In this document: piece by piece, positions 1 through 64,000 of the stretch
How positions within the stretch are numbered: position 1 is the stretch's first letter
Layout of the letters: each line of letters starts with the position of its first letter
DNA from: a virus
Taxonomy: Duplodnaviria > Heunggongvirae > Uroviricota > Caudoviricetes
IMG/VR virus record: IMGVR_UViG_3300029288_007064
Length of the DNA stretch: 64,000 bases
Reading direction: 5' to 3' (one strand)
Made by a program: the position numbers and the translations under genes
The notes under the pieces: generated by a model
Seen by the model: only the letters and a program-made list of their open reading frames with translations
Database searches by the model: none
What the model was told of the DNA's origin: nothing

Positions 1-402
1 ATTTGGATTAACATTTCCCCAATATGTTTCTTTCTGTGGATGCACTAATGGGTCTCCATACACTTCTGAGGTGGATGCTTGAATAACTCTAACGTTAACA
101 TCACGTGCATATTCAAGAACATTACTCATCCCTTTAGAATTTGCCATAAGTGTATCAAATGGATACTTCTGATACATTACTGGACTTGCTGGAGACGCTA
201 AATTAAATATTAAATCCACTTCGTCATGAACTATGAAATCTGAAATATCATATTCTTCAAACTCCACTTCTATTCCTTTGAGATTGTCTTTATTTCCAGT
301 TATTAAGTTATCATATACAATAACTTCATCACCACGTTTAACTAACTTCTTGCATAGATGATTTCCAATGAATCCAGCTCCTCCACAAACCAATGTTCTC
401 AT
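1..402 (-). CDS. UDP-glucuronate decarboxylase / dTDP-glucose 4,6-dehydratase-like NAD-dependent extended SDR (N-terminal part; gene continues beyond window start)
   Basis: Own reverse translation from ATG at 400-402: MRTLVCGGAGFIGNHLCKKLVKRGDEVIVYDNLITGNK...QASTSEVYGDPLVHPQKETYWGNVNP. Has a GxxGxxG Rossmann motif and the STSEVYG / HPQxExYWG signature of UXS-type enzymes. Absent from the ORF track because it is truncated by the window edge. Confidence 0.7.
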   Translation of the reverse strand, partial: MRTLVCGGAGFIGNHLCKKLVKRGDEVIVYDNLITGNKDNLKGIEVEFEEYDISDFIVHDEVDLIFNLASPASPVMYQKYPFDTLMANSKGMSNVLEYARDVNVRVIQASTSEVYGDPLVHPQKETYWGNVNPN

Positions 403-665
403 TTTTTCACCCTTTCACAATTACACTTTCCATCTTTTGCAATACTGTAAGCATGTACCAAATTTGACCAAAGATGTAATGTTAATTTCCTGTTTGCTTT
501 CAATAACTTCTGACATTCTTTGCAGTTTAATTGCATTTCATAAATTTCTTCTTCTCTCATTGCATTTATGATTCCGCTATTATGTTTCTTACACAAAATC
601 CATGCAGTTATTAAATCTTCCAGTGCATCCAATTCAGAGTTTTTCACATCTAGACTTATTTTCAT
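399..665 (-). CDS. hypothetical small protein (CxxC pair)
   Basis: 88 aa ORF; 4-nt overlap with the downstream gene start, suggesting translational coupling. Confidence 0.35.
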   Translation of the reverse strand: MKISLDVKNSELDALEDLITAWILCKKHNSGIINAMREEEIYEMQLNCKECQKLLKANRKLTLHLWSNLVHAYSIAKDGKCNCERVKK

Positions 666-669
666 TTTA

Positions 670-1161
670 TCACCTTATTCGGAATAACTCTCTATTTACC
701 ATTACCTTTTGTATCATTTCTCTTATGTCTTTCTTTTCATACCAAGGTTTCTTTCCCAGTATCCATTCCATAATTTCTCTTGTATCAGTCATACAATATT
801 CTCTCATCGCATACACTACAGATACTAGAAGCTCTATTTTATCAAAATCATACATATCATCTGAAAATTCTTTACGTAGTTTTGAAATCCTTTCCATTTC
901 TAGTTGTGATAATAAATAACATGGTGGATTTTTACATTCTTTTATCTCATATCCCAATGTTGATATATGAAAAGAAAATGGTCCTTTAACATACCACTCT
1001 TGCTTCGGAAGTCTTGCTATTCCAATTGTTGTTAGTATGTAAGCCATCTCTTGTAATCGTATTTTATGTTCAAAGTTGTCAAATTCAAACTTTCTGTGAT
1101 AAGTTTCTACATATAAAGAATTTAACCTTGCTGCTTCGTCATTCATTAATATCACCAGCAT
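670..1161 (-). CDS. hypothetical protein
   Basis: 163 aa ORF in an operon-like arrangement with the sugar-nucleotide genes. Confidence 0.4.
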   Translation of the reverse strand: MLVILMNDEAARLNSLYVETYHRKFEFDNFEHKIRLQEMAYILTTIGIARLPKQEWYVKGPFSFHISTLGYEIKECKNPPCYLLSQLEMERISKLRKEFSDDMYDFDKIELLVSVVYAMREYCMTDTREIMEWILGKKPWYEKKDIREMIQKVMVNRELFRIR

Positions 1162-2423
1162 ACGCCTTCATAGTTACCATCACTTCTCTTATTCCACAAA
1201 TGTCTTCCATCAAACACCTGTTTTCCTTCATATAAACTCTCATCCATAAACTCCTCCCATTCTGTAAGGACGAATACTATATCAGCATCCTTGACTGCCT
1301 CTCTTGCTGAAGAAGCATACTTTATTCCATTACCCAATAACTTCGTAGCGTTCTCCATTGCTTTTGGGTCGTATGCTGTAACAAGTGCTCCCATCTGAAG
1401 CAATCTTGGTGCAATCGTAAGGAAAGGAGACTCTCTTATATCATCAGTATCAGGTTTAAATGCAATTCCAAGAACTGCAACATTCTTTCCTGACAGACCA
1501 CCTGTCTTTTCCTTTGCGAGCTTCAATAACCTCAAAGGCTGGAGTTCATTAGTATCCATCACCGCTTGAAGTATCTTAGGCTCTACATCATTTACTTTTG
1601 CAGTATGAATAAGTGATTTCACATCCTTTGGGAAACAACTTCCACCAAAGCCTACACCTGCATTTAAGAACTGTGGTCCTATTCTTTTATCTGCTCCAAC
1701 ACCTATCATTACATCGTACACATCAATACCTAACTTCTTGCAAATATTGCCTATTTCATTTGAGAATGATATCTTCGTTGCAAGCATAGCATTACTTGTG
1801 TATTTAATCATTTCAGCAACCTTTATTTCAGTTACAAGTAAAGGACCAGGAGACAATGTAAATGAATACAACTCCCTTAATTTGTCTGATGTTTCGTGCT
1901 TATTGCATCCAATAACAATCCTATCTGGATATAGAAAATCTTGTACAGCATGTCCTTCTCTTAGAAACTCTGGATTCATAGCAATGCCATAATTATTTGC
2001 ACCAGACATTTGCAAAGTCATATCAACCTTTTCTGTAGTTCCTGGAGGAACGGTGCTTTTTACTACGATAATGTGATGAGTATTCTTCTTTGCCAATACC
2101 TTTCCGATCTGTTCTGCTGCTTCAAATATGGAAGTAAGGTCTGTGCTTCCATCTTCATTTGAAGGAGTGCCTACACAAATGAAAGTGATATCTGTCTTTA
2201 GTATTGCATCTTCTGCATCTGCTGTGACTTTGAACTTTCCGTTATTGACTACATCACCAAGCATATTGTCTAGCTCTGGCTCATATATCGTGCTTATTCC
2301 CTTGTTCAACGTTCTTATCTTTGTAGGATTTCTGTCTATGCAGATTACATCATTTCCTAAGTGTGCAAAACAAACTCCAGAAACCAAACCCACATAGCCA
2401 GTACCGAATATAGATATTTTCAT
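1152..2423 (-). CDS. ugd: UDP-glucose 6-dehydrogenase (UDP-glucose/GDP-mannose dehydrogenase family)
   Basis: 423 aa. N-terminal MKISIFGTGYVGLVSG NAD-binding motif and the catalytic-Cys region GFGGSCFPKDV. Length and architecture are typical of the family. Confidence 0.9.
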   Translation of the reverse strand: MKISIFGTGYVGLVSGVCFAHLGNDVICIDRNPTKIRTLNKGISTIYEPELDNMLGDVVNNGKFKVTADAEDAILKTDITFICVGTPSNEDGSTDLTSIFEAAEQIGKVLAKKNTHHIIVVKSTVPPGTTEKVDMTLQMSGANNYGIAMNPEFLREGHAVQDFLYPDRIVIGCNKHETSDKLRELYSFTLSPGPLLVTEIKVAEMIKYTSNAMLATKISFSNEIGNICKKLGIDVYDVMIGVGADKRIGPQFLNAGVGFGGSCFPKDVKSLIHTAKVNDVEPKILQAVMDTNELQPLRLLKLAKEKTGGLSGKNVAVLGIAFKPDTDDIRESPFLTIAPRLLQMGALVTAYDPKAMENATKLLGNGIKYASSAREAVKDADIVFVLTEWEEFMDESLYEGKQVFDGRHLWNKRSDGNYEGVCW

Positions 2424-2668
2424 TTTTCCACCATCTCCTTTTCAATAAATGATTTATAAACAATTTCCTTTTCTTCGTCTGGTAAATTACGCAATAACGA
2501 CACATATTTGTTGACTGTGTTCTTTGATATTCCTAATCTTTCTGCAATTGTGGTATTATTGCATCCCAAAGCTCTATATTTCATGATGTATCTCATGAAT
2601 AGTGGAGTAATCCTATATCTTTTTACTATTTTGTTGAATTCCACTATCTCACCTTCATCCATTCCCAA
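2420..2668 (-). CDS. small HTH DNA-binding protein (sigma-70 region 4 / LuxR-like helix-turn-helix)
   Basis: 82 aa; ...TIAERLGISKNTVNKYVSLL... is a classic HTH. Confidence 0.45.
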   Translation of the reverse strand: MGMDEGEIVEFNKIVKRYRITPLFMRYIMKYRALGCNNTTIAERLGISKNTVNKYVSLLRNLPDEEKEIVYKSFIEKEMVEK

Positions 2669-3576
2669 TACTTTTGCAATCCTTCATCCAACTTTATTCT
2701 AGGACGCCATCCTAATTCGTGTGCTGCTTTTGTATGGTCAGCAAGCGTTTCCTGAACGTCGCCAGCTTGGTCTTCAATATATTTTATCTCGGATTTGCTG
2801 TCTGTTATTGCAATAATCTTCTCTGCAAGCACCTTTACTGTGACTTTATTTCCTCCTCCAAGATTGTAAGGTCCTGTCTTACCTTTCTCAAGAGCATGAA
2901 GTGTTCCATTTACTATGTCTGAAATGTAAGTAAAATCTCTTGCTTTTGAACCATCACCATATACTTCAATAACTTCATTCTTTCTTGCCTTCTGGAAGAA
3001 CTTATGGATTGCAAGGTCTGGTCTTACTCTTGGACCATAGACTGTGAAATAACGAAGCATTGGGATTGTTATTCCATAAAGCTCCGAATAAACCCTGCAC
3101 AAATGCTCTCCTGCTAACTTGGATACTCCATATGGAGATATTGGTTCTGTTGGATGCTTTTCGTCGTACGGAAGATACTTCATTTTTCCATATACTGAGG
3201 AAGATGAAACAAAAATCATCTTATTTATTCCACATGCTTTTGCTTCATTAAGAACTGTAAGTGTTCCATCAACATTTACAGATACAGTCTTCTCTGGGTC
3301 TTCCAAAGAAGCACGAACACCTGCTTGTGCTGCAAGATGAATAACTGCATCCACATCTCTTATTGCTTCATTTACTGTTTTGTCGTTTCGTATGTCTCCG
3401 ACAACCAATTCAAAGCGTGGATTATCCATTGCTTCAGATAAATTTCTGTATTTAATTTCCCTGTCGTAGTATCCATCAAAGTTGTCAAGACCTCTGACTG
3501 AAAATCCTCCCATTAGTAATCTTTCTGTAACATGAGAGCCGATGAATCCTGCAGAGCCTGTGACCAATATTTTCAT
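2644..3576 (-). CDS. NAD-dependent sugar-nucleotide epimerase/dehydratase (GalE / UDP-glucuronate 4-epimerase-like)
   Basis: 310 aa. MKILVTGSAGFIGSHV Rossmann motif and YxxxK catalytic dyad (YGVSKLAGE). Sits between ugd and the UXS-like gene. Confidence 0.85.
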   Translation of the reverse strand: MKILVTGSAGFIGSHVTERLLMGGFSVRGLDNFDGYYDREIKYRNLSEAMDNPRFELVVGDIRNDKTVNEAIRDVDAVIHLAAQAGVRASLEDPEKTVSVNVDGTLTVLNEAKACGINKMIFVSSSSVYGKMKYLPYDEKHPTEPISPYGVSKLAGEHLCRVYSELYGITIPMLRYFTVYGPRVRPDLAIHKFFQKARKNEVIEVYGDGSKARDFTYISDIVNGTLHALEKGKTGPYNLGGGNKVTVKVLAEKIIAITDSKSEIKYIEDQAGDVQETLADHTKAAHELGWRPRIKLDEGLQKYWEWMKVR

Positions 3577-4178
3577 AGCAACTCCTCCACAACATCTCTG
3601 TATTTTTGGAAAAACTTATCGTGTTTTGGTAAGTCTGTCTCTCTAATATAATCTTCAACAGTTTTAATTGCTGTTTCAATTTCTTCTTCTTTACGAATAC
3701 TAAAATTCTTCATATACATAATTGGAAGGTTTCCGTCCGCAACTGAGAAAGCACTTCTTAATCCTCTTTCTACATATTGTTGTCTCTTTGGAATAAGATT
3801 ATCTATATATTTGTAGTAGTTGTATTTCGCCATTGAGATGTAATGCATTGCTAATTTATAGCGATTAAACTCTCCACTTTTTGCAAGAACTCTAAATTTC
3901 ACGAATACTTCATCTGAAAATAAACTTGGTGATAACAAACATTCTATTGCTGTAGGATTACTATTTTCTAAGTGATGGAAGAATTTATCAAAAGACCAGA
4001 ATACTGTCTCAAGAGGTTCTAAGTTTTCAGGATGTATTTCTTGCATTTCTGGTACTTTGTGCAATAGGATTTCTTTATGACTTCTATAATATACTCCTCT
4101 GAGGTCTATGTCAGAGCTATCTTTGTCCCAGTATCCCCACCCAAGACTTCCAGCTACACATAAGTATCCAAGTTTCAT
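3573..4178 (-). CDS. Pol-beta superfamily nucleotidyltransferase
   Basis: 201 aa. N-terminal GSLGWGYWDKDSSDIDL matches the G[GS]x9-13DxD minimal nucleotidyltransferase motif. 4-nt overlap with the epimerase stop and immediately upstream of the Thg1-like gene. Confidence 0.55.
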   Translation of the reverse strand: MKLGYLCVAGSLGWGYWDKDSSDIDLRGVYYRSHKEILLHKVPEMQEIHPENLEPLETVFWSFDKFFHHLENSNPTAIECLLSPSLFSDEVFVKFRVLAKSGEFNRYKLAMHYISMAKYNYYKYIDNLIPKRQQYVERGLRSAFSVADGNLPIMYMKNFSIRKEEEIETAIKTVEDYIRETDLPKHDKFFQKYRDVVEELL

Positions 4179-4188
4179 TCGTTATCAC

Positions 4189-4953
4189 CTATTCCTTTAT
4201 AATAGCATCTATATTAAAATCTTTGTGTGATACGTCCATAGTATTCAATTCGTAGCGTTCTGTTTCTACCGCAACCTTTTTAATAGGGTTGTATCCTATT
4301 TTCATCTTCTTTACTTTATATATAAATGTTCCTAAACAAATCCATGCAGGAATATCTGCCCAGTTTATATCAAAATTTTCAAGTACTTTCTTTTTCTCGA
4401 AATCTTTCATTCTGTCCATTTCCTTTGTAACTTTACGTGTTGATTTTGATTCTTTACTGACCTTAGTCCATAATAGATATGTTGATATGGAATTTCTTGC
4501 ACTATCATAAATTCTCCACTTTATGTTCTTCTTGACTAACTCAAACGTAGGGAATACTAATATCCGACAGTCAAAGCATGGATTTAAGTCTGGTTCTGTT
4601 CCAGTATTGATAACTTTGTTGAATACTACACTAAAATATGAAGGAATAACACTACATAGTTTTTCTGGTCTCCTATTGAACAATAAACTATCTCTTGCAA
4701 GTATAAGTGTTACTTCATCACTTTCAGTATAGGCAAAAATGATATCTGGAAATTCCTTTATAAGATATTTTGTAGTTGTAACAAGTGCTTCTCTTAATTT
4801 CTTATCAAACGGTCTTTCTAAACCTAAGCGTTTTACTTCTGTATGAAATTTTCTACCATCTAAACGAAGACAAATATAATTGCCCATAGGTACTTTTAAG
4901 TTGGCATTAACTTCATATTCCATCATCGTCTTATCAAAGCTTTCTCCTTTCAT
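4189..4953 (-). CDS. tRNA-His guanylyltransferase (Thg1)-like 3'-5' nucleotide polymerase
   Basis: 254 aa. Block similarity to eukaryotic and archaeal Thg1: YICLRLDGRKFH, IIFAYTESDEVTLIL, FDCRILVFPT, ISTYLLW. Length matches archaeal Thg1-like proteins. Confidence 0.8.
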   Translation of the reverse strand: MKGESFDKTMMEYEVNANLKVPMGNYICLRLDGRKFHTEVKRLGLERPFDKKLREALVTTTKYLIKEFPDIIFAYTESDEVTLILARDSLLFNRRPEKLCSVIPSYFSVVFNKVINTGTEPDLNPCFDCRILVFPTFELVKKNIKWRIYDSARNSISTYLLWTKVSKESKSTRKVTKEMDRMKDFEKKKVLENFDINWADIPAWICLGTFIYKVKKMKIGYNPIKKVAVETERYELNTMDVSHKDFNIDAIIKE

Positions 4954-5228
4954 TTTTCCCCCATCTCCTTTTCTCGTTTGTGGAGAGCATCTGCAAAATC
5001 TTGTGCAGATTTAGATAAATACCTTCTTAAAAAATCTCCAGACGGCTCATTAGTTAAAATAGGAAATCCATTTAGTTCACAGGTGCTTTCTACGAGAACA
5101 TAATTCTTTCCACATTTCGTGCAGTGGTAATAGTCTGCTCCCCCTCGTTTGTCTGGGGTGAGATAATGCCAAGAATATATTTCAACTGCTTCTCGCTCTT
5201 TGCAAAATCTGCATTCATATAAGTGCAT
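4950..5228 (-). CDS. zinc-ribbon protein
   Basis: 92 aa with CRFC...CTKC pairs. 4-nt overlap with the Thg1-like gene. Preceded by the conserved GGAGTTGGGGTAATG RBS/start element. Confidence 0.45.
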   Translation of the reverse strand: MHLYECRFCKEREAVEIYSWHYLTPDKRGGADYYHCTKCGKNYVLVESTCELNGFPILTNEPSGDFLRRYLSKSAQDFADALHKREKEMGEK

Positions 5229-5455
5229 TACCCCAACTCCTTTACCCCTAAATTCAACATTCTCTCAACTTCATCATCTTCAACGTTCCAACCTATATTC
5301 TTAAACCCCCCAAAACAAATTAACAGTTGGTTCAGGCGTAGGTCGGGGTTCTTCTCCCATATCTTCCGTATCTTTCCGAGTATCCTATCTATTCGCTTTT
5401 TATCCCTCATTCCCCCAACTCCTTTACCCCTAAATCCAACATTCTTTCCTTTCAC
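5228..5455 (-). CDS. small hypothetical protein (true start probably internal Met at 5410, giving 5228..5410)
   Basis: 75 aa ORF. The internal ATG at 5408-5410 is preceded by the same 33-bp AGAATGTTG.ATTTAGGGGTAAAGGAGTTGGGG element found upstream of the neighbouring gene. Confidence 0.35.
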   Translation of the reverse strand: MKGKNVGFRGKGVGGMRDKKRIDRILGKIRKIWEKNPDLRLNQLLICFGGFKNIGWNVEDDEVERMLNLGVKELG

Positions 5456-5570
5456 TTAATAATCCATTATCAAATAAAATTTCAAGTATATATTCTGTAT
5501 CATGGTTTTGAATGCTTGTATTTGCTTGCCTTAAATCTTCAACCATATCTTTAATAGATTTTTCTTTCAT

Positions 5571-5804
5571 TTAATACACCGTTAGTACTATAATCAAAAG
5601 CATAATCAATGTAATACCAATTATTCTGAATTTCATTTGGTTTTCTTTGCACCATACATCATACACAAGATTACAGTTCTTGCACTCATAGGCATAATTT
5701 CCAGAAACTATACCTTCTATTGTATACTGTGGCATTTTTGATACTAATTCTCCACACTTACCACACTTGAAATGCAAATCTGAACCTTCTTTAGACCAAC
5801 ACAT
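5571..5804 (-). CDS. zinc-ribbon protein with C-terminal TM helix
   Basis: 77 aa; CGKCG...CKNC; hydrophobic C-terminus. Confidence 0.4.
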   Translation of the reverse strand: MCWSKEGSDLHFKCGKCGELVSKMPQYTIEGIVSGNYAYECKNCNLVYDVWCKENQMKFRIIGITLIMLLIIVLTVY

Positions 5805-5995
5805 TATTTCACCTTATACAACTCCCTTTTTACCCATTCCCACACACTCCGTTGCCCCTCCCGATAATCATTATGCATACCTCGCAGTTCATAGAGTTTT
5901 TCGTTTATTTTTTGGATTAATCTTTCTTTGAATTTCCTTTCTCCTGAACTTTCCCCCCTTCCAAATGCAACATCTGTTCCGTCTATAAACGCCAT
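5804..5995 (-). CDS. small hypothetical protein
   Basis: 63 aa; start preceded by GGAGTTGGGGTAAATG (third copy of the RBS element). Confidence 0.35.
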   Translation of the reverse strand: MAFIDGTDVAFGRGESSGERKFKERLIQKINEKLYELRGMHNDYREGQRSVWEWVKRELYKVK

Positions 5996-6466
5996 TTACC
6001 CCAACTCCTTCAGCAACCACCAAAACGCTTCTATTTTTCCGTTATAATGATTGCGAGAACCTTTACCTTCCTCTCGGAATATTGCTTCTGCTAATTTCAT
6101 TTCGTTCTCAACCTTCTCCCTCAACCCCTTCTTGTAGTTGGCGAGTTTGGCTTCTAACGCAAGTTCTTTTTCGTGGCTTCTATCGTATTCATCTGTTTGC
6201 CCTGCTTGAAAGCCAATTCTAAATGCTTCCTCTATGCTGAAACGGGAATAGAGTTCTGGAATACTCTCATTGGTTTCATCAACCATTACCCTTTTATGTG
6301 CTAATCCTTCTATTTCCTTTATTTTTTTCTCGGTCAGCACGGATTTTTCCTTTTCCTTGCAATCGCACTCCGAATAGGTATGCTTCGTATAACTTCCTTC
6401 TTCGTCAGTTCCTTTGATTTTCCCGTTGTCTATTACCCCTGTTCCGTTGCAGATTTTACAGACCAT
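5996..6466 (-). CDS. hypothetical protein with N-terminal CxxCxGxG zinc-finger-like motif
   Basis: 156 aa; MVCKICNGTGVID; ends ...KELG* overlapping the next RBS. Confidence 0.4.
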   Translation of the reverse strand: MVCKICNGTGVIDNGKIKGTDEEGSYTKHTYSECDCKEKEKSVLTEKKIKEIEGLAHKRVMVDETNESIPELYSRFSIEEAFRIGFQAGQTDEYDRSHEKELALEAKLANYKKGLREKVENEMKLAEAIFREEGKGSRNHYNGKIEAFWWLLKELG

Positions 6467-6740
6467 TCATTTCACCCTTCATCTTCGCTTCTGCGAACTT
6501 CTCCATTTCATCATATTGCTTCATCTTGGCGTGTGCAATTACCTCATCTGGGCTTCCCATCAAATGCTGTAGCCGTTCTGCATCATAAAAATCTCCTTTC
6601 TTCTTCGCGTAATCCCTCATCTCCTTGAAGGCGGAGAGGCGACCTTCTTCCTTTCCGTTTGTATGCCCACGTGCATATCCCACCATATACTCTGGGTGAG
6701 GCAACTGTCCAATTTCTTCCTTCGTTGGTTTGTCCATCAT
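6456..6740 (-). CDS. hypothetical protein
   Basis: 94 aa ORF in the same-strand tight array. Confidence 0.35.
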   Translation of the reverse strand: MMDKPTKEEIGQLPHPEYMVGYARGHTNGKEEGRLSAFKEMRDYAKKKGDFYDAERLQHLMGSPDEVIAHAKMKQYDEMEKFAEAKMKGEMNGL

Positions 6741-7021
6741 ATAAATCTACCTTTCCTTTCTCCACTTTTCTTCTGTGCTTCGTATAATTCACGATAGAAT
6801 TTCTCAGTTTTAATCTTCTCCAATTCCGCCTTCAGTTTTGCGTTCTCCTCAAAGAGGTTATTGGATTTTTCAACCATTTCTGCCCAAAGTTTCGTTTTCC
6901 ACGTTTCAGGGCGTTCCTTGTTGAGCAGGGCAACTACTTTTTTAACTACTTCTTCGCCTTTTGCTTCGTAGTTTTCCCAAACTTCATTTATAATTTCTTC
7001 TGCGAGTTCTCGTGTGTTCAT
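6737..7021 (-). CDS. hypothetical coiled-coil protein
   Basis: 94 aa, charged helical; 4-nt overlap with its neighbour. Confidence 0.35.
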   Translation of the reverse strand: MNTRELAEEIINEVWENYEAKGEEVVKKVVALLNKERPETWKTKLWAEMVEKSNNLFEENAKLKAELEKIKTEKFYRELYEAQKKSGERKGRFI

Positions 7022-7025
7022 TTAA

Positions 7026-7268
7026 TCACCGTCTAACAGATTTCTTTATTGCATATAATATTTCGTGGTAAGTATCTTTCCCTAAACTACATCTTATCCC
7101 ATATAGAAGTGCTTTTTCGTCATCTGAAAGTAATTTTTTATTGAGTTGTGGTTCAAACCAATTATCATCTAAAGGCATTTGTCTATCAAATCCTTTATCT
7201 GGATTACAATTTTTGCAGAATATTTCTATTTCTTCCATACTACATTTACATTTTGAACATCTTATCAT
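7026..7268 (-). CDS. zinc-ribbon protein
   Basis: 80 aa, CSKCKC...CKNC. Confidence 0.4.
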   Translation of the reverse strand: MIRCSKCKCSMEEIEIFCKNCNPDKGFDRQMPLDDNWFEPQLNKKLLSDDEKALLYGIRCSLGKDTYHEILYAIKKSVRR

Positions 7269-7283
7269 AGTCGTTTCACCCTT

Positions 7284-7601
7284 CTACCTCCCAATCTTCG
7301 GAGAGGACATATATCTTTTTTCATAACCCCATTTTTTAGTTCCGTTTAGGTAAAGCCAATCCTTTCCTTTAACCTCAATCGCAACCATTCTTCCAACCGA
7401 AACAAGCCATTTGTTAATGCACTTCTTTGAACAGAAGTGTTCCATAACGCCCTCTCGCAAACAATAGAATTTCTTTTGTGAGATTTCTTTGCCACATTCC
7501 ATACATTTGCAAGCATAATCTGGTAATGCCTCTACTTCAATTTCTCCTGTAATTCTGTTCTTATTAGTCTTATTGGCTTGACAGATAGGACACTCAATCA
7601 C
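7284..7601 (-). CDS. zinc-binding protein (CPIC..CKC..C plus FCS/TRASH-like HFCSKKC motif)
   Basis: 105 aa with multiple Cys pairs. Confidence 0.4.
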   Translation of the reverse strand: MIECPICQANKTNKNRITGEIEVEALPDYACKCMECGKEISQKKFYCLREGVMEHFCSKKCINKWLVSVGRMVAIEVKGKDWLYLNGTKKWGYEKRYMSSPKIGR

Positions 7602-7655
7602 AAATACACCCGCTTCCCTTCCTTTGCCGATTTTACTGCGTCTATGAAGTTCATT

Positions 7656-7880
7656 TTATGCACCCTTAATCACTATGATAAATGCTCCTTGTGGATAATC
7701 CTCTCGTTCGTCGTAAATATAGTTAAATCCGTCTCCATGCCTTGACGGTTCTAATGCAGTTGCTTTCTTTTCTGTTGCTATTTCTGCTCTTCCTTCCTTT
7801 GGAATGACATGAACTTCAGCACCGCGAAAGAGTAATTCATCCAAAATTTCCTGTTTTGTTGCATTTTTTAATTCTGTCAT
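7656..7880 (-). CDS. small hypothetical protein
   Basis: 74 aa; TATA-like TTTATAAA lies 32 bp upstream of its ATG. Confidence 0.35.
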   Translation of the reverse strand: MTELKNATKQEILDELLFRGAEVHVIPKEGRAEIATEKKATALEPSRHGDGFNYIYDEREDYPQGAFIIVIKGA

Positions 7881-7904
7881 TTAATTACCAATTATATATT
7901 AAAC

Positions 7905-7930
7905 CAAACTATTTATAAAGGTATGCTTTT
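7905..7930 (-). promoter_or_regulatory. archaeal-type TATA-box-like promoter element (TTTATAAAGGTATGCT)
   Basis: TTTATAAA at 7912-7919, 32 bp upstream of the ATG at 7880. Near-identical copy at 16175-16194. Confidence 0.4.
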
Positions 7931-9028
7931 ATACATTTCCCTTATTCTAGGCAGTATTCCTTCCCAGGAGAACTTCTTTGCAGTTTCCAAAGCATTCTCA
8001 GACAGTTTTACTCTTAATTTATCATCGGTCAATACCTTCTCAAGATACTCTGCAAGTTCTTCTGGATTATCAGGTTTAACAAGAATACCGTTTTCGTAAT
8101 GCTTTATGATGTCAGGTATTCCTCCAACCATTGTTCCAACTGGTGTTATTCCACAAGCCATCGCTTCAATAAACACGATGCCAAATCCTTCGTCTCTGGA
8201 AGGACGACAGAAGACATCTGCCGAGGAATACCATTTTGATATTTCTTCGTGCTTTACTGGTGGATGAAATATTACTTCATTAGATGCCAATTTCATTAAT
8301 CTTTCTTTCTCTTCTCCATCTCCAATGATTACTAGCTCCCAATCTGGATGCTTTGGTTTAAGAACGCTAAATGCTCTTATGAGAGTATCTATTCCATTTT
8401 TGTGAGTAAGCCTGGATACACTCAGTATTATCTTTGAAGGATTGTCATCAAAGAACTCTCCTCTTATGTCTTTTGTCTTTTCAAATAACTTCAAATCAAC
8501 GGCATTTGGAATGACCACTACGTTCTTTGCACCAAGTGCTTTTGCCTTGCGTTCTAGGTCGTTAGAAACAGCGTGTACAACGTCTGCATTTCGAAGTGTC
8601 CAAGATACTATCGGTCTCAATATCTTGCCGAATTTACCCGTATTCTCGCTGTAATCACACATATCTCCTCCCTGTATGGTGACTATTGCTTTCTTGCCTG
8701 TCAATTTTTTGAGTATAACTGCTGAAGTTCCGGCAGTGAAAGCCATCGTTCCGTGATAGCAATTTACATCTTTTCTTTGTATCCACCCTTCAATAACAGA
8801 AGTGAAAAGGAATGAAAAAAGTTTTACGTTCTTTATCATAATCATAGGAACACGATTTACCTTTACTCCATTTATTACTTCTTTGTCTGGAAGGTCTCCT
8901 TTGAACTTTCCTGTAATAACCGAGACATCATTATCCACTGCTAATCTTTCACATAAGTCTTTTGCGAATACTTCAGCTCCTCCTTCATTTATTGGATGAT
9001 AGAAGGCACATATATGTATGATTTTCAT
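7913..9028 (-). CDS. GT4-family (GT-B fold) glycosyltransferase
   Basis: 371 aa; MKIIHICAFYHP...; C-terminal EGFGIVFIEAMACGITPV EX7E motif. Confidence 0.85.
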   Translation of the reverse strand: MKIIHICAFYHPINEGGAEVFAKDLCERLAVDNDVSVITGKFKGDLPDKEVINGVKVNRVPMIMIKNVKLFSFLFTSVIEGWIQRKDVNCYHGTMAFTAGTSAVILKKLTGKKAIVTIQGGDMCDYSENTGKFGKILRPIVSWTLRNADVVHAVSNDLERKAKALGAKNVVVIPNAVDLKLFEKTKDIRGEFFDDNPSKIILSVSRLTHKNGIDTLIRAFSVLKPKHPDWELVIIGDGEEKERLMKLASNEVIFHPPVKHEEISKWYSSADVFCRPSRDEGFGIVFIEAMACGITPVGTMVGGIPDIIKHYENGILVKPDNPEELAEYLEKVLTDDKLRVKLSENALETAKKFSWEGILPRIREMYKSIPL

Positions 9029-9352
9029 TTTAGTCGTCCTCCTCTTCTTCTACCTCTTCATCTTCGTCGTCTTCGAAGTCATCATTTTTTCAATCCTCTT
9101 CTTCATCATACTTTTGTGTTCTATCTCTTCCCATAATTCTCACCGTCTTTTTATGTGATATTTATCCTCTCTCTAATCCCATCAAATTACAATAATCAAT
9201 TTCTGAAATATCAACCAATAACAACTTTCCACTAGGCATAACTAGTTCCAAATAGTATTCATCACCACGAAATGTTCGCACTTTCCTAACATTTCTATAT
9301 TCCAATGTTTTTCCTTCCATGTCCATTCACCTAATTATACTATAAATCATAC

Positions 9353-9372
9353 AATTTATAAACCTATGCTCT
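9353..9372 (-). promoter_or_regulatory. archaeal-type TATA-box-like promoter element (TTTATAAACCTATGCT)
   Basis: TTTATAAA at 9355-9362, 29 bp upstream of a small unlisted ORF beginning MDMEGK at 9326. 19-bp identical copy at 18631-18650. Confidence 0.35.
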
Positions 9373-9646
9373 ACCTATACATCTCGGTGTTATCCGGTTC
9401 TTTCTCTAGCATAATCGCTCCAGTATCCAATTTCGCCTTACATTTTTTACATTGAATAACAAACTCTCCTGTTTTCTTTAGTGTTAATATTGTAGTGTTA
9501 TTCGATATTTCGGTTTGACATTTCTTACAAAAGCTCTTTACAACAAATGTTTTCCTTCGTGGTGCTCCAAAGAAACTTTTCAAGATATCTAGCTTGAAAC
9601 CTTTCCTATTCTTATTTATGTCCTTTACTGCATCTTCGATTTCCAT
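9371..9646 (-). CDS. zinc-ribbon protein
   Basis: 91 aa; CKKCQ...CKKCK. Confidence 0.4.
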   Translation of the reverse strand: MEIEDAVKDINKNRKGFKLDILKSFFGAPRRKTFVVKSFCKKCQTEISNNTTILTLKKTGEFVIQCKKCKAKLDTGAIMLEKEPDNTEMYR

Positions 9647-9807
9647 TATTTCACCTCATACCATCCAGCAATTGCGCATATCTTTTCCAGGATTATAGGC
9701 AATTTCTCTTCAACCAAATCTGCTCTTTGCCATAGGTCTTCGGCACAGCTAATTTCTTCTTGGTCAATTATCCGTTTAATTGCTTCCAACTTTTTAGCTG
9801 CATCCAT

Positions 9808-10008
9808 TCATTTCACCTTCAATATCCGCAATGTTCTACCTTTCGTAGTTTTAGCAAATACATTATTGCATATCATACAAGCATCATCTGCTTTTGCTTT
9901 TACTATCTTAGCGTAGCGATAGTCTTTGTAAGAATAACCATTTAATTCTATTTTGTTATTCCAGCAATAATCGCAGCATCCGGTTCTCATCCTAATCCAC
10001 CCATACAT
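9808..10008 (-). CDS. small Cys-rich protein
   Basis: 66 aa; CCDYC...CMIC. Confidence 0.35.
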   Translation of the reverse strand: MYGWIRMRTGCCDYCWNNKIELNGYSYKDYRYAKIVKAKADDACMICNNVFAKTTKGRTLRILKVK

Positions 10009-10504
10009 ATCCTTCTTCTTCCAGTTCGCCTTCTCTTTCTCCAGGTTTTATGTCCTCTTTGAAAATTACTAGAACTTTTTCCTCTCCTGTGAGACCTCTT
10101 CCAAATTTTCTTGTCTTTAAGAACTTTTCAAAGGGAAGGAATTTGCCCCATGCAGACTTTTCTTCATCCTGTTTTTCAACATATTTTGCAGTTGCCCCAT
10201 TAACCATTCCTTCTCCGCAAACCCATGCCTCGTCTTTTGTGATTTCTTTTCCTTTCTTATCAAAGTATCCATACCTACAATTTCTATGATATCCCGTAAG
10301 TTGCTCTAAACTATCTCCCTCATCTATAGAATAATCACTACCACAGCCTGTGCATGTCACCCTATTGGGTTTTCTTCCAAAGCGATTTTGAAAGATTATC
10401 TCTGCTTCTTTCAGCGGTGCTTCTATAAATATAAAAGCCCAATCCAATTTCTGGCTACCGCCTGAATGCATATCCCAAAACTTTGTCCATTTAGTTGCTG
10501 TCAT
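9992..10504 (-). CDS. hypothetical protein
   Basis: 170 aa; contains CTGCG and several other Cys/His; acidic C-terminus. Confidence 0.4.
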   Translation of the reverse strand: MTATKWTKFWDMHSGGSQKLDWAFIFIEAPLKEAEIIFQNRFGRKPNRVTCTGCGSDYSIDEGDSLEQLTGYHRNCRYGYFDKKGKEITKDEAWVCGEGMVNGATAKYVEKQDEEKSAWGKFLPFEKFLKTRKFGRGLTGEEKVLVIFKEDIKPGEREGELEEEGYVWVD

Positions 10505-10937
10505 TGTTTACACCTTTTTTGAATGTTTCATACATCGGACACCAAATAACGCTTTCAATTACTTGGTAAGCTTTTCCTTCCTCAAATGCATATTTTGTAT
10601 TCCAATTAACCCTGTTTGCTGTGCAGTCTGTGTAATTACAAATGAGCAATAACGCATCCTCGTCATTGTAATAAACAAGCCGACCACACCCTCCTCCAAT
10701 AACACTTGTTTCCTCTATTCCGCAAGCTGCTAATCTATTTGCGAGCGTAACTTGGCTCCAATAACACTCTTCATTTTTAGATTCAATAATGGCGTTATTG
10801 CAAGCGTCTACTCTTTGTTGAGTCATCATCATTCCTATGTAGCATCCAATGACTACTAATATAATAATTCCAATAAATATTATAATGGGTGTCAAATCCA
10901 TCTTTGGCTTATTTTCTGTTTCACTCATGTAAATCAC
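10491..10937 (-). CDS. Cys-rich membrane-anchored protein
   Basis: 148 aa. N-terminal TM helix IIIFIGIIILVVIGCYIG followed by an ectodomain with about 10 Cys. Confidence 0.45.
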   Translation of the reverse strand: MIYMSETENKPKMDLTPIIIFIGIIILVVIGCYIGMMMTQQRVDACNNAIIESKNEECYWSQVTLANRLAACGIEETSVIGGGCGRLVYYNDEDALLLICNYTDCTANRVNWNTKYAFEEGKAYQVIESVIWCPMYETFKKGVNNDSN

Positions 10938-11139
10938 ACTCTGTTACTTCATCATCACTAAGTTCTTCTTCCTCGTCCTCTGCCTTTTGTTTATTCCTTG
11001 CTTTAGCTTCTTTTTCTTTCTTGAGGCAAGTATCACAAGTAAATGTAATGCTTTCAATTTCGTTCTGTCCTGCAATTTCTATTGTAATAACACCGCCCCT
11101 TAAACAAGAGCATTCAACTTCAAATTCATATTGTACCAT
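10921..11139 (-). CDS. small zinc-ribbon-like protein
   Basis: 72 aa; CSC...CDTC; acidic tail. Confidence 0.35.
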   Translation of the reverse strand: MVQYEFEVECSCLRGGVITIEIAGQNEIESITFTCDTCLKKEKEAKARNKQKAEDEEEELSDDEVTECDLHE

Positions 11140-11331
11140 TTATATCACCTTGATTTTAACTTCAATTTCAAACGATTTTTGTAATATGTTAGTCCAGCAC
11201 CCCTTTTCCTTGTTGTAACAATCTGCTCTTTTTAGCATTTGCATTTCTAAAAATTCTCCTATATTGTGAACAACCACAAATCTCTCTTCTTTGCGTTTCC
11301 CTTTGAGGAGTTTAAATTTTTTAGTAGTCAT
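11140..11331 (-). CDS. small hypothetical protein
   Basis: 63 aa. Confidence 0.3.
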   Translation of the reverse strand: MTTKKFKLLKGKRKEERFVVVHNIGEFLEMQMLKRADCYNKEKGCWTNILQKSFEIEVKIKVI

Positions 11332-11484
11332 TTGGTTTCACCCGTTTCTTTCCGTTTTTATATCCTCTTGAATATGCAATCATTATCGCGCGTTCAACTC
11401 CTGGATAATCTAAATAAAATCCCATAGTAGCATTTAATTGTTTAACCATATCACAATAACCACGAATATCCTTTAATCATAACT

Positions 11485-11682
11485 TTACTCCGTCGTTGGT
11501 TCTGCTTTAGTGCAACGGCATTCCCGCATACTTTCCGGCAACCGTTTATCTAAATCTTTATTCCTACTAGGGACAACTGTGCAATAACCACCGAATACCC
11601 CTTTATGGCAATGCCACCATGTTCCATAGTATTTAACTATCTTGTGTCTACAATTCTTACATAGAACAACTTTCTTAATCAT
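11485..11682 (-). CDS. zinc-ribbon protein
   Basis: 65 aa; CKNCRH...CHKG...CRC. Confidence 0.4.
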   Translation of the reverse strand: MIKKVVLCKNCRHKIVKYYGTWWHCHKGVFGGYCTVVPSRNKDLDKRLPESMRECRCTKAEPTTE

Positions 11683-11685
11683 GCG

Positions 11686-11931
11686 TTATTCCACCATAAA
11701 CCCGTTCTTCTCCCCAACCGCTTTAAGGTCATCAACACTAAGCGTTTTCTTGTTCCTAGCTAGCGTTATTTCACACGCTTGTTCCGTATAGCTTACCATC
11801 AACTGCGATACATACTTGTTCAATGCAGCAATGTATTCAGGTGACATCCTGCATTCCTTCGCAACTAAAGATGGCTTCACGATGCGAACAATTACTCCTT
11901 TCGGTATTAATTTTTTTGCTTCATCTTCCAT
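11686..11931 (-). CDS. histone-fold protein resembling archaeal histones (HMfB-like)
   Basis: 81 aa. Aligns by eye with HMfB: IPKGVIVRIVK ~ LPIAPIGRIIK; RMSPEYIAALNKYVSQLMVSYTEQACEIT ~ alpha2; ARNKKTLSVDDLKAV ~ HAGRKTIKAEDIELAV (loop 2 KT plus alpha3). Confidence 0.5.
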   Translation of the reverse strand: MEDEAKKLIPKGVIVRIVKPSLVAKECRMSPEYIAALNKYVSQLMVSYTEQACEITLARNKKTLSVDDLKAVGEKNGFMVE

Positions 11932-11943
11932 TTATTTCACCTT

Positions 11944-12141
11944 TTAATAGTATGTACGTTTCCTTTTGTATATATTTTTATGAAAAGAAGGTTGCGCATA
12001 TAGTTGTTGTCTTCTTATCATCGCTAACTTTCCCAAATCCAAGCAATTTAAACTTTTATTCCTAACCTCTTCTTCGAATAAGAATTGCTTATCTGATTCC
12101 TTCCACTTGAAACCTTTCTTTTTCTTTTCTATTATTTTCAT
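11944..12141 (-). CDS. small basic protein
   Basis: 65 aa, Lys-rich. Confidence 0.3.
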   Translation of the reverse strand: MKIIEKKKKGFKWKESDKQFLFEEEVRNKSLNCLDLGKLAMIRRQQLYAQPSFHKNIYKRKRTYY

Positions 12142-12445
12142 TCATTTCACCTTGTAAATATTTTCCCAATAGCAAGTTAAGGGAATTTTCTATGGAGGTA
12201 CTAAAACCTGCTATCGGGAATTGCACATGGAATAACACCAACATCTAGACGATATTTTTGGCGATTGCAGCCCAAATGTTATTCCACTTTGTGCTTCTTC
12301 TTTACTCCCTCCTTTAAACACTCCTTGCATATTTCTATCTTTTCACCTAATACCGTTTGATGTGATATCGTTTCTTTGTATGCCTTGCATTTCTTACATT
12401 GCTCCATTCATCATCACCCAATATTACTGTTCAGTAATTTTGCTT

Positions 12446-12688
12446 TTAGATTCTTCTGTATGATGTCTTCCGTACATAGGATTTTTTGTATCTTTTATCT
12501 TCATTTTTATCGTCCTCTTTTCTTTCAATTTTATTCATCCACGAATTTCGTAAGTATCCACATACTATACACCACTCGTCAGGAAATATTGTATCTTTTT
12601 TTGTATCAATCGTTGATTTTGTTCTTCCTTTGCATATCGGACACCATCTTTTACCATCTGGTTTCTGTCTAAATGAATTATACCACAT
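12446..12688 (-). CDS. zinc-ribbon protein
   Basis: 80 aa; CPICKG...CIVCG. Confidence 0.4.
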   Translation of the reverse strand: MWYNSFRQKPDGKRWCPICKGRTKSTIDTKKDTIFPDEWCIVCGYLRNSWMNKIERKEDDKNEDKRYKKSYVRKTSYRRI

Positions 12689-12839
12689 GTTATTCCCTCC
12701 ATTTCCATTTTATCATTCCTCAAACATTTCTTCTAAACCGTCTCCAAGCAAACCCCAATCCATATTATTGTCAAGGTCTTTCTCGCTTCCTCTCCAACTT
12801 GCTCGAATAAGGCGCAATATTTGTGAAATGTTTTTCATG

Positions 12840-13724
12840 TTATTCCCTCGATTTTCCCGTGTCCTCTTCCACAAATGCAGCAATAGGAGTACCTTCACTA
12901 GTAGGTTCTACATAGGGTTTAATCCTTCCATGTTTTATATTTGATTGCACGGTAGAAATAACACCAGATATTTTTCTACGCAACGTGTTATCAGGAATAT
13001 TGAACTTGCCTTTTGTTCGTGCTATTACATCGGTCTTTATTTCCTCTGGCGAATAACCCGCAGCAATTTTCCTTCTAGTGTAGTCAGTTAGTGTTAATCC
13101 ATCGAGCATTCCAGTAAAAACAAGTCTATCAGACGAAAGTACCTTCTTTACTTTGTAAAGTCCTTCGATAACTTTTTGTGAAATAGTTGCCTTGCCAAGT
13201 TTTCCTGTCATTAACTTGCTTACGGAAGTCTTTATCTGCCCCTCTGGGTATCCTTGCTCCTTCATGTCTTTAATGGCACGGAAAATCATTTCATCGTATG
13301 AAGCTACTTGTTCTGTTTTGGAAGTATCACCCCTTGTCATTTCCCAATGCTTATTCTTTACCACATTCCATACCTTTGTTCTCAACGTTTTCTCTGGAAT
13401 ATCCATTTTTCCTTTAGCAAGTGTTATTACATCATTTACTACTTCATCTGTGCTCTTTCCTTTATTAAGTTCATTAACGCTATATGTTGAAAGCGTCATT
13501 CCGATAATAGGAACCCAATCTATTTTACCAATCTTACTCCTCTTTACAACGGTCTTGATTTCATGCTCCTCTTCTTTCTTTTGTGTCGGAGCTTCACCTT
13601 TTGGAGTAGTTATTCCATTCATCCTCATCAGAGCAGTTAATAGCTCTTCAGCTTCCCCTTCCAATTTTATTTCCATTTTCATTTTATCCATCTCCGTTTG
13701 TTTCCATACCTGTCGAGATATCAT
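12840..13724 (-). CDS. hypothetical protein with two internal ~100-aa repeats
   Basis: 294 aa. Repeated block [ST]xxE[VI]xxDVIxxxKGKxxIPxxTLRxK occurs twice (around residues 95-130 and 215-250). Confidence 0.45.
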   Translation of the reverse strand: MISRQVWKQTEMDKMKMEIKLEGEAEELLTALMRMNGITTPKGEAPTQKKEEEHEIKTVVKRSKIGKIDWVPIIGMTLSTYSVNELNKGKSTDEVVNDVITLAKGKMDIPEKTLRTKVWNVVKNKHWEMTRGDTSKTEQVASYDEMIFRAIKDMKEQGYPEGQIKTSVSKLMTGKLGKATISQKVIEGLYKVKKVLSSDRLVFTGMLDGLTLTDYTRRKIAAGYSPEEIKTDVIARTKGKFNIPDNTLRRKISGVISTVQSNIKHGRIKPYVEPTSEGTPIAAFVEEDTGKSRE

Positions 13725-13890
13725 CTCGATTGATTATTACTTTGTTATTAAACTTGTCTATTATCACTAGTTCTTTATCGGTTACAGTTATTGCTTCGCC
13801 GGTATAATAACTAAGCGAATTGCCTCCTGGATTTTTAACTCTAAGACTATATCGCTTACCCACTTCATATGTTTCATTTTCCATGTTCAT
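13684..13890 (-). CDS. small hypothetical protein
   Basis: 68 aa. Confidence 0.3.
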   Translation of the reverse strand: MNMENETYEVGKRYSLRVKNPGGNSLSYYTGEAITVTDKELVIIDKFNNKVIINRDDISTGMETNGDG

Positions 13891-14491
13891 TCACCGTTGC
13901 CATTGCCTCATATAAATTATTTCCCAAGACTTTCTTGCATTTTGGACACTCTAGATATACGAATCCAATATCTTCATTTGGCTCTAGTTCATATCCGTTT
14001 GGAAATTTAGAGTCCACAAATACTTTTGCTTCGATAGTTGTGCCAAAGTAATCAATAATTTCTTGGCAATAAGGGCATACCATATCCTCTTCTTCCGATT
14101 CAATTAATTCTTCAGCAATTTGCTTTCTTTCTTCTTCCTCATCGGCTTGTCTTTCATGCATCCTATCTTCGTCCTCTTCTAGTTCATCTACTCTATTCAT
14201 TTTTTCTTTTATCATTTCTATAATATCGGTCTCCCTATTATGTACTGCATAAAACAGTGCATCTTTTCCTTGGCAGTTAGTTAAATAAATATCTGCACCT
14301 GTATCTAGTAATACTTTTACTATTTCAAGATGACCGTTGGCTACTGCACACATTAGTGGAGTTGTTCCATATTCTGTTGAAGAGTTTACGTTTACTCTCA
14401 TCGCAAGTAATTTTCTTACTTGTTTTATATCTCCGTTCCTTGCACTTTCAATTAAATCATCCTCTTGTAAAGTTTGTATTTTTATAACCAT
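13874..14491 (-). CDS. ankyrin-repeat protein with C-terminal zinc ribbon
   Basis: 205 aa. GTTPLMCAVANGHLEIVKVLLDTGADI and GKDALFYAVHN ankyrin repeats; C-terminal CPYCQ...CPKCKK. Confidence 0.6.
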   Translation of the reverse strand: MVIKIQTLQEDDLIESARNGDIKQVRKLLAMRVNVNSSTEYGTTPLMCAVANGHLEIVKVLLDTGADIYLTNCQGKDALFYAVHNRETDIIEMIKEKMNRVDELEEDEDRMHERQADEEEERKQIAEELIESEEEDMVCPYCQEIIDYFGTTIEAKVFVDSKFPNGYELEPNEDIGFVYLECPKCKKVLGNNLYEAMATVNEHGK

Positions 14492-14812
14492 TTATTTCAC
14501 CTTCGTAGGAGAAAATTTAACTCCTGTTGTATTCCATTCGGTTTTACAACGGGTACAATAGAAGGTTACTCCAAGTTCGAGTTTATTCTCCATATCAAAA
14601 CTATGTTCATATACACCATCTTGACGACATATTTCACCTGAATATTCTTCCTTTATTTTATTAATTTTCTTAGTAATATCTTCTTTTAGAACATCATATT
14701 CCTTTGCTGTCTTTTTGGAATACGCTTCTGATAGAATCGCTTCTAACTTTGCTATTTTCTCTTTTCCTTCCTTATTGCAAATTGGACATTCTACCCATTC
14801 ATCGGCTGACAT
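14492..14812 (-). CDS. zinc-ribbon protein
   Basis: 106 aa; CPICNK...CTRCK. Confidence 0.4.
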   Translation of the reverse strand: MSADEWVECPICNKEGKEKIAKLEAILSEAYSKKTAKEYDVLKEDITKKINKIKEEYSGEICRQDGVYEHSFDMENKLELGVTFYCTRCKTEWNTTGVKFSPTKVK

Positions 14813-14972
14813 ATTATTTCACCTCATCATAATAGGTGTCAAGTGCCGCACATATTGCATCTCGCCATCTATTTCACCCGTTTCAAGGTTGCCCCTACAT
14901 AGATAAGAGCCATGCTCTCCCCTAACGTATGCGTATTTTCCCTTTGTGCAAACTTTTATTTTTCCTTCCATC

Positions 14973-15173
14973 TCAATCCACCTCTTCGACGTTTGTTTTA
15001 CCTTCTTTTGTAAAGGTAAAAGTTATTCCCTTCTTCCCTTTCTTTTGTGCTTGCCTAACCATATCTGCAACTTTACATGCTGGCATAAGCTCTTTCGCAT
15101 CCAAAGCGCCTCCGTGTGCAAGGTTGCATAGAGTTTCCCAAGTTGGCTCTATGTCTATCGTGTGTTCTGCCAT
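14973..15173 (-). CDS. small hypothetical protein
   Basis: 66 aa. Confidence 0.3.
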   Translation of the reverse strand: MAEHTIDIEPTWETLCNLAHGGALDAKELMPACKVADMVRQAQKKGKKGITFTFTKEGKTNVEEVD

Positions 15174-15413
15174 TCAATCCACCTTCCTTCCGCATACTGA
15201 GCATTTTGGTTTGAGGCAAGCACCCTTGCAAACAGGGCAATAGCCCCATTCCTTCTTGGCTTCTTCCGCTTTCATCTTGCTCTTGAAACCAGTTATTATA
15301 GCATCACCGTAGGCATAGAGAACCCCCTTGAGTTCGTATCCCGCGTCCTCTTCACAGTATTCGCCTGTTTCCCCTGTTTTTGTGTTCAGATAAAATCTTG
15401 TAGTCATTTTCAT
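15174..15413 (-). CDS. zinc-ribbon protein
   Basis: 79 aa; CPVCKGAC..CSVCG. Confidence 0.4.
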   Translation of the reverse strand: MKMTTRFYLNTKTGETGEYCEEDAGYELKGVLYAYGDAIITGFKSKMKAEEAKKEWGYCPVCKGACLKPKCSVCGRKVD

Positions 15414-15422
15414 TCCCTCCGT

Positions 15423-16199
15423 TTAGTTCCTCTTTGGTATTCCTTTCTTTTCCACTATTGCTTTCATAGCATCATAAAACTCCTTTGCTTCTTCAGGTGT
15501 TACTTCCAACCGTATTTGTGCAGTAAAAGTTACCTTATCATTATGCGGTGTTAATTCAATTTGCACATAATCGCTAAAAACACTGTCGCGTTCATATGTC
15601 TCGTAAATTTTACGAGTTCCCCCATAAATAGGGAGATGCTCCGTTTTGTCCTTATTAAGCAAGTCACATAGAGAAGTCATGCCCTTCTTTTCGTTATCTT
15701 CAACTGTTTTGTTTCTTATATATTCTTCATTTTTCTTTTCAAGGTATTGCTCTAATGTTTCTTTAGAGCCAGAATACCAGCCACCATGATACCGTCCCGA
15801 ATCTATTTGTAATGACGCATCCACAACGGTTTTCCTCACCTTTTCGCCATCTATAGTCGCTACCCATTCGTATTTAAAATATGCGTTTGCACTTACTCTC
15901 AGGACGATGTTCTTGTAATGAATGTATACCCCATGATTAGTAGTATCGAAGGTTATCGCCTCGGTTTGGAGTTTAGCGATTTCTTGCTTTATAAACTCCG
16001 TTTCATATTCCTTTCTAACTAGTTCCTTCTGCTTGTACTCTTTCTTCCTTTGGTCCCTACTAGTAGATAGGTCATCAAGGTATGTATATTGTTCCACCAA
16101 TCCTTCCATTTTCGTTTTTTCGTTTCCTTCCATATCCTTCAACTCCTTGTAAGTAATACTATGTTCCATAGGGTTTATAAAGGTATGCTTTATTCCCAT
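15423..16199 (-). CDS. hypothetical protein
   Basis: 258 aa; TATA-like TTTATAAA at 16228-16235, 29 bp upstream of its ATG. Confidence 0.45.
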   Translation of the reverse strand: MGIKHTFINPMEHSITYKELKDMEGNEKTKMEGLVEQYTYLDDLSTSRDQRKKEYKQKELVRKEYETEFIKQEIAKLQTEAITFDTTNHGVYIHYKNIVLRVSANAYFKYEWVATIDGEKVRKTVVDASLQIDSGRYHGGWYSGSKETLEQYLEKKNEEYIRNKTVEDNEKKGMTSLCDLLNKDKTEHLPIYGGTRKIYETYERDSVFSDYVQIELTPHNDKVTFTAQIRLEVTPEEAKEFYDAMKAIVEKKGIPKRN

Positions 16200-16237
16200 C
16201 TTCTACGTCGTGAATCCCTCAATCCCATTTATAAAGG

Positions 16238-16723
16238 TTATGTTGCTATTTCGGGCGAATATACGCCTATTCTAGCCATGTTTTCCTTGAACCACGTGTT
16301 AACCCCGATATAAACGAATAACAACGGCGAAAGCACCCCCACAACCACCGTATTGCCGATAAGGTGGCTTATTGTGAATGGAATCTGCCCAATAAATGCA
16401 TCCGCAAAGCTCATCGGAAATAACAACGGTCCTCCTATGACACCCGTAAGCAAATCGAATAACAACGTGCCTACAAAACTCATTCCTAGAAAGTTTATTG
16501 GATTTGCGGTAGGTTTAAAGTATGTGAAAGTTAATCCAACAATTCCCCATGCAATAAAGCACATTAAAGTCCATATACCCATCATTCCGGTTATTACATC
16601 AACTAACGCATACAACAATCCTCCCAACATGAATGCGTATTGTTTTTTAAGAAGTGGACAGAACGTAGTGGTCGCTACCATCAGCAATCCAAATGTCCAT
16701 GCAATAGTGATTGTAGTTTCCAC
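16238..16723 (-). CDS. polytopic membrane protein (ECF-transporter S-component-like size and topology; uncertain)
   Basis: 161 aa with about 5 predicted TM helices, Gly/Phe-rich. Confidence 0.35.
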   Translation of the reverse strand: METTITIAWTFGLLMVATTTFCPLLKKQYAFMLGGLLYALVDVITGMMGIWTLMCFIAWGIVGLTFTYFKPTANPINFLGMSFVGTLLFDLLTGVIGGPLLFPMSFADAFIGQIPFTISHLIGNTVVVGVLSPLLFVYIGVNTWFKENMARIGVYSPEIAT

Positions 16724-16724
16724 A

Positions 16725-17009
16725 TTAACACGCTCCTATTAAATAATTGCGTTGCTTTATTCGATGGAATTTTCCTTTTTTCAAAGCATTCCCAAATAAC
16801 GCGGCGGACATTACTAGTCCTACGAATATCGAAACAATTGGTGCATATTCGGTTATCCACAAATTAGCTAGATTAAATAATCCGAATGCTAATGCGAATC
16901 CGAATAAGAACCAAAATTCCAACATTACAATTGTGTGCCAATTCAAACCTATTGTTTTGACACACAATATTCCTTCCTTCTCGTTTAGGTATATTTTTCC
17001 GTTAATCAT
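16725..17009 (-). CDS. small membrane protein
   Basis: 94 aa with two hydrophobic helices. Confidence 0.35.
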   Translation of the reverse strand: MINGKIYLNEKEGILCVKTIGLNWHTIVMLEFWFLFGFALAFGLFNLANLWITEYAPIVSIFVGLVMSAALFGNALKKGKFHRIKQRNYLIGAC

Positions 17010-17205
17010 TTTTCTTCGCCCTCAATACTACTTCGTATTCTGTTGGTGTATGCAATCCTGCTAAAAATATCTCGTGCAAGGCACTTAGTGTTTTAGCCCT
17101 TCCCTCGAATACATAATTGTCGTTGAAAATACTGCCGTGCAATATTTTATCCAAGAGGTCTTTTGGTTTCCTTATTATTCCTGTTTCTATTACCAGTTCG
17201 ATCAT
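17002..17205 (-). CDS. small hypothetical protein
   Basis: 67 aa. Confidence 0.3.
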   Translation of the reverse strand: MIELVIETGIIRKPKDLLDKILHGSIFNDNYVFEGRAKTLSALHEIFLAGLHTPTEYEVVLRAKKND

Positions 17206-17945
17206 TTTTTCACCTTATATAACTCCTTTATGTTATCCGGAAACGTATTCCCAGGTTTATTGGTGAATGTGATATCTCCTTTCTCAGCACAGAACCAAAG
17301 ATTCGGTCCGAATCTTTTCCAAAACCACTCAGTAATAAAGTTCAATTGCGGTGGAAAGAACCTCGTATATGCTGCTTCATTAATTACTTTGTATCCGGAG
17401 TGCTGCAATAAATACTTCAGTGTGGGATAATTGAAGGTGTAGAAATGGCAGTCGCTTTCATATGTCTTCTTAATTCCTTGTGGAATAAGTGAAGTGTATT
17501 GTGGTATTTGTAATATCAGCTTCCCATCTTCTTTAAGCAATTCTCTACATTGAAGTAAGAAAGCATAAGGAGCAGTCAGATGTATGAGCATATCTGTGCA
17601 CCAAATGTAGTCAAACTTTTCACCGTTGAACTTATCATAAAATCTTTCTTCAACATTTAATCTTCTGACATCAAGACCTAATTTGCTACAAAAACCATAA
17701 TGCTCGTCTGAAATATCAATACCAACTGAACCTTTTCCAAAGTGAATCAAGTTCTGACCATAAGCACATCCAATGTCAAGAAGTTTCTTGCTCAAATCCA
17801 TATTAAATTTTCCATAGATGTATCTATGGTCTTTGAACCAATCTTTGAAGTAGAGATTGTATACTACTTCGTTCTGTTCTTTCGTGTATGCACCTTTATT
17901 CAATATTAGTTCTTCAAGGGTATTCGTTTCAATTATTTTTTCCAT
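17202..17945 (-). CDS. class I SAM-dependent methyltransferase
   Basis: 247 aa. Motif I LLDIGCAYGQN and post-I acidic residue (GIDISDE). Confidence 0.75.
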   Translation of the reverse strand: MEKIIETNTLEELILNKGAYTKEQNEVVYNLYFKDWFKDHRYIYGKFNMDLSKKLLDIGCAYGQNLIHFGKGSVGIDISDEHYGFCSKLGLDVRRLNVEERFYDKFNGEKFDYIWCTDMLIHLTAPYAFLLQCRELLKEDGKLILQIPQYTSLIPQGIKKTYESDCHFYTFNYPTLKYLLQHSGYKVINEAAYTRFFPPQLNFITEWFWKRFGPNLWFCAEKGDITFTNKPGNTFPDNIKELYKVKK

Positions 17946-18083
17946 TTGCTACACTTCCGGTTCTGGTACTGTACAATCTCTATATTTTAGATTTTGTTCT
18001 TTGAATGGATAAAACTTTTCCCTTTTATGATAATAACCATATTGATTACCACAAAGTTGTGTTCCGCAATGTTTGCATTTCAT

Positions 18084-18314
18084 TTACTCTCCCTCCTCGT
18101 CCTTGTCAATCACGTTGTCCACATAGTCCGTTAAATCATCTAAAACTCTTAGACGAATTATATACATTTTTCTTTCTTCATCAGCCACTTCCGGATTAAG
18201 TATTTCTCCATTCAGAGTTCCCTTTTCGGAAATCTCCTTTGCTTTCTCTTGGTACACCTTTTGGAGTTTCCAAATATATTTCAGCAATTTTGCATAGTCT
18301 TTCATTTTAATCAC
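18084..18314 (-). CDS. small acidic hypothetical protein
   Basis: 76 aa. Confidence 0.3.
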   Translation of the reverse strand: MIKMKDYAKLLKYIWKLQKVYQEKAKEISEKGTLNGEILNPEVADEERKMYIIRLRVLDDLTDYVDNVIDKDEEGE

Positions 18315-18507
18315 TTTGTTTTTTATTCGAGAATAATTTATAATGTAATTCTTTCGCTCTATCTAAACAAGATTTTTCTCCTTTCTTTGCTTCGGCATGA
18401 AAATGCATTCCGTCAAATTCATCATAAGGAACATTATGTATAATCTCTCTTCCACATCCATCACAACATAGATATGAAATGATACGTGCTTCTTCTTTCC
18501 AAGTCAT
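18307..18507 (-). CDS. zinc-binding small protein
   Basis: 66 aa; CCDGCG...H..H. Confidence 0.35.
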   Translation of the reverse strand: MTWKEEARIISYLCCDGCGREIIHNVPYDEFDGMHFHAEAKKGEKSCLDRAKELHYKLFSNKKQSD

Positions 18508-18632
18508 TTAATCGTCCTCTTCTTCAGCAACAAATATTTCCCTCGTAAATTTAAGTTGTCCAACCAAATTCTTTTCCTCTTCTGTCATTCCGTATTCCAT
18601 AGGTTTTCACCAAGAAATACCTTGAAACAAAC

Positions 18633-18652
18633 AATTTATAAACCTATGCTTT
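18633..18652 (-). promoter_or_regulatory. archaeal-type TATA-box-like promoter element (TTTATAAACCTATGCT)
   Basis: TTTATAAA at 18635-18642, 35 bp upstream of a tiny unlisted ORF (MEYGMTEEEK..., ATG at 18600) that is coupled to the 18307..18507 gene. Confidence 0.35.
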
Positions 18653-18898
18653 TCACATGTATCCAAGTTCTTGCTCTATTTCTCCGAACACCTTATTATA
18701 TTCTTTTTCATTTTTACGCATAATGTACGCTTCACGTAAAGATGCGATAATAAGACCAACACCTATGACGAAAAATACTATCCCAACACCAAGCTCAATG
18801 ATGCTTTCTGAGATTACAATTTGTTGATAACCCACTACTACAAAATACATCCACAATAAGCAATACATTACATAATCTCTCCATTTATCTCCTAGCAC
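18653..18898 (-). CDS. small membrane protein
   Basis: 81 aa with two TM helices. Confidence 0.35.
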   Translation of the reverse strand: MLGDKWRDYVMYCLLWMYFVVVGYQQIVISESIIELGVGIVFFVIGVGLIIASLREAYIMRKNEKEYNKVFGEIEQELGYM

Positions 18899-20004
18899 TT
18901 AATCACCTTCTTAAATTCAATTTCTGTTTGCTTTACATTATTCTCCCAAGAGTGTTCTGTTGCAACTTTGTTGTATCCATTTGTTCTTAATGTTTTCATC
19001 AATTTCTGATTATCTAATTTCTCAACTACTTCTATCAATGCCTTAATATTTTCTTCTCTTGGTTCTGATGGAATAAGCAAACCATTAACTTTATCTTCAA
19101 TAAGTTCCTTATTTGGTTCAATATCGCTTGCAATTACTGGAACCTTTTCTGAGAACGCTTCTAGTATTGAATGAGACATTCCTTCATATGAAGAGTTCAG
19201 AATAAATGCTTTAGAGCAAGTAAGAATATTCATAAGCATAGCATTAGACAACTTTCCAGCAATCCGGATGTTTTTATATGGTTTTGCTTGTGCTCGTAAT
19301 TCTTTTTCAAGTGGTCCATCTCCTATTATGAGTATTTCTCTTTTTGGCATTCGTGAAAATGCTTCAATAATTCTATCAAATCTTTTCCATGGGACATATC
19401 TTCCATAAGCAATACATTTATCAGACCCAATTGCATCGTTATTTGGAGCATGTATTGCATTGTTTATTGCAACAATCTTTTTATCCTCTATTCCATAACA
19501 TTCATGTATAATCCTCTTCAAATATTTACTCGGAGTTATTACCAGAGAGCAATACTTCAATACTTCTTTCTGTATTTTTATTATATGCGGATTTGCGTCT
19601 GGGTCTTTAAGAAATGGTTCAAGTTCCTTTTCACTCGTGTTTTCTCTTCTTGCTTTCTCCCATGCAGTATCGCCAGCATATCTTATTGCTACAGGAATTT
19701 TAAACATATTTCCAAACACAACACAATTGGAACCTATCGCTGCGATATCTAAACCATATATAAGGTCGCTATCTCTTGCATACTGAGAAAGAGCTTTTAC
19801 TATTCTCATACTATTCATTATTTCTCCTTGTCGTATTATACTGTACACTTCTAGTCCATATTTCTGTTTTGGATGTTCTTTACATAATGTAATGATTTTT
19901 ACTTCATGTCCTTTCTTCTTTAAACCTAATGCCAAAGGCACAACATATGTTGCTGGACCACCAATCTCCGGAGGGAATAGTGGTGTTACGATTGTTATTT
20001 TCAT
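18892..20004 (-). CDS. GT4-family glycosyltransferase
   Basis: 370 aa; GT-B architecture; C-terminal EGMSHSILEAFSEKVPVIASD EX7E-like motif. Confidence 0.8.
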   Translation of the reverse strand: MKITIVTPLFPPEIGGPATYVVPLALGLKKKGHEVKIITLCKEHPKQKYGLEVYSIIRQGEIMNSMRIVKALSQYARDSDLIYGLDIAAIGSNCVVFGNMFKIPVAIRYAGDTAWEKARRENTSEKELEPFLKDPDANPHIIKIQKEVLKYCSLVITPSKYLKRIIHECYGIEDKKIVAINNAIHAPNNDAIGSDKCIAYGRYVPWKRFDRIIEAFSRMPKREILIIGDGPLEKELRAQAKPYKNIRIAGKLSNAMLMNILTCSKAFILNSSYEGMSHSILEAFSEKVPVIASDIEPNKELIEDKVNGLLIPSEPREENIKALIEVVEKLDNQKLMKTLRTNGYNKVATEHSWENNVKQTEIEFKKVIKC

Positions 20005-21506
20005 GGCTTAATCACCTGACCATTTTGGTCATATGAACACTTTTTCATTTTCTTAGTTCTCCCTTTCAAATATTTATTCGCGATAATGTATTCAATAGGG
20101 AAGTCAAAGTATTTAAATTTCCACCTTAGTTTTGAAGCTGTTATGAACAATCTCTTAAACAGATTATTCACTTTTATTCCTCCTTCCATTAGTCTTGTCT
20201 CTGGTGTAAGTGCAAAGTTCATGTATGCCCAAATTGCTTCAACAAAGTCTGGCTCATTCACCCATGGAAGTTTTGTTACTGAAATGTAGCTCCATTCTGT
20301 TTCCATTAAGTCAGACCATGCTTGCAAACTATCCGGTGCTTTCCATCCAAACGCTTCACATTCGTTATCCAAAGGACTTCCTGGATATGGACGGTAAGGT
20401 TGTGGTCCAATAAATTCAGCGTTAGGATTGGCTTCATAGAGCCTTGCAAACGCATCTATGGTTAGGAGCATATCTTCCTTTGTTTCATTAGGAAGACCTA
20501 TCATGAATGAATACTCAGGAGTGATTCCGAACTCCTTGGATTTCTTTGCCGATAAAACCAACTGGTCTGTACTTACATCTTTTTTAATCATACGCAATAT
20601 TCTTGGCGAACCGCTTTCTGCCCCAAAGCAGAACTTGTAACACCCAGAATCTTTTATCAACTGTAAGTATTCATCTGTTATAACTTTTGTGAAGTAATCA
20701 CCACGTACAGTCGTCTCCCATTCTACTTTTAATCCTCTGTCTATAATTCCTTGCATTATTTCTTTGGAGCGTTTTGGGTTATTAAAGAAGTTTTCATCCC
20801 AAAACCTTATCTTTCTTCCAGGATATTTCTTTGCAACCTGTTCAAGTTCATCAAGCACTCTCTTAGGAGACATTCCTCTCCAGCCACATCCGGTTATTGG
20901 ATTGATGCAATAAGCACATCTATGTGAGCACCCTCTGCTTGTATGTGAAGGCAATAACTTAATTTTATTCATTACTTCTTTATTTAGCAAGTCATAATTT
21001 ATGTATGGTGCTTTGTCCATATTAATGTAAGGTCTTCTAGGAGTGTGAATTACTTTACCATCTTTTTTAAATGTCAATCCTAATATTTTATCCAAACTTT
21101 TACTTTCACTTAAAGCTTTAGTTAATTCTACGCATGTTACTTCTCCTTCGTCTCTTACAACAATATCAACACGAGAGTCTATTACAGTTTGTGCTGGAAA
21201 TAAAGTTGGATGTGGACCACCCCAAACAATTGGAACTTCTGGTGCAAACTTCTTTATGTATTCGCTTAAAAATAATGCATGCGGTATCTGCACAGTCATT
21301 ACTGATAAGCCAATCCAAGTACAATTTTCTATCTCTTTTTTTATTTCTACTAGATGTTCTTTTGTAGTAAGACAATCAATAATTTTAACATCTATTCCTG
21401 CTTCCTTTAATGCCGAACCAACATATGCTATTCCTATCGGTATGCTTGTTGCATTACTATCAAATTCCAATCCGCTAAACACAGGATTAATCAATAACAC
21501 TTTCAC
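20001..21506 (-). CDS. B12-binding-domain radical SAM enzyme (class B)
   Basis: 501 aa. N-terminal Rossmann-like B12-binding domain (MKVLLINPVFS...IIDC...VWGGPHPT), then a CxxxCxxC cluster (SRGCSHRCAYCINP). Confidence 0.85.
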   Translation of the reverse strand: MKVLLINPVFSGLEFDSNATSIPIGIAYVGSALKEAGIDVKIIDCLTTKEHLVEIKKEIENCTWIGLSVMTVQIPHALFLSEYIKKFAPEVPIVWGGPHPTLFPAQTVIDSRVDIVVRDEGEVTCVELTKALSESKSLDKILGLTFKKDGKVIHTPRRPYINMDKAPYINYDLLNKEVMNKIKLLPSHTSRGCSHRCAYCINPITGCGWRGMSPKRVLDELEQVAKKYPGRKIRFWDENFFNNPKRSKEIMQGIIDRGLKVEWETTVRGDYFTKVITDEYLQLIKDSGCYKFCFGAESGSPRILRMIKKDVSTDQLVLSAKKSKEFGITPEYSFMIGLPNETKEDMLLTIDAFARLYEANPNAEFIGPQPYRPYPGSPLDNECEAFGWKAPDSLQAWSDLMETEWSYISVTKLPWVNEPDFVEAIWAYMNFALTPETRLMEGGIKVNNLFKRLFITASKLRWKFKYFDFPIEYIIANKYLKGRTKKMKKCSYDQNGQVIKP

Positions 21507-21925
21507 GATTTCTCTACCTCCTCTTTTACTAAAGCTAAATCCATTGCTACATCACGCATAAAATCTTCAAACTTTCTTGTTTCTAATTCTCCTTTTGCAC
21601 TTACGGGATTTATTACTAATGCTATTTGAACTTTGTAATATTTCTCCATCATATCTGCCAAGTCCTTCAAAAAAACTGCCGTTTTTATTTTGCTTTCTTC
21701 CATCTTACTATATGTATAATTCGTTTTGATATTGAACATACTTTCTAGTAAAAAGGCAGTTCTCCTTTTTTGGTCTGTGCTTAACTCTAAATCGACGCCA
21801 TTTAAAGATATATCAAGACTATCCGCCGGAATAATTACACATCCACAATTTCTTCCATACAAAGGTTCAAAATCAACCACATAATCATCGTGTCCTATTC
21901 TTATGCTAACAGATTCCGTATCCAT
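21503..21925 (-). CDS. hypothetical protein
   Basis: 140 aa; 4-nt overlap with the rSAM gene. Confidence 0.35.
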   Translation of the reverse strand: MDTESVSIRIGHDDYVVDFEPLYGRNCGCVIIPADSLDISLNGVDLELSTDQKRRTAFLLESMFNIKTNYTYSKMEESKIKTAVFLKDLADMMEKYYKVQIALVINPVSAKGELETRKFEDFMRDVAMDLALVKEEVEKS

Positions 21926-22384
21926 TTATTTCACCTTTTGAATATACTTTAACACATCATTATCCATATTAAACATTCCATCCACCGCCTTATCCGATAA
22001 CTTTCTCTTTTTATTTATTACAGAATAAACATAATTCTCTACATCACCTGATATAAGGTGTACGACCGTTTTTCTACGAGTGCTATCGAGCCTATGAATT
22101 CTATCTTCCACTTGCGATAGAACAGCAGGATTCCAAGGGAGTGTATAAACAATCAAAGTATCAAATTCATCCAAGTTCATTCCATACGATAATATCTTTG
22201 TAAAAATCATTATTACATTTTTGTCTGTGCTTTTTGCTAATTTAATTGCTTGCTCTCTATCTTCTTGTTCTGTATCACCAGATAATAGAATAATCTCCGT
22301 ATTCTCATATTTATCCTTTAGTTCATTATAAATTATATTAGCAACTGTCTTGAACTCAGAATAAATAGCAACTTTTTCACTCAT
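21926..22384 (-). CDS. SNF2-family ATPase, C-terminal helicase lobe (motifs IV-VI) as a separate ORF
   Basis: 152 aa. KVAIYSEF (motif IV-like), SYGMNL (motif V-like) and QVEDRIHRLDST (motif VI, QxxxRxxRxGQ-like). Confidence 0.7.
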   Translation of the reverse strand: MSEKVAIYSEFKTVANIIYNELKDKYENTEIILLSGDTEQEDREQAIKLAKSTDKNVIMIFTKILSYGMNLDEFDTLIVYTLPWNPAVLSQVEDRIHRLDSTRRKTVVHLISGDVENYVYSVINKKRKLSDKAVDGMFNMDNDVLKYIQKVK

Positions 22385-23669
22385 AGTTTTTCACCTTCTC
22401 CTTGAAACCTAATTCTTGCAAAATATCTTTTACTTCATCTATTTTTCCACTTCCTCCATCTATTTGTAAATTCTTCGCTATTTCGGATTTACTTTCTTTC
22501 AATGCCATAGGATGAGCAGCATTTATTCGGAGCAAAGCGAATAAGCCAAATGTATTTGTAGTGTTGTTATTTATTCCCTTTACTAGAGTTTTTAATTGAT
22601 ATTCAATCGATTCTTGACACTTTGTCAGAGGAATTTTTCTTACTTCATAATTCTTTGGAAGTAAATCTGTTACTTCTTCTTTTGTTCTTCTTATGAAATA
22701 AGGCAAAGCCTCTTTTCTAAATTCTTCTATACCTTTAAAGCCAACAATCTTTCTATAATCTCTTCCATTAACTTCTATAAAATCCCAAACACAATATTCA
22801 CCGTAAAATTTGTTTTTTGACATCCAATTTGGCTTTACTATGTTAAGTATGTTATGGAAATCCGATAACGAATTTTCAAGAGGAGTTCCTGTAAGTAATA
22901 ATACATCGCTTGCTTCCTTTCTTGCACGTTCCATTGTGAAATAAAGCAAACTCTTTGACGATTTGCATCGACTAATTTCATCGCCAATTATAAAGTAGTT
23001 GCTTAGATTTGGCTTATCATTCCTAAGTGTTTCATAACTAACAATGCTCCATTTCTTGTCGTTATTCCATAGTTCCGCCCTCTTCTTCTTTTGACCTTCA
23101 ATAATCTGAATTTCATCCGAAACTTCTGGGAGCCATTTTTCTATTTCTTGTTTCCATTGCAATTTAAGAGAATTTGGACACGTAATAAGTATTTTTTCAT
23201 TAAAAATTCTATTTCTAATATCTGCAAGATGTATTGCTTGAGTCGATTTTCCTAATCCCATCTCGTCTGCGATAAGAAACGAACCAGTTTTTATTGCTTG
23301 CCTTATTCCTTCTTTTTGAAAATCTTTTAGTTGACTTCCTGTATATAATTGATTAAATAACGCAAGTGCTTTTAAATACTTTTCCTTCTTTTCTTGTGCG
23401 TTTTTAACGAATAAGGACGCCTTGGCAGACAAAATAGGGCTAAAGATAAGGAGCTTTCGCTGAATGTCCTCGAAATCGTTATTCTCTAATGGAATTATCC
23501 ACGCTCCTTTTCCAGATTTGGTAATTATTGATGGATTCCAAATTGCCCTTGTAAAGTTTTCCTTAATAACTTTTATGATATTCGGATTGTAAGGTGTAAT
23601 AACCATTGCATATTCATTTTCTATATCGAGTTCTACAACCATGCTTATTCCACCTTTTCCCTCCTCCAT
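22377..23669 (-). CDS. SNF2-family ATPase, N-terminal lobe (motifs I-III) as a separate ORF
   Basis: 430 aa. LKDFQKEGIRQ (Q motif), LIADEMGLGKSTQAI (Walker A) and IIGDEISRCKS (DExx box). Stop overlaps the ATG of the C-lobe ORF. Confidence 0.75.
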   Translation of the reverse strand: MEEGKGGISMVVELDIENEYAMVITPYNPNIIKVIKENFTRAIWNPSIITKSGKGAWIIPLENNDFEDIQRKLLIFSPILSAKASLFVKNAQEKKEKYLKALALFNQLYTGSQLKDFQKEGIRQAIKTGSFLIADEMGLGKSTQAIHLADIRNRIFNEKILITCPNSLKLQWKQEIEKWLPEVSDEIQIIEGQKKKRAELWNNDKKWSIVSYETLRNDKPNLSNYFIIGDEISRCKSSKSLLYFTMERARKEASDVLLLTGTPLENSLSDFHNILNIVKPNWMSKNKFYGEYCVWDFIEVNGRDYRKIVGFKGIEEFRKEALPYFIRRTKEEVTDLLPKNYEVRKIPLTKCQESIEYQLKTLVKGINNNTTNTFGLFALLRINAAHPMALKESKSEIAKNLQIDGGSGKIDEVKDILQELGFKEKVKNYE

Positions 23670-23854
23670 ATTTCACCGCACTTTGTGCAAAGCAAAATAA
23701 ATTGGTCTTGATATTTGATTTTTGCCATGACTTCCTTTCCTTTTATCTTGCAATCACATTCAACTTCAGGGTCTTCCTTTGCAAATACCGTTTCATCTTC
23801 TATTTTGGTTATTTTGTCTTCATCTGGTATTGTTTCTTCATCCATATATATCAC
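23645..23854 (-). CDS. zinc-ribbon protein
   Basis: 69 aa; CDC...CTKCG. Confidence 0.35.
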   Translation of the reverse strand: MIYMDEETIPDEDKITKIEDETVFAKEDPEVECDCKIKGKEVMAKIKYQDQFILLCTKCGEIWRREKVE

Positions 23855-23855
23855 C

Positions 23856-24068
23856 TTAAATAAATGCTTTCAATTCTTCATCTACTTGCTTATCACATTT
23901 ATCTTTGCAATAAGCTAGTTTATATTCTTCACCACGTTTAATCTTTCCTTCTTTTTTCTTACACCGTGGACAAATTGTTGCCATCATATCACCCTGTACA
24001 TGCTTTATCATAAGGTCTTGACATAAACTCTTGTACATCTTCTTCGTATAAATATCTATCACACACAC
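23856..24068 (-). CDS. zinc-ribbon protein
   Basis: 70 aa; CPRC...C..C. Confidence 0.35.
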   Translation of the reverse strand: MCVIDIYTKKMYKSLCQDLMIKHVQGDMMATICPRCKKKEGKIKRGEEYKLAYCKDKCDKQVDEELKAFI

Positions 24069-24348
24069 CCATATAATCTCTGAATTTATTGTCTCTTCTT
24101 ATCATTTCGCGAGAGTGTTCATCTATTTTATATTCTAGATGTAATAACTCATGATAAACAGTTGCTACAAATCTATGATAATTTTTATCTTCAGCAACTA
24201 CAATTGTATTGTTTTGTAGTATTGCACAACCACGACCTATATGTGGACAGTATTGTTCAGTTGCTTCCCAATCCGGCACAACAATTATATGTGGTGTTGA
24301 ATTAAGTGTAAGGCAAAATGCTGCAAATGTCATACAAAATGTCCACAT
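23989..24348 (-). CDS. small secreted or membrane-anchored HExxH zinc-metallopeptidase-like protein
   Basis: 119 aa. Hydrophobic N-terminus (MWTFCMTFAAFCLTL) and HELLH motif (VYHELLHLEY). Overlaps the upstream ORF end, so the true start is uncertain. Confidence 0.4.
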   Translation of the reverse strand: MWTFCMTFAAFCLTLNSTPHIIVVPDWEATEQYCPHIGRGCAILQNNTIVVAEDKNYHRFVATVYHELLHLEYKIDEHSREMIRRDNKFRDYMGVCDRYLYEEDVQEFMSRPYDKACTG

Positions 24349-25368
24349 TTATTTTACCACCGCTTTTATTTCTTTAGACATATTCTTCATCAAGTTTTTT
24401 AATGAATGTTGTTTACGAACTCTCAATTTTAGTTCATCACCTATCCATCGTGCTTCATTTGGATGGTTTAATAACCATTGCATTTTCTTTGCTAAATCTT
24501 TTACATCTCCCTTTTCAAATATACATTCTTTTTCATAATCTCTCAGAATTTCATTAAATGCTTCATTGCATACGAGTACAGGTTTGCCAGAAGCCATCGC
24601 TTCTAGTGCAGTCTTATCTAAACTACCAGTTCTACTCGCCGAAACAAAAAATAAGCACTCTGAATACATTTTTGGCATCATTGTATTTGGAATACTCCCA
24701 AGCAATGCTACTTTCTTACAAATCTTTCTATCAAATATCAATTTTTGTAATTTAGCTAGAGTTTCTTTTTCTGGATAAGGGTCTTCTCCAGCAATTTCTA
24801 AATGAACTTTGTTTTTAAGTTTTGCAAATGCTTCAATAACTACGTCATTATCTTTGATTGGTGACAATCTTCCAGCACTAAAAATATACCATCCTTTTGA
24901 TGAATAAAATTTAGAACAATCTATTCCTTGACTTAATACGACTTTCTTTTTGCTTAGAACTCTAAATCCAGATTCAGTAGATGTAATAACTTTAGTAGCA
25001 ATCTTTTCTGCTATTTGTAATTCTTTAGTTATTGCACCATGAGCATGAAACATCACTATTGGTATTTCATAAAGTGCTGCCGAAGGGAATATTGCGATAA
25101 CGAACTCTGGACACATGTGAGTTAGTATTACAGTTGGTTGTATTTGTGAGACTCTTCTGTTTATTTGCCATGTCTTTGCGGATTTGCAACCTGAAATCTT
25201 ATGTAGTTTTACATTCTCTGGCATTTCCATACCTTTGCCTCTCATATAGAAAACATCTATCTGCTCGAAATGATGTGATAAAAGAATTACCCAATTGGCA
25301 AAGAAGCCAAGTAAGTCTCCATCTTCATCTATTTCTTGAGTAATTATCAGCAGTTTCATTTTATTCAC
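24349..25368 (-). CDS. GT4-family glycosyltransferase
   Basis: 339 aa; GT-B fold; C-terminal ALEAMASGKPVL motif. Confidence 0.75.
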   Translation of the reverse strand: MNKMKLLIITQEIDEDGDLLGFFANWVILLSHHFEQIDVFYMRGKGMEMPENVKLHKISGCKSAKTWQINRRVSQIQPTVILTHMCPEFVIAIFPSAALYEIPIVMFHAHGAITKELQIAEKIATKVITSTESGFRVLSKKKVVLSQGIDCSKFYSSKGWYIFSAGRLSPIKDNDVVIEAFAKLKNKVHLEIAGEDPYPEKETLAKLQKLIFDRKICKKVALLGSIPNTMMPKMYSECLFFVSASRTGSLDKTALEAMASGKPVLVCNEAFNEILRDYEKECIFEKGDVKDLAKKMQWLLNHPNEARWIGDELKLRVRKQHSLKNLMKNMSKEIKAVVK

Positions 25369-25506
25369 CCAAATAAATATTCCACCACTTTCAAAAGTAT
25401 ATAAAATCCAATAACTCCTATCATAACTCCTGCCAGTATTCCTCTATAGAATGAATCATTTGAAGAACCAAACTTACTTGCAATTTCTAATGCTCTCTTT
25501 TCTTTT

Positions 25507-26637
25507 TCATCCATTCATTTCACCCGCAATTAACTCAAACATTCTTCCTTTCATTTCTGATGTTTTCGTAATGTCATATTCCTTTATTGCTTTCTTTGCA
25601 TTATTAACTCTTATTTCTGTTGCTTCTTTATTTTCTGGAATTAGTACATTTAATATTGCATCTACAAGAGCATCTTCGTAATCGCCAGATACCATTGCTG
25701 TGTTTTCACTTATTATTGGATTAACTCTTCTTACAGCATTACTAACAACTACTGGAATACCATGTGCCATTGCCTCAATAACAACTAGTCCCCACCCTTC
25801 ATGCTTGGAAGGAAGAACCAAACAAGTCGCAGTATCATATTCACGATTTAAATCATTTTCATTAAGTCTTCCCAAGAAAGATACTTCATTTTGAACTTCT
25901 AATTGCTGACATAGATTTTCTAGGTTTTCTTCTTCTGGTCCTTCTCCTACTATTCTTAATTGATATTGATATCCTTCATCAATTAGTGTTGCAAATGCTT
26001 TGATAAGTAACTGAACATTCTTCTGAGGTACAAGTCTTCCTACAAACAGTATGGTGTTATCAGACCGTATTGACTTTACAACAGACTCTTTTATTTGAAT
26101 ATTTGTGCCTACGGGGATAAAGAAAACCTTATGAGGAGGAATACTCAACTTCAGCATATCGCTTAGTAGTTTTGGTGAAACAGTTCTAACTGCATCTGCT
26201 CTTTTGAGTAATTCCTTGCCAATGATATTTAGTATCCAATTATACCATCTTTCTTCTATCCATACTGGATTGTCAATCATTTCTGAATGCAAGTCAATTA
26301 CCAGCGGTATGCTTTTCTTTTCGAATAACCAGAAATACTTCTTTAGTATCCATCCAAGAAATCCTGTAAGGAAGGGGTCTTGGGTATTGAGGATGTGAAA
26401 GGACAGTTTCTTCAGTTCCCAAAACCCTTCCCACAGGAATAAAATGGGATTGTGTGATAAGCCAATATATTCTACGTTGTCTTCTTGCTTTGTTATTGGA
26501 TGCTGATTGCAAAGTGAGGTCATATATACATACTCATGATACGAGGAATAATATTTCATTCTATCGTGTAAATCACCTACAGGATTATCAGAGAATATGG
26601 AAGGGTCTCTTCCTATCATGAGTATGCGTGGTTTCAT
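25507..26637 (-). CDS. GT4-family glycosyltransferase
   Basis: 376 aa; HEGWGLVVIEAMAHGIPVVVS EX7E motif. Confidence 0.85.
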   Translation of the reverse strand: MKPRILMIGRDPSIFSDNPVGDLHDRMKYYSSYHEYVYMTSLCNQHPITKQEDNVEYIGLSHNPILFLWEGFWELKKLSFHILNTQDPFLTGFLGWILKKYFWLFEKKSIPLVIDLHSEMIDNPVWIEERWYNWILNIIGKELLKRADAVRTVSPKLLSDMLKLSIPPHKVFFIPVGTNIQIKESVVKSIRSDNTILFVGRLVPQKNVQLLIKAFATLIDEGYQYQLRIVGEGPEEENLENLCQQLEVQNEVSFLGRLNENDLNREYDTATCLVLPSKHEGWGLVVIEAMAHGIPVVVSNAVRRVNPIISENTAMVSGDYEDALVDAILNVLIPENKEATEIRVNNAKKAIKEYDITKTSEMKGRMFELIAGEMNG

Positions 26638-26673
26638 ATATTCACCTTATAAAAGAAAAATAAGAAAGGAGCT

Positions 26674-28098
26674 TTACCTCCTTCCTTTCTTTTTCTTAAA
26701 GTTTCTTTCTTCTGGCTGCTCCTCTGGTGTAGGCTCTTCTTCTGCAATTTCGTCTTCTATGGGCAGGTCTTCATCTGGTATGACTTCTTGCTTCTCTTCT
26801 GTTGGTGACTCTTTCCTTACAAACCCAAGCTGAGATGCAATTTTATTAATCATCTCCATGTTATTCTTTCCTGCAGCTTGTGCCATCTGGTTTAAAGCCA
26901 TCCCTTCCTCTGGACCCACGCTTATATCACCTAGCAATCCCTTGCTTACGAGATTTTTGGTTTGTCCTGTTATTATGTTGATGTGGGCATTATTCAAACC
27001 AACCTCATATGCCTTTGCATAAGCAATTTGCACTTCCTTACCTGCTTTAATCAGTTCAATGTTTGTTGCTGCATCATTGAACTTCCTTTGTGCATCTGCA
27101 AGTTTTGAAGTACCAGCGGCATCTGCTTCCTTCTTTGCCTGTATAATTCTTGCTTCAGATGTTCCTATTTGCTGCACTTTAGATGCTTCTCCTTCTGCTT
27201 CAAGTTTGAGTTTTTCTCTTGTCGCAGTTGCTCTTTGTACAGTTGCTTCCTTTTCAACTTCAGCAGACCCAACTTCAATCTTCCTCTTAGCTTCTATCTT
27301 TTTGATGTTTGCAAGTGCTTCTGCTTCTGCTTTTTTCTGCTCCTTTTCTTGCTCAGCAACTGCAATAGTTCTGTCTCTTTCAACTTGTCTCTTTTTCCAT
27401 TGCTCTTCTGTTTCTGCTTTTCTCATTTCAGCAGCTTGTGTTGCTTCTGCTTCAACAATTCTTGCTTCTTTGTCTTTGTTCGCAACTACAATTCTCTTTT
27501 CTGAATTAATTTCTGCAGCTCTTTTTGCTTCAATATCTGAAATTATAGTTGAACCAGCCATATCTTTAATGTCTTTGATTTCCAAATCAACCAGTTCTAG
27601 TCCCCATCTAGGAAATACCGTTGACACCTCTTTTGTTACGGCTTCATCCAGTTTGTTTCTATCCATATAAATTTCCAGAATAGTTTGCTTTGTTGATACT
27701 GTCCTTCCTACAGATTCCATGATAATTCTTAGGTCAGAGGCAACTTTTTCAATGCTTTCCTCATAATTCTCCTGAGCAGACGTAATGTCTGTTCTTTCTG
27801 CACAAAGCATTGGGTCTGAAATGTTTACGAAACAAGTTACATCGCAAGAAAACTTTGCCATGTTCTTGTCGTTTAACTTTACATCAGGTACCTCAACTCT
27901 AAGATTTGTAAGAGGAAGCTTGTGCAATTTTGTTACAAATGGAATAACCCAATAACTAGGTTTGAACCTTTCCCTGCAGCAAAATGCTTCTCTCTTATCA
28001 AACATTACCCTCACGTGCACTTCATTCGCTGGAACCACACGATACATCCCTAAAATACCACCTAAAAAGTTTATCGCTTGCATATCCTTCACCTTCAA
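26674..28098 (-). CDS. SPFH/band-7 (flotillin/YqiK-like) protein with long Glu/Ala/Lys-rich coiled-coil
   Basis: 474 aa. N-terminal membrane-associated SPFH domain, then an EA-rich repeat region (AEAEATQAAEMRKAETEE...) and an acidic C-terminus. Confidence 0.75.
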   Translation of the reverse strand: MKVKDMQAINFLGGILGMYRVVPANEVHVRVMFDKREAFCCRERFKPSYWVIPFVTKLHKLPLTNLRVEVPDVKLNDKNMAKFSCDVTCFVNISDPMLCAERTDITSAQENYEESIEKVASDLRIIMESVGRTVSTKQTILEIYMDRNKLDEAVTKEVSTVFPRWGLELVDLEIKDIKDMAGSTIISDIEAKRAAEINSEKRIVVANKDKEARIVEAEATQAAEMRKAETEEQWKKRQVERDRTIAVAEQEKEQKKAEAEALANIKKIEAKRKIEVGSAEVEKEATVQRATATREKLKLEAEGEASKVQQIGTSEARIIQAKKEADAAGTSKLADAQRKFNDAATNIELIKAGKEVQIAYAKAYEVGLNNAHINIITGQTKNLVSKGLLGDISVGPEEGMALNQMAQAAGKNNMEMINKIASQLGFVRKESPTEEKQEVIPDEDLPIEDEIAEEEPTPEEQPEERNFKKKKGRR

Positions 28099-28574
28099 TT
28101 ATCCACTTCACTTCCTATTACTGAATACCTATATATTTTTCCATCATCTGCCATAAAACTTAGACGTACTTCATCGTTATCTGTATCGTCTTCGTCTTCA
28201 TATTTGCAGATATACATTTTATTGAACATCCACATTTTCTTGAAGATTTCAACAAACAAGTCCCATTCACAGACACGAATACTACGAATACTATAATCGT
28301 CCATGCTAGATTCTTGTCCATTCCATTCTTCTATCAAACGGATGTTCTCCGTTTCCTTCAATACCAAGTTTGGTATATCTTCCTTTTGTATTTTCTTCTT
28401 AAGTTCTTTGTATTCATCTTCTATGTCCATACCTTCACCTTCTTCTTCATTATTTTCTTCTTCCTCCTCTTCTTCAGTCTCTTCTTCTTCTTTGGTCAAA
28501 AAAGAAAGAATTACTGATATCCCCATAAAAGCTGCAAAAATCCAAACTATATTTTGTGTAAACCATTCAATCAT
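28095..28574 (-). CDS. membrane protein with acidic linker, possible NfeD-like partner of the SPFH protein
   Basis: 159 aa. N-terminal TM helix, poly-Glu stretch, beta-rich C-terminus. 4-nt overlap with the SPFH gene. Confidence 0.3.
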   Translation of the reverse strand: MIEWFTQNIVWIFAAFMGISVILSFLTKEEEETEEEEEEENNEEEGEGMDIEDEYKELKKKIQKEDIPNLVLKETENIRLIEEWNGQESSMDDYSIRSIRVCEWDLFVEIFKKMWMFNKMYICKYEDEDDTDNDEVRLSFMADDGKIYRYSVIGSEVDN

Positions 28575-28578
28575 TTTA

Positions 28579-29019
28579 TCACCTTTGTCTAAACCTACAG
28601 AAATAACTTTCCATGGTTCTTGGATTTAATTTTCCTTTCCACGAGGCAGCGTAAACTCTGCATACACTGGCGGGAGTAAGACAGTTTTCAATCATATATA
28701 GTTCCATTTCTCTTCCATATATTTTTACATATTCTTGAAGTGTCCTTCCGAGAAGTTTGACATATTTTGTTTTTCTTCCTCTACGAACATAAACTTTGTC
28801 GAATATCAATTCTTCTGCATCACCAATATCAAACTCTAAATTTCTAAATGATTTCAGCACTCCCCTTTCTATTTCGTCATCAGTATTACCATAATCGTCG
28901 ATAGTATATATTGCCTTTGCAATAACTACCACTTTAATCTTTTCTGGTTTCTTCGTCATATTTTCACCTTTCCTTTTGCTCTCATTTCTAATACCAACTG
29001 ATTCCTGCAAGGGTCGCAA
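28579..29019 (-). CDS. hypothetical protein
   Basis: 146 aa. Confidence 0.35.
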   Translation of the reverse strand: MRPLQESVGIRNESKRKGENMTKKPEKIKVVVIAKAIYTIDDYGNTDDEIERGVLKSFRNLEFDIGDAEELIFDKVYVRRGRKTKYVKLLGRTLQEYVKIYGREMELYMIENCLTPASVCRVYAASWKGKLNPRTMESYFCRFRQR

Positions 29020-29192
29020 ATACTGTGGCTTAATGTTTGTCCCTTCATAATATCCTCAACCCAAGGTGGAGCAATATTTCCACTTATTCTGTTTCTCCAT
29101 ATGTCTTTTCCTTCCTTGTGCCATGCACAGCATACATAGAACTTCCTTATACGGTCTTCCCTTTTATCAAGCAATACATCTCTCATTTGCAC
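28956..29192 (-). CDS. zinc-binding small protein
   Basis: 78 aa; CCAWH...CDPC. Confidence 0.35.
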   Translation of the reverse strand: MQMRDVLLDKREDRIRKFYVCCAWHKEGKDIWRNRISGNIAPPWVEDIMKGQTLSHSICDPCRNQLVLEMRAKGKVKI

Positions 29193-29647
29193 ACACCTGA
29201 GAATATTGATTATTTCTTTAATCTGTCCAATAAGGACTCAAATCCTATCCATAGGAGGAATACTAATGTGCCACCTACACCAATCCCTACACCCACCAAA
29301 AATCCAGTTGCTATTATTTCCAATGGTTCCATTTATTCACATCTCTGTTTCTATTACTAGTATTGTCTTTCCGTCGTTGTACTCGATATCACATAATATA
29401 ACTTCATCAGTTATATTAAATGCTTTTTTTAATTCTTCTTCAGATATTTCATATCTTTTTCGTTCTGTCTTTTTCATCTTACCACCTCATGATTCTTCTA
29501 GCTTCTTCTCTTGCAAGAGCAGAAATTACTAATCCTTTTGCACGATGTTCAACTTTACCTCTACACCCACCACAAATTTTTATCTTTCCTTGTTTTAGTA
29601 CTCCGTATTTACTTCCACAAATATCACATGTTTCTATTTTCATTATT

Positions 29648-30274
29648 TCACCTTATTGCCTTTATCATATTTACCAAATAAAACTGCTTGCCTAACTTCC
29701 TTTCTGATGGTAATATTAAGTTGTTATCCATCCACTTTACTATTGGTCTATACAAACCATGCAGAGGTCGGAGAGGTACAGGTGTTGTGAATAAAGTCAC
29801 TTCAGAAATAACTCCATACCTTCCTCCCAACTGCTCCACTTGTACCGATTTAAAGTGTGATTGTGCTTCTATTTGCATTTTTCTTCCTGTCCAGCGAATA
29901 TAATCTCCATAAACATCGGAGCCATGATAAGGATAAATAAATGGAATAGTGGCAAACAGCGTTCCTCCTCTCTTCAATACACGAGAGCACTCTCTAAAGA
30001 AGTGTTCTGTGTAATCAAGGTGTTCAAGAATATTCAAAGCCAGGATGCCGTCAAAGTGCTGGTCAGGAAGTGGGAATATCTCCGTAGCATCCATGACGAC
30101 ATCTGGCTTTGTTTCTGGGTCGATGTCTGCTCGTGTGATATCCGCTGTCTGAAGAGGGAGAGCAGACAATTCCGACTTTCCAGCACCAAGATTTAACCAC
30201 TTGCCTTGGAAGGACTGCTTCTTTAGATAATCATATTCCAGTTCTCTTGTTAGGGAAATCATTTTAGCACCCAC
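29648..30274 (-). CDS. class I SAM-dependent methyltransferase
   Basis: 208 aa; WLNLGAGKS motif I; Methyltransf_11-like layout. Confidence 0.65.
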   Translation of the reverse strand: MGAKMISLTRELEYDYLKKQSFQGKWLNLGAGKSELSALPLQTADITRADIDPETKPDVVMDATEIFPLPDQHFDGILALNILEHLDYTEHFFRECSRVLKRGGTLFATIPFIYPYHGSDVYGDYIRWTGRKMQIEAQSHFKSVQVEQLGGRYGVISEVTLFTTPVPLRPLHGLYRPIVKWMDNNLILPSERKLGKQFYLVNMIKAIR

Positions 30275-30555
30275 CTACTTGTTCTTAATGTCATGCTTCC
30301 TTCACATCCATCCCATTTACCATCATGTTCTGTCATATAATCTATTGCTTGTTTCATGGTTGTAAAGACACCTACAACTCCGTGACTATAATGACGTACG
30401 GATTCACCATCTTCAACAATCCATACAACATTTGGTTCTACGATATCAGTAATAATTGGATTGCGGTCTTCTTCTTTGCAGTTTTTATATCCAATAGGTC
30501 CAGCAAATTCGTAGTATCTTCTATGTACTCTTATTAAATATCTTTCCTTACTCAT
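30259..30555 (-). CDS. hypothetical protein
   Basis: 98 aa. Confidence 0.35.
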   Translation of the reverse strand: MSKERYLIRVHRRYYEFAGPIGYKNCKEEDRNPIITDIVEPNVVWIVEDGESVRHYSHGVVGVFTTMKQAIDYMTEHDGKWDGCEGSMTLRTSRWVLK

Positions 30556-30821
30556 TTTTTCTCCTCCAATTCTATCTCTTTTTCTTTTACCATTTTTAAT
30601 GGATTATTTATAAGATGTACAAGAAATATTATAGATGCAAAAAAGAAAAACCATCCAAAAAATGTACCAAACATTATCTTTATATCTCCATTTGTGCAAA
30701 TGAACAAACACACAATCATGATTATTGCAAATGCGATTATTGCTAATATCGTAAATATTATTCTTATCCAATCTATTCTTTCTTCCCTTAAAATATACGT
30801 TTTTGTAGTCATATTTACCAC
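30552..30821 (-). CDS. small membrane protein
   Basis: 89 aa, two TM helices. Confidence 0.35.
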   Translation of the reverse strand: MVNMTTKTYILREERIDWIRIIFTILAIIAFAIIMIVCLFICTNGDIKIMFGTFFGWFFFFASIIFLVHLINNPLKMVKEKEIELEEKK

Positions 30822-31207
30822 CTCTCATCTAGCTTCTTCTCAATCCTTTCAAGTATTTTTGTTACATTTGTCAATCCAGGATTGCGTTTATAGTTCTGTA
30901 AATTTACTTCTTGTGTAAGTCCTATTCGTGATTCCAATACAAATCCGGCAAGCCATACACAGAACATTCCAAGAGGAACGAATATTATAACTACTGTTTC
31001 TGTTTCTTGAATACCTGTTAGCACTTTCAGTTTATCAGATGCTGTGACCACAAGGAGCACGAAGTTTGTAATAGTCAGCAATTGCATTCCTTGAAGCCAG
31101 CGATAGTATTGCTCTGCTGTGAATGTTCTACCTTTACGGAGAACGGATTTTACTTTTTCTATCATAATCTCATCCATATTTCTAGACACTCTAACCAATA
31201 TATCCAA
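30815..31207 (-). CDS. membrane protein
   Basis: 130 aa, 2-3 TM helices. Confidence 0.35.
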   Translation of the reverse strand: MDILVRVSRNMDEIMIEKVKSVLRKGRTFTAEQYYRWLQGMQLLTITNFVLLVVTASDKLKVLTGIQETETVVIIFVPLGMFCVWLAGFVLESRIGLTQEVNLQNYKRNPGLTNVTKILERIEKKLDERW

Positions 31208-31251
31208 TTACGTTTTGCTATTTTTAATTGAAACAAATAATCTTTAAACAT

Positions 31252-31710
31252 TTATTCCACCTTCTTAATCTCCTTTGCAGGAACACCTACAACAACTGTG
31301 AATGGGTCCACATCATCAGTTACAACTGCACCTGCTCCGACAACTGCTCCTTCTCCAATTGTAACTCCTGGAAGGATTATGCATCCTATTCCTAACCACA
31401 CACCTTTGCAAATTTTTATTGGTTCTGAGACGTGTGTTCTTTCTGAATAGTGTTGATTTAAATCTAACCCTGAAGAAGAGATACAAACGTGAGGAGAAAT
31501 TCTAACATAATCTTCTATGGTTATGCGTTCTAATCCTGAAATAACCACGCCATCATTTATACTTACATTATCGCCAATATCGACGTTTTCTGGAACGGGA
31601 ATGTATATTCTACCATTTACTCTAAAGTTCTTTCCGCAATGTAATAACACTAGCTTCCAATAAAGTGTTCGTAGTCTTCTAGATACTTCAGAATAAATAA
31701 TTCCAATCAT
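31252..31710 (-). CDS. hexapeptide-repeat (left-handed beta-helix) acyl/acetyltransferase (sugar O-acetyltransferase-like)
   Basis: 152 aa with tandem [LIV]G-x4 hexapeptides (VWLGIGCIILPGVTIGEGAVVGAGAVV). Confidence 0.8.
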   Translation of the reverse strand: MIGIIYSEVSRRLRTLYWKLVLLHCGKNFRVNGRIYIPVPENVDIGDNVSINDGVVISGLERITIEDYVRISPHVCISSSGLDLNQHYSERTHVSEPIKICKGVWLGIGCIILPGVTIGEGAVVGAGAVVTDDVDPFTVVVGVPAKEIKKVE

Positions 31711-31711
31711 G

Positions 31712-32308
31712 TTATTCCACCATTATTTTACATAGATTAGTGTGAAATTTCGCACTCGCCGCCAAACAAAATTCCCATTGCTTAAATACAAGCAACGAAT
31801 GATGGTCTCCTGTTAGTTCCGGATATTTCTCGAATAAAACTTGATGCGCCATCTCGTGTCCTATTACACAATACGAATCAGAACATTCCGGATGAATAAA
31901 TACTTTCCCGTCACTTGTTGTCCAAGCGCAAGGTGAATATTCCTCACCATCACTACCTAATGCAGAAATATTTTGTTTAGTTATCGTTGTTTGAATTGCT
32001 GGTATATCTATTCCTAATTCTCTAATAAAACTAGATAACTCTTGAACTTCTGCGTCTGTATATTCGTTACTTATTATGTTCGGATTACCATTATATGTAG
32101 TAGTATTTATTTCTGAACATAAAGACATTGTATATAGGTCTAGGATAAGTAAGAATAAGCAAAGTGTACCTTTTATCTTATTTCCTACATACGGTCGAAT
32201 AACACGACGACTTCTTTCTACGTGTTTTTTTACCTTTCTTTCACTAGATAGAGCACGTAATCTCCTTTTTTGCTTCTTATGATATTTGCGTCGTTTATTC
32301 TTTCTCAT
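31712..32308 (-). CDS. HExxH zinc-metallopeptidase-like protein with basic N-terminus and TM segment
   Basis: 198 aa. Arg/Lys-rich N-terminus, a hydrophobic segment, then CVIGHEMAHQVLFEKYP. TATA-like element 36 bp upstream. Confidence 0.45.
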   Translation of the reverse strand: MRKNKRRKYHKKQKRRLRALSSERKVKKHVERSRRVIRPYVGNKIKGTLCLFLLILDLYTMSLCSEINTTTYNGNPNIISNEYTDAEVQELSSFIRELGIDIPAIQTTITKQNISALGSDGEEYSPCAWTTSDGKVFIHPECSDSYCVIGHEMAHQVLFEKYPELTGDHHSLLVFKQWEFCLAASAKFHTNLCKIMVE

Positions 32309-32334
32309 GAGTAAATCCTCTTTATAATTAATGA

Positions 32335-32362
32335 TACATACTATTTATAACCCTTTGCTCTT
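32335..32362 (-). promoter_or_regulatory. archaeal-type TATA-box-like promoter (CATACTATTTATAACCCTTTGCTCTTC)
   Basis: TTTATAAC at 32344-32351, 36 bp upstream of the ATG at 32308. 27-bp identical copy at 51978-52004. Confidence 0.4.
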
Positions 32363-32968
32363 CCTTATTTTCATGAAATAACCATCTCTAAATAATGGTA
32401 AGATATTCGCAATAATAGCAAACACCCGATTACTCGACGTATAAATGAAATATTCTATTTCTAATCCTTCTATGCCTTCTACTTTGTGATAAACTTTTTC
32501 TTGTTTTAAAAACTTCTCTATACAAGATGGCGGATAGGGTCTTATGTGGTCCATTGTATTCCACACTACCGGTTGAAGTGGTGAAGATATATACGCTATC
32601 CCTTCCGGTTTAAGATGACGTGAAATAAACACGAATAATTGTTGCGCATCTTCTGGTGTTAAATGCTCTAATAATTGGTGTGCGGTTATTCCATCAATAC
32701 TCCCCCACTCGAAACTACAATTTTTAAATGTATCATGGAAAACTTTTATTCCTTTGTTCTCGCATTCCTTTGCACATATTTCGCTATTTTCAATTCCTAT
32801 CCAATTTTCCTTATCAAGAATTGCATCACCCGAACCGCAACCTATATCTATAACTTTCTTCCCTATAAGATGCTTCATTTGCAACTCTCCAGATTGCTTT
32901 TCTTTCCAATATTGTAACATTCCGTTTATATTCATATATTCACCAAGGGTTATCATAACCATAACCAT
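32345..32968 (-). CDS. class I SAM-dependent methyltransferase
   Basis: 207 aa; VIDIGCGSGDAI motif I. Confidence 0.75.
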   Translation of the reverse strand: MVMVMITLGEYMNINGMLQYWKEKQSGELQMKHLIGKKVIDIGCGSGDAILDKENWIGIENSEICAKECENKGIKVFHDTFKNCSFEWGSIDGITAHQLLEHLTPEDAQQLFVFISRHLKPEGIAYISSPLQPVVWNTMDHIRPYPPSCIEKFLKQEKVYHKVEGIEGLEIEYFIYTSSNRVFAIIANILPLFRDGYFMKIRKSKGL

Positions 32969-33184
32969 GATAATTATCTTTATCTACTTCATCGAATAAC
33001 CACACCATAAGAATAATTATTGCAGGTGCAAAACCTATTCCAAGGAATATTCCACTTATAAAATAGTTCAATAATTCTATCATTTGTTTACCCACCAGAG
33101 ATATACAAAGCATATTAGCCCTGCACCAATACCTATTCCTAAACCCATTGCTATTCCATTAATGAATAATTCTAGCATTTCATA

Positions 33185-33505
33185 TCACCTTATATACGTT
33201 AAATCTTTTGGTTGTACAACATTTTCATCATCAAGAGCTTCTCCTTGTTTTACTGTTTTCTTTGCACTTTCATTTCGTATGAATCTTTCTCTTTCGTTTA
33301 AAGAATTATACATCGATGGAAGAATATTCATATAGTAATCATCTAATTTGAAACCCGTATCACCAGATATAGTGATTATTCTACCTTCTTTGTCTTTGAA
33401 TAACACCACCCAAGCAGAAGAAAGGACGTGTTTTTTATTCACTTTTTTCATTACATTTAAAATCTCTTCCCCAATATATTTAGCTATCTTTTCTTGTTTA
33501 TCCAT
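33185..33505 (-). CDS. hypothetical protein
   Basis: 106 aa. Confidence 0.35.
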   Translation of the reverse strand: MDKQEKIAKYIGEEILNVMKKVNKKHVLSSAWVVLFKDKEGRIITISGDTGFKLDDYYMNILPSMYNSLNERERFIRNESAKKTVKQGEALDDENVVQPKDLTYIR

Positions 33506-33506
33506 T

Positions 33507-33752
33507 TTACATCACCTGAGATAATTGATTCAAAAATTTCTTTGGTGGGTCGCCATCTTTATAGTGAGCAATGATATCAAATTGTGCTCTATGCATTTCT
33601 TTCCGTCTTTTTACTACTATTTCAATAACCTTATCAGAGAATCCATATTCGAATTCATTTTTGAATCGTGTAAATAAACTATGGATATCGGCATAATCGG
33701 AGTACTTGCTAGGCAAGTTCTTATATTTTATTTTGATTTGGTATTCTTTCAT
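33507..33752 (-). CDS. hypothetical protein
   Basis: 81 aa; 4-nt overlap with the XPF-like gene. Confidence 0.35.
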   Translation of the reverse strand: MKEYQIKIKYKNLPSKYSDYADIHSLFTRFKNEFEYGFSDKVIEIVVKRRKEMHRAQFDIIAHYKDGDPPKKFLNQLSQVM

Positions 33753-34441
33753 TTTAACACCTCTTTTCCTTCTATGAATGTCATTATTTCTTTTGCTGTT
33801 TTTGGACCGATTCCCTCTAGCTCGCTCAACTCTTTTTCTGATGCCGTCATCAATATTTTTAGACTAGGATATTTTTTTGCAATTACTTTTGCTCTTTTTG
33901 CACCTATTCCAGCTATTGCTGTAAACATGCTAGCGAATCTCTGTTCAAAAGAAAATGAAAGTTTTACTATATCTTTTGGTGAAGGGCATTCTCCAGATTT
34001 TTCACAAATCGCTTTAAGTTTGTATGAAAATTCAGAAGGGGTATCTGTTCGAATAACCTTTATTCCATATTTTTCTATTAAAGAAATTTCTGCACCAAAA
34101 CATTGATGCAATATTGCTCCGGCTTCTTGTTGATTAAATCTCTTCATAGATTTTAATAACTTCTCCCAATTACCTACAATAATAATATAACAATTTTTGT
34201 AGTTGGAAGTGAGATTCAATGCTTGATCGAAAATTCTACCATTCTTTATTGAAGAATAAAAATCTCCAACCGATTTCACTTCTATCGCGATGCCCTTGGT
34301 TTCGTATAAAATGTCCCCAATTAATAATCTTTTGCGTTCCACAACAAAATATTCTTTTAATGCCTCTAACCGCGTTTCGATTATCGAGTTCATTTCTTCT
34401 CGGTCGTCTAAAAATATTGTTGGTTTTTCTTCCTTTTCCAT
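33749..34441 (-). CDS. XPF/Hef/Mus81-family ERCC4 nuclease (short archaeal form) with tandem helix-hairpin-helix
   Basis: 230 aa. ERCC4 motif IFLDDREE...VVERKRLLIGDIL; (HhH)2: IAGIGAKRAKVI and LEGIGPKTAKEI. Confidence 0.75.
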   Translation of the reverse strand: MEKEEKPTIFLDDREEMNSIIETRLEALKEYFVVERKRLLIGDILYETKGIAIEVKSVGDFYSSIKNGRIFDQALNLTSNYKNCYIIIVGNWEKLLKSMKRFNQQEAGAILHQCFGAEISLIEKYGIKVIRTDTPSEFSYKLKAICEKSGECPSPKDIVKLSFSFEQRFASMFTAIAGIGAKRAKVIAKKYPSLKILMTASEKELSELEGIGPKTAKEIMTFIEGKEVLK

Positions 34442-34445
34442 GGCG

Positions 34446-34790
34446 TTATTCCTCCTGTTTTATCAATGCTAGCATAACTTTTAATTCATTTTTCAAGTTA
34501 TCGCAATCTATTTTTACCATTTCTTTTTGCCTAAGAAGACTAACTAATCTTTGTTTTACATCTTGATATTCTTTATCTTGGAATAACCGATTATCTATCT
34601 CCAATTCTCTGCGTGCTTCGTTGGAATAAACACTCTTACCCGTGTTCGTTATTTCATCATAAACTCCTATTTTCGTTGGTAATTCCAAGCGTGCCTTTTG
34701 GTCGGCAACTTCAAATATCTGCTCATTTAGAGTAGATAACGCCAATTCCTTGTCCCTTATTAGTTTAGGTAGTTCTTCAAGTTTATTCAT
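34446..34790 (-). CDS. coiled-coil hypothetical protein
   Basis: 114 aa. Confidence 0.35.
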   Translation of the reverse strand: MNKLEELPKLIRDKELALSTLNEQIFEVADQKARLELPTKIGVYDEITNTGKSVYSNEARRELEIDNRLFQDKEYQDVKQRLVSLLRQKEMVKIDCDNLKNELKVMLALIKQEE

Positions 34791-35050
34791 TCTTTCACCT
34801 TCTTCATCAATTTTTTTAACTCTTTCATAAATTCTATCTTTTTGTGTCTTGTAATAACTATTTCATATGGGGTTGTATATGTTTTCCTATGGTATAATAC
34901 AAACATTCCATTATAATCTTCTTCTCCTTCCAATCTATCCTTAATGAAATCTAAACAAGATAAATATCGTGGATAACCATGAGTATAGATTTCTGTTTTT
35001 GGCTTATAGTAACATATTTTCCATAGCACTTTACAACGTCTTGTAACCAT
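34787..35050 (-). CDS. hypothetical protein
   Basis: 87 aa. Confidence 0.35.
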   Translation of the reverse strand: MVTRRCKVLWKICYYKPKTEIYTHGYPRYLSCLDFIKDRLEGEEDYNGMFVLYHRKTYTTPYEIVITRHKKIEFMKELKKLMKKVKE

Positions 35051-35173
35051 ATTTATCCCTTTCTTTTGCTAATTTTTTCATATAAATGATTTTTGTATCT
35101 ATCAAATTCTTCCCAAAACTCTTTCCACTTAACGTTGTTAGCTTTTATCAACGAACCATTTCTTTCTTGCATA

Positions 35174-37348
35174 TTATATCCACTCATCTAATTTTTGTTG
35201 TGATGTTTTTGCTTTCCATCCAAGTGCTTCATAGATACGTTCTACATTATTATCAATTATTAGTGGCATTTGCTTATTCCAATCAATTTTAAAATCTTCT
35301 GGGAATTTATCATAGAAACCAACTACATTTGTCTTTGGCTTATTCGGTGGTGAAATAACATACGCCCATTTTACCTTTTCCATAGGGTCGAATGTTATTC
35401 CAAGATTATCCATAGAATATTTAATTGCTCTAACATGAATTGGTAAATTTTTATAATCTTCAAACTTTCTAGATACTGATTTTGGTATTCCTATTTCATC
35501 GTACTTTGTGTTTTTCATCATTTCTTCTTTTTCTATTGTTATGTACTTTTCTATATCTTCTTGTGTTTTTTCATCTAATAACATTCTAAACACTTTTTCT
35601 TGTATACGTTTTCCTGCTTTTGGTGTATCTGAACGTACTAATTCAAAACCAGTTACACTTAGAATATCTGCCAATTCTTTTCCATCTTTATAACAAAGAT
35701 AACCTACGTATCTTTTTTTGGCAGATGAAAAGTATATCTTACTAAATACTTTTTCGAACTCGAGGAATAACACATGCTTCTTTATTCCCTTTTGCTTAGT
35801 AAATTCCTCGAATGAATCGTTTATGTGTTTTTGTATTGTTTGTGCTTCTTTTACTACATTTTGTAATTCTTTTTCGTTTGCTTGTATAAATATACTATCC
35901 GTATCCGAAGCTTGTATCTTATATCCTTTCTCTTCTATTTTTTTTATTACAAATTTAATCACTTCTCTTCCCATATATGTTACGCTTTCGGCTGCTTCCC
36001 TCTTATAGAGACGGAATCCTGGATAACCTTGTGCTCCATACGCGGAATTTAATACACATTTTACTGCGTATTGTTTCAAATAATATGAATGATATTCAGA
36101 AGTGTTATATGGATATTTTTTCATTTCTTCTTTATATTTCTTTCTTAATTCAAACAAGTCTTTAATAACCGACGGAATGAGACCTTCCGGTGTTGATTTG
36201 AAACGATGTCCATTACCTATGTCGATATCACCATTCTTATCGTATGATTCCCCTCCGATATTGCAAGAAACGATTATACTCGGGTACAAGCTTTTCATAT
36301 CAAATACTATTACATTTTTATAAACTCCAGATGTAGGCGAATGAACATATGCGCCTTCTATCGGTTCTTCTTGTGTATGTCTTATTTTTGTCGGTAATAT
36401 AATTCCACGTTCTTTTGCTTTTCTTAAAACTAAAGTATCTATTATCATGCTATTTTGTTCTAGCATAGACCACGGACAACCGACCATTCTTCTTAATTCA
36501 TCGAAGTAGTTAATTATAGAAATCTTTTTATCCAATTCTACGATTAACTTTACGTCTTCTAAATTGTAATCAAGAAGTTTTTGTACGTCATTCTCCCACA
36601 TTTCTCCGATAGATTGCTCGTTTTTTATTTTTCCTCTTCCTAGTTCTTTTTGTGCGACGAATTCAAGTGAAAAACTTTCTAGTTGTGTAAATGCAAGTTT
36701 TTTATATGCGTTTTTCAAATCAAATACTATTCTACCTTTTAATCGAATATCATATTCTTCTCCTTTACCTATATATCCTTGCCCGAATCTACATAATTTA
36801 TTTGCATCGATTTTTAACTTTAACATTCTATTAAATAAATACTTCACATCATAGTAGACATGCCAACCCGTTATTAAATCTGGATTAGTTTTTTTAATAA
36901 AATCGAGGAATAACACTAACATGTCTTCTTCGCTTTTACATGCGTATATACTCCATTCTTCCGTTTTCTTGCTTTCTCCTTTCCATGTAAATGTTATATA
37001 TTTTTTTAATTTTGTGTCATAACAACAAATAGAAAGGATTGGTTCTGGAGTGTTTTCATCATCAATAGACATTAGCGTTTCTATATCTAGATAATTTATT
37101 CTTATGTCTTCTTTTGGCATGGGTATTTTTATTCTATCGATAAGGAAGCGTTGCAAATATGGAACATCGGCTTCAAAAGTTATTGGATAATTCTTGCGCA
37201 TATCTCTAACGTCATTTGGCTGTTGTGCTATTACTTTGTTCTTTTTATCATCATAAAAGTATGGTTGGAAATCTCTGATAGTTTCTATTTTACCATTAGC
37301 ATGGAATAATAATATGTCTTTTTGGTTTACTATTTCACAAGTAATCAT
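35174..37348 (-). CDS. polB: family B DNA polymerase with 3'-5' exonuclease domain
   Basis: 724 aa. Exo I YLDIETL; motif A DMKSLYPSII; motif B KCVLNSAYG; motif C ASDTDSIF. Confidence 0.95.
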   Translation of the reverse strand: MITCEIVNQKDILLFHANGKIETIRDFQPYFYDDKKNKVIAQQPNDVRDMRKNYPITFEADVPYLQRFLIDRIKIPMPKEDIRINYLDIETLMSIDDENTPEPILSICCYDTKLKKYITFTWKGESKKTEEWSIYACKSEEDMLVLFLDFIKKTNPDLITGWHVYYDVKYLFNRMLKLKIDANKLCRFGQGYIGKGEEYDIRLKGRIVFDLKNAYKKLAFTQLESFSLEFVAQKELGRGKIKNEQSIGEMWENDVQKLLDYNLEDVKLIVELDKKISIINYFDELRRMVGCPWSMLEQNSMIIDTLVLRKAKERGIILPTKIRHTQEEPIEGAYVHSPTSGVYKNVIVFDMKSLYPSIIVSCNIGGESYDKNGDIDIGNGHRFKSTPEGLIPSVIKDLFELRKKYKEEMKKYPYNTSEYHSYYLKQYAVKCVLNSAYGAQGYPGFRLYKREAAESVTYMGREVIKFVIKKIEEKGYKIQASDTDSIFIQANEKELQNVVKEAQTIQKHINDSFEEFTKQKGIKKHVLFLEFEKVFSKIYFSSAKKRYVGYLCYKDGKELADILSVTGFELVRSDTPKAGKRIQEKVFRMLLDEKTQEDIEKYITIEKEEMMKNTKYDEIGIPKSVSRKFEDYKNLPIHVRAIKYSMDNLGITFDPMEKVKWAYVISPPNKPKTNVVGFYDKFPEDFKIDWNKQMPLIIDNNVERIYEALGWKAKTSQQKLDEWI

Positions 37349-38535
37349 TCGGTATCACCTAACCAATCATACAATTTTCCTTGCTTCGTTTCTCCTTTTA
37401 TTCTTTCTTCTGCTATCTTAAAATATTCTGGTGAAAGTTCTATTCCAATAAAATTCCTTCCCAATGCGTCGCAAGCAATTCCAGTTGTGCCACTACCCAT
37501 AAAAGGGTCTAATACAGTGTACCCTATTTTGGTCGTGAGTTTAATTAGGTGCTCCATAAGGGCAACTGGCTTGACAGTTGGATGATTGTTGATTCGTGGA
37601 TTTAATTTCCATTCCTCTAATTCTCCTGTTTTTGAATTTACTCTTTTTTCATAACCAGAATAAAATTGATTTTGATTTCCTTCATAAACCAAATTCTCTT
37701 CCTTCTCCCCCTTACTCGTCTTCGGTATTAGAAAGAACTTGCTCAACTTCCCGAAGCACTCTTCCTGCATTAATAGGTTGGATGGGAAACGACCTTTATC
37801 ATTACACTCTCTATTTTCTGGAGCATCTTTCCTTTCAGCTTCCCCATAAACATTCGTGCTTCTTTTCTTATATTGAAAGGGGATTACTTCTTCTCCTTCT
37901 TCGTAAGGTATCCGGCACTCATCCACGTTATACCCGCCTACCCCGTGCTTCATTACATTCTCCGTTATGCTCCCCTCGCACGGCTTCTGTGCAACCACTA
38001 TCGGTTCAAACGCAGGTTTAAGGGCGGGAGTTTTCCAACCCGACCATTCCTTTGCTTGCGGGAGAGTTGGTTCTTTCCAAGTAAATTCCTTTGTGTTCTT
38101 TCCCCCGTCAGCAACATACTCCCTTCCTTCACAATTAGGGCGAGCATTAGGAGAGGGCACTCCCGTATCCTCTCCTTTTCCCCCTAACTTCTTTTCTATC
38201 AGCATCCCCAAATCCTGTGCTTTCGGGAATCCTTGCATATACACCCAACACAGTTCATCCCGTATCATAAACCCCGCATCCTCAATCCCGCAGGTCAAAC
38301 GGTGATGCGTTCTCGTTCCGCCCATAGCAAACATGAACCCGCCTGGTTTGAGAATGCGGAGAGCTTCGGTTGCCCATTTAAAATTAAATTCTTGAAAATC
38401 TTTTCCTGTTCCTATACAATCAAATTCTTTTTTCATGAAGAATAAATTATATGGTGGATCTGTTATGATTGCATCTATGCTATTCGATGGAAGTTCCTTC
38501 ATTTTCTCTATGCAATCTCCCAATATAAGTTTCAT
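37345..38535 (-). CDS. DNA methyltransferase (N6-adenine/N4-cytosine; motif IV before motif I)
   Basis: 396 aa. N-terminal IITDPPYNL (motif IV) and C-terminal VLDPFMGSGTTGIA (motif I). 4-nt overlaps with polB and with the next MTase. Confidence 0.85.
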   Translation of the reverse strand: MKLILGDCIEKMKELPSNSIDAIITDPPYNLFFMKKEFDCIGTGKDFQEFNFKWATEALRILKPGGFMFAMGGTRTHHRLTCGIEDAGFMIRDELCWVYMQGFPKAQDLGMLIEKKLGGKGEDTGVPSPNARPNCEGREYVADGGKNTKEFTWKEPTLPQAKEWSGWKTPALKPAFEPIVVAQKPCEGSITENVMKHGVGGYNVDECRIPYEEGEEVIPFQYKKRSTNVYGEAERKDAPENRECNDKGRFPSNLLMQEECFGKLSKFFLIPKTSKGEKEENLVYEGNQNQFYSGYEKRVNSKTGELEEWKLNPRINNHPTVKPVALMEHLIKLTTKIGYTVLDPFMGSGTTGIACDALGRNFIGIELSPEYFKIAEERIKGETKQGKLYDWLGDTE

Positions 38536-39566
38536 TCCAACACCGCTTGCTTATTCTCTATCATGAAATCAAATTTATCCTTTATAGCATTAACATCTCC
38601 CTTGTAAAACACATATAGTTGCTCATGCGCCTTCCCAACTTTTTTACTACCGTTGAACGTTCTAGTTGCGCGAATGGGCAACGTGCCAAACGGTTTTAAT
38701 ATTATTATTTCATTGTATTTTTTGCAACCGTTTCTTGTAAAAATATCAACCGTGCGTTCCGGAAAGTTTTTGTAATAACCACTCTTATCTCGTATATCTC
38801 CAACAACTATTGCATAAAAACTATTGTCATTTAATTTCTCTATGCTTTTCTTGATAATACTTTCATATACGGTCAAAAATGTGTCATAATCCATATTAGA
38901 TAAATCAGAAGGGTCATCACAATACGTTTCTAAATCGTGATATGGCGGACAAGTAAAAACAAAATCGAATTTTTCATTTATAGTATCTAACACTACATTG
39001 CTGTCTCCGGTGATATATGAAGGTTGATTGTTTGGTGTAATAACTTTACCTTGTTCTATATTTTCTTCTACTTGTTCCGCTCTAAGTTCTATTCCGGTGT
39101 ATTTGTAATCCAAATATGATGCTACTATTCCCCGAACGCTTCCCCCCGCGAAAGGGTCAAGTATTTTACCCTTTTTAACGCAAAACCATCTATACATTAT
39201 TTCACAAACAACAGGGTCAAAAACCGAAGTTCCTATCATGGGTTTTCTTCCGTATGCAACCCATTTTTCTTGAGTCATTAGCATGTTGCAAGGTGCGTCT
39301 CTCCCCTTTTCACTTTTAATTCCGAGCGAAAGCCAAAAATGTTTTCTATCTAACCAATAAGATTGCATTGAGTCTAAAATGCTAAAAGGTGGAACTATAA
39401 ATTTGTCAACTAATTTCTTGGGCGTTTGAACAACAAATGTTTTATTTGGGGTGCTAAGTATGGCGGGTTCTTCGGGCATTTTCTCCGTTAATTGTGTGGG
39501 TGCTACGGTTGGTATTTGTTCGTTCTGTTCGCCCGTAAAATAAGCGTCTAGTGCTTTTTGTGCCAT
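38532..39566 (-). CDS. DNA methyltransferase (motif I before motif IV)
   Basis: 344 aa. ILDPFAGGSVRGIVA (motif I) followed by FVFTCPPYHD (PPY motif IV). Confidence 0.75.
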   Translation of the reverse strand: MAQKALDAYFTGEQNEQIPTVAPTQLTEKMPEEPAILSTPNKTFVVQTPKKLVDKFIVPPFSILDSMQSYWLDRKHFWLSLGIKSEKGRDAPCNMLMTQEKWVAYGRKPMIGTSVFDPVVCEIMYRWFCVKKGKILDPFAGGSVRGIVASYLDYKYTGIELRAEQVEENIEQGKVITPNNQPSYITGDSNVVLDTINEKFDFVFTCPPYHDLETYCDDPSDLSNMDYDTFLTVYESIIKKSIEKLNDNSFYAIVVGDIRDKSGYYKNFPERTVDIFTRNGCKKYNEIIILKPFGTLPIRATRTFNGSKKVGKAHEQLYVFYKGDVNAIKDKFDFMIENKQAVLE

Positions 39567-39570
39567 AATA

Positions 39571-40062
39571 TCAACCCATCCATTGTTCTAAGTTCGTTAT
39601 TGGTTTCTTGTCTTTTATTTCAATTTTAACTTGCTCAATTTTCACTCCCAATTGTTCTGCTTGTTTTTTGTCAAAACCGAATGCCTTCACTAATCTTCTT
39701 TTTTCTTCTTCGTCAATTAATCCAATATTTTGTTTTAATTCACGTTCACTCCAATTAAAGTATCGTTTTAGAGAATCTCTCCAAAATAACAACTTTTCAT
39801 CTTTCTTACTCTTTTTCGTGAATTGCACCCAAGGTTGTTTTTGTTTTGGAATGGAATAATACATTATTGAATACCATAAGTTTTTCGGTATCCAAAATGT
39901 ATATTTATTTAATTCGTTGCATATCTTTGTATTTGGTTTATGTAATGCTAAGAAACGATTTACTATGAAAGGAGATATAGTAGTTTCGGTATTAAGTGGT
40001 GTTGCTTTAGAATAAAAATTGTTTATAAACCCGAATAAATCTTCCGCCATTATTCCACCCAA
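39571..40062 (-). CDS. hypothetical protein in replication cluster
   Basis: 163 aa, Trp/Tyr-rich. Confidence 0.35.
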   Translation of the reverse strand: MGGIMAEDLFGFINNFYSKATPLNTETTISPFIVNRFLALHKPNTKICNELNKYTFWIPKNLWYSIMYYSIPKQKQPWVQFTKKSKKDEKLLFWRDSLKRYFNWSERELKQNIGLIDEEEKRRLVKAFGFDKKQAEQLGVKIEQVKIEIKDKKPITNLEQWMG

Positions 40063-40194
40063 GTTCCTAAATTACTTTGCTTTGCGTTTGATATTTTGTG
40101 TATGCAAACCGACCCATATAATTGTCCATTCATTGATTTAGGATGCTTTAGTTTTCTATTGCATCGATAACATTTTTCTTCTTGTTCCATACAT

Positions 40195-41091
40195 TCACAT
40201 CAAATCTGATAACACTTCCAAGAATGCTAAAAAGTTTATACTTTCATCCGCAATAAATGTAGTTCGGTATAATCTTTCTGCTATTTCGATAAGTATTTTA
40301 CTTTTCTTCCTGGCTTCCATTTTTTCATTAAATACTCTATCGAATATATCTTTATATAAGTCTACATAATCTATATTATGTTCTTCTATCAATTGTTTTA
40401 TTTCCACCGTTTTCTTTTGTTTCATTAGTTCCCATATGGAATTAAAAACGCTAATATGTTCTACTAATGTTGATTTTGAAACCTTTCCGTTTTTAATAGA
40501 ATATTGTAAAGAATTTATGGTTTTTCTCAAATCAGGAAACTCACGATTTACTATATCTTTAAGTGCATCTTCCTCATATTCTATTTTCTCTTCCTTACAT
40601 ATTTTAATTAATCTATTTAGTATTTTTACTTTATCAGATGGTTTAAACTCAATAGATACTGTTCTTGAAATTAATGGTTCTATTATTTTATTCTTGTAGT
40701 TTGCAGTTAAAATAAATCTACAACTTCGTGAATACGTCTCCATTAAATTACGAAGAGATTGTTGCGCTTCACCAGTCATTCCGTCTGCTTCATCAAGACA
40801 TACTATGCGGATTTTATTATCTGAAACACATGCAAATGCTTTTATCTTATCACGAACTACTTGAATACCACGTTCGTCTGAAGAATTTAAAATTAAAACA
40901 TTAGACCCTATTTTATTTGCTATTATACGAGCCAATGTCGATTTACCAGTACCAGCTTTGCCATGAAATAACAAATGAGGAAGTTTTTCTTGTGGTGATT
41001 CTATCATGGAAATTATTTGATGCTTTATTGCATCATCTAGAATCATGTCGTCCAATTCTTTTGGTCTCCATTTTTCGCACAAGATATTCAT
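40195..41091 (-). CDS. replication factor C small-subunit-like clamp loader AAA+ ATPase
   Basis: 298 aa. WRPKELDD (RFC box II), PHLLFHGKAGTGKST (Walker A), CLDEADGM (DEAD), ISRTV (SRC-like). Confidence 0.9.
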   Translation of the reverse strand: MNILCEKWRPKELDDMILDDAIKHQIISMIESPQEKLPHLLFHGKAGTGKSTLARIIANKIGSNVLILNSSDERGIQVVRDKIKAFACVSDNKIRIVCLDEADGMTGEAQQSLRNLMETYSRSCRFILTANYKNKIIEPLISRTVSIEFKPSDKVKILNRLIKICKEEKIEYEEDALKDIVNREFPDLRKTINSLQYSIKNGKVSKSTLVEHISVFNSIWELMKQKKTVEIKQLIEEHNIDYVDLYKDIFDRVFNEKMEARKKSKILIEIAERLYRTTFIADESINFLAFLEVLSDLM

Positions 41092-41846
41092 GCCTTCGCC
41101 TCTTCTGTTTTTACCTCTTCATCTACTGTGAACGGTGGACATACATTAGTAAACTTCATTCCGTTCTTTTCGTAGTAAGTTTGCATTGGACCACCTTCCA
41201 TCATGGAAACTTTTATTTTTCCATTTGCATTGGCGAATAGACTTTCAAATCCAGCTTTGAAATAGGATTTTATATTGCCGACTCCAACAATAGATGTCTT
41301 TTCTACAAAATAATCCATTTTTCTATCACCAGAGCAAATATAAAGTTGCCCGTCTTTTATTCCAACTTCGTATATGGAATCCTTTCCTATTGCACCCGCA
41401 TTTGATATCGCATCTTGGAATAACTCAACATTTATATCAAACGTGTGTGTATATGGAATTGTTTTTGACATTTTAGCAACTTGGACATAATCCTTAGCTG
41501 GCATAACAAAATATGCTTCTTTTTCCCCAGCTTTAATAAGCAAGCGGTTATCTTGCGTTGCTACAGTAATCTTTTTCTTGAACCTTCCTAAATATCCAAT
41601 AAGTTTTACAATATCTATCGTAGATATGAATTCTTCGGGTTGTCCTTCAAAAGATGAAATAATCGCTTTTGGCATCTCTGCTTTTACCATTCTAGTCACT
41701 TCTGGGTTTTTAGCAGAACAAACCAAACCATCGGGAGAATATTCTATAAGAATTTCGACTATTTTCCCGTCATCACTACCCTTTATACCTTCGAGGTATT
41801 CCACTAGTGTTTCGACATCTATGTTAAATTTCATTTCAATCACCAT
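41088..41846 (-). CDS. PCNA-like sliding clamp (candidate)
   Basis: 252 aa, the size of a two-domain PCNA, between RFC and primase with 4-nt overlap. No decisive motif by eye. Confidence 0.5.
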   Translation of the reverse strand: MVIEMKFNIDVETLVEYLEGIKGSDDGKIVEILIEYSPDGLVCSAKNPEVTRMVKAEMPKAIISSFEGQPEEFISTIDIVKLIGYLGRFKKKITVATQDNRLLIKAGEKEAYFVMPAKDYVQVAKMSKTIPYTHTFDINVELFQDAISNAGAIGKDSIYEVGIKDGQLYICSGDRKMDYFVEKTSIVGVGNIKSYFKAGFESLFANANGKIKVSMMEGGPMQTYYEKNGMKFTNVCPPFTVDEEVKTEEAKA

Positions 41847-42887
41847 TTATACGTACACATTATGATTACAATCTTTGAAAAAACAAAAACCATTTTGCAC
41901 CAAAGTTTGATGCGAAGGGAAGAACCAATCATCACCCTTCTTCCTATAAACGTATTCCAATTGATTTTCACATTTCTTTCCATTGTACCTCTCATGTATT
42001 TTTCCTACACAATGATAATATTTTTCTGATATCAAATATTTCTTCAGAACACTATCTATCATTTTTAATGTATAACCCGTTTCCATCAAATATGTAATAA
42101 TGACTCCTCTCTCCCTGTGATTAGGGTTCCCCTTTTTTAAATGGTACGCAACACACTTGGGGAGGGAGGATAAAAACTTGTCATCTTTAACTTCCGCAAT
42201 AACATCTTCATTTACTTGAGCATTTTGCAAGTTATTCGTAAAGAATTTGGAATAACCTTCTAGTTTCAATAATTTTTCTCCTTCTATTTTATAGGATTTA
42301 CGCTGTTGTTTTGCTATTTCAGAGATTTGTTCTTCTGAAAGAGACAGCAATTCGTCACCGGAGAGTGGAATAGCATACCTCATACGTTTTGTATTCAGAG
42401 TAAAGGGTATTGTTGCTATTCGTGCTAAATCACCTACTACTTGGTGGTCTACGGTCACATCTAATTCTTTTTCCAAATAAAATTGGAATCCTCTTAATTC
42501 TGTTTTATCTGTAGTTTCTTCTGTAAAAACGTAAATATGAAATCCCTTACCGGAAAAAATAACTACATGCTTTATATTTCTTTCTATGAGCCACTTGTGG
42601 ATTTTTCTTGCGTTGGAAATGCCGTCATCCAAATCTATGAAAACAGACGTTATGCTAGGTGTTCTGTTTTTGTCATGATAATCATATACCGTTGCAAAAC
42701 AACGTGTTGTTCCATTTGTTTTGTTTATTAAATCCGATAACTCATTCATATTATTTACTTTGATTCTGTACGGGCGAGCGAATTCCCGTGGAAATTTATT
42801 ATAAAGTATCTTTAGTAGCCCCATCTTCCTTCCCCTCCTCTTCAAGCAAATCTTCGTCATCTGTCCAATGTGAACACGTTTCTGCAT
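41847..42887 (-). CDS. archaeo-eukaryotic primase (AEP) superfamily primase / PrimPol-like with C-terminal Cys/His cluster
   Basis: 346 aa. Motif I VFIDLDD, motif II SGKGFHIYV, motif III HQVVGDLARIATIPFTLNTK. Start may be an internal Met (42824 or 42749) because of overlap with the next ORF. Confidence 0.7.
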   Translation of the reverse strand: MQKRVHIGQMTKICLKRRGRKMGLLKILYNKFPREFARPYRIKVNNMNELSDLINKTNGTTRCFATVYDYHDKNRTPSITSVFIDLDDGISNARKIHKWLIERNIKHVVIFSGKGFHIYVFTEETTDKTELRGFQFYLEKELDVTVDHQVVGDLARIATIPFTLNTKRMRYAIPLSGDELLSLSEEQISEIAKQQRKSYKIEGEKLLKLEGYSKFFTNNLQNAQVNEDVIAEVKDDKFLSSLPKCVAYHLKKGNPNHRERGVIITYLMETGYTLKMIDSVLKKYLISEKYYHCVGKIHERYNGKKCENQLEYVYRKKGDDWFFPSHQTLVQNGFCFFKDCNHNVYV

Positions 42888-43095
42888 TTAATTGATATTG
42901 ATGAACCATTCCACACATTGAACATTTATACAACATAATAGTAGTAAGATTATATTTTGGGTCTCTAGGCATACCCATACAACATTTGTTTCTAACTTCT
43001 TCTGACCTATATTGCTTACCACAGGTTTGACAAATATAAAAAGTAATGGGAATAGCACGAATAACTTTTTGCTTATTCCCTTCTTCTGTGGTCAT
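42799..43095 (-). CDS. zinc-ribbon protein
   Basis: 98 aa; CQTCG...CSMCG. Confidence 0.4.
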   Translation of the reverse strand: MTTEEGNKQKVIRAIPITFYICQTCGKQYRSEEVRNKCCMGMPRDPKYNLTTIMLYKCSMCGMVHQYQLNAETCSHWTDDEDLLEEEGKEDGATKDTL

Positions 43096-43115
43096 TATGT
43101 ATCACCCTATATATA

Positions 43116-44000
43116 CTATTCTCCCAACGGTTTTAGTTCTTTTATTTTATCAAAAGTTAATTCTTCAATTGGTGTTGTAGGTGGTCTCCTTATTCCACAT
43201 TTTTCACATACTGCTATATATTTTCCATTTGATTTCTTCATATTAAAAATTAAATCAGAAGAGAAAGGAATATCTTTTTGGCATCTAATTTTTTCCTTAT
43301 TCTGTGCAAGAGCATTCCCTACTTGATATTCAGGTACGGACTTTTCTCTTGCTGTGAATACTACAAAAATTCCTTTCTTAACAAGAGAACGTAGTATTCT
43401 TACTATACCATCATGTTTATTTGTAGCTACTTTCCAGTCGAGTTGACTCAATACTGTTTGCATATCAGCATCAGCACGTGCTTCTCCTTTCTTTGTTCGC
43501 ATAGTTGATAATTTATCAAACATATAAGCCATGCACCATCCCCAACAATCAGTTACACTATCAATTACTAATGTTCCTCCTTTTATTTTTCCACTATTTA
43601 CCGCCTTTACATAAGATGAAAGAAAATCCGTTAAGTTATTTATGCTAGCAACTTCATCAAATATATCATCCATGCTTCTATTTACATTCTCTTTTATTTC
43701 TGTTGGTTCAAATACATATATTTTCTTTCCTTTATGAAGCTGTTTAGTATTAATTGCTCTGTTTTCTGTATCAATAACAAATATAGGTTCCTGGAATGTA
43801 AATGCAGTAAAAGTTTTTCCTGTAGCGGTATCCCCGTACAAAAGAGTAACAAAACCTCTCTTCTTTACATCTTCTTCGGTTATTTCTTCAAACCCTTCGT
43901 ATGTAAATGGATCATCAGAAACTTCTTCTTTCTTTGGTAAAGAAGAAGGAGAAGAAGATGGAATTTTTATTCCATCAAGTACTCCTACCATACTTACCAT
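43116..44000 (-). CDS. RecA-superfamily P-loop ATPase (Sak4/AAA_24-like or DnaB-core-like; exact family unresolved)
   Basis: 294 aa. Walker A LLYGDTATGKTFTA; Walker B-like TLVIDSVTD; C-terminal CEKCG zinc ribbon. Confidence 0.5.
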   Translation of the reverse strand: MVSMVGVLDGIKIPSSSPSSLPKKEEVSDDPFTYEGFEEITEEDVKKRGFVTLLYGDTATGKTFTAFTFQEPIFVIDTENRAINTKQLHKGKKIYVFEPTEIKENVNRSMDDIFDEVASINNLTDFLSSYVKAVNSGKIKGGTLVIDSVTDCWGWCMAYMFDKLSTMRTKKGEARADADMQTVLSQLDWKVATNKHDGIVRILRSLVKKGIFVVFTAREKSVPEYQVGNALAQNKEKIRCQKDIPFSSDLIFNMKKSNGKYIAVCEKCGIRRPPTTPIEELTFDKIKELKPLGE

Positions 44001-45010
44001 TCTCCTGTTACCTTAGTTGGCTCTGCTACTTCCTCGTTTTTCTTTACGAACTCCGGAGATAACCAATAAAGTATAGAATTTGCTGCGATACTTTTAGTTT
44101 CTGCATTATATCCAGAAATTTCGCAAAGAATATTTATAGAATAATTTTCAACTATTCTTTGTCCATTCAATGTTTGTGCATATACCTTTATTTGAGATAT
44201 TGTATCAAAATCTGGGGTATCTAAGGTTATCTCATATTTCTTATCATCACCAACATCCCCTCTTACGTTTTGCACTAGGAAGTTTTTTAACAAAACCCTA
44301 GAGTTTTTGTTATCTTTTATTTTAATTAATTCATCAAAACTTCCTTCTTTGCTATAATCTATTGTCAAAACATCTTTGCAAAATAGTTCTGAAATAGTTG
44401 ATATTTCTTCTGGTTTTGCTTTTTCTAGAACCTTTGCATCGTTTCCATACAATTGATAATACATTTTATTTTCTGTAGACCACTTAGTTATTTTTTGTGC
44501 TCTAACAACTATCTCGTGTCCGATAATTATTTTATTTGCTATTTCTGGTAACCGTATTTCTAAATCTACTGGGATTATCTTACCATTTACATTCGTAACG
44601 CAATAAAATATCGCTTTAAAATCTTGTGTGGGGATTACTTTTCCTGCCCTTTTTGCATCGGTATATAAGTAATTTCCCTCATCATCTATCATTCCAAGAT
44701 TTATTGCTTCTTCTTTTCCTTTACTAGATATTACTCTTTTTATTTTATCACGACTTTTTTTTGCCCAATCAATGGATGTAGAACCCAATACTATTAATGA
44801 AACATTCTCAATTCCTTGCCTAGTTTTCAATTTCAAAGAAGACCTTGTTCTTTCATACGCTCTCTCTTTAATGACTTCTTCGGGTGCTTCAATAGTTTCC
44901 TTTAGAGTTTTAAAATTTTCCTCAAAAAGCCCCGTTACTTCCTCAAAATTCAATCCGGTTTTCTGGGCTAGCGCCCTCAACTTTTCATTCATCGTATCAC
45001 CGATTAACAA
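43994..45010 (-). CDS. hypothetical replication-cluster protein, possible OB-fold ssDNA-binding protein
   Basis: 338 aa; first gene next to the iteron region; beta-rich repeated segments. Weak call. Confidence 0.3.
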   Translation of the reverse strand: MLIGDTMNEKLRALAQKTGLNFEEVTGLFEENFKTLKETIEAPEEVIKERAYERTRSSLKLKTRQGIENVSLIVLGSTSIDWAKKSRDKIKRVISSKGKEEAINLGMIDDEGNYLYTDAKRAGKVIPTQDFKAIFYCVTNVNGKIIPVDLEIRLPEIANKIIIGHEIVVRAQKITKWSTENKMYYQLYGNDAKVLEKAKPEEISTISELFCKDVLTIDYSKEGSFDELIKIKDNKNSRVLLKNFLVQNVRGDVGDDKKYEITLDTPDFDTISQIKVYAQTLNGQRIVENYSINILCEISGYNAETKSIAANSILYWLSPEFVKKNEEVAEPTKVTGEW

Positions 45011-45124
45011 TAGTATTCGCTTACCTTATTTAAATACTTTGTGGTACTCCTTTTTGTTTATAAATCTACGTTAATTTAGTATTTTTAAAACTCCACTTTC
45101 TATAACTAATTTATGCAATCTTTT

Positions 45125-45336
45125 CTTCGACGTGAAATTTAATTTCTACGACGTAAAAGTTTAAATTTTAAACCAAAACATCAAAAAATATTTTTCTACC
45201 GTCGTGAAATTTGGTTTAAAAAATAAACCACGAACACGGAAATATAAATTCACCGTCGTGACGGTTTAAAAATTAAACCACTTTTGCGAAAAATAAAAAT
45301 TTACCGTCGTAAATTCCGGTTTAAAAATTAAACCGG
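45125..45336. repeat. iteron array: four ~51-55 bp direct repeats, each with a CCGTCGTGA-type box and a GGTTTAAAAATTAAACC palindrome (putative replication origin)
   Basis: Palindromes centred near 45166, 45221, 45271 and 45326. CGTCGT boxes at 45128, 45148, 45200, 45253 and 45303, with another at 45494. Lies between divergent replication genes and the plus-strand block. Confidence 0.7.
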
Positions 45337-45578
45337 ATATCAACACCGCTATTTTATACTAACTATAACGAATAGGCAAAGGTTTAAGAAACCTTGTGAA
45401 AACAAAGATTTAAATAACTTTGCAAAGAAGAATTATTGAAACTATTATTTTGTTGAACACGTTTCTACCGCCATGTTTTTGGCGACCAAAATATTCACTG
45501 TCGTAAAATGTCGGAAAAAGCAAAGGATTAAAAAGAGGGACTACCTAATATAAGAGATTGGAAGAATAGGTGATTGGA

Positions 45579-45749
45579 ATGGGTCCGAAAAAATGTACTT
45601 TTTGTGGAAAAGAATTAAGATATAAAGATGGGATTTTTTGTAAAACTGATTTAGAATGTAAAAAAGTAAGAGCTCTTGAAACTATTGCGGATAGACTCCT
45701 TTCTATTGAATGTATTCTTGAAAATATTTATAATACATTAGAAAAATAA
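45579..45749 (+). CDS. zinc-ribbon protein
   Basis: 56 aa MGPKKCTFCGKELRYKDGIFCK...; preceded by AGGTGATTGG SD-like sequence. Confidence 0.35.
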   Translation: MGPKKCTFCGKELRYKDGIFCKTDLECKKVRALETIADRLLSIECILENIYNTLEK

Positions 45750-45767
45750 ACTTCAATAATTATTAAG

Positions 45768-45989
45768 GTGATTAGAATGGAAAACAAAGAATGGAGAAAA
45801 ATAATTTATGATGATTATGGTAGAGCTACTCCCAAAAGTGGTATATTTGTTCGAGAAGATACCGATTTCGTCTACTTAATGACAAATGAAGAGAAAAATA
45901 TAATAGAAGCAATTCAGAAAAAGAAAATAGTTCGAATGGAAATTAGAATGGATGAAACATCTTCCAAAGAAGGTGAGCGGGATGTCTAA
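45768..45989 (+). CDS. small hypothetical protein
   Basis: 73 aa. Confidence 0.3.
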   Translation: MIRMENKEWRKIIYDDYGRATPKSGIFVREDTDFVYLMTNEEKNIIEAIQKKKIVRMEIRMDETSSKEGERDV

Positions 45990-47349
45990 CTATGATGTGT
46001 TACTAGATGCTTATATAAAGTTATTCAAAGAAAGAGTAGCACTTAGTGAGCGTCTTATCAAACCGTATCTTCATGTCTTTCTTGGTCAAGCATTGTGTAA
46101 TTATACTCGAACAGATTCAAATAAAAAGAAAGAATATTATTTTAGAACATCAGGTTACTATTCCGCAATAGGAGAAACTATTGTTTCTAATCGTATAAAT
46201 ATTTTTTCTTATCAATCAACAGGAACCGGAAAAGGAATCGTAATGAAATTTAATCGTACTTTATTCGATGCGTATGGAATATCTTCTATTTATGCAGATT
46301 CTTCTGTTAGTTCACAATGGCTTAAAGGAGGCAATGATACGCAAAGCAAACAAACAAAATGGATCGATGGCACTCTACAAGGATATCATTGTGTAATGTG
46401 GTCAGAAGGAGAAAATATTGTTCAGCCAAACAAACAAGAATATGGAGATTTTGGTACGACTTTACGTTCCGTATTGGATGAACCTGGAGAGTACTCTTTC
46501 GGAACAAGAAAGGATTTAAATAAAGACGGAACTTCACCTATTTTTTATACGAACGCTAGTATCTGTTCAGCCGCTATCATTAATCAAACAACGCTTAATA
46601 ATTCCATCCTTAGTAATGGTACTCTTCAAAGGTTTCTATTGACTTATAATTTACTTTCAAAAGAAGAAAGTGCAAAACTAAGAGACGAAATAGATAATAG
46701 AGATGCAACGACCAAATATTATAATGAAAAAGAAGAAGAATTAAAAAAGTTTTGTGATATAGCAAAAGGAATCATTACACCATTAAAAAATAAAAACGAC
46801 CATTGGAACAAAATAGGTTTTAATTTATCTATCATGAAAGACTATTCGAGAGGAAGAAGGGAAATTGAAGATAAAATTTTAGAGCAATTTCCAGATGGCG
46901 AAAAACAAAATTTAATGCAAGGTTTTTTCAATAGAAACATTATGTATGATAAAAAAATAGCTAGTCAAGTCGCAATTATTAACGGATGTTCGGAAATAGG
47001 TTTAGATGAGCTTAAGATAGGGACAGAAATTGCTATAAAAGGAATGGATGCAATTTCATCTTTATTTACAAAAAAATATCTACCTTCGTTAGATAAAGAC
47101 GACGCAGTCCGTTTGCTTATTATTTATAACGCAATCGAACTTATTACGCAAGAAGGCAAAGTTCCTACGCAAAGTAGACTTGTTTTTGCTTTGCTAAATT
47201 TATTTAAAAAGGATTGGGATTTAGGAGAGAATAGAACTAAAGACTTTCTTACAGATTTAGTTGCGGGAAAGTATCTAATTTTAAAGAAAGGCGAGAGAAA
47301 CGCAAATATTTATCAAGTTCCTCTCACGGCAGCAAATAATCCATCATAG
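45952..47349 (+). CDS. candidate replication initiator: divergent AAA+-like protein with C-terminal winged-helix-like region (likely start at ATG 45982)
   Basis: 465 aa. Degenerate Walker A QSTGTGKG, Walker B-like VLDEPGE about 85 aa later, sensor-1-like FYTNAS. Flanked on both sides by repeat-rich non-coding regions. Confidence 0.35.
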   Translation: MKHLPKKVSGMSNYDVLLDAYIKLFKERVALSERLIKPYLHVFLGQALCNYTRTDSNKKKEYYFRTSGYYSAIGETIVSNRINIFSYQSTGTGKGIVMKFNRTLFDAYGISSIYADSSVSSQWLKGGNDTQSKQTKWIDGTLQGYHCVMWSEGENIVQPNKQEYGDFGTTLRSVLDEPGEYSFGTRKDLNKDGTSPIFYTNASICSAAIINQTTLNNSILSNGTLQRFLLTYNLLSKEESAKLRDEIDNRDATTKYYNEKEEELKKFCDIAKGIITPLKNKNDHWNKIGFNLSIMKDYSRGRREIEDKILEQFPDGEKQNLMQGFFNRNIMYDKKIASQVAIINGCSEIGLDELKIGTEIAIKGMDAISSLFTKKYLPSLDKDDAVRLLIIYNAIELITQEGKVPTQSRLVFALLNLFKKDWDLGENRTKDFLTDLVAGKYLILKKGERNANIYQVPLTAANNPS

Positions 47350-47367
47350 ATAAAATCGTAGAACTTC

Positions 47368-47686
47368 CAGTTATTTAATTTTTAAGCCAGTTATTTACTA
47401 GTTCTATGGGCACGTTCTACGTCGTTAAATTTCAGTTATTTAAATAACTAAACTATATAAAAAACACCGTCGAGCGCCAACCTTGATTTCTCGGTATACA
47501 ATCCACAAATACAAGCGTGTAAACAAGATATTCACGTCTGAGAACTAGGTAATACAAGAACCGTGTAACTAGTTTTTTTATATCTCCTTATAGTTGTTTA
47601 TAAATAACTAAATAACTGGCATGTTTTCACGACGTAAAACTAAGAAAAAACCACCCTTAAATAACTGTAAATAACTAAATAACTGA
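47368..47686. repeat. non-coding region with about 9 copies of AAATAACT/AGTTATTT in two inverted clusters, a perfect 16-bp palindrome AGTTATTTAAATAACT (47434-47449) and inverted ACGTCG boxes
   Basis: Left cluster AGTTATTT at 47369, 47389 and 47434. Right cluster AAATAACT at 47602, 47610, 47659, 47669 and 47677. CGTCGTTAAA at 47420 versus CGACGTAAAA at 47630. Confidence 0.65.
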
Positions 47687-47863
47687 TTAAACGGTCGCAA
47701 ACGCCCTTTTTAGCGTACTTGCCTTATTTTAATAGTGGATTAGGGACACCCTAAGATAATCGAAATTTACCCCCTTGTAGGCGGTGTAGTTTAGGTTAGA
47801 ACCTATTTTCAGGATTAGATTATATCACTATAAAAAGAAAGAAAAAGAAGATAAAGAAGGAAT

Positions 47864-48406
47864 TTACTCCTTCTTCATGGCATCTGCACGCTCACGTGCT
47901 TGCTTTGCCTTGGCTTCGTATTTCGCTGCAATCTTGTTTCTCCTATCTGCAGCATCCTCTAGTTTCTTTGCCTTGTCGGATTCGCGCTTTGCCTTGTTCT
48001 TAGCACGCTCCTTTGCCTTGGCTTCCTTTTCTGCCTCACGCTTCTCCTTGCGCTCCGCTCTCGCTGCCTTATTGGATGCACCGAAAACAAGAACTTTGGA
48101 ACCGTCCTTATTTGCTTGCTCCACATCCGCCCTAAGCTGGTCAAAAAGGTCTCCTCTCAGCATCGACTTAATCTTGGAAGCGTACTGGTTGGTCAACACC
48201 TTACCTTTCAATTCGTCTTTAAGGTCTTCCGTCAAAACGCTTTTCCCGAGCCTGCGGTTCTTGTATGGACGCCCTGCCCTTTCCTCAAGATACCGCGCCA
48301 TATCCTTTTTCTCGGCGTCAGACATCTTTACTTCCTCGCCCATCCTCATTTTTACGAGGAACGGCTTCACTTTCTTTCCTATTGCTTCAAATTCTTGGTC
48401 ATTCAT
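47864..48406 (-). CDS. highly charged Lys/Glu/Ala-rich protein (possible nucleic-acid-binding)
   Basis: 180 aa. C-terminal half is a KEKREAEKEAKAKERAK-type low-complexity helix. TTTAAATA element 27 bp upstream. Confidence 0.4.
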   Translation of the reverse strand: MNDQEFEAIGKKVKPFLVKMRMGEEVKMSDAEKKDMARYLEERAGRPYKNRRLGKSVLTEDLKDELKGKVLTNQYASKIKSMLRGDLFDQLRADVEQANKDGSKVLVFGASNKAARAERKEKREAEKEAKAKERAKNKAKRESDKAKKLEDAADRRNKIAAKYEAKAKQARERADAMKKE

Positions 48407-48576
48407 TGGTTTTCACCATTAAACTTCTAGATGGCAAGGATTTAAATAAGAGTAGGTTTGAAAAAGCAAAGATTTAAATATATCCTAATCGTAAAGGGGC
48501 GAAAAAGTAGAAAAAATCGAATAATTTATGAGAAAAATAAAAATTAGATGAAATAACAAAGGCACTATATTCGATG

Positions 48577-48825
48577 TTATTGCGTTAATGAATCCGCTTT
48601 CTTCGTCACCCTCCTAGCGAATTTAAGGGCTTCTTGCTTAGTGGTAAAGATTACATCATCCCAAGTACGAATGGTGCTTCTGAAAACCACAATATAGTAT
48701 GTTTTTCCGTGATAAAATATGTTCTCCGACCAAACGTTTTTGAACGGCGAAAAATAAAAGGGCTTGCTATGCTTGCCTTCGGAACGTATTTTATCTTCTA
48801 GTTCATAATTTGGTAGTCTAGGCAT
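48577..48825 (-). CDS. small hypothetical protein
   Basis: 82 aa. Confidence 0.3.
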   Translation of the reverse strand: MPRLPNYELEDKIRSEGKHSKPFYFSPFKNVWSENIFYHGKTYYIVVFRSTIRTWDDVIFTTKQEALKFARRVTKKADSLTQ

Positions 48826-48827
48826 TG

Positions 48828-49010
48828 TTATTTCACCCCGTCATATTCATTCAAAACTTTATTTTTAGCAACCAATTTTGCTTTTGCTCCCACTCTTTTG
48901 TGTGTCATTTCATAAACAAATTGTTTCCATTTGTCTTCGACTTCTTTTGTTGAATGCCCCCATGCTAGAACTTTCTGTCCGCGTATAGTTACGACGTATG
49001 TATTTATCAT
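48828..49010 (-). CDS. small hypothetical protein
   Basis: 60 aa. Confidence 0.3.
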   Translation of the reverse strand: MINTYVVTIRGQKVLAWGHSTKEVEDKWKQFVYEMTHKRVGAKAKLVAKNKVLNEYDGVK

Positions 49011-49027
49011 ATTATCACTCTCGTTTC

Positions 49028-49321
49028 TTATTTCCCATATCTCCTTACGCGATTATCTAATTCATCTCTTACTTCTACAACAAATCCATGTGTTCTTGAT
49101 GCCTTGAGCATATTAATTACCTTATTATGATAAGGTTGTTTTGCATATGTTTTAACAAAACCTCCTCCTAAATTCCTACATTCTTCGATTGAAGGCATCG
49201 GTTCTACGGGAAGATTATGTTTTTCTCCATAGTCGTTTATTCTATTTGCTGTCGCATTCCACCATGATTTATTTCCACTTTTTAATATTTTAAAATGTAT
49301 TGTCGTTCCCATAGTTATCAC
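49028..49321 (-). CDS. hypothetical protein
   Basis: 97 aa. Confidence 0.35.
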   Translation of the reverse strand: MITMGTTIHFKILKSGNKSWWNATANRINDYGEKHNLPVEPMPSIEECRNLGGGFVKTYAKQPYHNKVINMLKASRTHGFVVEVRDELDNRVRRYGK

Positions 49322-49323
49322 CT

Positions 49324-49554
49324 TTATAAATTCCTTAATCCGACAGAAAGCGTTAATATCATGTTTGGTGTCACCTTTTTGTATTCTTCTTTGGCTTCTT
49401 CTAGTGTGTTAAATTTACCAAACACTTCCCCGCTTCCTTCGTGCCATTGTCCTCGAACTTTTCTATAAGGATACAATCTATATCCATCTCTGAAATAGAC
49501 AAGTTCTACCATATAGTTTTTTCCTATTTTTTTTCTTGCAATTGTTCTTCCCAT
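49324..49554 (-). CDS. small hypothetical protein
   Basis: 76 aa. Confidence 0.3.
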   Translation of the reverse strand: MGRTIARKKIGKNYMVELVYFRDGYRLYPYRKVRGQWHEGSGEVFGKFNTLEEAKEEYKKVTPNMILTLSVGLRNL

Positions 49555-49555
49555 T

Positions 49556-49753
49556 TCATATCACCTGTTTTCGTTTTTGTATTGCTACTAACTTTTTATT
49601 TATACGACGTAATCTAGATAAAGCGGTCTCACCTCTTTTTCTAGGAGTGTTATTCCATAATCTAGCTACGTCTCGGTCATATTCTCCAGATTCAAAATAT
49701 ACTGCTCTATCGATATATCTTGATGTTTCAGTTTTCTTCTTTTTTCTTAACAT
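49556..49753 (-). CDS. small basic protein
   Basis: 65 aa. Confidence 0.3.
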   Translation of the reverse strand: MLRKKKKTETSRYIDRAVYFESGEYDRDVARLWNNTPRKRGETALSRLRRINKKLVAIQKRKQVI

Positions 49754-49756
49754 AGT

Positions 49757-50143
49757 TCACCTCATTTTGGTTATTCTACTCTTTATTTTTCTTCTTACCC
49801 TAAGATAAAGTTCTTCAATAAATCCTCGTTGATAATTTACTTCTCCTTCATAAAAGAACTCATGCAAAGCATTTGCTTCTTGAAATAACTCACTTAATTC
49901 TTTTTCTCTAATGTGCCTTGTTCGCTCTCCATGATTTCCAAATGAAGTATTATTCACGAAATCGATATATTCTCCAAACGCAGAAACAAGTTTTTCTCCT
50001 GCTTGTTGTAGGTGTATTATTTTTTGTCTATCGCTACTAAGATATCTTTGATATTCTTTACTAGAGTATTCTAACATACCTTTAGCGTTGTATTTAACCA
50101 TCTCTCTTTGATTTTGAGAAAGTTCAAATGGCTCATGACCCAT
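49757..50143 (-). CDS. paralog family member A (LQQAGEKL...ALHEFFYEGE family)
   Basis: 128 aa; shares conserved blocks with 50156..50512 and 51384..51791. Confidence 0.5.
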   Translation of the reverse strand: MGHEPFELSQNQREMVKYNAKGMLEYSSKEYQRYLSSDRQKIIHLQQAGEKLVSAFGEYIDFVNNTSFGNHGERTRHIREKELSELFQEANALHEFFYEGEVNYQRGFIEELYLRVRRKIKSRITKMR

Positions 50144-50155
50144 AGTTATTTCACC

Positions 50156-50512
50156 TCATAAAGCATTAATTCTATTTTCTAACGATTTAACGACTTCATT
50201 ATAAGTTTTCTTCGCATATCCATGCGCTTCACTCATACCACCATGATAAAAAAATTCATGTAAAGCATCCATTTTAGACATTAGGTCAAAATTTCTTTGG
50301 TCTCTTGTAGATAGCATCCTTATATCATCATGATTTGTTGTTATCACATTATATTTTATTTCTAAATATCTAGAAAACGCATTGAATAGTTTCTCTCCCG
50401 CTTGCTGAAGATAAACGATTTCTCCCGTTTTTTCATATTGCGTATATTCTAATTTAGAATGTTTAAGCATCTCCTTTGCGTTTATTTTCAATAAATCCCA
50501 CTTTGTTATCAT
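50156..50512 (-). CDS. paralog family member B
   Basis: 118 aa; YLQQAGEKLFNAF...ALHEFFYHGG. Confidence 0.5.
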   Translation of the reverse strand: MITKWDLLKINAKEMLKHSKLEYTQYEKTGEIVYLQQAGEKLFNAFSRYLEIKYNVITTNHDDIRMLSTRDQRNFDLMSKMDALHEFFYHGGMSEAHGYAKKTYNEVVKSLENRINAL

Positions 50513-50524
50513 GTTATTTCACCT

Positions 50525-50722
50525 TCACATTTTCAATCCATAATGTTTTTTCCTAACTTCTAATATATGCTTGCAAGGTTGCCCGTGCCTAAATCTATAA
50601 GATAAGCATGTGCAATGCCCCGCATACTCGTCATAGGTATCTATCTCTACTAAGTAATGCTTCCTTGCATCTCGTTCGGAAAAGACCCAATAGACATTGT
50701 CTTGGATGTGTTTTATTTTCAT
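50525..50722 (-). CDS. SWIM-type zinc-finger small protein
   Basis: 65 aa; CTCLSYRFRHGQPCKHI = CxCxnCxH. Confidence 0.45.
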   Translation of the reverse strand: MKIKHIQDNVYWVFSERDARKHYLVEIDTYDEYAGHCTCLSYRFRHGQPCKHILEVRKKHYGLKM

Positions 50723-50733
50723 TTACATCGCCG

Positions 50734-51117
50734 TTATTCATATACAAACTGTATATTATTATAAAACCTTACATTTTTAATACTATGCCAAAAAGCTTGT
50801 GCGCTTATTGTGTTCGCTTCTCCTATAAACTTACCAAATTTCCTTCGCACCATTTTAGCAACCTTAGTTCCGAATCCTTTTCGCTGAAAAGGTTCATCAA
50901 ATCCAATACCAAATAACATCGGATAACAACCTAATTCTTTTACTAACCAATTCCTACTACAATGTTCCGAATTGCGTTTAAGGCAACACATAAATAACAT
51001 CTCTACGTCTCCTATTTCTCCTATGTCTGTTTCTATTGTTGCATATTTCTTTATTATACAATCACACATTGAATTTTTATTTTGTGTTTTGTAAATAAAC
51101 TTTATTATCGGTATCAC
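50734..51117 (-). CDS. GNAT-family N-acetyltransferase (candidate)
   Basis: 127 aa; FQRKGFGTKVAKMV resembles the GNAT acetyl-CoA-binding motif A. Confidence 0.45.
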   Translation of the reverse strand: MIPIIKFIYKTQNKNSMCDCIIKKYATIETDIGEIGDVEMLFMCCLKRNSEHCSRNWLVKELGCYPMLFGIGFDEPFQRKGFGTKVAKMVRRKFGKFIGEANTISAQAFWHSIKNVRFYNNIQFVYE

Positions 51118-51125
51118 CTTTTTAT

Positions 51126-51377
51126 TTATTCCACCTTCTTCGGCATTCCCTCTCCAGGAAGCTCAGACCTTGGTATATAGCTAACCCAAAGTTCATAGTC
51201 TTGGGTGGTGGAATTGCTTCTTACATGTGCAATAAACCCATCCATTTCAGCTTCTCTTTTCCATCGTTCAGCTTCTGCTCTAGTAGGAAAGTTTCTTCCT
51301 TCCTTATCTACTATACGATGGCAAAGAATACCCTCGATTGTCTTTTCATCCGGTTCATCTGGTCCTAATAGTCCCAT
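51126..51377 (-). CDS. small hypothetical protein
   Basis: 83 aa. Confidence 0.3.
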   Translation of the reverse strand: MGLLGPDEPDEKTIEGILCHRIVDKEGRNFPTRAEAERWKREAEMDGFIAHVRSNSTTQDYELWVSYIPRSELPGEGMPKKVE

Positions 51378-51383
51378 GTTATT

Positions 51384-51791
51384 TCACCTCAATCTTGCTT
51401 TTAATTTATTTATAACACTCTTGTATCTTCTTTCTGCTATCTGTCTCAATGCACTTACTTCTCCATTATAGAAAAAATAATGTAATTGCACGGCATCATT
51501 TAACAAACTACTATCTTTTTCGTTGTTCATCACACGATAAGATATTGCTTGATATCCTCTTTCTTGTTTATCATATTTTGCCATGAGAAAATTCTCAACA
51601 GCACTATACAACTTCTCACACGCTTCTTGCAAATGTATCATATTGTTATTTTCATCTTCTTTATATTTTTTATATTCAATATCCGCTTCTCGCATTTTTA
51701 TTTTTAAATCCTCTTTAAAAATTGTTTTCCAATTTTCAATATTTTGATTAAATTGTTGAGACTCTCTACTTGATAAAACATATGGTTTCAT
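51384..51791 (-). CDS. paralog family member C
   Basis: 135 aa; HLQEACEKLYSAV...QLHYFFYNGE. Confidence 0.45.
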   Translation of the reverse strand: MKPYVLSSRESQQFNQNIENWKTIFKEDLKIKMREADIEYKKYKEDENNNMIHLQEACEKLYSAVENFLMAKYDKQERGYQAISYRVMNNEKDSSLLNDAVQLHYFFYNGEVSALRQIAERRYKSVINKLKARLR

Positions 51792-51977
51792 TTTATTTCA
51801 CCTTATAGATTATCAAATCCTTGGTCTATGTATTTCCTTTTAACAAAATTCATCAAACCTTTAAGCGTCTTAAAGTCGGGTGTCATAGCCATATTTGGAC
51901 CACCACTTTTTGGTATCACGATTACCATATACGTATCTTTTGTTCTTACCATAGTTTATCACCTTATATCATATATT

Positions 51978-52004
51978 CCATACTATTTATAACCCTTTGC
52001 TCTT
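51978..52004 (-). promoter_or_regulatory. archaeal-type TATA-box-like promoter, 27-bp duplicate of the element at 32335
   Basis: TTTATAAC at 51986-51993, 34 bp upstream of a small unlisted ORF (MVRTKDTYMVIV..., ATG at 51952). Confidence 0.35.
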
Positions 52005-52009
52005 CTTCT

Positions 52010-52246
52010 TTATTTATTTTTTAACACTATTAATTCACCATTTCCCGTTTCATTATATATAATATCTATTCCATAACGGGCATTGGTAAAGAGACGATAG
52101 GGCATAGAGTCCCCATATAAAATTCTACTCTCTACTTTATATCCGCGTCGCTTTAAAATATTGGCAACTTTTACCAAATCTTTTTTGCTATAATACATAT
52201 CCATTTGTTTCAGGTTTTTGGGTGGTGCTTTAGACCAAGCATTCAT
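52010..52246 (-). CDS. small hypothetical protein
   Basis: 78 aa. Confidence 0.3.
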   Translation of the reverse strand: MNAWSKAPPKNLKQMDMYYSKKDLVKVANILKRRGYKVESRILYGDSMPYRLFTNARYGIDIIYNETGNGELIVLKNK

Positions 52247-52393
52247 GTTTTCATCACCTTCTTGTTCTTTGCATTTTATTTAATATATTTGCATATTGCA
52301 TTCTAACCTTTTCATTTACGTTCACATTTGCTAAATAAGATACTATTGCTTGCGTAATAAAGATTTTCTCATGGTCTGATAGATATACTTGAT

Positions 52394-52612
52394 TCACTTT
52401 TTCACCTTCGTGGATATAAAATTCTTAACAGTTTGTATTACACCACCATTAGAAAATAACGCGCCAACTATTATCATGCCTATTCCTAGCAATATAAGCG
52501 TGCTTGCATCACCAATATAGGTTTCTGCGATAGTCACTATTCCCCAAATCATAATAGTAAATCCAAAGAACATGAGCAATAACAACAGGTAGTGTTTTAT
52601 TGTTCGTATCAT
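52394..52612 (-). CDS. small membrane protein
   Basis: 72 aa, two TM helices. Confidence 0.35.
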   Translation of the reverse strand: MIRTIKHYLLLLLMFFGFTIMIWGIVTIAETYIGDASTLILLGIGMIIVGALFSNGGVIQTVKNFISTKVKK

Positions 52613-52804
52613 ATTTTTACCTCATTCTTCGGCATGCGCTTTTATATCTACTTCGAAATAACCATATTCTTTCCTTATTCTTTCTAGTATAGTTGATAGA
52701 CCAGATAGACTTGTGAACTTTTCATGTATTGTAGAACGCCCAAGACCACCTTGACCATGTCCAATAACCAAACCTTCAAATATTCCTTTCTTTGTCATGT
52801 TATT

Positions 52805-52999
52805 TCACCTCATTAATTTATCTATATCATTTTTTATTCTATTAAATGCTTCTCTCCGATTGGCGAATTCACCATCTTGAAGACATACTTTCTTTCCTCT
52901 TGCGACTATGTATACGCCTTCTGGTTTGTCTATGTATGTTATTTCAAAATCTTTATAAATACACATGTCTTGTTTATCACCTCCTTTGTCATCGCGCAC
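52805..52999 (-). CDS. small hypothetical protein
   Basis: 64 aa. Confidence 0.3.
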   Translation of the reverse strand: MRDDKGGDKQDMCIYKDFEITYIDKPEGVYIVARGKKVCLQDGEFANRREAFNRIKNDIDKLMR

Positions 53000-53105
53000 A
53001 CATAAAATAATTATTTCTTTTTCTTCTTAAACCTATTGTGTGCATACATCTTTGCAAACTGTTTTCTCCATGCTTTCTGCTTTGCTGTTGCCATAATTTA
53101 TCACC

Positions 53106-53405
53106 TTATATTTTTATAATACTTACATCGTGTTTCATTATAAGTTTGTGGAGTATCTGGTCGATTACAATATAACCCAATAACCACACGACCGATGTTA
53201 GGTATACATTACCTAAAAAGTTCATCAGAGGAATCCATATAGCTAAAAGTGCTATTCCTCCTACAATATAGTGCGCCAATTCTTTCCAATTTATTTTCAT
53301 ATATATCACCTCACGACGAACTTCCACTTTGTTTATACTGATTTTCTTGTCCCTCTTCTGTTTGAGAAGTTCCAGATTGCTCTTGTGTTTGCAACATGGT
53401 TTCAA
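53106..53405 (-). CDS. small membrane protein (probable start at internal Met, about 53300)
   Basis: Two TM helices; an internal start at about 53300 would remove the overlap with the upstream gene. Confidence 0.35.
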   Translation of the reverse strand: MKPCCKHKSNLELLKQKRDKKISINKVEVRREVIYMKINWKELAHYIVGGIALLAIWIPLMNFLGNVYLTSVVWLLGYIVIDQILHKLIMKHDVSIIKI

Positions 53406-53853
53406 TAGAGGTTTGAGATTTTTCTTGCAATTGAGTTTGAAGTTGGGTTTGTTGCTGTGTCATCGTTTGCTCATGCAGATTTATTTCTAGTTGAAGTCTT
53501 TCTCTTTGTTTTTGAAGAATAATTTCATCCTTGCTTGCAGACGTTGTGCCAAGAGTTACCGCAGCAATCCTTGTTTGTATTTCGTTTCTTATCTGTATTT
53601 CCTTTGATTCAAGTGCTGTAATTGGTTTTCCTAATTGCATCTCTTTATTCATTTCTAAATACAATTGCTGCTGAATTTCCATTCTTACCTTTGCTTGTGA
53701 AACTTCATCTCCAATAATGTCGGTTATCACAACATTTATATTCCTCGTCATCTCTTTAATGGTATAAGCAAATCCATCACTAGGAGAAACTACATCTGCT
53801 GTTTGTGCAAACAGTATTCCAATAATACATAGTGCCATTATTTCGTTTTTCAT
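53311..53853 (-). CDS. secreted Gln-rich coiled-coil protein
   Basis: 180 aa; N-terminal signal-like MKNEIMALCIIGILFAQTA; QQQTQLQTQLQ stretch. Confidence 0.45.
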   Translation of the reverse strand: MKNEIMALCIIGILFAQTADVVSPSDGFAYTIKEMTRNINVVITDIIGDEVSQAKVRMEIQQQLYLEMNKEMQLGKPITALESKEIQIRNEIQTRIAAVTLGTTSASKDEIILQKQRERLQLEINLHEQTMTQQQTQLQTQLQEKSQTSIETMLQTQEQSGTSQTEEGQENQYKQSGSSS

Positions 53854-54024
53854 TTCATATCACCCATTTACCAATATTTTTTTGTCCAAAAAAGAAAGCA
53901 ACTTATTCCAGCAAACACATCAACGATTCCTTGCAACAAAATTCCTTCTACAACAAAAAACACAGCGAGTAGAAGTACCCAATGGTTTTTGATAAAAGTT
54001 TCTATATTTTTCATAATTATCACA

Positions 54025-54207
54025 TCACCAAGATTTTATAAAAATAAATCCAATTACCGCAAATACCATTCCCGCAAATACTCTTTGCACCATATAAGAG
54101 AATTGTATGACATCCGGGAAAAAAGATGATAGAGCAATGCTTCCACCAAAAACTATAAGAAATATCCCAATCATCTGACCTACAGTAATTTCTTTTTTCT
54201 TTTTCAT
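54025..54207 (-). CDS. small membrane protein
   Basis: 60 aa, two TM helices. Confidence 0.35.
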   Translation of the reverse strand: MKKKKEITVGQMIGIFLIVFGGSIALSSFFPDVIQFSYMVQRVFAGMVFAVIGFIFIKSW

Positions 54208-55338
54208 TCAAGCCACCCTCACGCAATAGATGTGTTGCGCATCTTTGCATTCTTTTGTTATAGTATTCTCAATCCAAGGAACCGCATTACTTCCTGAATT
54301 TCCAACAATACCAAAGTATCCTGCTGTAACCCATCCCCAATTATGGCAATTAGTTCCCAAATCCCCGCCATTATAGGAATTTCCACCTACGTTAGTTCCG
54401 GTCCAAACATCTACACCCCCTGTAAGCAAATTATTCTCATCTCTATCAACTGCATGTGATAAAGTTCCATCGAATAAATCCGCTTTGCTATTTGCTATTA
54501 AATCTCCATTAATCGTTCTATACGTTGTATCGGTTATTCTATCTTTTGCATTAATCGTTGCATCGCTTGCAAGTATTTTCCAAGTTCCGGTAAGACCAAG
54601 GGTTGAATACTGAGAAGCAACTTGGCACTTCTCATCACCACCTGTAAGACCTCCGAATGCTCCGTTCCACTTTGTTGCGGAAACAAATATTGTTCCAACC
54701 GAATGTATTTCTTGTTCAATTGGTGGTTTGCATTCACATGCTTCTGCACCCGTTTGCTGGCAAGTAGTTCCTTGCGGGAAAGTTCCATCGCATTGTCCTG
54801 TTTGGGATAATACTATGCTATGCCAAGCACAAGTGTATTGGTCTTGGTTATCATCTTGTGCTTCAGGTGGATTTTTATCGCAAAGACACCCAACATAATG
54901 AGCTGTATTGCTGCATACCCAATCTGCTTTTAATGTATTCACGCAATAGTTCTCAAGCTGATTTAAGAACATAGTTCCGCATGTTATTGTATATGCAGGA
55001 GGCACAGAACATCCAACTTCATCAGCGTCTGCTTTCCATATTCCTCCACCACTAGTACAAGAATTTCCAAATGCTGCAAGATTACTTGCACCCATCCAAT
55101 TACTAAATTCAGTTGCTAAATTTAATGATGCGCAAGTTGTTGCTGGCTCTGGTGTATAATCTGGATTATCCGGATTGCTACCAGAACCAAATCCACCGCC
55201 TTCTATATAGTTATTAATGATTATTTTAAATTCTGGAATAATATAATATGCTGTTATGCATATAGCTATTATAGCTAAGAATATCCAAACTCCGGTGTTC
55301 ATTGTCAAATTATTTATTATATCGTTTTTCTTTTTCAT
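54208..55338 (-). CDS. membrane-anchored Cys-rich (about 22 Cys) extracellular protein
   Basis: 376 aa; N-terminal TM helix then Gly/Asn/Thr/Cys-rich ectodomain. Confidence 0.5.
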   Translation of the reverse strand: MKKKNDIINNLTMNTGVWIFLAIIAICITAYYIIPEFKIIINNYIEGGGFGSGSNPDNPDYTPEPATTCASLNLATEFSNWMGASNLAAFGNSCTSGGGIWKADADEVGCSVPPAYTITCGTMFLNQLENYCVNTLKADWVCSNTAHYVGCLCDKNPPEAQDDNQDQYTCAWHSIVLSQTGQCDGTFPQGTTCQQTGAEACECKPPIEQEIHSVGTIFVSATKWNGAFGGLTGGDEKCQVASQYSTLGLTGTWKILASDATINAKDRITDTTYRTINGDLIANSKADLFDGTLSHAVDRDENNLLTGGVDVWTGTNVGGNSYNGGDLGTNCHNWGWVTAGYFGIVGNSGSNAVPWIENTITKECKDAQHIYCVRVA

Positions 55339-55606
55339 TTATTCCACCTCTAGTGCTATTTGATAAATCCAAAGACATGCTATTGTTAATGTAGTGAAGC
55401 ATATAAATAACCCATAGAAAATCCCTACGAGTAATCCTGTCATTAGCATTTCAATTCGTATTCACCATTCCAATCTTGGTTTAACTTTGCGATAACATTT
55501 TAAGCATACATGGTCTTTACCGATTTTCATCTTACTTTCCTTTTTTACAGAATATTTCTTTCTGCAAATTGGACATATGTTTTTTCCAGACACCATAGTA
55601 TTCACC

Positions 55607-58600
55607 TCAATCTTTCTTTCTTCTTCTAGCAAACCACAAATAACCTATTATTATTATTGCGCCGAAGCCAAATACCGGACAACACAATTGCTTTTCTTCC
55701 ATGCCCGTCAATATTTTTTCCACGGTTATTGCTACTGTGTTTCCAAAACTTGTAATTCCATCTATGCTCGCTATCGGAAGTGCGGGTAATTCTATTTCTA
55801 TCGATTCTTCTTCTGACACTTCCTCGGTTTCATTCGCACCTACTCCATCTTCTTCACCTATACCTGCTCCTCCACCACCTCCTTCGCCCATATCTATTCC
55901 TTCCACGGTTATAATATATGTTAAAGAAGAAACCGTTACAGAAGCATTATCAATTATTTCAAAGTGATACGGATAAACACCCGCCACAAATGCATGATTA
56001 TATGTGCAATTATTAGCGGTATCAACACAACTATCGGGATTAAATGTATGTCCTTCTAATGTAATAAGGAGAGGCATATCTATTCCATACGGGTTATAAT
56101 ACTCTGCCTCAAATGGTACAGGTATTCCATCACCCCAAGTTGAAGTGTGTGGAGTAGCATTTATTAATTGCGGGAAATAATAAAATGTATAATTTCCAAC
56201 ACTTAAATTTGTTCCGGTTGTAGAACAATTCATACTAACTATAGTTGGACCTAATGTTGTTCCGTTTATCGTATAAATATGTGTTCCGTTAGTGGTATAT
56301 ATAACAGTGTTATTTAAGATACCATCTACATAATAACTACACAAATATGTGCTATTGCTTCCATTTACATAGAAAGTTACATTTGTAGAATTGTTAAAGT
56401 AATATGAATTATTGAGTGGTCCAACATATGAGAAATTTATATACAAGAAGTTAGATACCGAATCGCTTCCTATGTTGTTTGCCGTATCATTAGCCCAAAT
56501 TGTTATATTGTTTGGTCCTTCTGCTAATATAGCCGTAAAGTTATTACATAAAGGTATCGTGGTATTTGTACCGCCGTTTAATGAATACCAACAATAATCT
56601 ACTCCTAATGCGCTAAATGCAGTATAATTTATTGACGTCGTTGTTCCGTTATAAATATAATCTTCTATTGGTATAATTATTGTTACCACTATGGGAGTTC
56701 CATTAATCTCCATAAGCCATGCAGAAGAATTTATACAATATGCTCCATCACAACTCTCTATTACAAATGAATAATTTCCAGATGCTAAAGATGGACTAGC
56801 AGTAATGTTGTTTAAAGTGTTATTAAGAGACGTTGTATTTATTCCATAACTTGTTCCGTTAATAAACAATTCTCCGGTTGAAACACTATTCACCGTATTT
56901 GTAATATTATATTCCACGGTTGGAGTACTATCATTTAAACTAGTGTTATTCGCTTGCGAATCTATACTAGTTATGTTAATAGTTGGAATAACATAACCAA
57001 TCGTAAGGTTAGTAGAATTTCCTGTTCCTGAAGTTCCTACAATATTTGAAGTGTAAGCAGAGCACGAATAATTTGTCCAAAAATGTAGTCCTTCTGAATA
57101 CAAAACGGTATCGTTTATTGTCCATCCACTATGTTGATTAAGATATGTTGCATTATACGCATCTATTATTGTTCCGTTCTCATAATAGAAGAATGTTACG
57201 TTTATTCCCGCTCCTATTGCATCGTAAATTGTTGCATTACAAGTAAGATTAGTTGGAGCATATATTGGTGTTCTATCTGCGGAAATACTTACATTCGGAG
57301 TGTTCGGAATACCCGCATACGTTTCTTGCCATTGTAATGAAACATTCGTGCTTATTACATCAGTACAATTCACAGTAAAGTTATATGTTACTCCATATGG
57401 AAGAGTTTGATTAATTGTAATGTTTGTAGAAGTATAATTCGTGGTGCTATTCCATCCACTAGCAACTCCATTTACATAAACCGTACAATTAAGTGTCGTA
57501 TTATCTGCATCATGAAAAATAAATTCTACGTTTGGTGTTTGGTCTGTAATTGTAGAAGCATTAAGTTGACTATCTATATGTGTTATGTTTATTCCACTTG
57601 GACCATAGTTATTATTATTCGTGAGTGGCAAATAATCAATTTCTCCAACGCTTACAATATAAGTTGCTGTATTTCCAATGCCATCTCCATTCGTATCCCA
57701 TCCATTGTAATTACTCCAATAATTACCACCTATGTTTGAACCTCCAATGATATTAGTTATAAGAACGTTGGTAGTATTCCAAAAATTATTTATTCCTACA
57801 TTATTTGCTACTCCTTGTATTCCGTATGCTGTGAAATTATTGTTATAGAAATAACAATTATCATTATTAGATACTAATTGGTAATCTACATTATTATAAA
57901 TCGTATTATTAGCATAAACAATATCATTCGCTCCTGCCATAAGTCCTGCTAGAGTATTATTATATGCGGTATTATTGAATATGGTACTAGTTGTTCCTCT
58001 AACGGAAAGACCATAGTTAGCGTTATTGAATATCACGTTTAAGGAAACGTTTGCTGATGATTCAATATCTATTCCAGTTGTTGAACCATATGCGGTATTA
58101 TTAGTCACATTATTAAAACTTCCTTGTACATAAATTCCTGTTCCCGTGCTATATACTAGATTGTTTTCTATTTTAATAAAATCTGAATCGGTAGCAGTCG
58201 TTATTCCGTATGTAGTATCTCCAAATGCAACATTGTTAGTCACATTGTTTAAAGTGCTATTCCACACATAAATACCATAAGTGTTGCTTGATAGAGTATT
58301 ATTATTAATAGTATTATAATCGCTTTCTTTAATTCTAATTCCATTTGTAAAATCTGTTATATGACATTCTTGAATAGTGTTGTTTTCTACCAAATAAGAA
58401 TAAATACCATATGTAGCTGCTGCATCATTTCCATCTATCCAATAACTATTACAATCAATAGTTATTCCACTAGCGTTCATAGTAAGGCAAGTTATTCCGC
58501 TTCCATCAAGATTAGATAAAAGATTTGCATTAGAATTAACATATCCACAACCATAATAGTTAAAAGTTCTATTAGAACCATTGTAATATGTTCCAGAAAA

Positions 58601-61600
58601 GTTCATATAACATATTGCATCGTAGGAGTTGTTGAATACGTGTTCTGAATATGGTAATGAATATGAACATGTAAGGTTATTTGTACCCATTATACAAGAT
58701 TTGTTTGCGCCATCTATTTCTATGTATGAATCATCAGTAATAGGGACATCAGAAGAGCAATTGAATTTTATTCCATAAGTAAAATTATTTACGCTATCGG
58801 TAGGAGTAGGGTTTTCCCAACCTATAGTTGGGGTTGTAGTGTTCTCTACCCATTCTTCACTTGCTAATAATATTAATCCATCAGAGCATTTGATAACAAA
58901 ATGATATTCTGTTCCATACAATAATGTAAAGTCTGGTGTGATGTTTGTTAATGTGTTATTCGCTACCGTGCTATTTGTTCCGTGTGTAGCTCCATCTACC
59001 CATAATGTACATTCTAATGTAGTGTTATCTGGGTCTTGAACATAAAATTCTACGTTAGGTGTTGTATCTGTTATTATTGAACCATTAAGTTCTCCATCTA
59101 TTTGTGTTATATTAACTAACGTAGGACCATATCTACTTATGTTCATCGTTAATGAAGAACTATTCACCGTAAAAGTTCCATCGTTACAAGATACGATAAA
59201 CACATAACTTCCGTTAGCTAAAGAAGGAGATGTAGTTATTAAAGTATTTGTGTTATTTAAAGTAGATGTATTTTGACCATAATTTGTACCGTTTATTAAC
59301 ACCGTGCAATTAGTTGTTGCACTATCATTATCCGTTACATTATAGCTTACATTTAATAATCCGGTTAGTGAATAAAATGAAGAATTTACGGAATAACCAT
59401 TTACATTAATCAAATTAACAACATTTGGAGCATATCCACTTTCTATTTCATAATATTTATTAGATGACGTAGGTGCTTCTATTCTAACATAATAAGTTGC
59501 TCCTGAAGCAAGAACACAGGCTCCATGTAATCCTCCATCTGCTAGAGTATAAGTAAGTGTAGGTATTTCACCGATGCAATCTGCATTACCGTTTGTATAT
59601 CCTAATCCCGTTACATTGTATCTTATGAAATACAACGAGTCGGTTGCTAGTTGTTGTTCATAAACAAGAATTGGAATATCATAAGTTTTTGCACTAACTA
59701 TGGTTATATTATATCCTTCTTTTGTTGTAGTAATATGATAAGCATTAGAAGCAGTTATAGTTGTTATTCCCGTGTCTATCGCCGTTGAATAACTTCTATT
59801 AATAGTTAAATTAAAGTCCCAATTAACTGTTTGGTTATTACCTGTTACTCCACTTCTTCCATATTCAGACCATGATACGGGAGCACCATTTGAAGTATCA
59901 TTATACCAAGAATGAACTCCTGTTTCGGTATTTGCTCTATTCCACACATTCATTCCGGTTGTATTTGCTCTATCTTTTGGATAAATCCAAATGTAATAAT
60001 GACCAGAAGGTTGGTAATCTATAGTAGCATTAAATGTTTTTGTTACCGTTCCACCAGCCCAAGAAACAGCACCTACGTCCGTACATTCGTCAACTTCTTG
60101 TTTGGTTGCATCGGTCCAATTAAGGACTATGTATTGATTGTGACCAGAGCCACAATTCTCAAATCCGGTAACTTGGAAAAACGCAGACACAGTTATTGCA
60201 TTTATTGTTTCCCCATTATCAAACCAATAATACTTTCCATTTACAAATGGAACTGTTCTAGTTGGGTCGAAATGCACTATTCCATTTGAATAAACTCTAT
60301 ACCAATTTGTAGCGTTTGCTTTAACCATTGAAGAAAGTTGTGTTCCATAGTCTGCTACTCTTACTTCTCTTTGTGATTGAAAATCTGGTTGTGCGTATCT
60401 AAATGCATTTCCTTCTGTTCCATATAATACTGCAAATCCTGCATAATCATACGCAAGTTTATCATAATCATCTACATCACCGAACGCCATACACCATACG
60501 GGTTTATTAATACTATTCAAATAATTCGCATTTGCTTCCATTAACGTCATATTTTCATAATAATAAATAGGAGCACTTGCATTCACCCCATCCCATCTTG
60601 AAATGCAACTTTCTCTCATTACATAATCTCCATAGTGAGATACGTTTTGATATACGGTATACGTATTCGCAGCGAGTTTTAAATTTAAACTATGACCATA
60701 ATCCATTAGTCTCTTTATTCTAGCTTCAAAACAAGCAGAATAATAGTACGCACCTATATCAAATCCATCTATAAATACTCCTCCTATGGAATAATTAACT
60801 TTCCAATCAAGTATTTCTATTTTCTTAGCGGTTTCCCAAGCATTTATTGCAGAACAATTACTTTCCGAAGAATTATCATAATTCGCAACTGACATGTATC
60901 CAAATGTTTTATTTAGATTGGTTGCACCAATTGATGCAGTCACAATTGCAGGAGTATTGCTTCCCTTTGCTATTACAATGTAATCATAATCTGTGAAGTT
61001 TACTACTTTTGTATATGGTAAAAGTTCATAAGTATGGAATAAGTTAGATTTAATATAAGAACCATCCCACGCTTCACCTCTAATATCCGTAGTCTCTTTT
61101 GATTGATAAGAACCATCTGCCGTTCCACCGGAAAAGTAATCTTGTTCGTATTCAGTTGTAGCAACATTCTTTCTAAGAGTAGAAAGAGAATCACTATACA
61201 TTTCTATTCTAGTGAAGTTATCTATAAATAACATAGTAGCATTATAACCTTGAACTTCAACATCTATATTACCTGCGTTTGTTATATTAGCATAAAGAGC
61301 ATATGTCTGTTTATCCCATCCATCGTTTGGATATTTGGATGTTAAATCTACGCTAACATTTGTTGTTGTTGAACCATTATTATATATTATGACATCTCCA
61401 TTACTTATTTCACCTACATTTGCATCATCCGCGAATGCTACTCCGGTTGGAATTCCTCTCAAATTTAATATTATTTTATTGTAATAACTTGATGAAGTAG
61501 ATTTAAATGCAGAATTTTCTCCAGAATAAATTCTGGTTATAGAAGATGAATTCCTTATAAATCCTTTTTCTGTTTCTATGTATGTCGTTAAATTTCCATC

Positions 61601-63382
61601 ATCCGTTATTTTATTAAATGAATAATTACTTACAAAATCTGTATCTAGACTTGCATTTTTATATTCTGAATATATGTTAAACCTATTTGCTGTTGCATTC
61701 ATGATACATTCAGATATTTTATTAACGAATAGAGTCTGATTTCCCTCTGTAGCACTTGTGTTTATTTCAATGACTACAAAAGCAATTCCATCTGAATACG
61801 GATATGATTTTAAATCTGTGAAGTTTGCATTTATTTTTTCGCATTCTGTATTATAAACACTCCAATTAGCACTAGTGAAATAAATAGTAAAGAATGTCGG
61901 TATATTGTGTTCTATATAAGAATAATTTATTCTATTTTTAACCAATGTCCAATTTGTATCAAAATCTGAGTAATTCAAATGTAATCCAACAAGAGTATAA
62001 CCATATGTAGTTAATGACGTGTTTATTGTGCTTTCTGCAGGTATTGTTTCGCTATCCCATCCAAAGAACCCATCTGAAAGAGAAGGTGTCTGTGGTCTAT
62101 ATAAATCCCATGTTGAACTTGTTGCATTTATAGTTTGGTTATTTGTCGTGTTTTCATCTCCAATAATAAAGGCATACCAACTATGTGCTCCCAAACTTAT
62201 GCTTTGTGCTGTTGTGCTAGTTGTTCCGTTAATAGTTAATAGAGAAGAATTTACGGTATTCACTCCATCTAGATAAAATAGAACAGTTGCATTTGTACAG
62301 CCTACATTAAGAGTAGCATTTGCGGTTAAGGTTTGGCTACTTGCTGTGCTGGAAGTTTCGTCTGTGGGAGAGGATAGGGAAACCGCGACCGTGCAGTTGC
62401 TTGCTCCTGATGGCTGTGTTTCTTCCGCTCCCCAACTCCCGAAGGTTGGCGCTGTGGTTTGTTCTCTTACTGTGCAGTTATCCCAAGCGCAATAGTTTGT
62501 AGTGCTTCCGGCACAGGTTAACCCGACAACAGGGGAAGAACTTGCCAACGGAGTGGTAGCGGAAGAATATGCACCTAAAGAAGTTGTCGTGGTAATCCCA
62601 ACCGAAGAGATATTAACGATTGTATCATACCACACATTTGCCGTATATGTTCCCAAATCAGAAGTGGTGTATGTCGCATTGATTAGGTTTCCTGTTCTTC
62701 CATCTAACAACCATTCCCCTTCCATTCTTTCATAGGGGAACGTGGTTGAGTGCGTTTTATTTGCAACTCCAAATCCGTTCCAATTCCCGCCAGGGTTTGC
62801 TTTCATCAAACATTCAAAAATTATATTTGTTTTAGGTATCGGTTGGTTGCTAAATGCCCACCCTCCATCTACTCCGGCTTTCCCCTGACAATCCCATTCA
62901 TCACTTCCTAAAGAGCATACGGTGGGGGTTGAACCATAACCCACTCCAGTTCTATTTACCCACGTTGCGTTGAAGTCATCCCAATAAAAGAACACCTTGC
63001 TCCCGTTTGAGTTGTCTAAAACTCCCGTTGCATTGTAGTAAATGCAGAGTTGGGCATTTGTTCTATCCGTTCCTTGAATCGCAGTCGTATTAACCCAAAT
63101 GCTCCCGCTTGCATTTGCAGAAGTCCATAGGTAAGTAGTTCCTATGTTCGTAAATCCTGCCCGCCAAAATGAGAGTTCGGTTGTTGAGTTCTCCCACACA
63201 ACCCTAATATCGTTTCCGTTGGTTTTGCTTTCATTCAAATCCACGAGAGGAAGAAGGGTTTGGTTTGAGGTTATGTTTGAAATAATGCATGACCTAAACG
63301 CATAAGAACTGTTCGCCCACGTTGCAAAACTCACGCTGGAGAGGATAAGAAGAAAAACCAAGAGGGGAAGTAGAGGGCGCAT
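55607..63382 (-). CDS. giant (2591 aa) secreted surface protein: right-handed parallel beta-helix repeats, extremely N-glycosylation-sequon-rich, Gly/Glu-rich linker, C-terminal PGF-CTERM-like TM anchor
   Basis: Signal peptide MRPLLPLLVFLLILSSVSFATWA. Dozens of NxS/T sequons. PbH1-type repeats (NNTLSSNTYGIYVWNSTLNNVTNNVAFGDTTYGITT...). C-terminus PVFGFGAIIIIGYLWFARRRKKD. Confidence 0.85.
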   Translation of the reverse strand: MRPLLPLLVFLLILSSVSFATWANSSYAFRSCIISNITSNQTLLPLVDLNESKTNGNDIRVVWENSTTELSFWRAGFTNIGTTYLWTSANASGSIWVNTTAIQGTDRTNAQLCIYYNATGVLDNSNGSKVFFYWDDFNATWVNRTGVGYGSTPTVCSLGSDEWDCQGKAGVDGGWAFSNQPIPKTNIIFECLMKANPGGNWNGFGVANKTHSTTFPYERMEGEWLLDGRTGNLINATYTTSDLGTYTANVWYDTIVNISSVGITTTTSLGAYSSATTPLASSSPVVGLTCAGSTTNYCAWDNCTVREQTTAPTFGSWGAEETQPSGASNCTVAVSLSSPTDETSSTASSQTLTANATLNVGCTNATVLFYLDGVNTVNSSLLTINGTTSTTAQSISLGAHSWYAFIIGDENTTNNQTINATSSTWDLYRPQTPSLSDGFFGWDSETIPAESTINTSLTTYGYTLVGLHLNYSDFDTNWTLVKNRINYSYIEHNIPTFFTIYFTSANWSVYNTECEKINANFTDLKSYPYSDGIAFVVIEINTSATEGNQTLFVNKISECIMNATANRFNIYSEYKNASLDTDFVSNYSFNKITDDGNLTTYIETEKGFIRNSSSITRIYSGENSAFKSTSSSYYNKIILNLRGIPTGVAFADDANVGEISNGDVIIYNNGSTTTNVSVDLTSKYPNDGWDKQTYALYANITNAGNIDVEVQGYNATMLFIDNFTRIEMYSDSLSTLRKNVATTEYEQDYFSGGTADGSYQSKETTDIRGEAWDGSYIKSNLFHTYELLPYTKVVNFTDYDYIVIAKGSNTPAIVTASIGATNLNKTFGYMSVANYDNSSESNCSAINAWETAKKIEILDWKVNYSIGGVFIDGFDIGAYYYSACFEARIKRLMDYGHSLNLKLAANTYTVYQNVSHYGDYVMRESCISRWDGVNASAPIYYYENMTLMEANANYLNSINKPVWCMAFGDVDDYDKLAYDYAGFAVLYGTEGNAFRYAQPDFQSQREVRVADYGTQLSSMVKANATNWYRVYSNGIVHFDPTRTVPFVNGKYYWFDNGETINAITVSAFFQVTGFENCGSGHNQYIVLNWTDATKQEVDECTDVGAVSWAGGTVTKTFNATIDYQPSGHYYIWIYPKDRANTTGMNVWNRANTETGVHSWYNDTSNGAPVSWSEYGRSGVTGNNQTVNWDFNLTINRSYSTAIDTGITTITASNAYHITTTKEGYNITIVSAKTYDIPILVYEQQLATDSLYFIRYNVTGLGYTNGNADCIGEIPTLTYTLADGGLHGACVLASGATYYVRIEAPTSSNKYYEIESGYAPNVVNLINVNGYSVNSSFYSLTGLLNVSYNVTDNDSATTNCTVLINGTNYGQNTSTLNNTNTLITTSPSLANGSYVFIVSCNDGTFTVNSSSLTMNISRYGPTLVNITQIDGELNGSIITDTTPNVEFYVQDPDNTTLECTLWVDGATHGTNSTVANNTLTNITPDFTLLYGTEYHFVIKCSDGLILLASEEWVENTTTPTIGWENPTPTDSVNNFTYGIKFNCSSDVPITDDSYIEIDGANKSCIMGTNNLTCSYSLPYSEHVFNNSYDAICYMNFSGTYYNGSNRTFNYYGCGYVNSNANLLSNLDGSGITCLTMNASGITIDCNSYWIDGNDAAATYGIYSYLVENNTIQECHITDFTNGIRIKESDYNTINNNTLSSNTYGIYVWNSTLNNVTNNVAFGDTTYGITTATDSDFIKIENNLVYSTGTGIYVQGSFNNVTNNTAYGSTTGIDIESSANVSLNVIFNNANYGLSVRGTTSTIFNNTAYNNTLAGLMAGANDIVYANNTIYNNVDYQLVSNNDNCYFYNNNFTAYGIQGVANNVGINNFWNTTNVLITNIIGGSNIGGNYWSNYNGWDTNGDGIGNTATYIVSVGEIDYLPLTNNNNYGPSGINITHIDSQLNASTITDQTPNVEFIFHDADNTTLNCTVYVNGVASGWNSTTNYTSTNITINQTLPYGVTYNFTVNCTDVISTNVSLQWQETYAGIPNTPNVSISADRTPIYAPTNLTCNATIYDAIGAGINVTFFYYENGTIIDAYNATYLNQHSGWTINDTVLYSEGLHFWTNYSCSAYTSNIVGTSGTGNSTNLTIGYVIPTINITSIDSQANNTSLNDSTPTVEYNITNTVNSVSTGELFINGTSYGINTTSLNNTLNNITASPSLASGNYSFVIESCDGAYCINSSAWLMEINGTPIVVTIIIPIEDYIYNGTTTSINYTAFSALGVDYCWYSLNGGTNTTIPLCNNFTAILAEGPNNITIWANDTANNIGSDSVSNFLYINFSYVGPLNNSYYFNNSTNVTFYVNGSNSTYLCSYYVDGILNNTVIYTTNGTHIYTINGTTLGPTIVSMNCSTTGTNLSVGNYTFYYFPQLINATPHTSTWGDGIPVPFEAEYYNPYGIDMPLLITLEGHTFNPDSCVDTANNCTYNHAFVAGVYPYHFEIIDNASVTVSSLTYIITVEGIDMGEGGGGGAGIGEEDGVGANETEEVSEEESIEIELPALPIASIDGITSFGNTVAITVEKILTGMEEKQLCCPVFGFGAIIIIGYLWFARRRKKD

Positions 63383-63504
63383 TTACATCAATCCTCCGTT
63401 TGCATACGTTATTCCAGCACAAAGAACAATCAAACCTATTAGTATTAGTAATGCTCTTGTCATAGAAAATCCTCTTTTATTTTCTTCACCATTTTCCATA
63501 AACA

Positions 63505-64000
63505 TCACTTTAATTTTATTGCGTAACCATCTTCTAGCAAATGACAGAAATATCCCATTCCTATTCCTGCAAATATCAACATTCCCATCTCCATGCTACA
63601 TCCAAGTAATGTAACTGCTGATAAAGAAATAACTATTGCAACGATGCACCCACAAGTATGTGAATGAACAAATCCTCTGTGTCTTGGTCTAAAGAACGAT
63701 TGGCACACAAGAGAGGGAACCGCGATAACTATGAATATTATTGCTTGTTGCACTAAGTCCTGACCAACTGTATAAGCAACTGCAGCAGCCAAAACTATTG
63801 TTGCTCCCTTCAGATACTGGCTCATCTTGCTATGCTCGGCATCCATATCTGGAATAAGAGCAGCGAAGACCGCTAAGGCAATGAACATCGCTGCATATTC
63901 GTAAGTTTGTGGAGTATCCTCGATTATACCGAAATGAAGCAATCCCCACACTAAGACAACCGCAAGGATTAACGTCGATACCTGATGTCCTATCCAGTTC
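63505..64000 (-). CDS. polytopic membrane protein (DUF457-like membrane-bound hydrolase candidate), 5' end beyond window
   Basis: ORF open to the window end; the listed start is GTG but the frame continues upstream (…NWIGHQVSTLILAVVLVWGLLHF…). About 5 TM helices with His/Cys-rich loops. Confidence 0.4.
   Translation of the reverse strand, partial: NWIGHQVSTLILAVVLVWGLLHFGIIEDTPQTYEYAAMFIALAVFAALIPDMDAEHSKMSQYLKGATIVLAAAVAYTVGQDLVQQAIIFIVIAVPSLVCQSFFRPRHRGFVHSHTCGCIVAIVISLSAVTLLGCSMEMGMLIFAGIGMGYFCHLLEDGYAIKLK

What the first reader, a model, noticed from the sequence alone, without database searches (positions are those of the whole stretch)
47350..47863. Second repeat-rich non-coding region: inverted clusters of AAATAACT around a central AT-rich core, with a perfect 16-bp palindrome
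About 510 bp without a convincing ORF carries roughly nine copies of the 8-mer AAATAACT.
- On the left (47369-47449) they read AGTTATTT; on the right (47602-47685) they read AAATAACT, i.e. mirror-symmetric.
- The perfect palindrome AGTTATTTAAATAACT sits at 47434-47449.
- Tandem TAAATAACT x3 with 9-10 bp period lies at 47658-47686.
- Inverted CGTCGTTAAA (47420) and CGACGTAAAA (47630) boxes match the box type in the 45.1-kb iteron array.
Inverted recognition boxes flanking an AT-rich core is the layout of archaeal ORB/DUE origins. Alternatives are a partition (centromere-like) site or a packaging signal.
Together with the 45.1-kb array it brackets the candidate initiator gene. The GC-richer tail (47690-47850) could hold a small ncRNA, but I see no tRNA-like cloverleaf.
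Basis: seen in the sequence. Interest (0 to 1): 0.7.

Follow-up and report, generated by a model that had tools for sequence, protein, structure and literature searches.

The report
Iteron origin beside viral mini-MCM gene
The repeat-rich gap is real and is most likely the replication origin of an uncultivated, probably archaeal virus: two opposed sets of short protein-binding repeats directly after the gene for a stripped-down MCM-type helicase, a layout that related viruses keep while each uses its own repeat sequence.

Summary
AAATAACT occurs 19 times in the window against 7.65 expected. Nine copies lie in 47369-47684, left ones inverted, right ones direct. Only the "AT-rich core" fails: core GC is 34.2%, the window average.

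The decisive evidence is comparative. Two relatives, whose neighbouring protein is 46-48% identical, carry the same architecture directly after the orthologous gene:
- three inverted iterons, a box, and an inner pair of iterons that forms a palindrome;
- a core of about 150 bp;
- two direct iterons, a box, three direct iterons.

Left-arm spacing is conserved (20-11-34-8 bp). The motif is lineage-specific: GGTTTCCT in one relative, GGTTTTTCG in the other. Two more distant relatives have their own motif clusters next to the gene.

The adjacent 465-aa protein is not Orc1. It is a mini-MCM: an SF6 AAA+ helicase with a C-terminal winged helix (AlphaFold2 pLDDT 92; the top 50 Foldseek hits listed are all MCM2-7).

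Best reading, with confidence 0.6: a virus-specific iteron origin that recruits this helicase in opposite orientations. It is not a sequence member of the ORB family. No ncRNA, ORF or tRNA was found. This is a new variant of a known kind.

The parts
45952..47349 (+). Gene for a 465-aa mini-MCM: an SF6 AAA+ helicase core with a C-terminal winged helix and no OB/Zn N-terminal domain. The public gene call starts at M11 (45982).
   Evidence: In a 75-sequence alignment, K94 (Walker A), E152 (Walker B) and G223/R227 (LQRF, Arg-finger-like) are invariant and Q226 is nearly so. A profile search against PDB gave archaeal MCM 4fdg_B as best hit, E=9e-6. Among 75 family members, 15 hit Pfam DUF3987 and 6 hit MCM. 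The AlphaFold2 model has pLDDT 91.9. The top 50 Foldseek PDB hits listed are all MCM2-7 subunits, probability 1.0.
45768..45989 (+). Small 73-aa ORF directly upstream in the same operon. A small ORF holds this position in relatives. It is an alternative candidate for the iteron-binding protein.
   Evidence: ORFs of 58-90 aa precede the helicase gene in L001, L003, L005, L014, L015 and L032. Six of them were aligned; they are only 13-33% identical and not reliably homologous. No family match was found.
47369..47376 (-). Iteron L1 (AGTTATTT on the plus strand)
47389..47396 (-). Iteron L2
   Evidence: The 20 bp to L1 equals the spacing in L002 and L003.
47400..47407 (-). Degenerate iteron L3 (AGTTCTAT, 2 mismatches)
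   Evidence: It lies 11 bp after L2, the position where L002 (1641) and L003 (4531) have an exact copy.
47414..47429 (+). Left box GTTCTACGTCGTTAAA (CGWCGTNAAA type)
   Evidence: (D3). A related box sits at the equivalent place in L003 (CAACGTAAAAG). L014 has CTACGACGTTAAAC at 4914, on the minus strand.
47434..47449 (.). Perfect 16-bp palindrome formed by iterons L4 (minus) and L5 (plus)
   Evidence: The same head-to-head pair occurs in L002 (1675-1698) and L003 (4564-4579).
47450..47601 (.). 152-bp core or spacer. It is not AT-rich overall. An A6 run lies at 47459-47464 and a T7 run at 47573-47579.
   Evidence: GC is 34.2%. The cores are 143 bp in L002 and 156 bp in L003, both with 42% GC. 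RNA fold z-scores range from -1.8 to +1.2 on either strand. Sequence shared between lineages does not exceed chance.
47602..47617 (+). Iterons R1 and R2, head-to-tail at 8-bp spacing
   Evidence: D13. The same 8-bp tandem pair occurs in L002 (1842, 1850) and L003 (4736, 4744).
47624..47639 (.). Right box TTTTCACGACGTAAAA, two-fold symmetric
   Evidence: It matches CGWCGTNAAA on both strands. It is 88% identical to the upstream-array box at 45143 (D3).
47659..47684 (+). Iterons R3, R4 and R5, with spacing 10 and 8 bp
   Evidence: D12. Triples at 9-11 bp spacing occur in L002 and L003.
47851..47878 (-). Terminator-like hairpin followed by a T-rich tail, belonging to the convergent gene 47864-48406(-). 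It is not part of the iteron element.
45122..45313 (+). Upstream array of the same box type, with GGTTTAAAnnTTTAAACC palindromes, on the other side of the helicase operon
   Evidence: (D1, D3-D5)

Best explanation
47369-47684 is the cis-acting replication origin, or at least the helicase-recruitment site, of this virus.

Proposed anatomy:
- Two arms of five 8-10-bp iterons, each with one conserved box, face each other across a spacer of about 150 bp.
- The iterons are read by a virus-encoded specificity protein. The most likely reader is the C-terminal winged helix of the mini-MCM encoded immediately upstream.

Proposed mechanism:
- Helicase oligomers assemble in opposite orientations on the two arms.
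- They open or encircle DNA at or next to the spacer.
- They hand over to the neighbouring archaeal-type replisome: a PriS-like primase, PolB, a PCNA-like clamp and an RFC-like clamp loader.

Shown here:
- The repeats exist and are enriched.
- The architecture and spacing are conserved in relatives.
- The motif is lineage-specific.
- The element is linked to the helicase gene.
- The protein has an MCM fold.

Inferred, not shown:
- That the element is an origin.
- That loading is head-to-head.
For: (1) Enrichment is far beyond composition.

(2) The architecture recurs after the orthologous gene in two lineages whose protein is 46-48% identical. Spacing of iteron starts:
- Left arm: 20-11-34-8 in the window, 20-11-34-8 in L002, 20-11-33-7 in L003.
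- Right arm: 8, then a box gap, then about 10 and 8-10.

(3) All copies changed together in each lineage: AGTTATTT, GGTTTCCT, GGTTTTTCG. The rest of the element shares no more k-mers between lineages than chance gives. This is the signature of sites co-evolving with a cognate protein.

(4) More distant relatives also have private motif clusters beside the gene.
- L014 (35% identity): GCGATTTTAA, with 8 of the locus's 9 copies in the downstream gap.
- L032 (27% identity): ATAAACTG. 17 of 19 copies lie in a 740-bp non-coding stretch, arranged as opposed arrays around a centre that is more AT-rich than the rest of the locus. Two more copies lie at the helicase stop codon.
- Four of the five motifs share an rGTT core: CAGTTATTTA, CAGTTTATCG, TGGTTTCCTG, TGGTTTTTCG. 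The L014 motif does not.

(5) The element follows the helicase gene whatever comes next. In the window and L002 the next gene is convergent. In L003 and L014 it is co-directional and unrelated. In the convergent cases it therefore cannot be a promoter or operator for flanking genes.

(6) The neighbouring protein is an MCM-type AAA+ with a C-terminal winged helix. The residues at the start of the predicted recognition helix differ between lineages (ENRTKD, RDATAE, FHKTRE) while the flanks are conserved.

(7) The gene sits at the end of a replication module: PolB, an RFC-like loader, a PCNA-like clamp, a PriS-like primase and a Sak4-like ATPase.

(8) There is precedent.
- DUF3987/SF6 phage helicases carry a C-terminal wHTH and are proposed to be replicative (PMC4889955).
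- The pRN1 origin lies within the 166 bp downstream of its primase-helicase-winged-helix gene (PMC4234260).
- P4 alpha has the same helicase plus winged-helix design (PMC2777425).
Against: - There is no experimental or marker-frequency evidence of initiation here.
- The spacer is not AT-rich, and no conserved unwinding element was found.
- Cumulative GC skew shows no inflection at the site other than that caused by the three plus-strand genes.
- Winged helices of cellular MCMs are not known as sequence-specific origin readers (my own knowledge).
- The small ORF upstream in the operon could equally be the specificity protein.
- The window's Walker A reads GTGKG, without the usual Ser/Thr. Its Walker B reads SE, not DE.
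- Six other family members sampled (L005, L013, L015, L033, L034, L035) show no comparable cluster within the flanks held.
- The box-bearing upstream array could be the true origin, with this element an accessory site.
Confidence: 0.6

Rival explanations
1. It is an origin of the cellular archaeal type. The iterons would be mini-ORB-like sites for the host's Orc1/Cdc6, which then loads the viral mini-MCM. The lineage-specific motifs would reflect different hosts rather than co-evolution with a viral protein.
For: Inverted recognition sites next to a replication gene resemble archaeal oriC, and in Thermococcales two repeat clusters bracket the initiator gene (PMC1904270). The virus looks archaeal: the best PolB hits are haloarchaeal tailed viruses, and it carries XPF, Thg1, PCNA-like and PriS-like genes. 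No Orc1/Cdc6 match was found among the window proteins scanned, so a host initiator would be needed if the helicase cannot load itself.
Against: The iterons are 8-10 bp and lack the TTCC...GAA mini-ORB core. The motif cluster stays beside the helicase gene even when it lies upstream, as in L032. Viruses sharing one sample (the window and L002, both from ERZ27247363) use different motifs.
Confidence: 0.08
2. It is a centromere-like partition site or a copy-control (handcuffing) site. The iterons would bind a viral protein that pairs or segregates genomes of a plasmid-like prophage, rather than starting replication.
For: Short repeats of two kinds arranged around a central bend site, directly downstream of the gene of the binding protein, are also the layout of P1 parS (my own knowledge). 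A second box-bearing region lies 2.3 kb away, which would allow looping.
Against: No ParA, ParB, ParM or ParR match was found among the ORFs scanned. The linked gene is a helicase inside a replication module.
Confidence: 0.1
3. It is a packaging (pac/cos) recognition site. Terminase small-subunit binding repeats would flank a central cleavage region.
For: Repeat clusters on both sides of a cut site are known for P1 pac and lambda cosB (my own knowledge). The same protein lies at different offsets in different assemblies, so the genome may be circularly permuted.
Against: No terminase match was found among the window ORFs scanned. Pac sites usually lie in or beside terS (my own knowledge), whereas this element follows the helicase gene in five lineages.
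Confidence: 0.07
4. It is a transcriptional element. The repeats would be operators around a small non-coding RNA or primer RNA transcribed across the core and ending at the T7 run, or simply an elaborate bidirectional terminator region.
For: TATA-like sequences lie at both core edges (CTATATAAAAAAC at 47454; TTTTTTTATATC at 47573). A T6-7 run ends the core in all three close lineages.
Against: - Rfam found nothing at E<=1.
- Core fold z-scores are -0.4 to -1.8 on the plus strand.
- Core sequence is not conserved beyond chance.
- In the window and L002 the flanking genes converge, so no protein gene needs a promoter here.
Confidence: 0.08
5. It is a replication fork trap. Two opposed sets of polar sites would bind a contra-helicase protein and stop forks, as Ter/Tus sites do.
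For: Two opposed groups of oriented sites form the formal layout of Ter regions (my own knowledge).
Against: No Tus- or RTP-like gene was found. Fork traps are not known to be tied to the helicase gene. The sites here are tandem at 8-10 bp, which suggests cooperative assembly rather than single polar barriers.
Confidence: 0.03

Closest known systems
Archaeal oriC: ORB or mini-ORB repeats in inverted orientation around an unwinding element, next to orc1/cdc6
   Same: Oriented recognition repeats lie on both sides of a central stretch, adjacent to a replication gene. A second repeat cluster lies on the other side of that gene, as in Thermococcales (PMC1904270).
   Different: - The repeats are 8-10 bp, not 13-36 bp, and lack the TTCC...GAA core.
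- The neighbouring gene is an MCM-like helicase, not Orc1/Cdc6.
- The central stretch is not AT-rich.
- The motif is specific to each viral lineage.
Satellite phage P4: alpha protein (primase, SF3 helicase, C-terminal winged helix) with its ori and crr iterons
   Same: A helicase carries its own C-terminal winged helix (PMC2777425). From my own knowledge, P4 has octamer iterons in two cis regions that bracket the alpha gene.
   Different: - The helicase here is SF6 (MCM-like), not SF3.
- The primase is a separate AEP protein.
- The two cis regions here share only the CGWCGT box, not the iteron.
Plasmid pRN1 of Sulfolobus: origin within the 166 bp downstream of orf904 (primase, SF3 helicase, winged helix)
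   Same: The origin lies immediately downstream of the gene for a helicase with a C-terminal winged helix (PMC4234260, PMC2777425).
   Different: The essential element of pRN1 is a 100-nt stem-loop, not an iteron array. Here the fold-back potential is only what the inverted repeats themselves give (z = -2.4).
Polyomavirus and papillomavirus core origins (large T antigen or E1)
   Same: From my own knowledge: short recognition motifs in opposed orientation direct two hexamers of an initiator-helicase to assemble head to head.
   Different: - Those helicases are SF3 with an N-terminal origin-binding domain.
- Those origins span about 64-100 bp without a 150-bp spacer.
- Nothing here shows double-hexamer formation.
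DUF3987/SF6 phage helicases
   Same: They are distantly MCM-related AAA+ proteins with a C-terminal wHTH, encoded next to AEP primases and proposed as replicative helicases (PMC4889955). One PriCT-DUF3987 protein was shown to be a 5'-3' helicase (PMC11724360). 15 of 75 family members hit DUF3987 weakly.
   Different: The window protein itself matches neither DUF3987 nor MCM in Pfam at E<0.1. The papers read describe no cognate origin for DUF3987 proteins.

Membership tests
Archaeal ORB/DUE origin | Repeats carry the ORB or mini-ORB consensus (13-36 bp, conserved TTCC and GAA cores) | tested here: not met
   TTCCNNNNGAA has 20 matches in the window and none in 47350-47863. The iterons are TAAATAACT(G/A). 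The consensus is taken from PMC1904270.
Archaeal ORB/DUE origin | An adjacent or cognate Orc1/Cdc6 initiator binds the repeats | tested here: not met
   No Orc1/Cdc6 match was found among the window proteins scanned against Pfam, NCBIfam or PHROGs. The adjacent protein has an MCM fold. Binding by a host Orc1 cannot be tested here.
Archaeal ORB/DUE origin | An AT-rich duplex unwinding element lies between the inverted repeats | tested here: not met
   Core GC is 34.2% against 34.8% for the window. In L002 and L003 it is 42% against 32-36% for the locus. The least stable segments lie at the core edges and only in the window.
Iteron-type viral or plasmid origin | Multiple copies of a short motif, statistically enriched and clustered in non-coding DNA | tested here: met
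Iteron-type viral or plasmid origin | The cluster lies next to the gene of a replication protein that has a DNA-binding domain | tested here: met
   The mini-MCM with a C-terminal winged helix ends 20 bp before the first iteron. The linkage recurs in L002, L003, L014 and L032.
Iteron-type viral or plasmid origin | The iteron sequence co-varies with the cognate protein between related replicons | tested here: met
   Five lineages carry five different motifs, and four of the motifs share an rGTT core. The start of the recognition helix varies between lineages. Which protein reads the iterons is not shown.
Iteron-type viral or plasmid origin | The element supports initiation of replication in cis | not testable with these tools
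   This needs a replication assay or marker-frequency data. GC skew is uninformative because nearly all genes lie on one strand.
MCM / SF6 helicase (the neighbouring protein) | AAA+ core of the MCM type: Walker A Lys, Walker B Glu, Arg finger | tested here: met
   K94, E152 and R227 are invariant in 75 sequences. The top 50 Foldseek PDB hits listed are all MCM2-7, probability 1.0, E from 1e-10 to 4e-9. Caveat: Walker A reads GTGKG and Walker B reads SE in the window protein.
MCM / SF6 helicase (the neighbouring protein) | N-terminal OB-fold and zinc-finger domain of canonical MCM | tested here: not met
   Only about 65 helical residues precede the AAA+ core in the model. Hence 'mini-MCM', closer in design to DUF3987 proteins (PMC4889955).
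MCM / SF6 helicase (the neighbouring protein) | Passes the Pfam MCM (PF00493) or DUF3987 (PF13148) threshold | tested here: not met
   The window protein has no Pfam hit at E<0.1. Among family members, 6 of 75 hit MCM and 15 of 75 hit DUF3987, all with weak E-values.
Rfam RNA families / tRNA (for the core and the tail) | A match to a covariance model, or a cloverleaf | tested here: not met
   cmscan at E<=1 gave 0 matches over 44000-49000. ARAGORN found 0 genes.

The most novel reading that the evidence does not exclude
This would be the first defined origin for the MCM/DUF3987-type (SF6) helicases of prokaryotic viruses.
- The origin would be self-loading.
- Each arm offers five iterons plus one box, six sites in all, to the six winged helices of one mini-MCM ring.
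- Two rings would then be templated in opposite orientation without any Orc1/Cdc6 or Cdt1-like loader.
- A simple code, read from recognition helix to iteron, would drift in concert in each viral lineage.
Probability: 0.3. Interest if true: 0.75.

Novelty: new variant of a known kind. Interest (0 to 1): 0.55.

Why it matters
How MCM-type helicases get onto DNA without the ORC, Cdc6 and Cdt1 machinery is an open question for viral and plasmid MCMs. The papers read here describe no cognate origin for DUF3987/SF6 viral helicases.

This locus offers a compact system that can be tested directly:
- one 465-aa protein;
- a 320-bp DNA element with a clear grammar;
- at least three natural 'specificity swaps' (AGTTATTT, GGTTTCCT, GGTTTTTCG).

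These swaps allow domain-swap and site-swap experiments. The locus also gives a practical signature for locating origins in uncultivated viruses: a mini-MCM gene next to opposed arrays of a private motif.

If the element is instead a partition or packaging site, the finding is of ordinary interest.

Tried and rejected
- **DNA similarity to known phages.** blastn of 44900-48500 against 50,697 phage records found nothing. tblastn of the 465-aa protein also found nothing.
- **Relatives in IMG/VR.** Two protein scans found none. The exact 18-mer TAAATAACTAAATAACTG gave 15 isolated chance hits without clusters.
- **Relatives or proviruses in 185,579 GTDB genomes.** Two scans found none, and two alignments were too divergent to search with. 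The host remains unknown.
- **Profile search of the 5.8-billion-protein set with the 75-sequence alignment.** The candidate cap limited it to 5 hits.
- **Structured RNA in the core or the tail.** Rfam, ARAGORN and fold z-scores were all unremarkable. The tail is not conserved.
- **Conserved sequence islands in the core (AAAACACC, GGTGTGAC).** A shared-k-mer test showed no excess over shuffles, so I dropped them.
- **MITE or transposon ends.** Rejected: there are no other copies in the window, and the element has diverged in place next to the same gene in the relatives.
- **attP arm-type sites.** No integrase match was found among the ORFs scanned.
- **First AlphaFold2 run with 4 sequences.** Unusable, pLDDT 48. 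It was rerun with 75 sequences.
- **The 338-aa divergent neighbour (43994-45010).** No family or PDB match.
- **M. thermautotrophicus mini-ORB consensus.** I could not retrieve it. A remembered resemblance (TTACAGTT...) is left untested.
Full report
**1. The observation**

The stretch 47350-47863 lies between the stop codon of a plus-strand 465-aa ORF (45952-47349) and the stop codon of a convergent minus-strand ORF (47864-48406). It holds no ORF longer than 34 aa.

AAATAACT occurs 19 times in the 64-kb window against 7.65 +/- 2.74 in dinucleotide shuffles. Nine copies lie between 47369 and 47684:
- minus strand: 47369, 47389, 47434;
- plus strand: 47442, 47602, 47610, 47659, 47669, 47677.

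In 1000 dinucleotide shuffles of the 514-bp region, the commonest 8-mer never reached 9 copies. All nine copies share the longer form TAAATAACT(G/A), which the ten scattered copies elsewhere mostly lack.

The box CGWCGTNAAA has six matches in the whole window against 0.41 expected, and all six lie in the two non-coding regions that flank the helicase operon.

The one descriptor that fails is the "AT-rich core":
- GC of 47450-47601 is 34.2%, the window average.
- The thermodynamically weakest 30-bp stretches are at the two edges of the core, not inside it.

**2. The neighbouring protein**

The 465-aa protein has no Pfam, PHROG or NCBIfam match. It has only four relatives in the 5.8-billion-protein set.

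An exhaustive profile search found a family of 272 cluster representatives, mostly 400-460 aa. In a 75-sequence alignment the following positions are conserved:
- invariant: the Walker A lysine (K94), a Walker B glutamate (E152), G223 and R227 of a G..LQRF motif;
- nearly invariant: Q226 of that motif and D176 of a DEPG motif.

Evidence for the fold:
- The profile's best PDB match by sequence is archaeal MCM (4fdg_B, E=9e-6), covering the P-loop and the lid plus winged-helix region. Isolated winged-helix domains also match.
- 15 of 75 members weakly hit DUF3987 and 6 of 75 hit the MCM P-loop domain.
- With this alignment AlphaFold2 gave a confident model (pLDDT 91.9).
- The top 50 Foldseek matches listed in the PDB are all MCM2-7 subunits at probability 1.0.

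The model has about 65 helical residues, then the AAA+ core, a helical lid and a C-terminal winged helix. It has no OB/zinc N-terminal domain. It is therefore a "mini-MCM" of the SF6 class. In design it resembles the DUF3987 helicases, which Kazlauskas et al. described as distantly MCM-related, carrying a C-terminal wHTH and probably replicative (PMC4889955). One such protein has been shown to unwind DNA (PMC11724360).

Caveats: in the window clade the Walker A reads GTGKG, without Ser/Thr, and the Walker B reads SE.

**3. Genomic setting**

The gene closes a replication module:
- PolB (35174-37348);
- two DNA methyltransferases;
- an RFC/gp44-like clamp loader (40195-41091);
- a PCNA-like clamp (41088-41846);
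- a PriS-like AEP primase (41847-42887);
- a Sak4-like ATPase (43116-44000).

Elsewhere the window encodes an XPF-type ERCC4-HhH2 nuclease, a Thg1-like enzyme, ankyrin repeats, an SNF2 helicase, a radical-SAM enzyme and many glycosyltransferases.

The best PolB matches among 50,697 phage records are haloarchaeal tailed viruses (E=8e-72, against 3e-47 for cyanophages). The element is thus probably an uncultivated archaeal tailed virus, but no host could be identified.

**4. Comparative evidence, which decides the matter**

Two lineages whose mini-MCM is 46-48% identical (L001/L002/L010 and L003/L004/L011) have a non-coding stretch of about 530-610 bp directly after the orthologous gene. They share the window's architecture but carry a different motif: GGTTTCCT/AGGAAACC in L002 and GGTTTTTCG/CGAAAAACC in L003. 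In both, the motif is essentially confined to that stretch.

Reading left to right, each element has:
- three inverted iterons;
- a gap of 33-34 bp containing a box;
- a head-to-head iteron pair that forms a palindrome;
- a core of 143-156 bp;
- a head-to-tail pair at 8-bp spacing;
- a gap of 31-49 bp containing a box;
- three direct iterons at 8-11 bp spacing.

Left-arm start-to-start spacings are 20-11-34-8 in the window (counting the degenerate copy at 47400), 20-11-34-8 in L002 and 20-11-33-7 in L003.

Between lineages the elements share no more k-mers than shuffled sequences do, and blastn finds only three short islands. Architecture and spacing are therefore under selection, while the motif has been replaced in concert in all ten copies. 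This is what protein-binding iterons co-evolving with their reader look like.

What follows the element differs between lineages: convergent genes in the window and L002, unrelated co-directional genes in L003 and L014. The element therefore travels with the helicase gene. In the convergent cases it cannot be a promoter or operator for its neighbours.

More distant relatives extend the pattern:
- L014 (35% identity) has GCGATTTTAA in 8 of the locus's 9 copies in the downstream gap. The copies are arranged as dyads, with one box almost identical to the window's.
- L032 (27% identity) has 17 of 19 ATAAACTG copies in a 740-bp non-coding stretch just upstream of its operon. The left half is mostly inverted. 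The right half is mostly direct and includes 8- and 10-bp tandems. The centre is more AT-rich than the locus. Two further copies lie at the helicase stop codon.
- Four of the five motifs share an rGTT core: CAGTTATTTA, CAGTTTATCG, TGGTTTCCTG, TGGTTTTTCG. The L014 motif does not.
- Six other family members show no such cluster within the flanks held, so the association does not hold across the whole family.

**5. Mechanism**

The best-supported explanation is a virus-specific origin, or helicase-recruitment site. Two opposed arms of five iterons plus a box recruit the mini-MCM in opposite orientations on either side of a spacer of constrained length. The AEP primase, PolB, clamp and loader encoded next door then take over.

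The most economical reader of the iterons is the helicase's own C-terminal winged helix, as in P4 alpha and as proposed for pRN1 ORF904 (PMC2777425). The pRN1 origin likewise lies just downstream of its gene (PMC4234260). The first residues of the predicted recognition helix differ between lineages (ENRTKD, RDATAE, FHKTRE) while the flanks are conserved.

This step is inferred.

The box (consensus about TTTnACGWCGTAG/CTACGWCGTnAAA) is conserved in the window, L003 and L014, and diverged in L002. It also recurs in the upstream array. It probably binds a second, more conserved factor, or serves as a bend or pairing site.

**6. Rivals**

- A host-Orc1 ORB-type origin is weakened by the absence of the mini-ORB core (PMC1904270). 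It is also weakened by two different motifs occurring in viruses from one sample.
- Partition and packaging sites have similar formal layouts. They lack any supporting gene among the ORFs scanned and do not explain the linkage to a helicase gene.
- An RNA gene or transcription unit in the core has nothing behind it beyond TATA-like edges and a T-run.
- A fork trap is formally possible but unprecedented in this context.

**7. Comparison and novelty**

The element works like an iteron origin and is laid out like an archaeal oriC or a papovavirus core origin. It is not a member of the ORB family by sequence, by initiator or by unwinding element.

The combination found here was not described in the papers I could read:
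- an SF6 mini-MCM;
- two five-iteron arms with a conserved box;
- a 150-bp spacer;
- lineage-private motifs.

I rate it a new variant of a known kind, with interest 0.55.

Noticed in passing
window 45100-45340 (also L001 1930-2080; L012 1-140): The upstream divergent intergenic region carries units of about 50 bp. Each unit has a CGWCGTRAAA box followed by a GGTTTAAAnnTTTAAACC palindrome. Relatives have repeated GGTTTATAAACC or GATTTATAAAC in the same place, but L003 has no obvious equivalent. These sequences look like archaeal TATA boxes or operator dyads. They may be promoters or operators of the helicase operon, or a second cis-replication region.
   Followed up: partly
window 45412-45419: A single exact TAAATAACT lies in the upstream intergenic region, about 150 bp before the first plus-strand ORF. 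About 0.07 copies are expected there by chance. It could be an autoregulatory site.
   Followed up: no
window 46222-46236 (residues 91-95 of the 465-aa protein): The Walker A motif reads GTGKG in the window, L002 and L003 proteins, with Gly where P-loops normally have Ser/Thr. The 25%-identity clade has the canonical GTGKS. The window's Walker B reads SE instead of DE. It is not clear that ATPase activity is intact.
   Followed up: partly
L001 2343-2909: A GIY-YIG endonuclease gene (188 aa) is inserted between the small ORF and the mini-MCM gene in one relative. It is probably a homing endonuclease.
   Followed up: no
window 33749-34441, 4189-4953, 13874-14491, 20001-21506, 7913-9028, 18892-20004, 24349-26637: The virus carries an unusual cargo:
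- an XPF-type ERCC4-HhH2 nuclease;
- a Thg1-like tRNA-His guanylyltransferase with an RlaP-like nucleotidyltransferase next to it;
- an ankyrin-repeat protein;
- a B12-binding radical-SAM enzyme;
- four GT4 glycosyltransferases, plus UDP-glucose dehydrogenase and GDP-mannose dehydratase-like genes.
   Followed up: partly
window 47864-48422: Two almost fully overlapping antiparallel ORFs occur here: 180 aa on the minus strand and 181 aa on the plus strand. The minus-strand product has a Lys/Ala/Glu-rich tail built from 21-bp-like repeats (D2). Only the minus-strand ORF is called in the public record.
   Followed up: no
L005 5340-5560 and 6040-6240: The contig of a distant family member has dense inverted CTTTATATA/TATATAAAG units with a period of about 46 bp. 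They lie in two non-coding regions 4 kb upstream of its mini-MCM gene. They could be promoters or another kind of origin.
   Followed up: no
L034 675-1517: An eRF1/aRF1-like release-factor gene lies 1 kb upstream of a mini-MCM family member on a viral-looking contig.
   Followed up: no
L032 3817-3834: Two further copies of that lineage's iteron (ATAAACTG, 10 bp apart) lie at the stop codon of its mini-MCM gene. Its iterons therefore bracket the operon.
   Followed up: partly
window 55607-63382: A 2591-aa ORF with a DUF2341 domain fills 7.8 kb. The GC skew flattens across it, unlike the rest of the minus-strand genes.
   Followed up: no

What the first reader, a model, noticed from the sequence alone, without database searches (positions are those of the whole stretch)
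55607..63382. 2591-aa N-sequon-saturated parallel beta-helix surface protein with PGF-CTERM-like anchor
The giant ORF has:
- a signal peptide;
- hundreds of Asn/Thr/Ser/Tyr-rich residues with very frequent NxS/T sequons;
- long runs of PbH1-type beta-helix repeats (N-N-[TV]-x-x-x-N-x-x-Y-G-I-x-[LV]);
- a Gly/Glu-rich linker;
- a C-terminus PVFGFG-AIIIIGYLWFA-RRRKKD resembling the archaeosortase PGF-CTERM signal.
A 26-aa TM peptide ORF (about 63385-63465) overlaps its start (TAAATG). In a virus-like context this looks like a heavily glycosylated envelope spike, fibre or depolymerase-like adhesin processed by the host ArtA pathway. It could alternatively be a host S-layer-like protein on a provirus border.
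Basis: partly seen in the sequence, partly recalled or inferred. Interest (0 to 1): 0.65.

Follow-up and report, generated by a model that had tools for sequence, protein, structure and literature searches.

The report
Giant glycosylated glycan-cutting surface protein

Summary
The ORF (55607-63382, minus strand, 2,591 aa) is real. It has only two hydrophobic segments: an N-terminal signal-like one and a C-terminal helix followed by RRRKKD. It carries 154 NxS/T sequons against 64 expected (z=14.5). Control motifs are not enriched, and neither are 35 other ORFs of the window.

One NosD/PbH1 beta-helix domain (aa ~1640-1900) passes the Pfam cut-offs. It is a minor part of the protein.

The PGF-CTERM reading fails. 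No PGF-CTERM, CGP-CTERM or other sorting-signal model matches the tail, and 34 relatives have unrelated TM-plus-basic tails.

Relatives occur in two tailed viruses, a syntenic element, and a Woesearchaeota chromosome. The host element is circular (~93.8 kb), has an archaeal-type replisome and many glycan-synthesis genes, and shows no capsid gene in the 83 kb seen.

Best reading: an exported, host-glycosylated, membrane-anchored lectin/depolymerase-type adhesin. Whether it sits on a virion envelope or on the host cell is open.

The parts
55607..63382 (-). Giant ORF, 2591 aa plus stop. Predicted type I membrane glycoprotein.
   Evidence: It has only two hydrophobic segments. The identical protein is on ENA contig k141_2937403.
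63317..63382 (-). Signal-peptide-like N-terminus, aa 1-22 (MRPLLPLLVFLLILSSVSFA / TW).
   Evidence: Hydropathy. The same kind of N-terminus is seen in nearly all family members. No SignalP run was possible.
62399..63316 (-). N-terminal lectin-like region, aa 23-328. The DUF2341 match is at aa 55-143 (62954-63220).
   Evidence: Pfam DUF2341, E 3.3e-8, 34.3 bits against a cut-off of 23.4. Relatives carry Laminin_G_3 at the same end.
59108..62398 (-). Conserved ~1,000-aa family core, aa 329-1425. It has no Pfam or PDB sequence match.
   Evidence: 51% identity to P0002 over 1115 aa. A profile search found 115 hits, 77 of them at E<1e-30, covering the whole core as one unit. Invariant residues are listed. 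No Pfam or PDB hit.
60248..61075 (-). Predicted (beta/alpha)-barrel glycoside-hydrolase-like domain, aa 770-1045. Family-invariant D872/D875 (FxDGxD), N906/T909 and E924/S925 sit at the C-terminal ends of beta-strands.
58820..59371 (-). Two ~85-aa Ig-like repeats (aa 1338-1425 and 1438-1521).
   Evidence: Iterated HMM, E 4.9e-29 and 4.3e-20. Weak Pfam Big_13 match, E 1.2e-4, below the cut-off.
57608..58849 (-). Ig-like cap plus right-handed parallel beta-helix (PbH1/NosD type), aa 1512-1925. Paralogous to the 1314-aa neighbour.
   Evidence: Pfam NosD 90.8 bits and Beta_helix 67.6 bits, both above their cut-offs. TIGR03804 gives 5 repeats. 42% identity to the 1314-aa protein.
55892..57547 (-). 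C-terminal array of Ig-like repeats (aa 1946-2031, 2149-2235, 2246-2318, 2432-2497). This is the region densest in sequons.
   Evidence: for the repeats. 54 sequons against 16.8 expected, z=10.9.
55790..55900 (-). Gly/Glu-rich linker, aa 2495-2531.
   Evidence: Read directly from the sequence. A comparable G-rich/acidic linker precedes the anchor of the 1314-aa neighbour.
55610..55684 (-). C-terminal anchor: CCP, then TM helix VFGFGAIIIIGYLWFA, then RRRKKD (aa 2567-2591).
   Evidence: No sorting-signal model matches.
63383..63508 (-). Small upstream ORF encoding a one-TM peptide (26 aa from ATG; 40-41 aa from the upstream ATG/GTG). Its stop abuts the giant gene's ATG, and a GGAGG lies 8 bases upstream of that ATG.
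   Evidence: Called as a 40-aa gene in the ENA record. Small TM ORFs occupy the same position in L010.
63505..64000 (-). YdjM-family membrane hydrolase gene (165 aa), cut by the window end. It belongs to the same tightly packed gene string. Further upstream, outside the window, lie an Rce1-like CPBP protease (346 aa) and a 1314-aa sequon-rich beta-helix protein.
   Evidence: Precomputed Pfam. Sequences and overlapping start/stop codons. NCBIfam results. Sequons 80 vs 41 in the 1314-aa protein.

Best explanation
The gene encodes a Sec-exported type I membrane protein that is N-glycosylated by the archaeal host and works as a multi-domain glycan-binding and glycan-cutting surface machine.

From the outside inwards it has:
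- a concanavalin-like lectin region (DUF2341);
- a ~1,000-aa family core containing a PelA/GH114/GH166/GH168/GH191-type TIM-barrel endo-glycosidase;
- a NosD/PbH1 beta-helix;
- a stalk of Ig-like repeats;
- a Gly/Glu linker;
- one transmembrane helix with a short basic cytoplasmic tail.

It is carried by a ~93.8-kb circular archaeal element, most likely of a DPANN/Woesearchaeota-type host. The element brings its own sugar-nucleotide and glycosyltransferase genes.

Inferred mechanism: the protein is inserted into the host membrane, and so into anything that buds from it. Its many sequons are glycosylated by the host AglB. It reaches tens of nanometres from the surface to bind and locally digest a polysaccharide or glycan layer on a partner or target cell, or on the producing cell itself (receptor destruction or release).

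Shown: the topology signals, the sequon excess, the beta-helix, the fold, the family and the genomic contexts.
Inferred: catalytic activity, the substrate, actual glycosylation, and whether it is a virion or a cell-surface component.
For: Topology: only two hydrophobic segments, N-terminal and C-terminal, the latter followed by RRRKKD.

Sequons:
- 2.4-fold excess in the giant, z=14.5, with flat control motifs and no D/E at -2.
- 2.05-fold across about 60 relatives.
- Absent from 35 non-signal ORFs of the window, but present in the neighbouring exported beta-helix protein.

Fold:
- pLDDT 88.6.
- Family-invariant Asp and Glu residues lie at strand ends.

Other domains: beta-helix above the Pfam cut-offs; DUF2341 and Laminin_G_3 at the N-termini.

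Element:
- RFC small subunit E 5e-67, Hef/XPF nuclease, XerA-like recombinase, AglM-like dehydrogenase; PolB closest to haloarchaeal tailed viruses.
- Four GT4 glycosyltransferases, epimerases, an NTP transferase and a PF00953 transferase.

Family contexts: two tailed viruses, a syntenic element and a Woesearchaeota chromosome.

Literature: CPR/DPANN viruses are reported to encode concanavalin/LamG proteins and glycosyltransferases thought to aid adhesion (PMC11310336).
Against: - No enzymatic evidence exists. Sequence identity to solved GH114-type enzymes is only 10-17%, and no sequence model links them, so the catalytic residues are assigned by position only.
- About 630 aa of the core (aa 430-769 and 1046-1337) remain unmodelled and unmatched.
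- Host assignment rests on a single named relative. One other relative lies in a MAG labelled Ratteibacteria.
- Glycosylation is inferred from sequon statistics alone.
- The element has no recognised capsid gene in the 83 kb seen, so 'virus' is unproven.
Confidence: 0.62

Rival explanations
1. Envelope spike of a non-tailed, membrane-containing archaeal virus. The giant protein and the other membrane proteins in its gene cluster form the virion surface, as the type I N-glycosylated spikes of pleolipoviruses do. The glycosidase and beta-helix act as receptor-binding and receptor-destroying modules.
For: - Signal peptide plus C-terminal TM plus short basic tail.
- A conserved cluster of membrane proteins sits next to the gene in two elements.
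- No tailed-virus structural genes were found in 83 kb.
- The element has its own glycan-synthesis genes.
Against: - No capsid, nucleoprotein or fusion-protein homologue was identified.
- 10.8 kb of the genome was not seen.
- The closest homologues are in tailed viruses and lack the anchor.
- One relative is an ordinary chromosomal gene.
- The integrase and the plasmid-like gene content fit a non-viral element equally well.
Confidence: 0.2
2. PGF-CTERM/archaeosortase A substrate. The tail is cleaved at PVFGFG by host ArtA and the protein is lipid-anchored like haloarchaeal S-layer glycoprotein.
For: - The tail has a tripartite look, with P-x-F-G-F-G abutting a hydrophobic stretch and an Arg/Lys cluster.
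- The host is archaeal.
Against: - The NCBIfam scan of the 30- and 50-aa tails returned no PGF-CTERM match at E<=10.
- The Pfam scan of the isolated tail returned no PGF-CTERM match.
- The 30 residues before the motif are 20% Ser/Thr, not Thr-rich.
- The closest anchored relative, P0006, and 33 other tails lack any P-G-F-like motif.
Confidence: 0.05
3. Cys-type C-terminal sorting signal processed by the co-encoded Rce1-like CPBP protease. The CCP motif abutting the TM helix plus the Arg cluster would resemble CGP-CTERM/MYXO-CTERM signals, whose predicted sorting enzymes are CPBP proteases often encoded next to their substrates.
For: - The tail is CC-P + TM + RRRKKD.
- A CPBP gene with the EExxxR, FxxxH and HxxxN motifs lies in the same gene string with overlapping stops and starts.
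- A CPBP gene recurs beside the homologue in L010.
- Its best NCBIfam hit is MrtJ, the JDVT-CTERM protease.
- The concept is described in bioRxiv 10.1101/2023.06.07.544157.
Against: - The MrtJ hit scores 23 bits against a cut-off of 75.
- No CGP-, MYXO-, JDVT- or Synerg-CTERM model hit the tail.
- The L010 giant protein has a CPBP neighbour but no Cys before its TM helix, and Cys is not conserved across the family's tails.
- CPBP genes are common and have many roles.
Confidence: 0.08
4. Cellular surface protein of the host (S-layer-like or symbiont adhesin) that merely lies on an integrated or mis-assembled segment.
For: A relative (MBN2420963.1) lies among ribosomal-protein and elongation-factor genes of a Woesearchaeota MAG.
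Against: - This copy lies well inside a circular 93.8-kb element with no cellular marker genes, no tRNA and no rRNA.
- The same gene cluster recurs on another element.
- A pattern scan of 185,579 species genomes found only one further member.
- There is no S-layer family match.
Confidence: 0.05

Closest known systems
PelA hydrolase domain (GH166), Ega3 (GH114), Sph3 (GH135), GH168 endo-1,3-fucanases and GH191 alpha-galactosaminidases
   Different: Identity is only 10-17%, and no Pfam or PDB sequence model matches. The domain is embedded in a 1,000-aa conserved core inside a 2,591-aa anchored protein of an archaeal element. Substrate and activity are untested.
Concanavalin/LamG-domain surface proteins and glycosyltransferases encoded by CPR/DPANN viruses (PMC11310336)
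   Same: A mobile element of a probable DPANN host encodes a lectin-type surface protein plus many glycosyltransferases. An adhesion role is proposed in the paper.
   Different: Here the protein is far larger, carries a glycosidase-like barrel and a beta-helix, is membrane-anchored and sequon-saturated, and belongs to a defined family that is also present in tailed-virus structural modules.
Phage tailspike/depolymerase receptor-binding proteins with right-handed beta-helices
   Same: NosD/PbH1 beta-helix. A carbohydrate-active character is likely. Homologues lie between the capsid and tail-tube genes of tailed viruses.
   Different: It has a signal peptide and a transmembrane anchor, which virion proteins assembled in the cytoplasm do not have. 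No tail-attachment domain was recognised.
Pleolipovirus spike proteins (e.g. HRPV-type), N-glycosylated type I membrane proteins of archaeal enveloped viruses
   Same: Signal peptide, C-terminal TM anchor and probable N-glycosylation by the host. The background on these spikes is from my own knowledge, with PMC8875312 and PMC10384203 listed.
   Different: There is no sequence or domain similarity. The protein is about five times longer and the genome 6-13 times larger. No fusion-protein features were tested.
PGF-CTERM/ArtA and CGP-CTERM/MrtA C-terminal sorting systems
   Same: Tripartite appearance of the tail (short motif, TM, Arg/Lys cluster). A CPBP protease gene lies nearby.
   Different: No model matches. 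There is no Thr/Ser-rich pre-region. No motif is conserved across relatives.

Membership tests
PGF-CTERM archaeosortase A substrates (TIGR04126 and the Pfam PGF-CTERM model; accessions from the finding and my own knowledge) | The C-terminal ~24 aa match the PGF-CTERM model (P-G-F motif abutting the TM helix, then a basic cluster). | tested here: not met
   NCBIfam scans of the 30- and 50-aa tails at E<=10 returned only the TM/basic half of LPXTG_anchor (E 0.012-0.032), small_EYxxD and STEVOR. The Pfam scan of the tail at E<=10 returned only Gram_pos_anchor (E 0.1) and Stevor. HMMER filters may hide matches above about E 0.1.
PGF-CTERM archaeosortase A substrates | A Thr/Ser-rich, presumably O-glycosylated, linker directly before the signal. 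| tested here: not met
   The 30 residues before the motif are 20% S+T. The low-complexity linker is Gly/Glu-rich and lies 35 aa further upstream.
PGF-CTERM archaeosortase A substrates | artA is present in the host genome. | not testable with these tools
   The host genome is unknown, and no artA-like gene was seen in the 83 kb of the element that was read.
Cys-containing CTERM signals processed by CPBP 'myxosortases' (CGP-, MYXO-, JDVT-, Synerg-CTERM) | A match to one of the signal models, and an invariant Cys in the motif across cognate substrates. | tested here: not met
   No such model hit the tail or 34 family tails. Cys is absent before the TM helix of P0006 and of most relatives.
Cys-containing CTERM signals processed by CPBP 'myxosortases' | A cognate CPBP protease of a dedicated subfamily encoded nearby. 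| tested here: inconclusive
   An Rce1-like gene lies two genes upstream, and again in L010. Its best match is MrtJ, but at 23.4 bits against a cut-off of 75.
Right-handed parallel beta-helix (Pfam NosD PF05048 / Beta_helix PF13229; TIGR03804 repeat) | A score above the curated cut-off for the domain models. | tested here: met
   On aa 1512-1925, NosD scores 90.8 bits (cut-off 23.6) and Beta_helix 67.6 bits (cut-off 25.9). TIGR03804 scores 53.1 bits (cut-off 19.45) with 5 repeats.
GH114-type TIM-barrel glycoside hydrolases (GH114/GH135/GH166/GH168/GH191) | A (beta/alpha) barrel fold closest to members of this group. | tested here: met
GH114-type TIM-barrel glycoside hydrolases | Sequence membership in a CAZy or Pfam family of the group. 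| tested here: not met
   No Pfam family matched any of 18 diverse domain sequences at E<=1, beyond three unrelated single hits at E>0.07. The profile search of PDB sequences found no member. A CAZy HMM library was not available.
GH114-type TIM-barrel glycoside hydrolases | Catalytic acidic residues in place, and hydrolytic activity. | tested here: inconclusive
   Family-invariant D875 and E924, and the nearly invariant D872, lie at the C-terminal ends of strands. A residue-by-residue superposition on PelA E218 could not be obtained. No assay was possible.
DUF2341 (PF10102) | A score above the gathering cut-off. | tested here: met
   33-34.3 bits against 23.4, at aa 55-143.
Archaeal S-layer proteins | A match to a known S-layer family, and being a conserved chromosomal gene of the host lineage. 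| tested here: not met
   There is no S-layer model hit. The gene lies inside a circular mobile element. One relative is chromosomal but unannotated.
Virion envelope glycoprotein | Presence in virions of a membrane-containing virus. | not testable with these tools
   No virion data exist, and no capsid genes were detected in the sequence seen.

The most novel reading that the evidence does not exclude
The gene string (beta-helix glycoprotein, CPBP protease, YdjM hydrolase, TM peptide, giant glycoprotein) may be the surface module of a new kind of large, membrane-containing DPANN virus, or of a conjugation- or fusion-like element. In that case the giant protein would be a spike with a built-in receptor-destroying glycosidase, matured by its own intramembrane protease. 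The anchor-less, signal-bearing homologues in tailed viruses would then be exported, glycosylated, and added to or used alongside virions outside the cell.
Probability: 0.12. Interest if true: 0.8.

Novelty: new variant of a known kind. Interest (0 to 1): 0.55.

Why it matters
It defines a previously undescribed family: about 80 clusters at 50% identity, all metagenomic, of giant exported proteins. They are built around a ~1,000-aa core with no Pfam or PDB sequence match, and the centre of that core is a new branch of the PelA/GH114-type polysaccharide hydrolases.

The family links DPANN-type archaeal chromosomes, archaeal tailed viruses and a 94-kb circular element. That element carries its own glycan-synthesis genes.

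If the domain is active, these would be enzymes by which ultra-small archaea or their mobile elements cut through a partner's glycan coat. That would give a concrete molecular handle on attachment in DPANN symbioses and on receptor recognition by their viruses. It would also be a source of new exopolysaccharide-degrading enzymes.

The work also corrects an attractive but wrong annotation: the tail is not a PGF-CTERM signal.

Tried and rejected
- Word-index homology search with the whole protein gave 3 hits, with aa 429-1131 gave 1 hit, and with the 18-sequence domain alignment gave none. Only the exhaustive profile search found the family.
- The first structure prediction, with a 3-sequence alignment, was useless at pLDDT 35.
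- A profile of the core against PDB sequences gave nothing, and the domain profile gave only a spurious RSC8 hit.
- The IMG/VR scan for the core gave no relatives. The JGI metagenome scan for the upstream 679-aa protein gave none. The GTDB genome scan with peptide patterns gave none. The alignment A4 was too diverse to be used for that scan.
- A degenerate DNA pattern (MKESxxxRW[ND]G) gave 25 loci, of which one (L037) is a true member.
- HMMs of the capsid, portal, tube and other structural proteins of the related tailed viruses found nothing in the window, L001, L011 or L010.
- PHROGs found nothing for the small ORFs next to the gene.
- A possible third CPBP neighbour (L039, 252 aa) was not supported by hhalign, at probability 0.3%.
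- The afdb50 fold library was unavailable.
- tRNA and Rfam scans of the window were empty.
Full report
**Observation**

The window holds a 7,776-base ORF on the minus strand (55607-63382) encoding 2,591 aa.

A hydropathy scan finds exactly two hydrophobic segments, aa 1-25 and aa 2564-2586. The first has the n/h/c layout of a Sec signal (MRPLLPLLVFLLILSSVSFA|TW). The second is followed by RRRKKD. The predicted topology is therefore type I: a large outside domain, one anchor helix and a six-residue basic tail inside.

The protein is rich in T, N, S and Y (12.5, 11.7, 9.0 and 6.9%). It has 154 N-x-S/T sequons against 63.5 +/- 6.4 in composition-preserving shuffles.

I checked that this is not a by-product of an Asn/Thr-rich repeat composition.
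- The reversed motif [ST]xN (77 vs 63), N[ST] (57 vs 65) and NxxS/T (62 vs 65) are flat.
- NxT is favoured over NxS.
- There is no Asp/Glu preference at -2, which argues against the bacterial PglB-type extended sequon (the link to PglB is from my own knowledge).
- Every region of the protein shows the excess.
- Thirty-five ORFs of the window without a signal-like N-terminus have 35 sequons against 47.7 expected. The neighbouring exported 1,314-aa beta-helix protein has 80 against 41.

The sequon saturation is thus real and specific to the exported proteins.

**Beta-helix**

The beta-helix is real but is one domain, not the bulk of the protein.
- TIGR03804 finds five PbH1 repeats in aa 1560-1809.
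- Scanned as a segment, aa 1512-1925 passes the Pfam cut-offs for NosD (90.8 bits) and Beta_helix (67.6 bits).
- This module is 42% identical to modules of the 1,314-aa neighbour.

An ~85-aa Ig-like repeat occurs at least four times strongly and twice weakly (aa 1338-1425, 1438-1521, 1946-2031, 2149-2235, 2246-2318, 2432-2497). The N-terminal region carries DUF2341. The Gly/Glu linker is at aa 2495-2531.

**The C-terminus**

The quoted sequence is there, but nothing supports a PGF-CTERM signal.
- NCBIfam scans of the isolated 30- and 50-aa tails at E<=10 return only the hydrophobic-plus-basic half of the LPXTG-anchor model and two irrelevant hits.
- The Pfam scan of the tail gives the same picture.
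- The 30 residues before the motif are 20% Ser/Thr.
- Most tellingly, the tails of 34 anchored relatives align with 12% mean column identity and no conserved column. As a set they hit no sorting-signal model consistently.

The anchor is best described as a plain transmembrane helix with a positive-inside tail.

**The small upstream ORF**

The ORF exists: 26 aa from its ATG, or 40-41 aa from the upstream ATG or GTG. It has one TM helix. Its TAA stop abuts the giant gene's ATG rather than overlapping it, and a GGAGG lies 8 bases upstream of that ATG.

The word-indexed protein search found only the protein itself, one 51%-identical relative over aa 329-1425 (P0002) and a generic beta-helix protein. 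An exhaustive profile search with that shared segment found 115 proteins, 77 at E<1e-30. In most of these full-length proteins the ~1,000-aa segment is matched end to end as one unit inside proteins of 1,300-4,300 aa.

Nearly all of these proteins have a signal-like N-terminus. Most have one or two C-terminal TM helices. As a group they have a 2.05-fold sequon excess, with flat controls.

Family-invariant residues include N668, Y785, Y829, D875 (in FxDGxD), N906, T909, E924, S925, W930 and G1034.

No Pfam family and no PDB sequence matches the core.

A first AlphaFold model with three sequences failed at pLDDT 35. With 18 diverse family sequences, aa 770-1045 folds with pLDDT 88.6 and pTM 0.88 into a beta/alpha barrel.

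- a Planctomycetota secreted protein (19.1);
- GH191 (18.4 and 18.1);
- GH168 endo-fucanases (18.0-18.3);
- Ega3/GH114 (16.6) and another GH114 (14.9);
- Sph3/GH135 (14.2).

Generic TIM barrels score 13.7 or below. Foldseek agrees, with PelA at E 5.6e-10. In the viral structure library the nearest named hits include phage 'spherulation-specific family 4' proteins.

The invariant D872/D875 and E924 sit at the C-terminal ends of consecutive strands, which is where TIM-barrel glycosidases place their catalytic residues (the general rule is established knowledge).

I therefore read the centre of the core as a new, sequence-divergent branch of the GH114-type endo-glycosidases, which cut extracellular polysaccharides. 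Activity and substrate are inferred, not shown.

**Context**

The identical protein lies on an ENA contig of 93,958 bases. The window maps to that contig with two offsets whose difference is 93,817, which is the contig length minus the 141-base assembly k-mer. The window also runs uninterrupted across the contig's ends. The element is therefore circular or circularly permuted, at about 93.8 kb.

Genes are almost all on one strand. There are no tRNA or Rfam hits.

The element encodes:
- a family B polymerase, closest at 27-29% identity to haloarchaeal tailed viruses;
- an RFC small-subunit homologue (E 5e-67), a weak PCNA-like protein, a Hef/XPF-type nuclease and an XerA-like recombinase;
- two DNA methyltransferases and an SNF2 helicase;
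- a large glycan set, comprising four GT4 glycosyltransferases, an AglM-like UDP-glucose dehydrogenase, two epimerases/dehydratases, a sugar-1-phosphate nucleotidyltransferase, a PF00953 polyprenyl-phosphate sugar-phosphate transferase and a B12-radical SAM enzyme.

No oligosaccharyltransferase was seen, so the host's would be used.

No capsid, portal, terminase or tail gene was detected in the 83 kb I could read, either by Pfam or PHROGs or by HMMs made from the related tailed viruses. A stretch of 10.8 kb could not be read. 'Virus' is therefore plausible but unproven. A plasmid or integrative element fits as well.

**The gene string**

Upstream of the giant gene, with overlapping or abutting stops and starts, lie:
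- the 1,314-aa beta-helix glycoprotein;
- an Rce1-like CPBP intramembrane protease;
- a YdjM-family membrane hydrolase;
- the small TM peptide.

Further upstream are more membrane proteins.

A 42-kb contig (L010) has the same arrangement: a homologue of the 679-aa protein, an Rce1-like protein, a NosD beta-helix protein, two small TM ORFs, and then a 2,211-aa anchored family member.

The recurring CPBP gene prompted a test of the idea that the CC-P motif is a Cys-type sorting signal of the kind described for myxosortases. The test was negative.
- The CPBP protein's best match is MrtJ, but at 23 bits against a cut-off of 75.
- No Cys-CTERM model matches the tail.
- The L010 protein has no Cys before its helix.

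I keep this only as a low-probability rival.

**Other family contexts**

- P0002 and P0005 lie between the HK97-type capsid gene and the tail-tube gene of two related tailed viruses. They have signal peptides and sequon excess but no anchor.
- P0049 (4,304 aa) is on a 108-kb contig whose called genes are nearly all on one strand and include homing-endonuclease and IS605-type genes.
- P0010 is MBN2420963.1 of a Candidatus Woesearchaeota MAG. It lies among ribosomal-protein, EF-1alpha and EF-2 genes.
- One member is on a 63-kb contig binned as Ratteibacteria.

The family is thus shared between DPANN-type cells and their mobile elements. Together with the low G+C (34%) and the archaeal replisome, this makes a DPANN/Woesearchaeota-type host the best guess. 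It rests on thin evidence.

**Mechanism**

Shown:
- export and anchoring signals;
- selection for sequons;
- lectin-type, glycosidase-type and beta-helix modules;
- an Ig-repeat stalk;
- co-carriage of glycan-synthesis genes.

Inferred: the protein is inserted in the membrane of the cell carrying the element and is glycosylated by the host AglB. The glycans may be altered by the element's own enzymes. The protein then projects its lectin and enzyme modules far from the surface to bind and cut a polysaccharide or glycan coat.

Whose coat remains open. It could be that of a partner cell of a DPANN symbiont, as proposed for lectin-domain genes of CPR/DPANN viruses (PMC11310336). It could be that of the next host, if the protein ends up on an envelope. 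Or it could be the producer's own, for receptor destruction or release.

The signal-bearing homologues inside tailed-virus structural modules are unexplained.

**Verdict**

- The PGF-CTERM/ArtA interpretation is wrong.
- The 'depolymerase-like adhesin on a virus-like element' interpretation is supported and sharpened.
- The thing is a new variant of a known kind: a mobile-element-encoded lectin/depolymerase surface protein, built on an undescribed family core.

Noticed in passing
This implies a circular or permuted genome of about 93.8 kb. Positions 58,237-69,069 of the contig could not be read.
   Followed up: partly
window 33749-34441, 35174-37348, 40195-41091, 41088-41846 (all minus strand): An archaeal/eukaryal-type replication set: Hef/XPF nuclease, family B polymerase, an RFC small-subunit homologue (E 5e-67) and a weak PCNA-like protein. 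An AAA_24 ATPase (291 aa) lies nearby, within the 43116-44000 ORF. Two N6/N4 DNA methyltransferases are at 37345-39566.
   Followed up: partly
window 1152-2423, 2644-3576, 7913-9028, 18892-20004, 24349-25368, 25507-26637; L011 12839-13591 and 17306-18271: A large glycan-synthesis gene set: AglM-like UDP-glucose dehydrogenase, epimerases, four GT4 glycosyltransferases, a sugar nucleotidyltransferase and a PF00953 MraY/WecA-type transferase. No oligosaccharyltransferase was seen. The set may tailor the glycans placed on the element's own surface proteins.
   Followed up: partly
L001 4407-8351, 8344-9384, 9381-9878 (just beyond the window end; the last gene is window 63505-64000): A tightly packed gene string sits upstream of the giant gene: a 1,314-aa sequon-rich protein with several beta-helix modules and two C-terminal TM helices, an Rce1-like CPBP protease, and a YdjM-family membrane hydrolase. 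A similar string recurs in L010.
   Followed up: partly
window 54208-55338, 55339-55449, 55462-55596 (minus strand): Directly downstream of the giant gene lie three ORFs. One is a 44-aa CxxC...CxxC zinc-ribbon-like ORF. One is a 36-aa one-TM peptide. One is a 376-aa Cys-rich protein with an N-terminal membrane anchor and a weak DUF1554 hit; it is notably poor in sequons (1 vs 4.8 expected).
   Followed up: no
window 45982-47349 (+), and composition around 44000-48000: This is the only large gene on the plus strand (455 aa, no family match). GC skew loses its negative sign in this region (-0.08, then +0.04). It may be a divergent transcription point or a replication landmark.
   Followed up: no
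window 62001-64000: G+C rises to 42%, against 31-39% elsewhere in the window. The region covers the 5' end of the giant gene, the small ORF and the YdjM gene.
   Followed up: no
window 20001-21506, 26674-28098, 4189-4953, 3573-4178, 13874-14491; L011 14696-15106 and 16385-17149: Other cargo: a B12-binding radical SAM enzyme, an SPFH/Band 7 protein, a Thg1-like protein, an RlaP nucleotidyltransferase, an ankyrin-repeat protein, a weak PTH2 hit, an XerA-like tyrosine recombinase, and a NUMOD3/DUF559 homing-endonuclease-like gene.
   Followed up: no
L002 10001-16159 and L008 10001-15097: Homologues of the giant protein with Sec-type signal peptides and about 3-fold sequon excess lie between the HK97-type capsid and tail-tube genes of two related tailed viruses (G+C 46% and 56%). 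In L002, the 220-aa protein upstream also has a signal peptide and many sequons. Exported glycoproteins inside a head-tail module are odd.
   Followed up: partly
L037 330-6800 (JAQURI010000001.1): A full family member (core score 855 bits) lies on a 63-kb contig of a MAG labelled Candidatus Ratteibacteria, a bacterial lineage. This may be a mis-binned mobile element.
   Followed up: no
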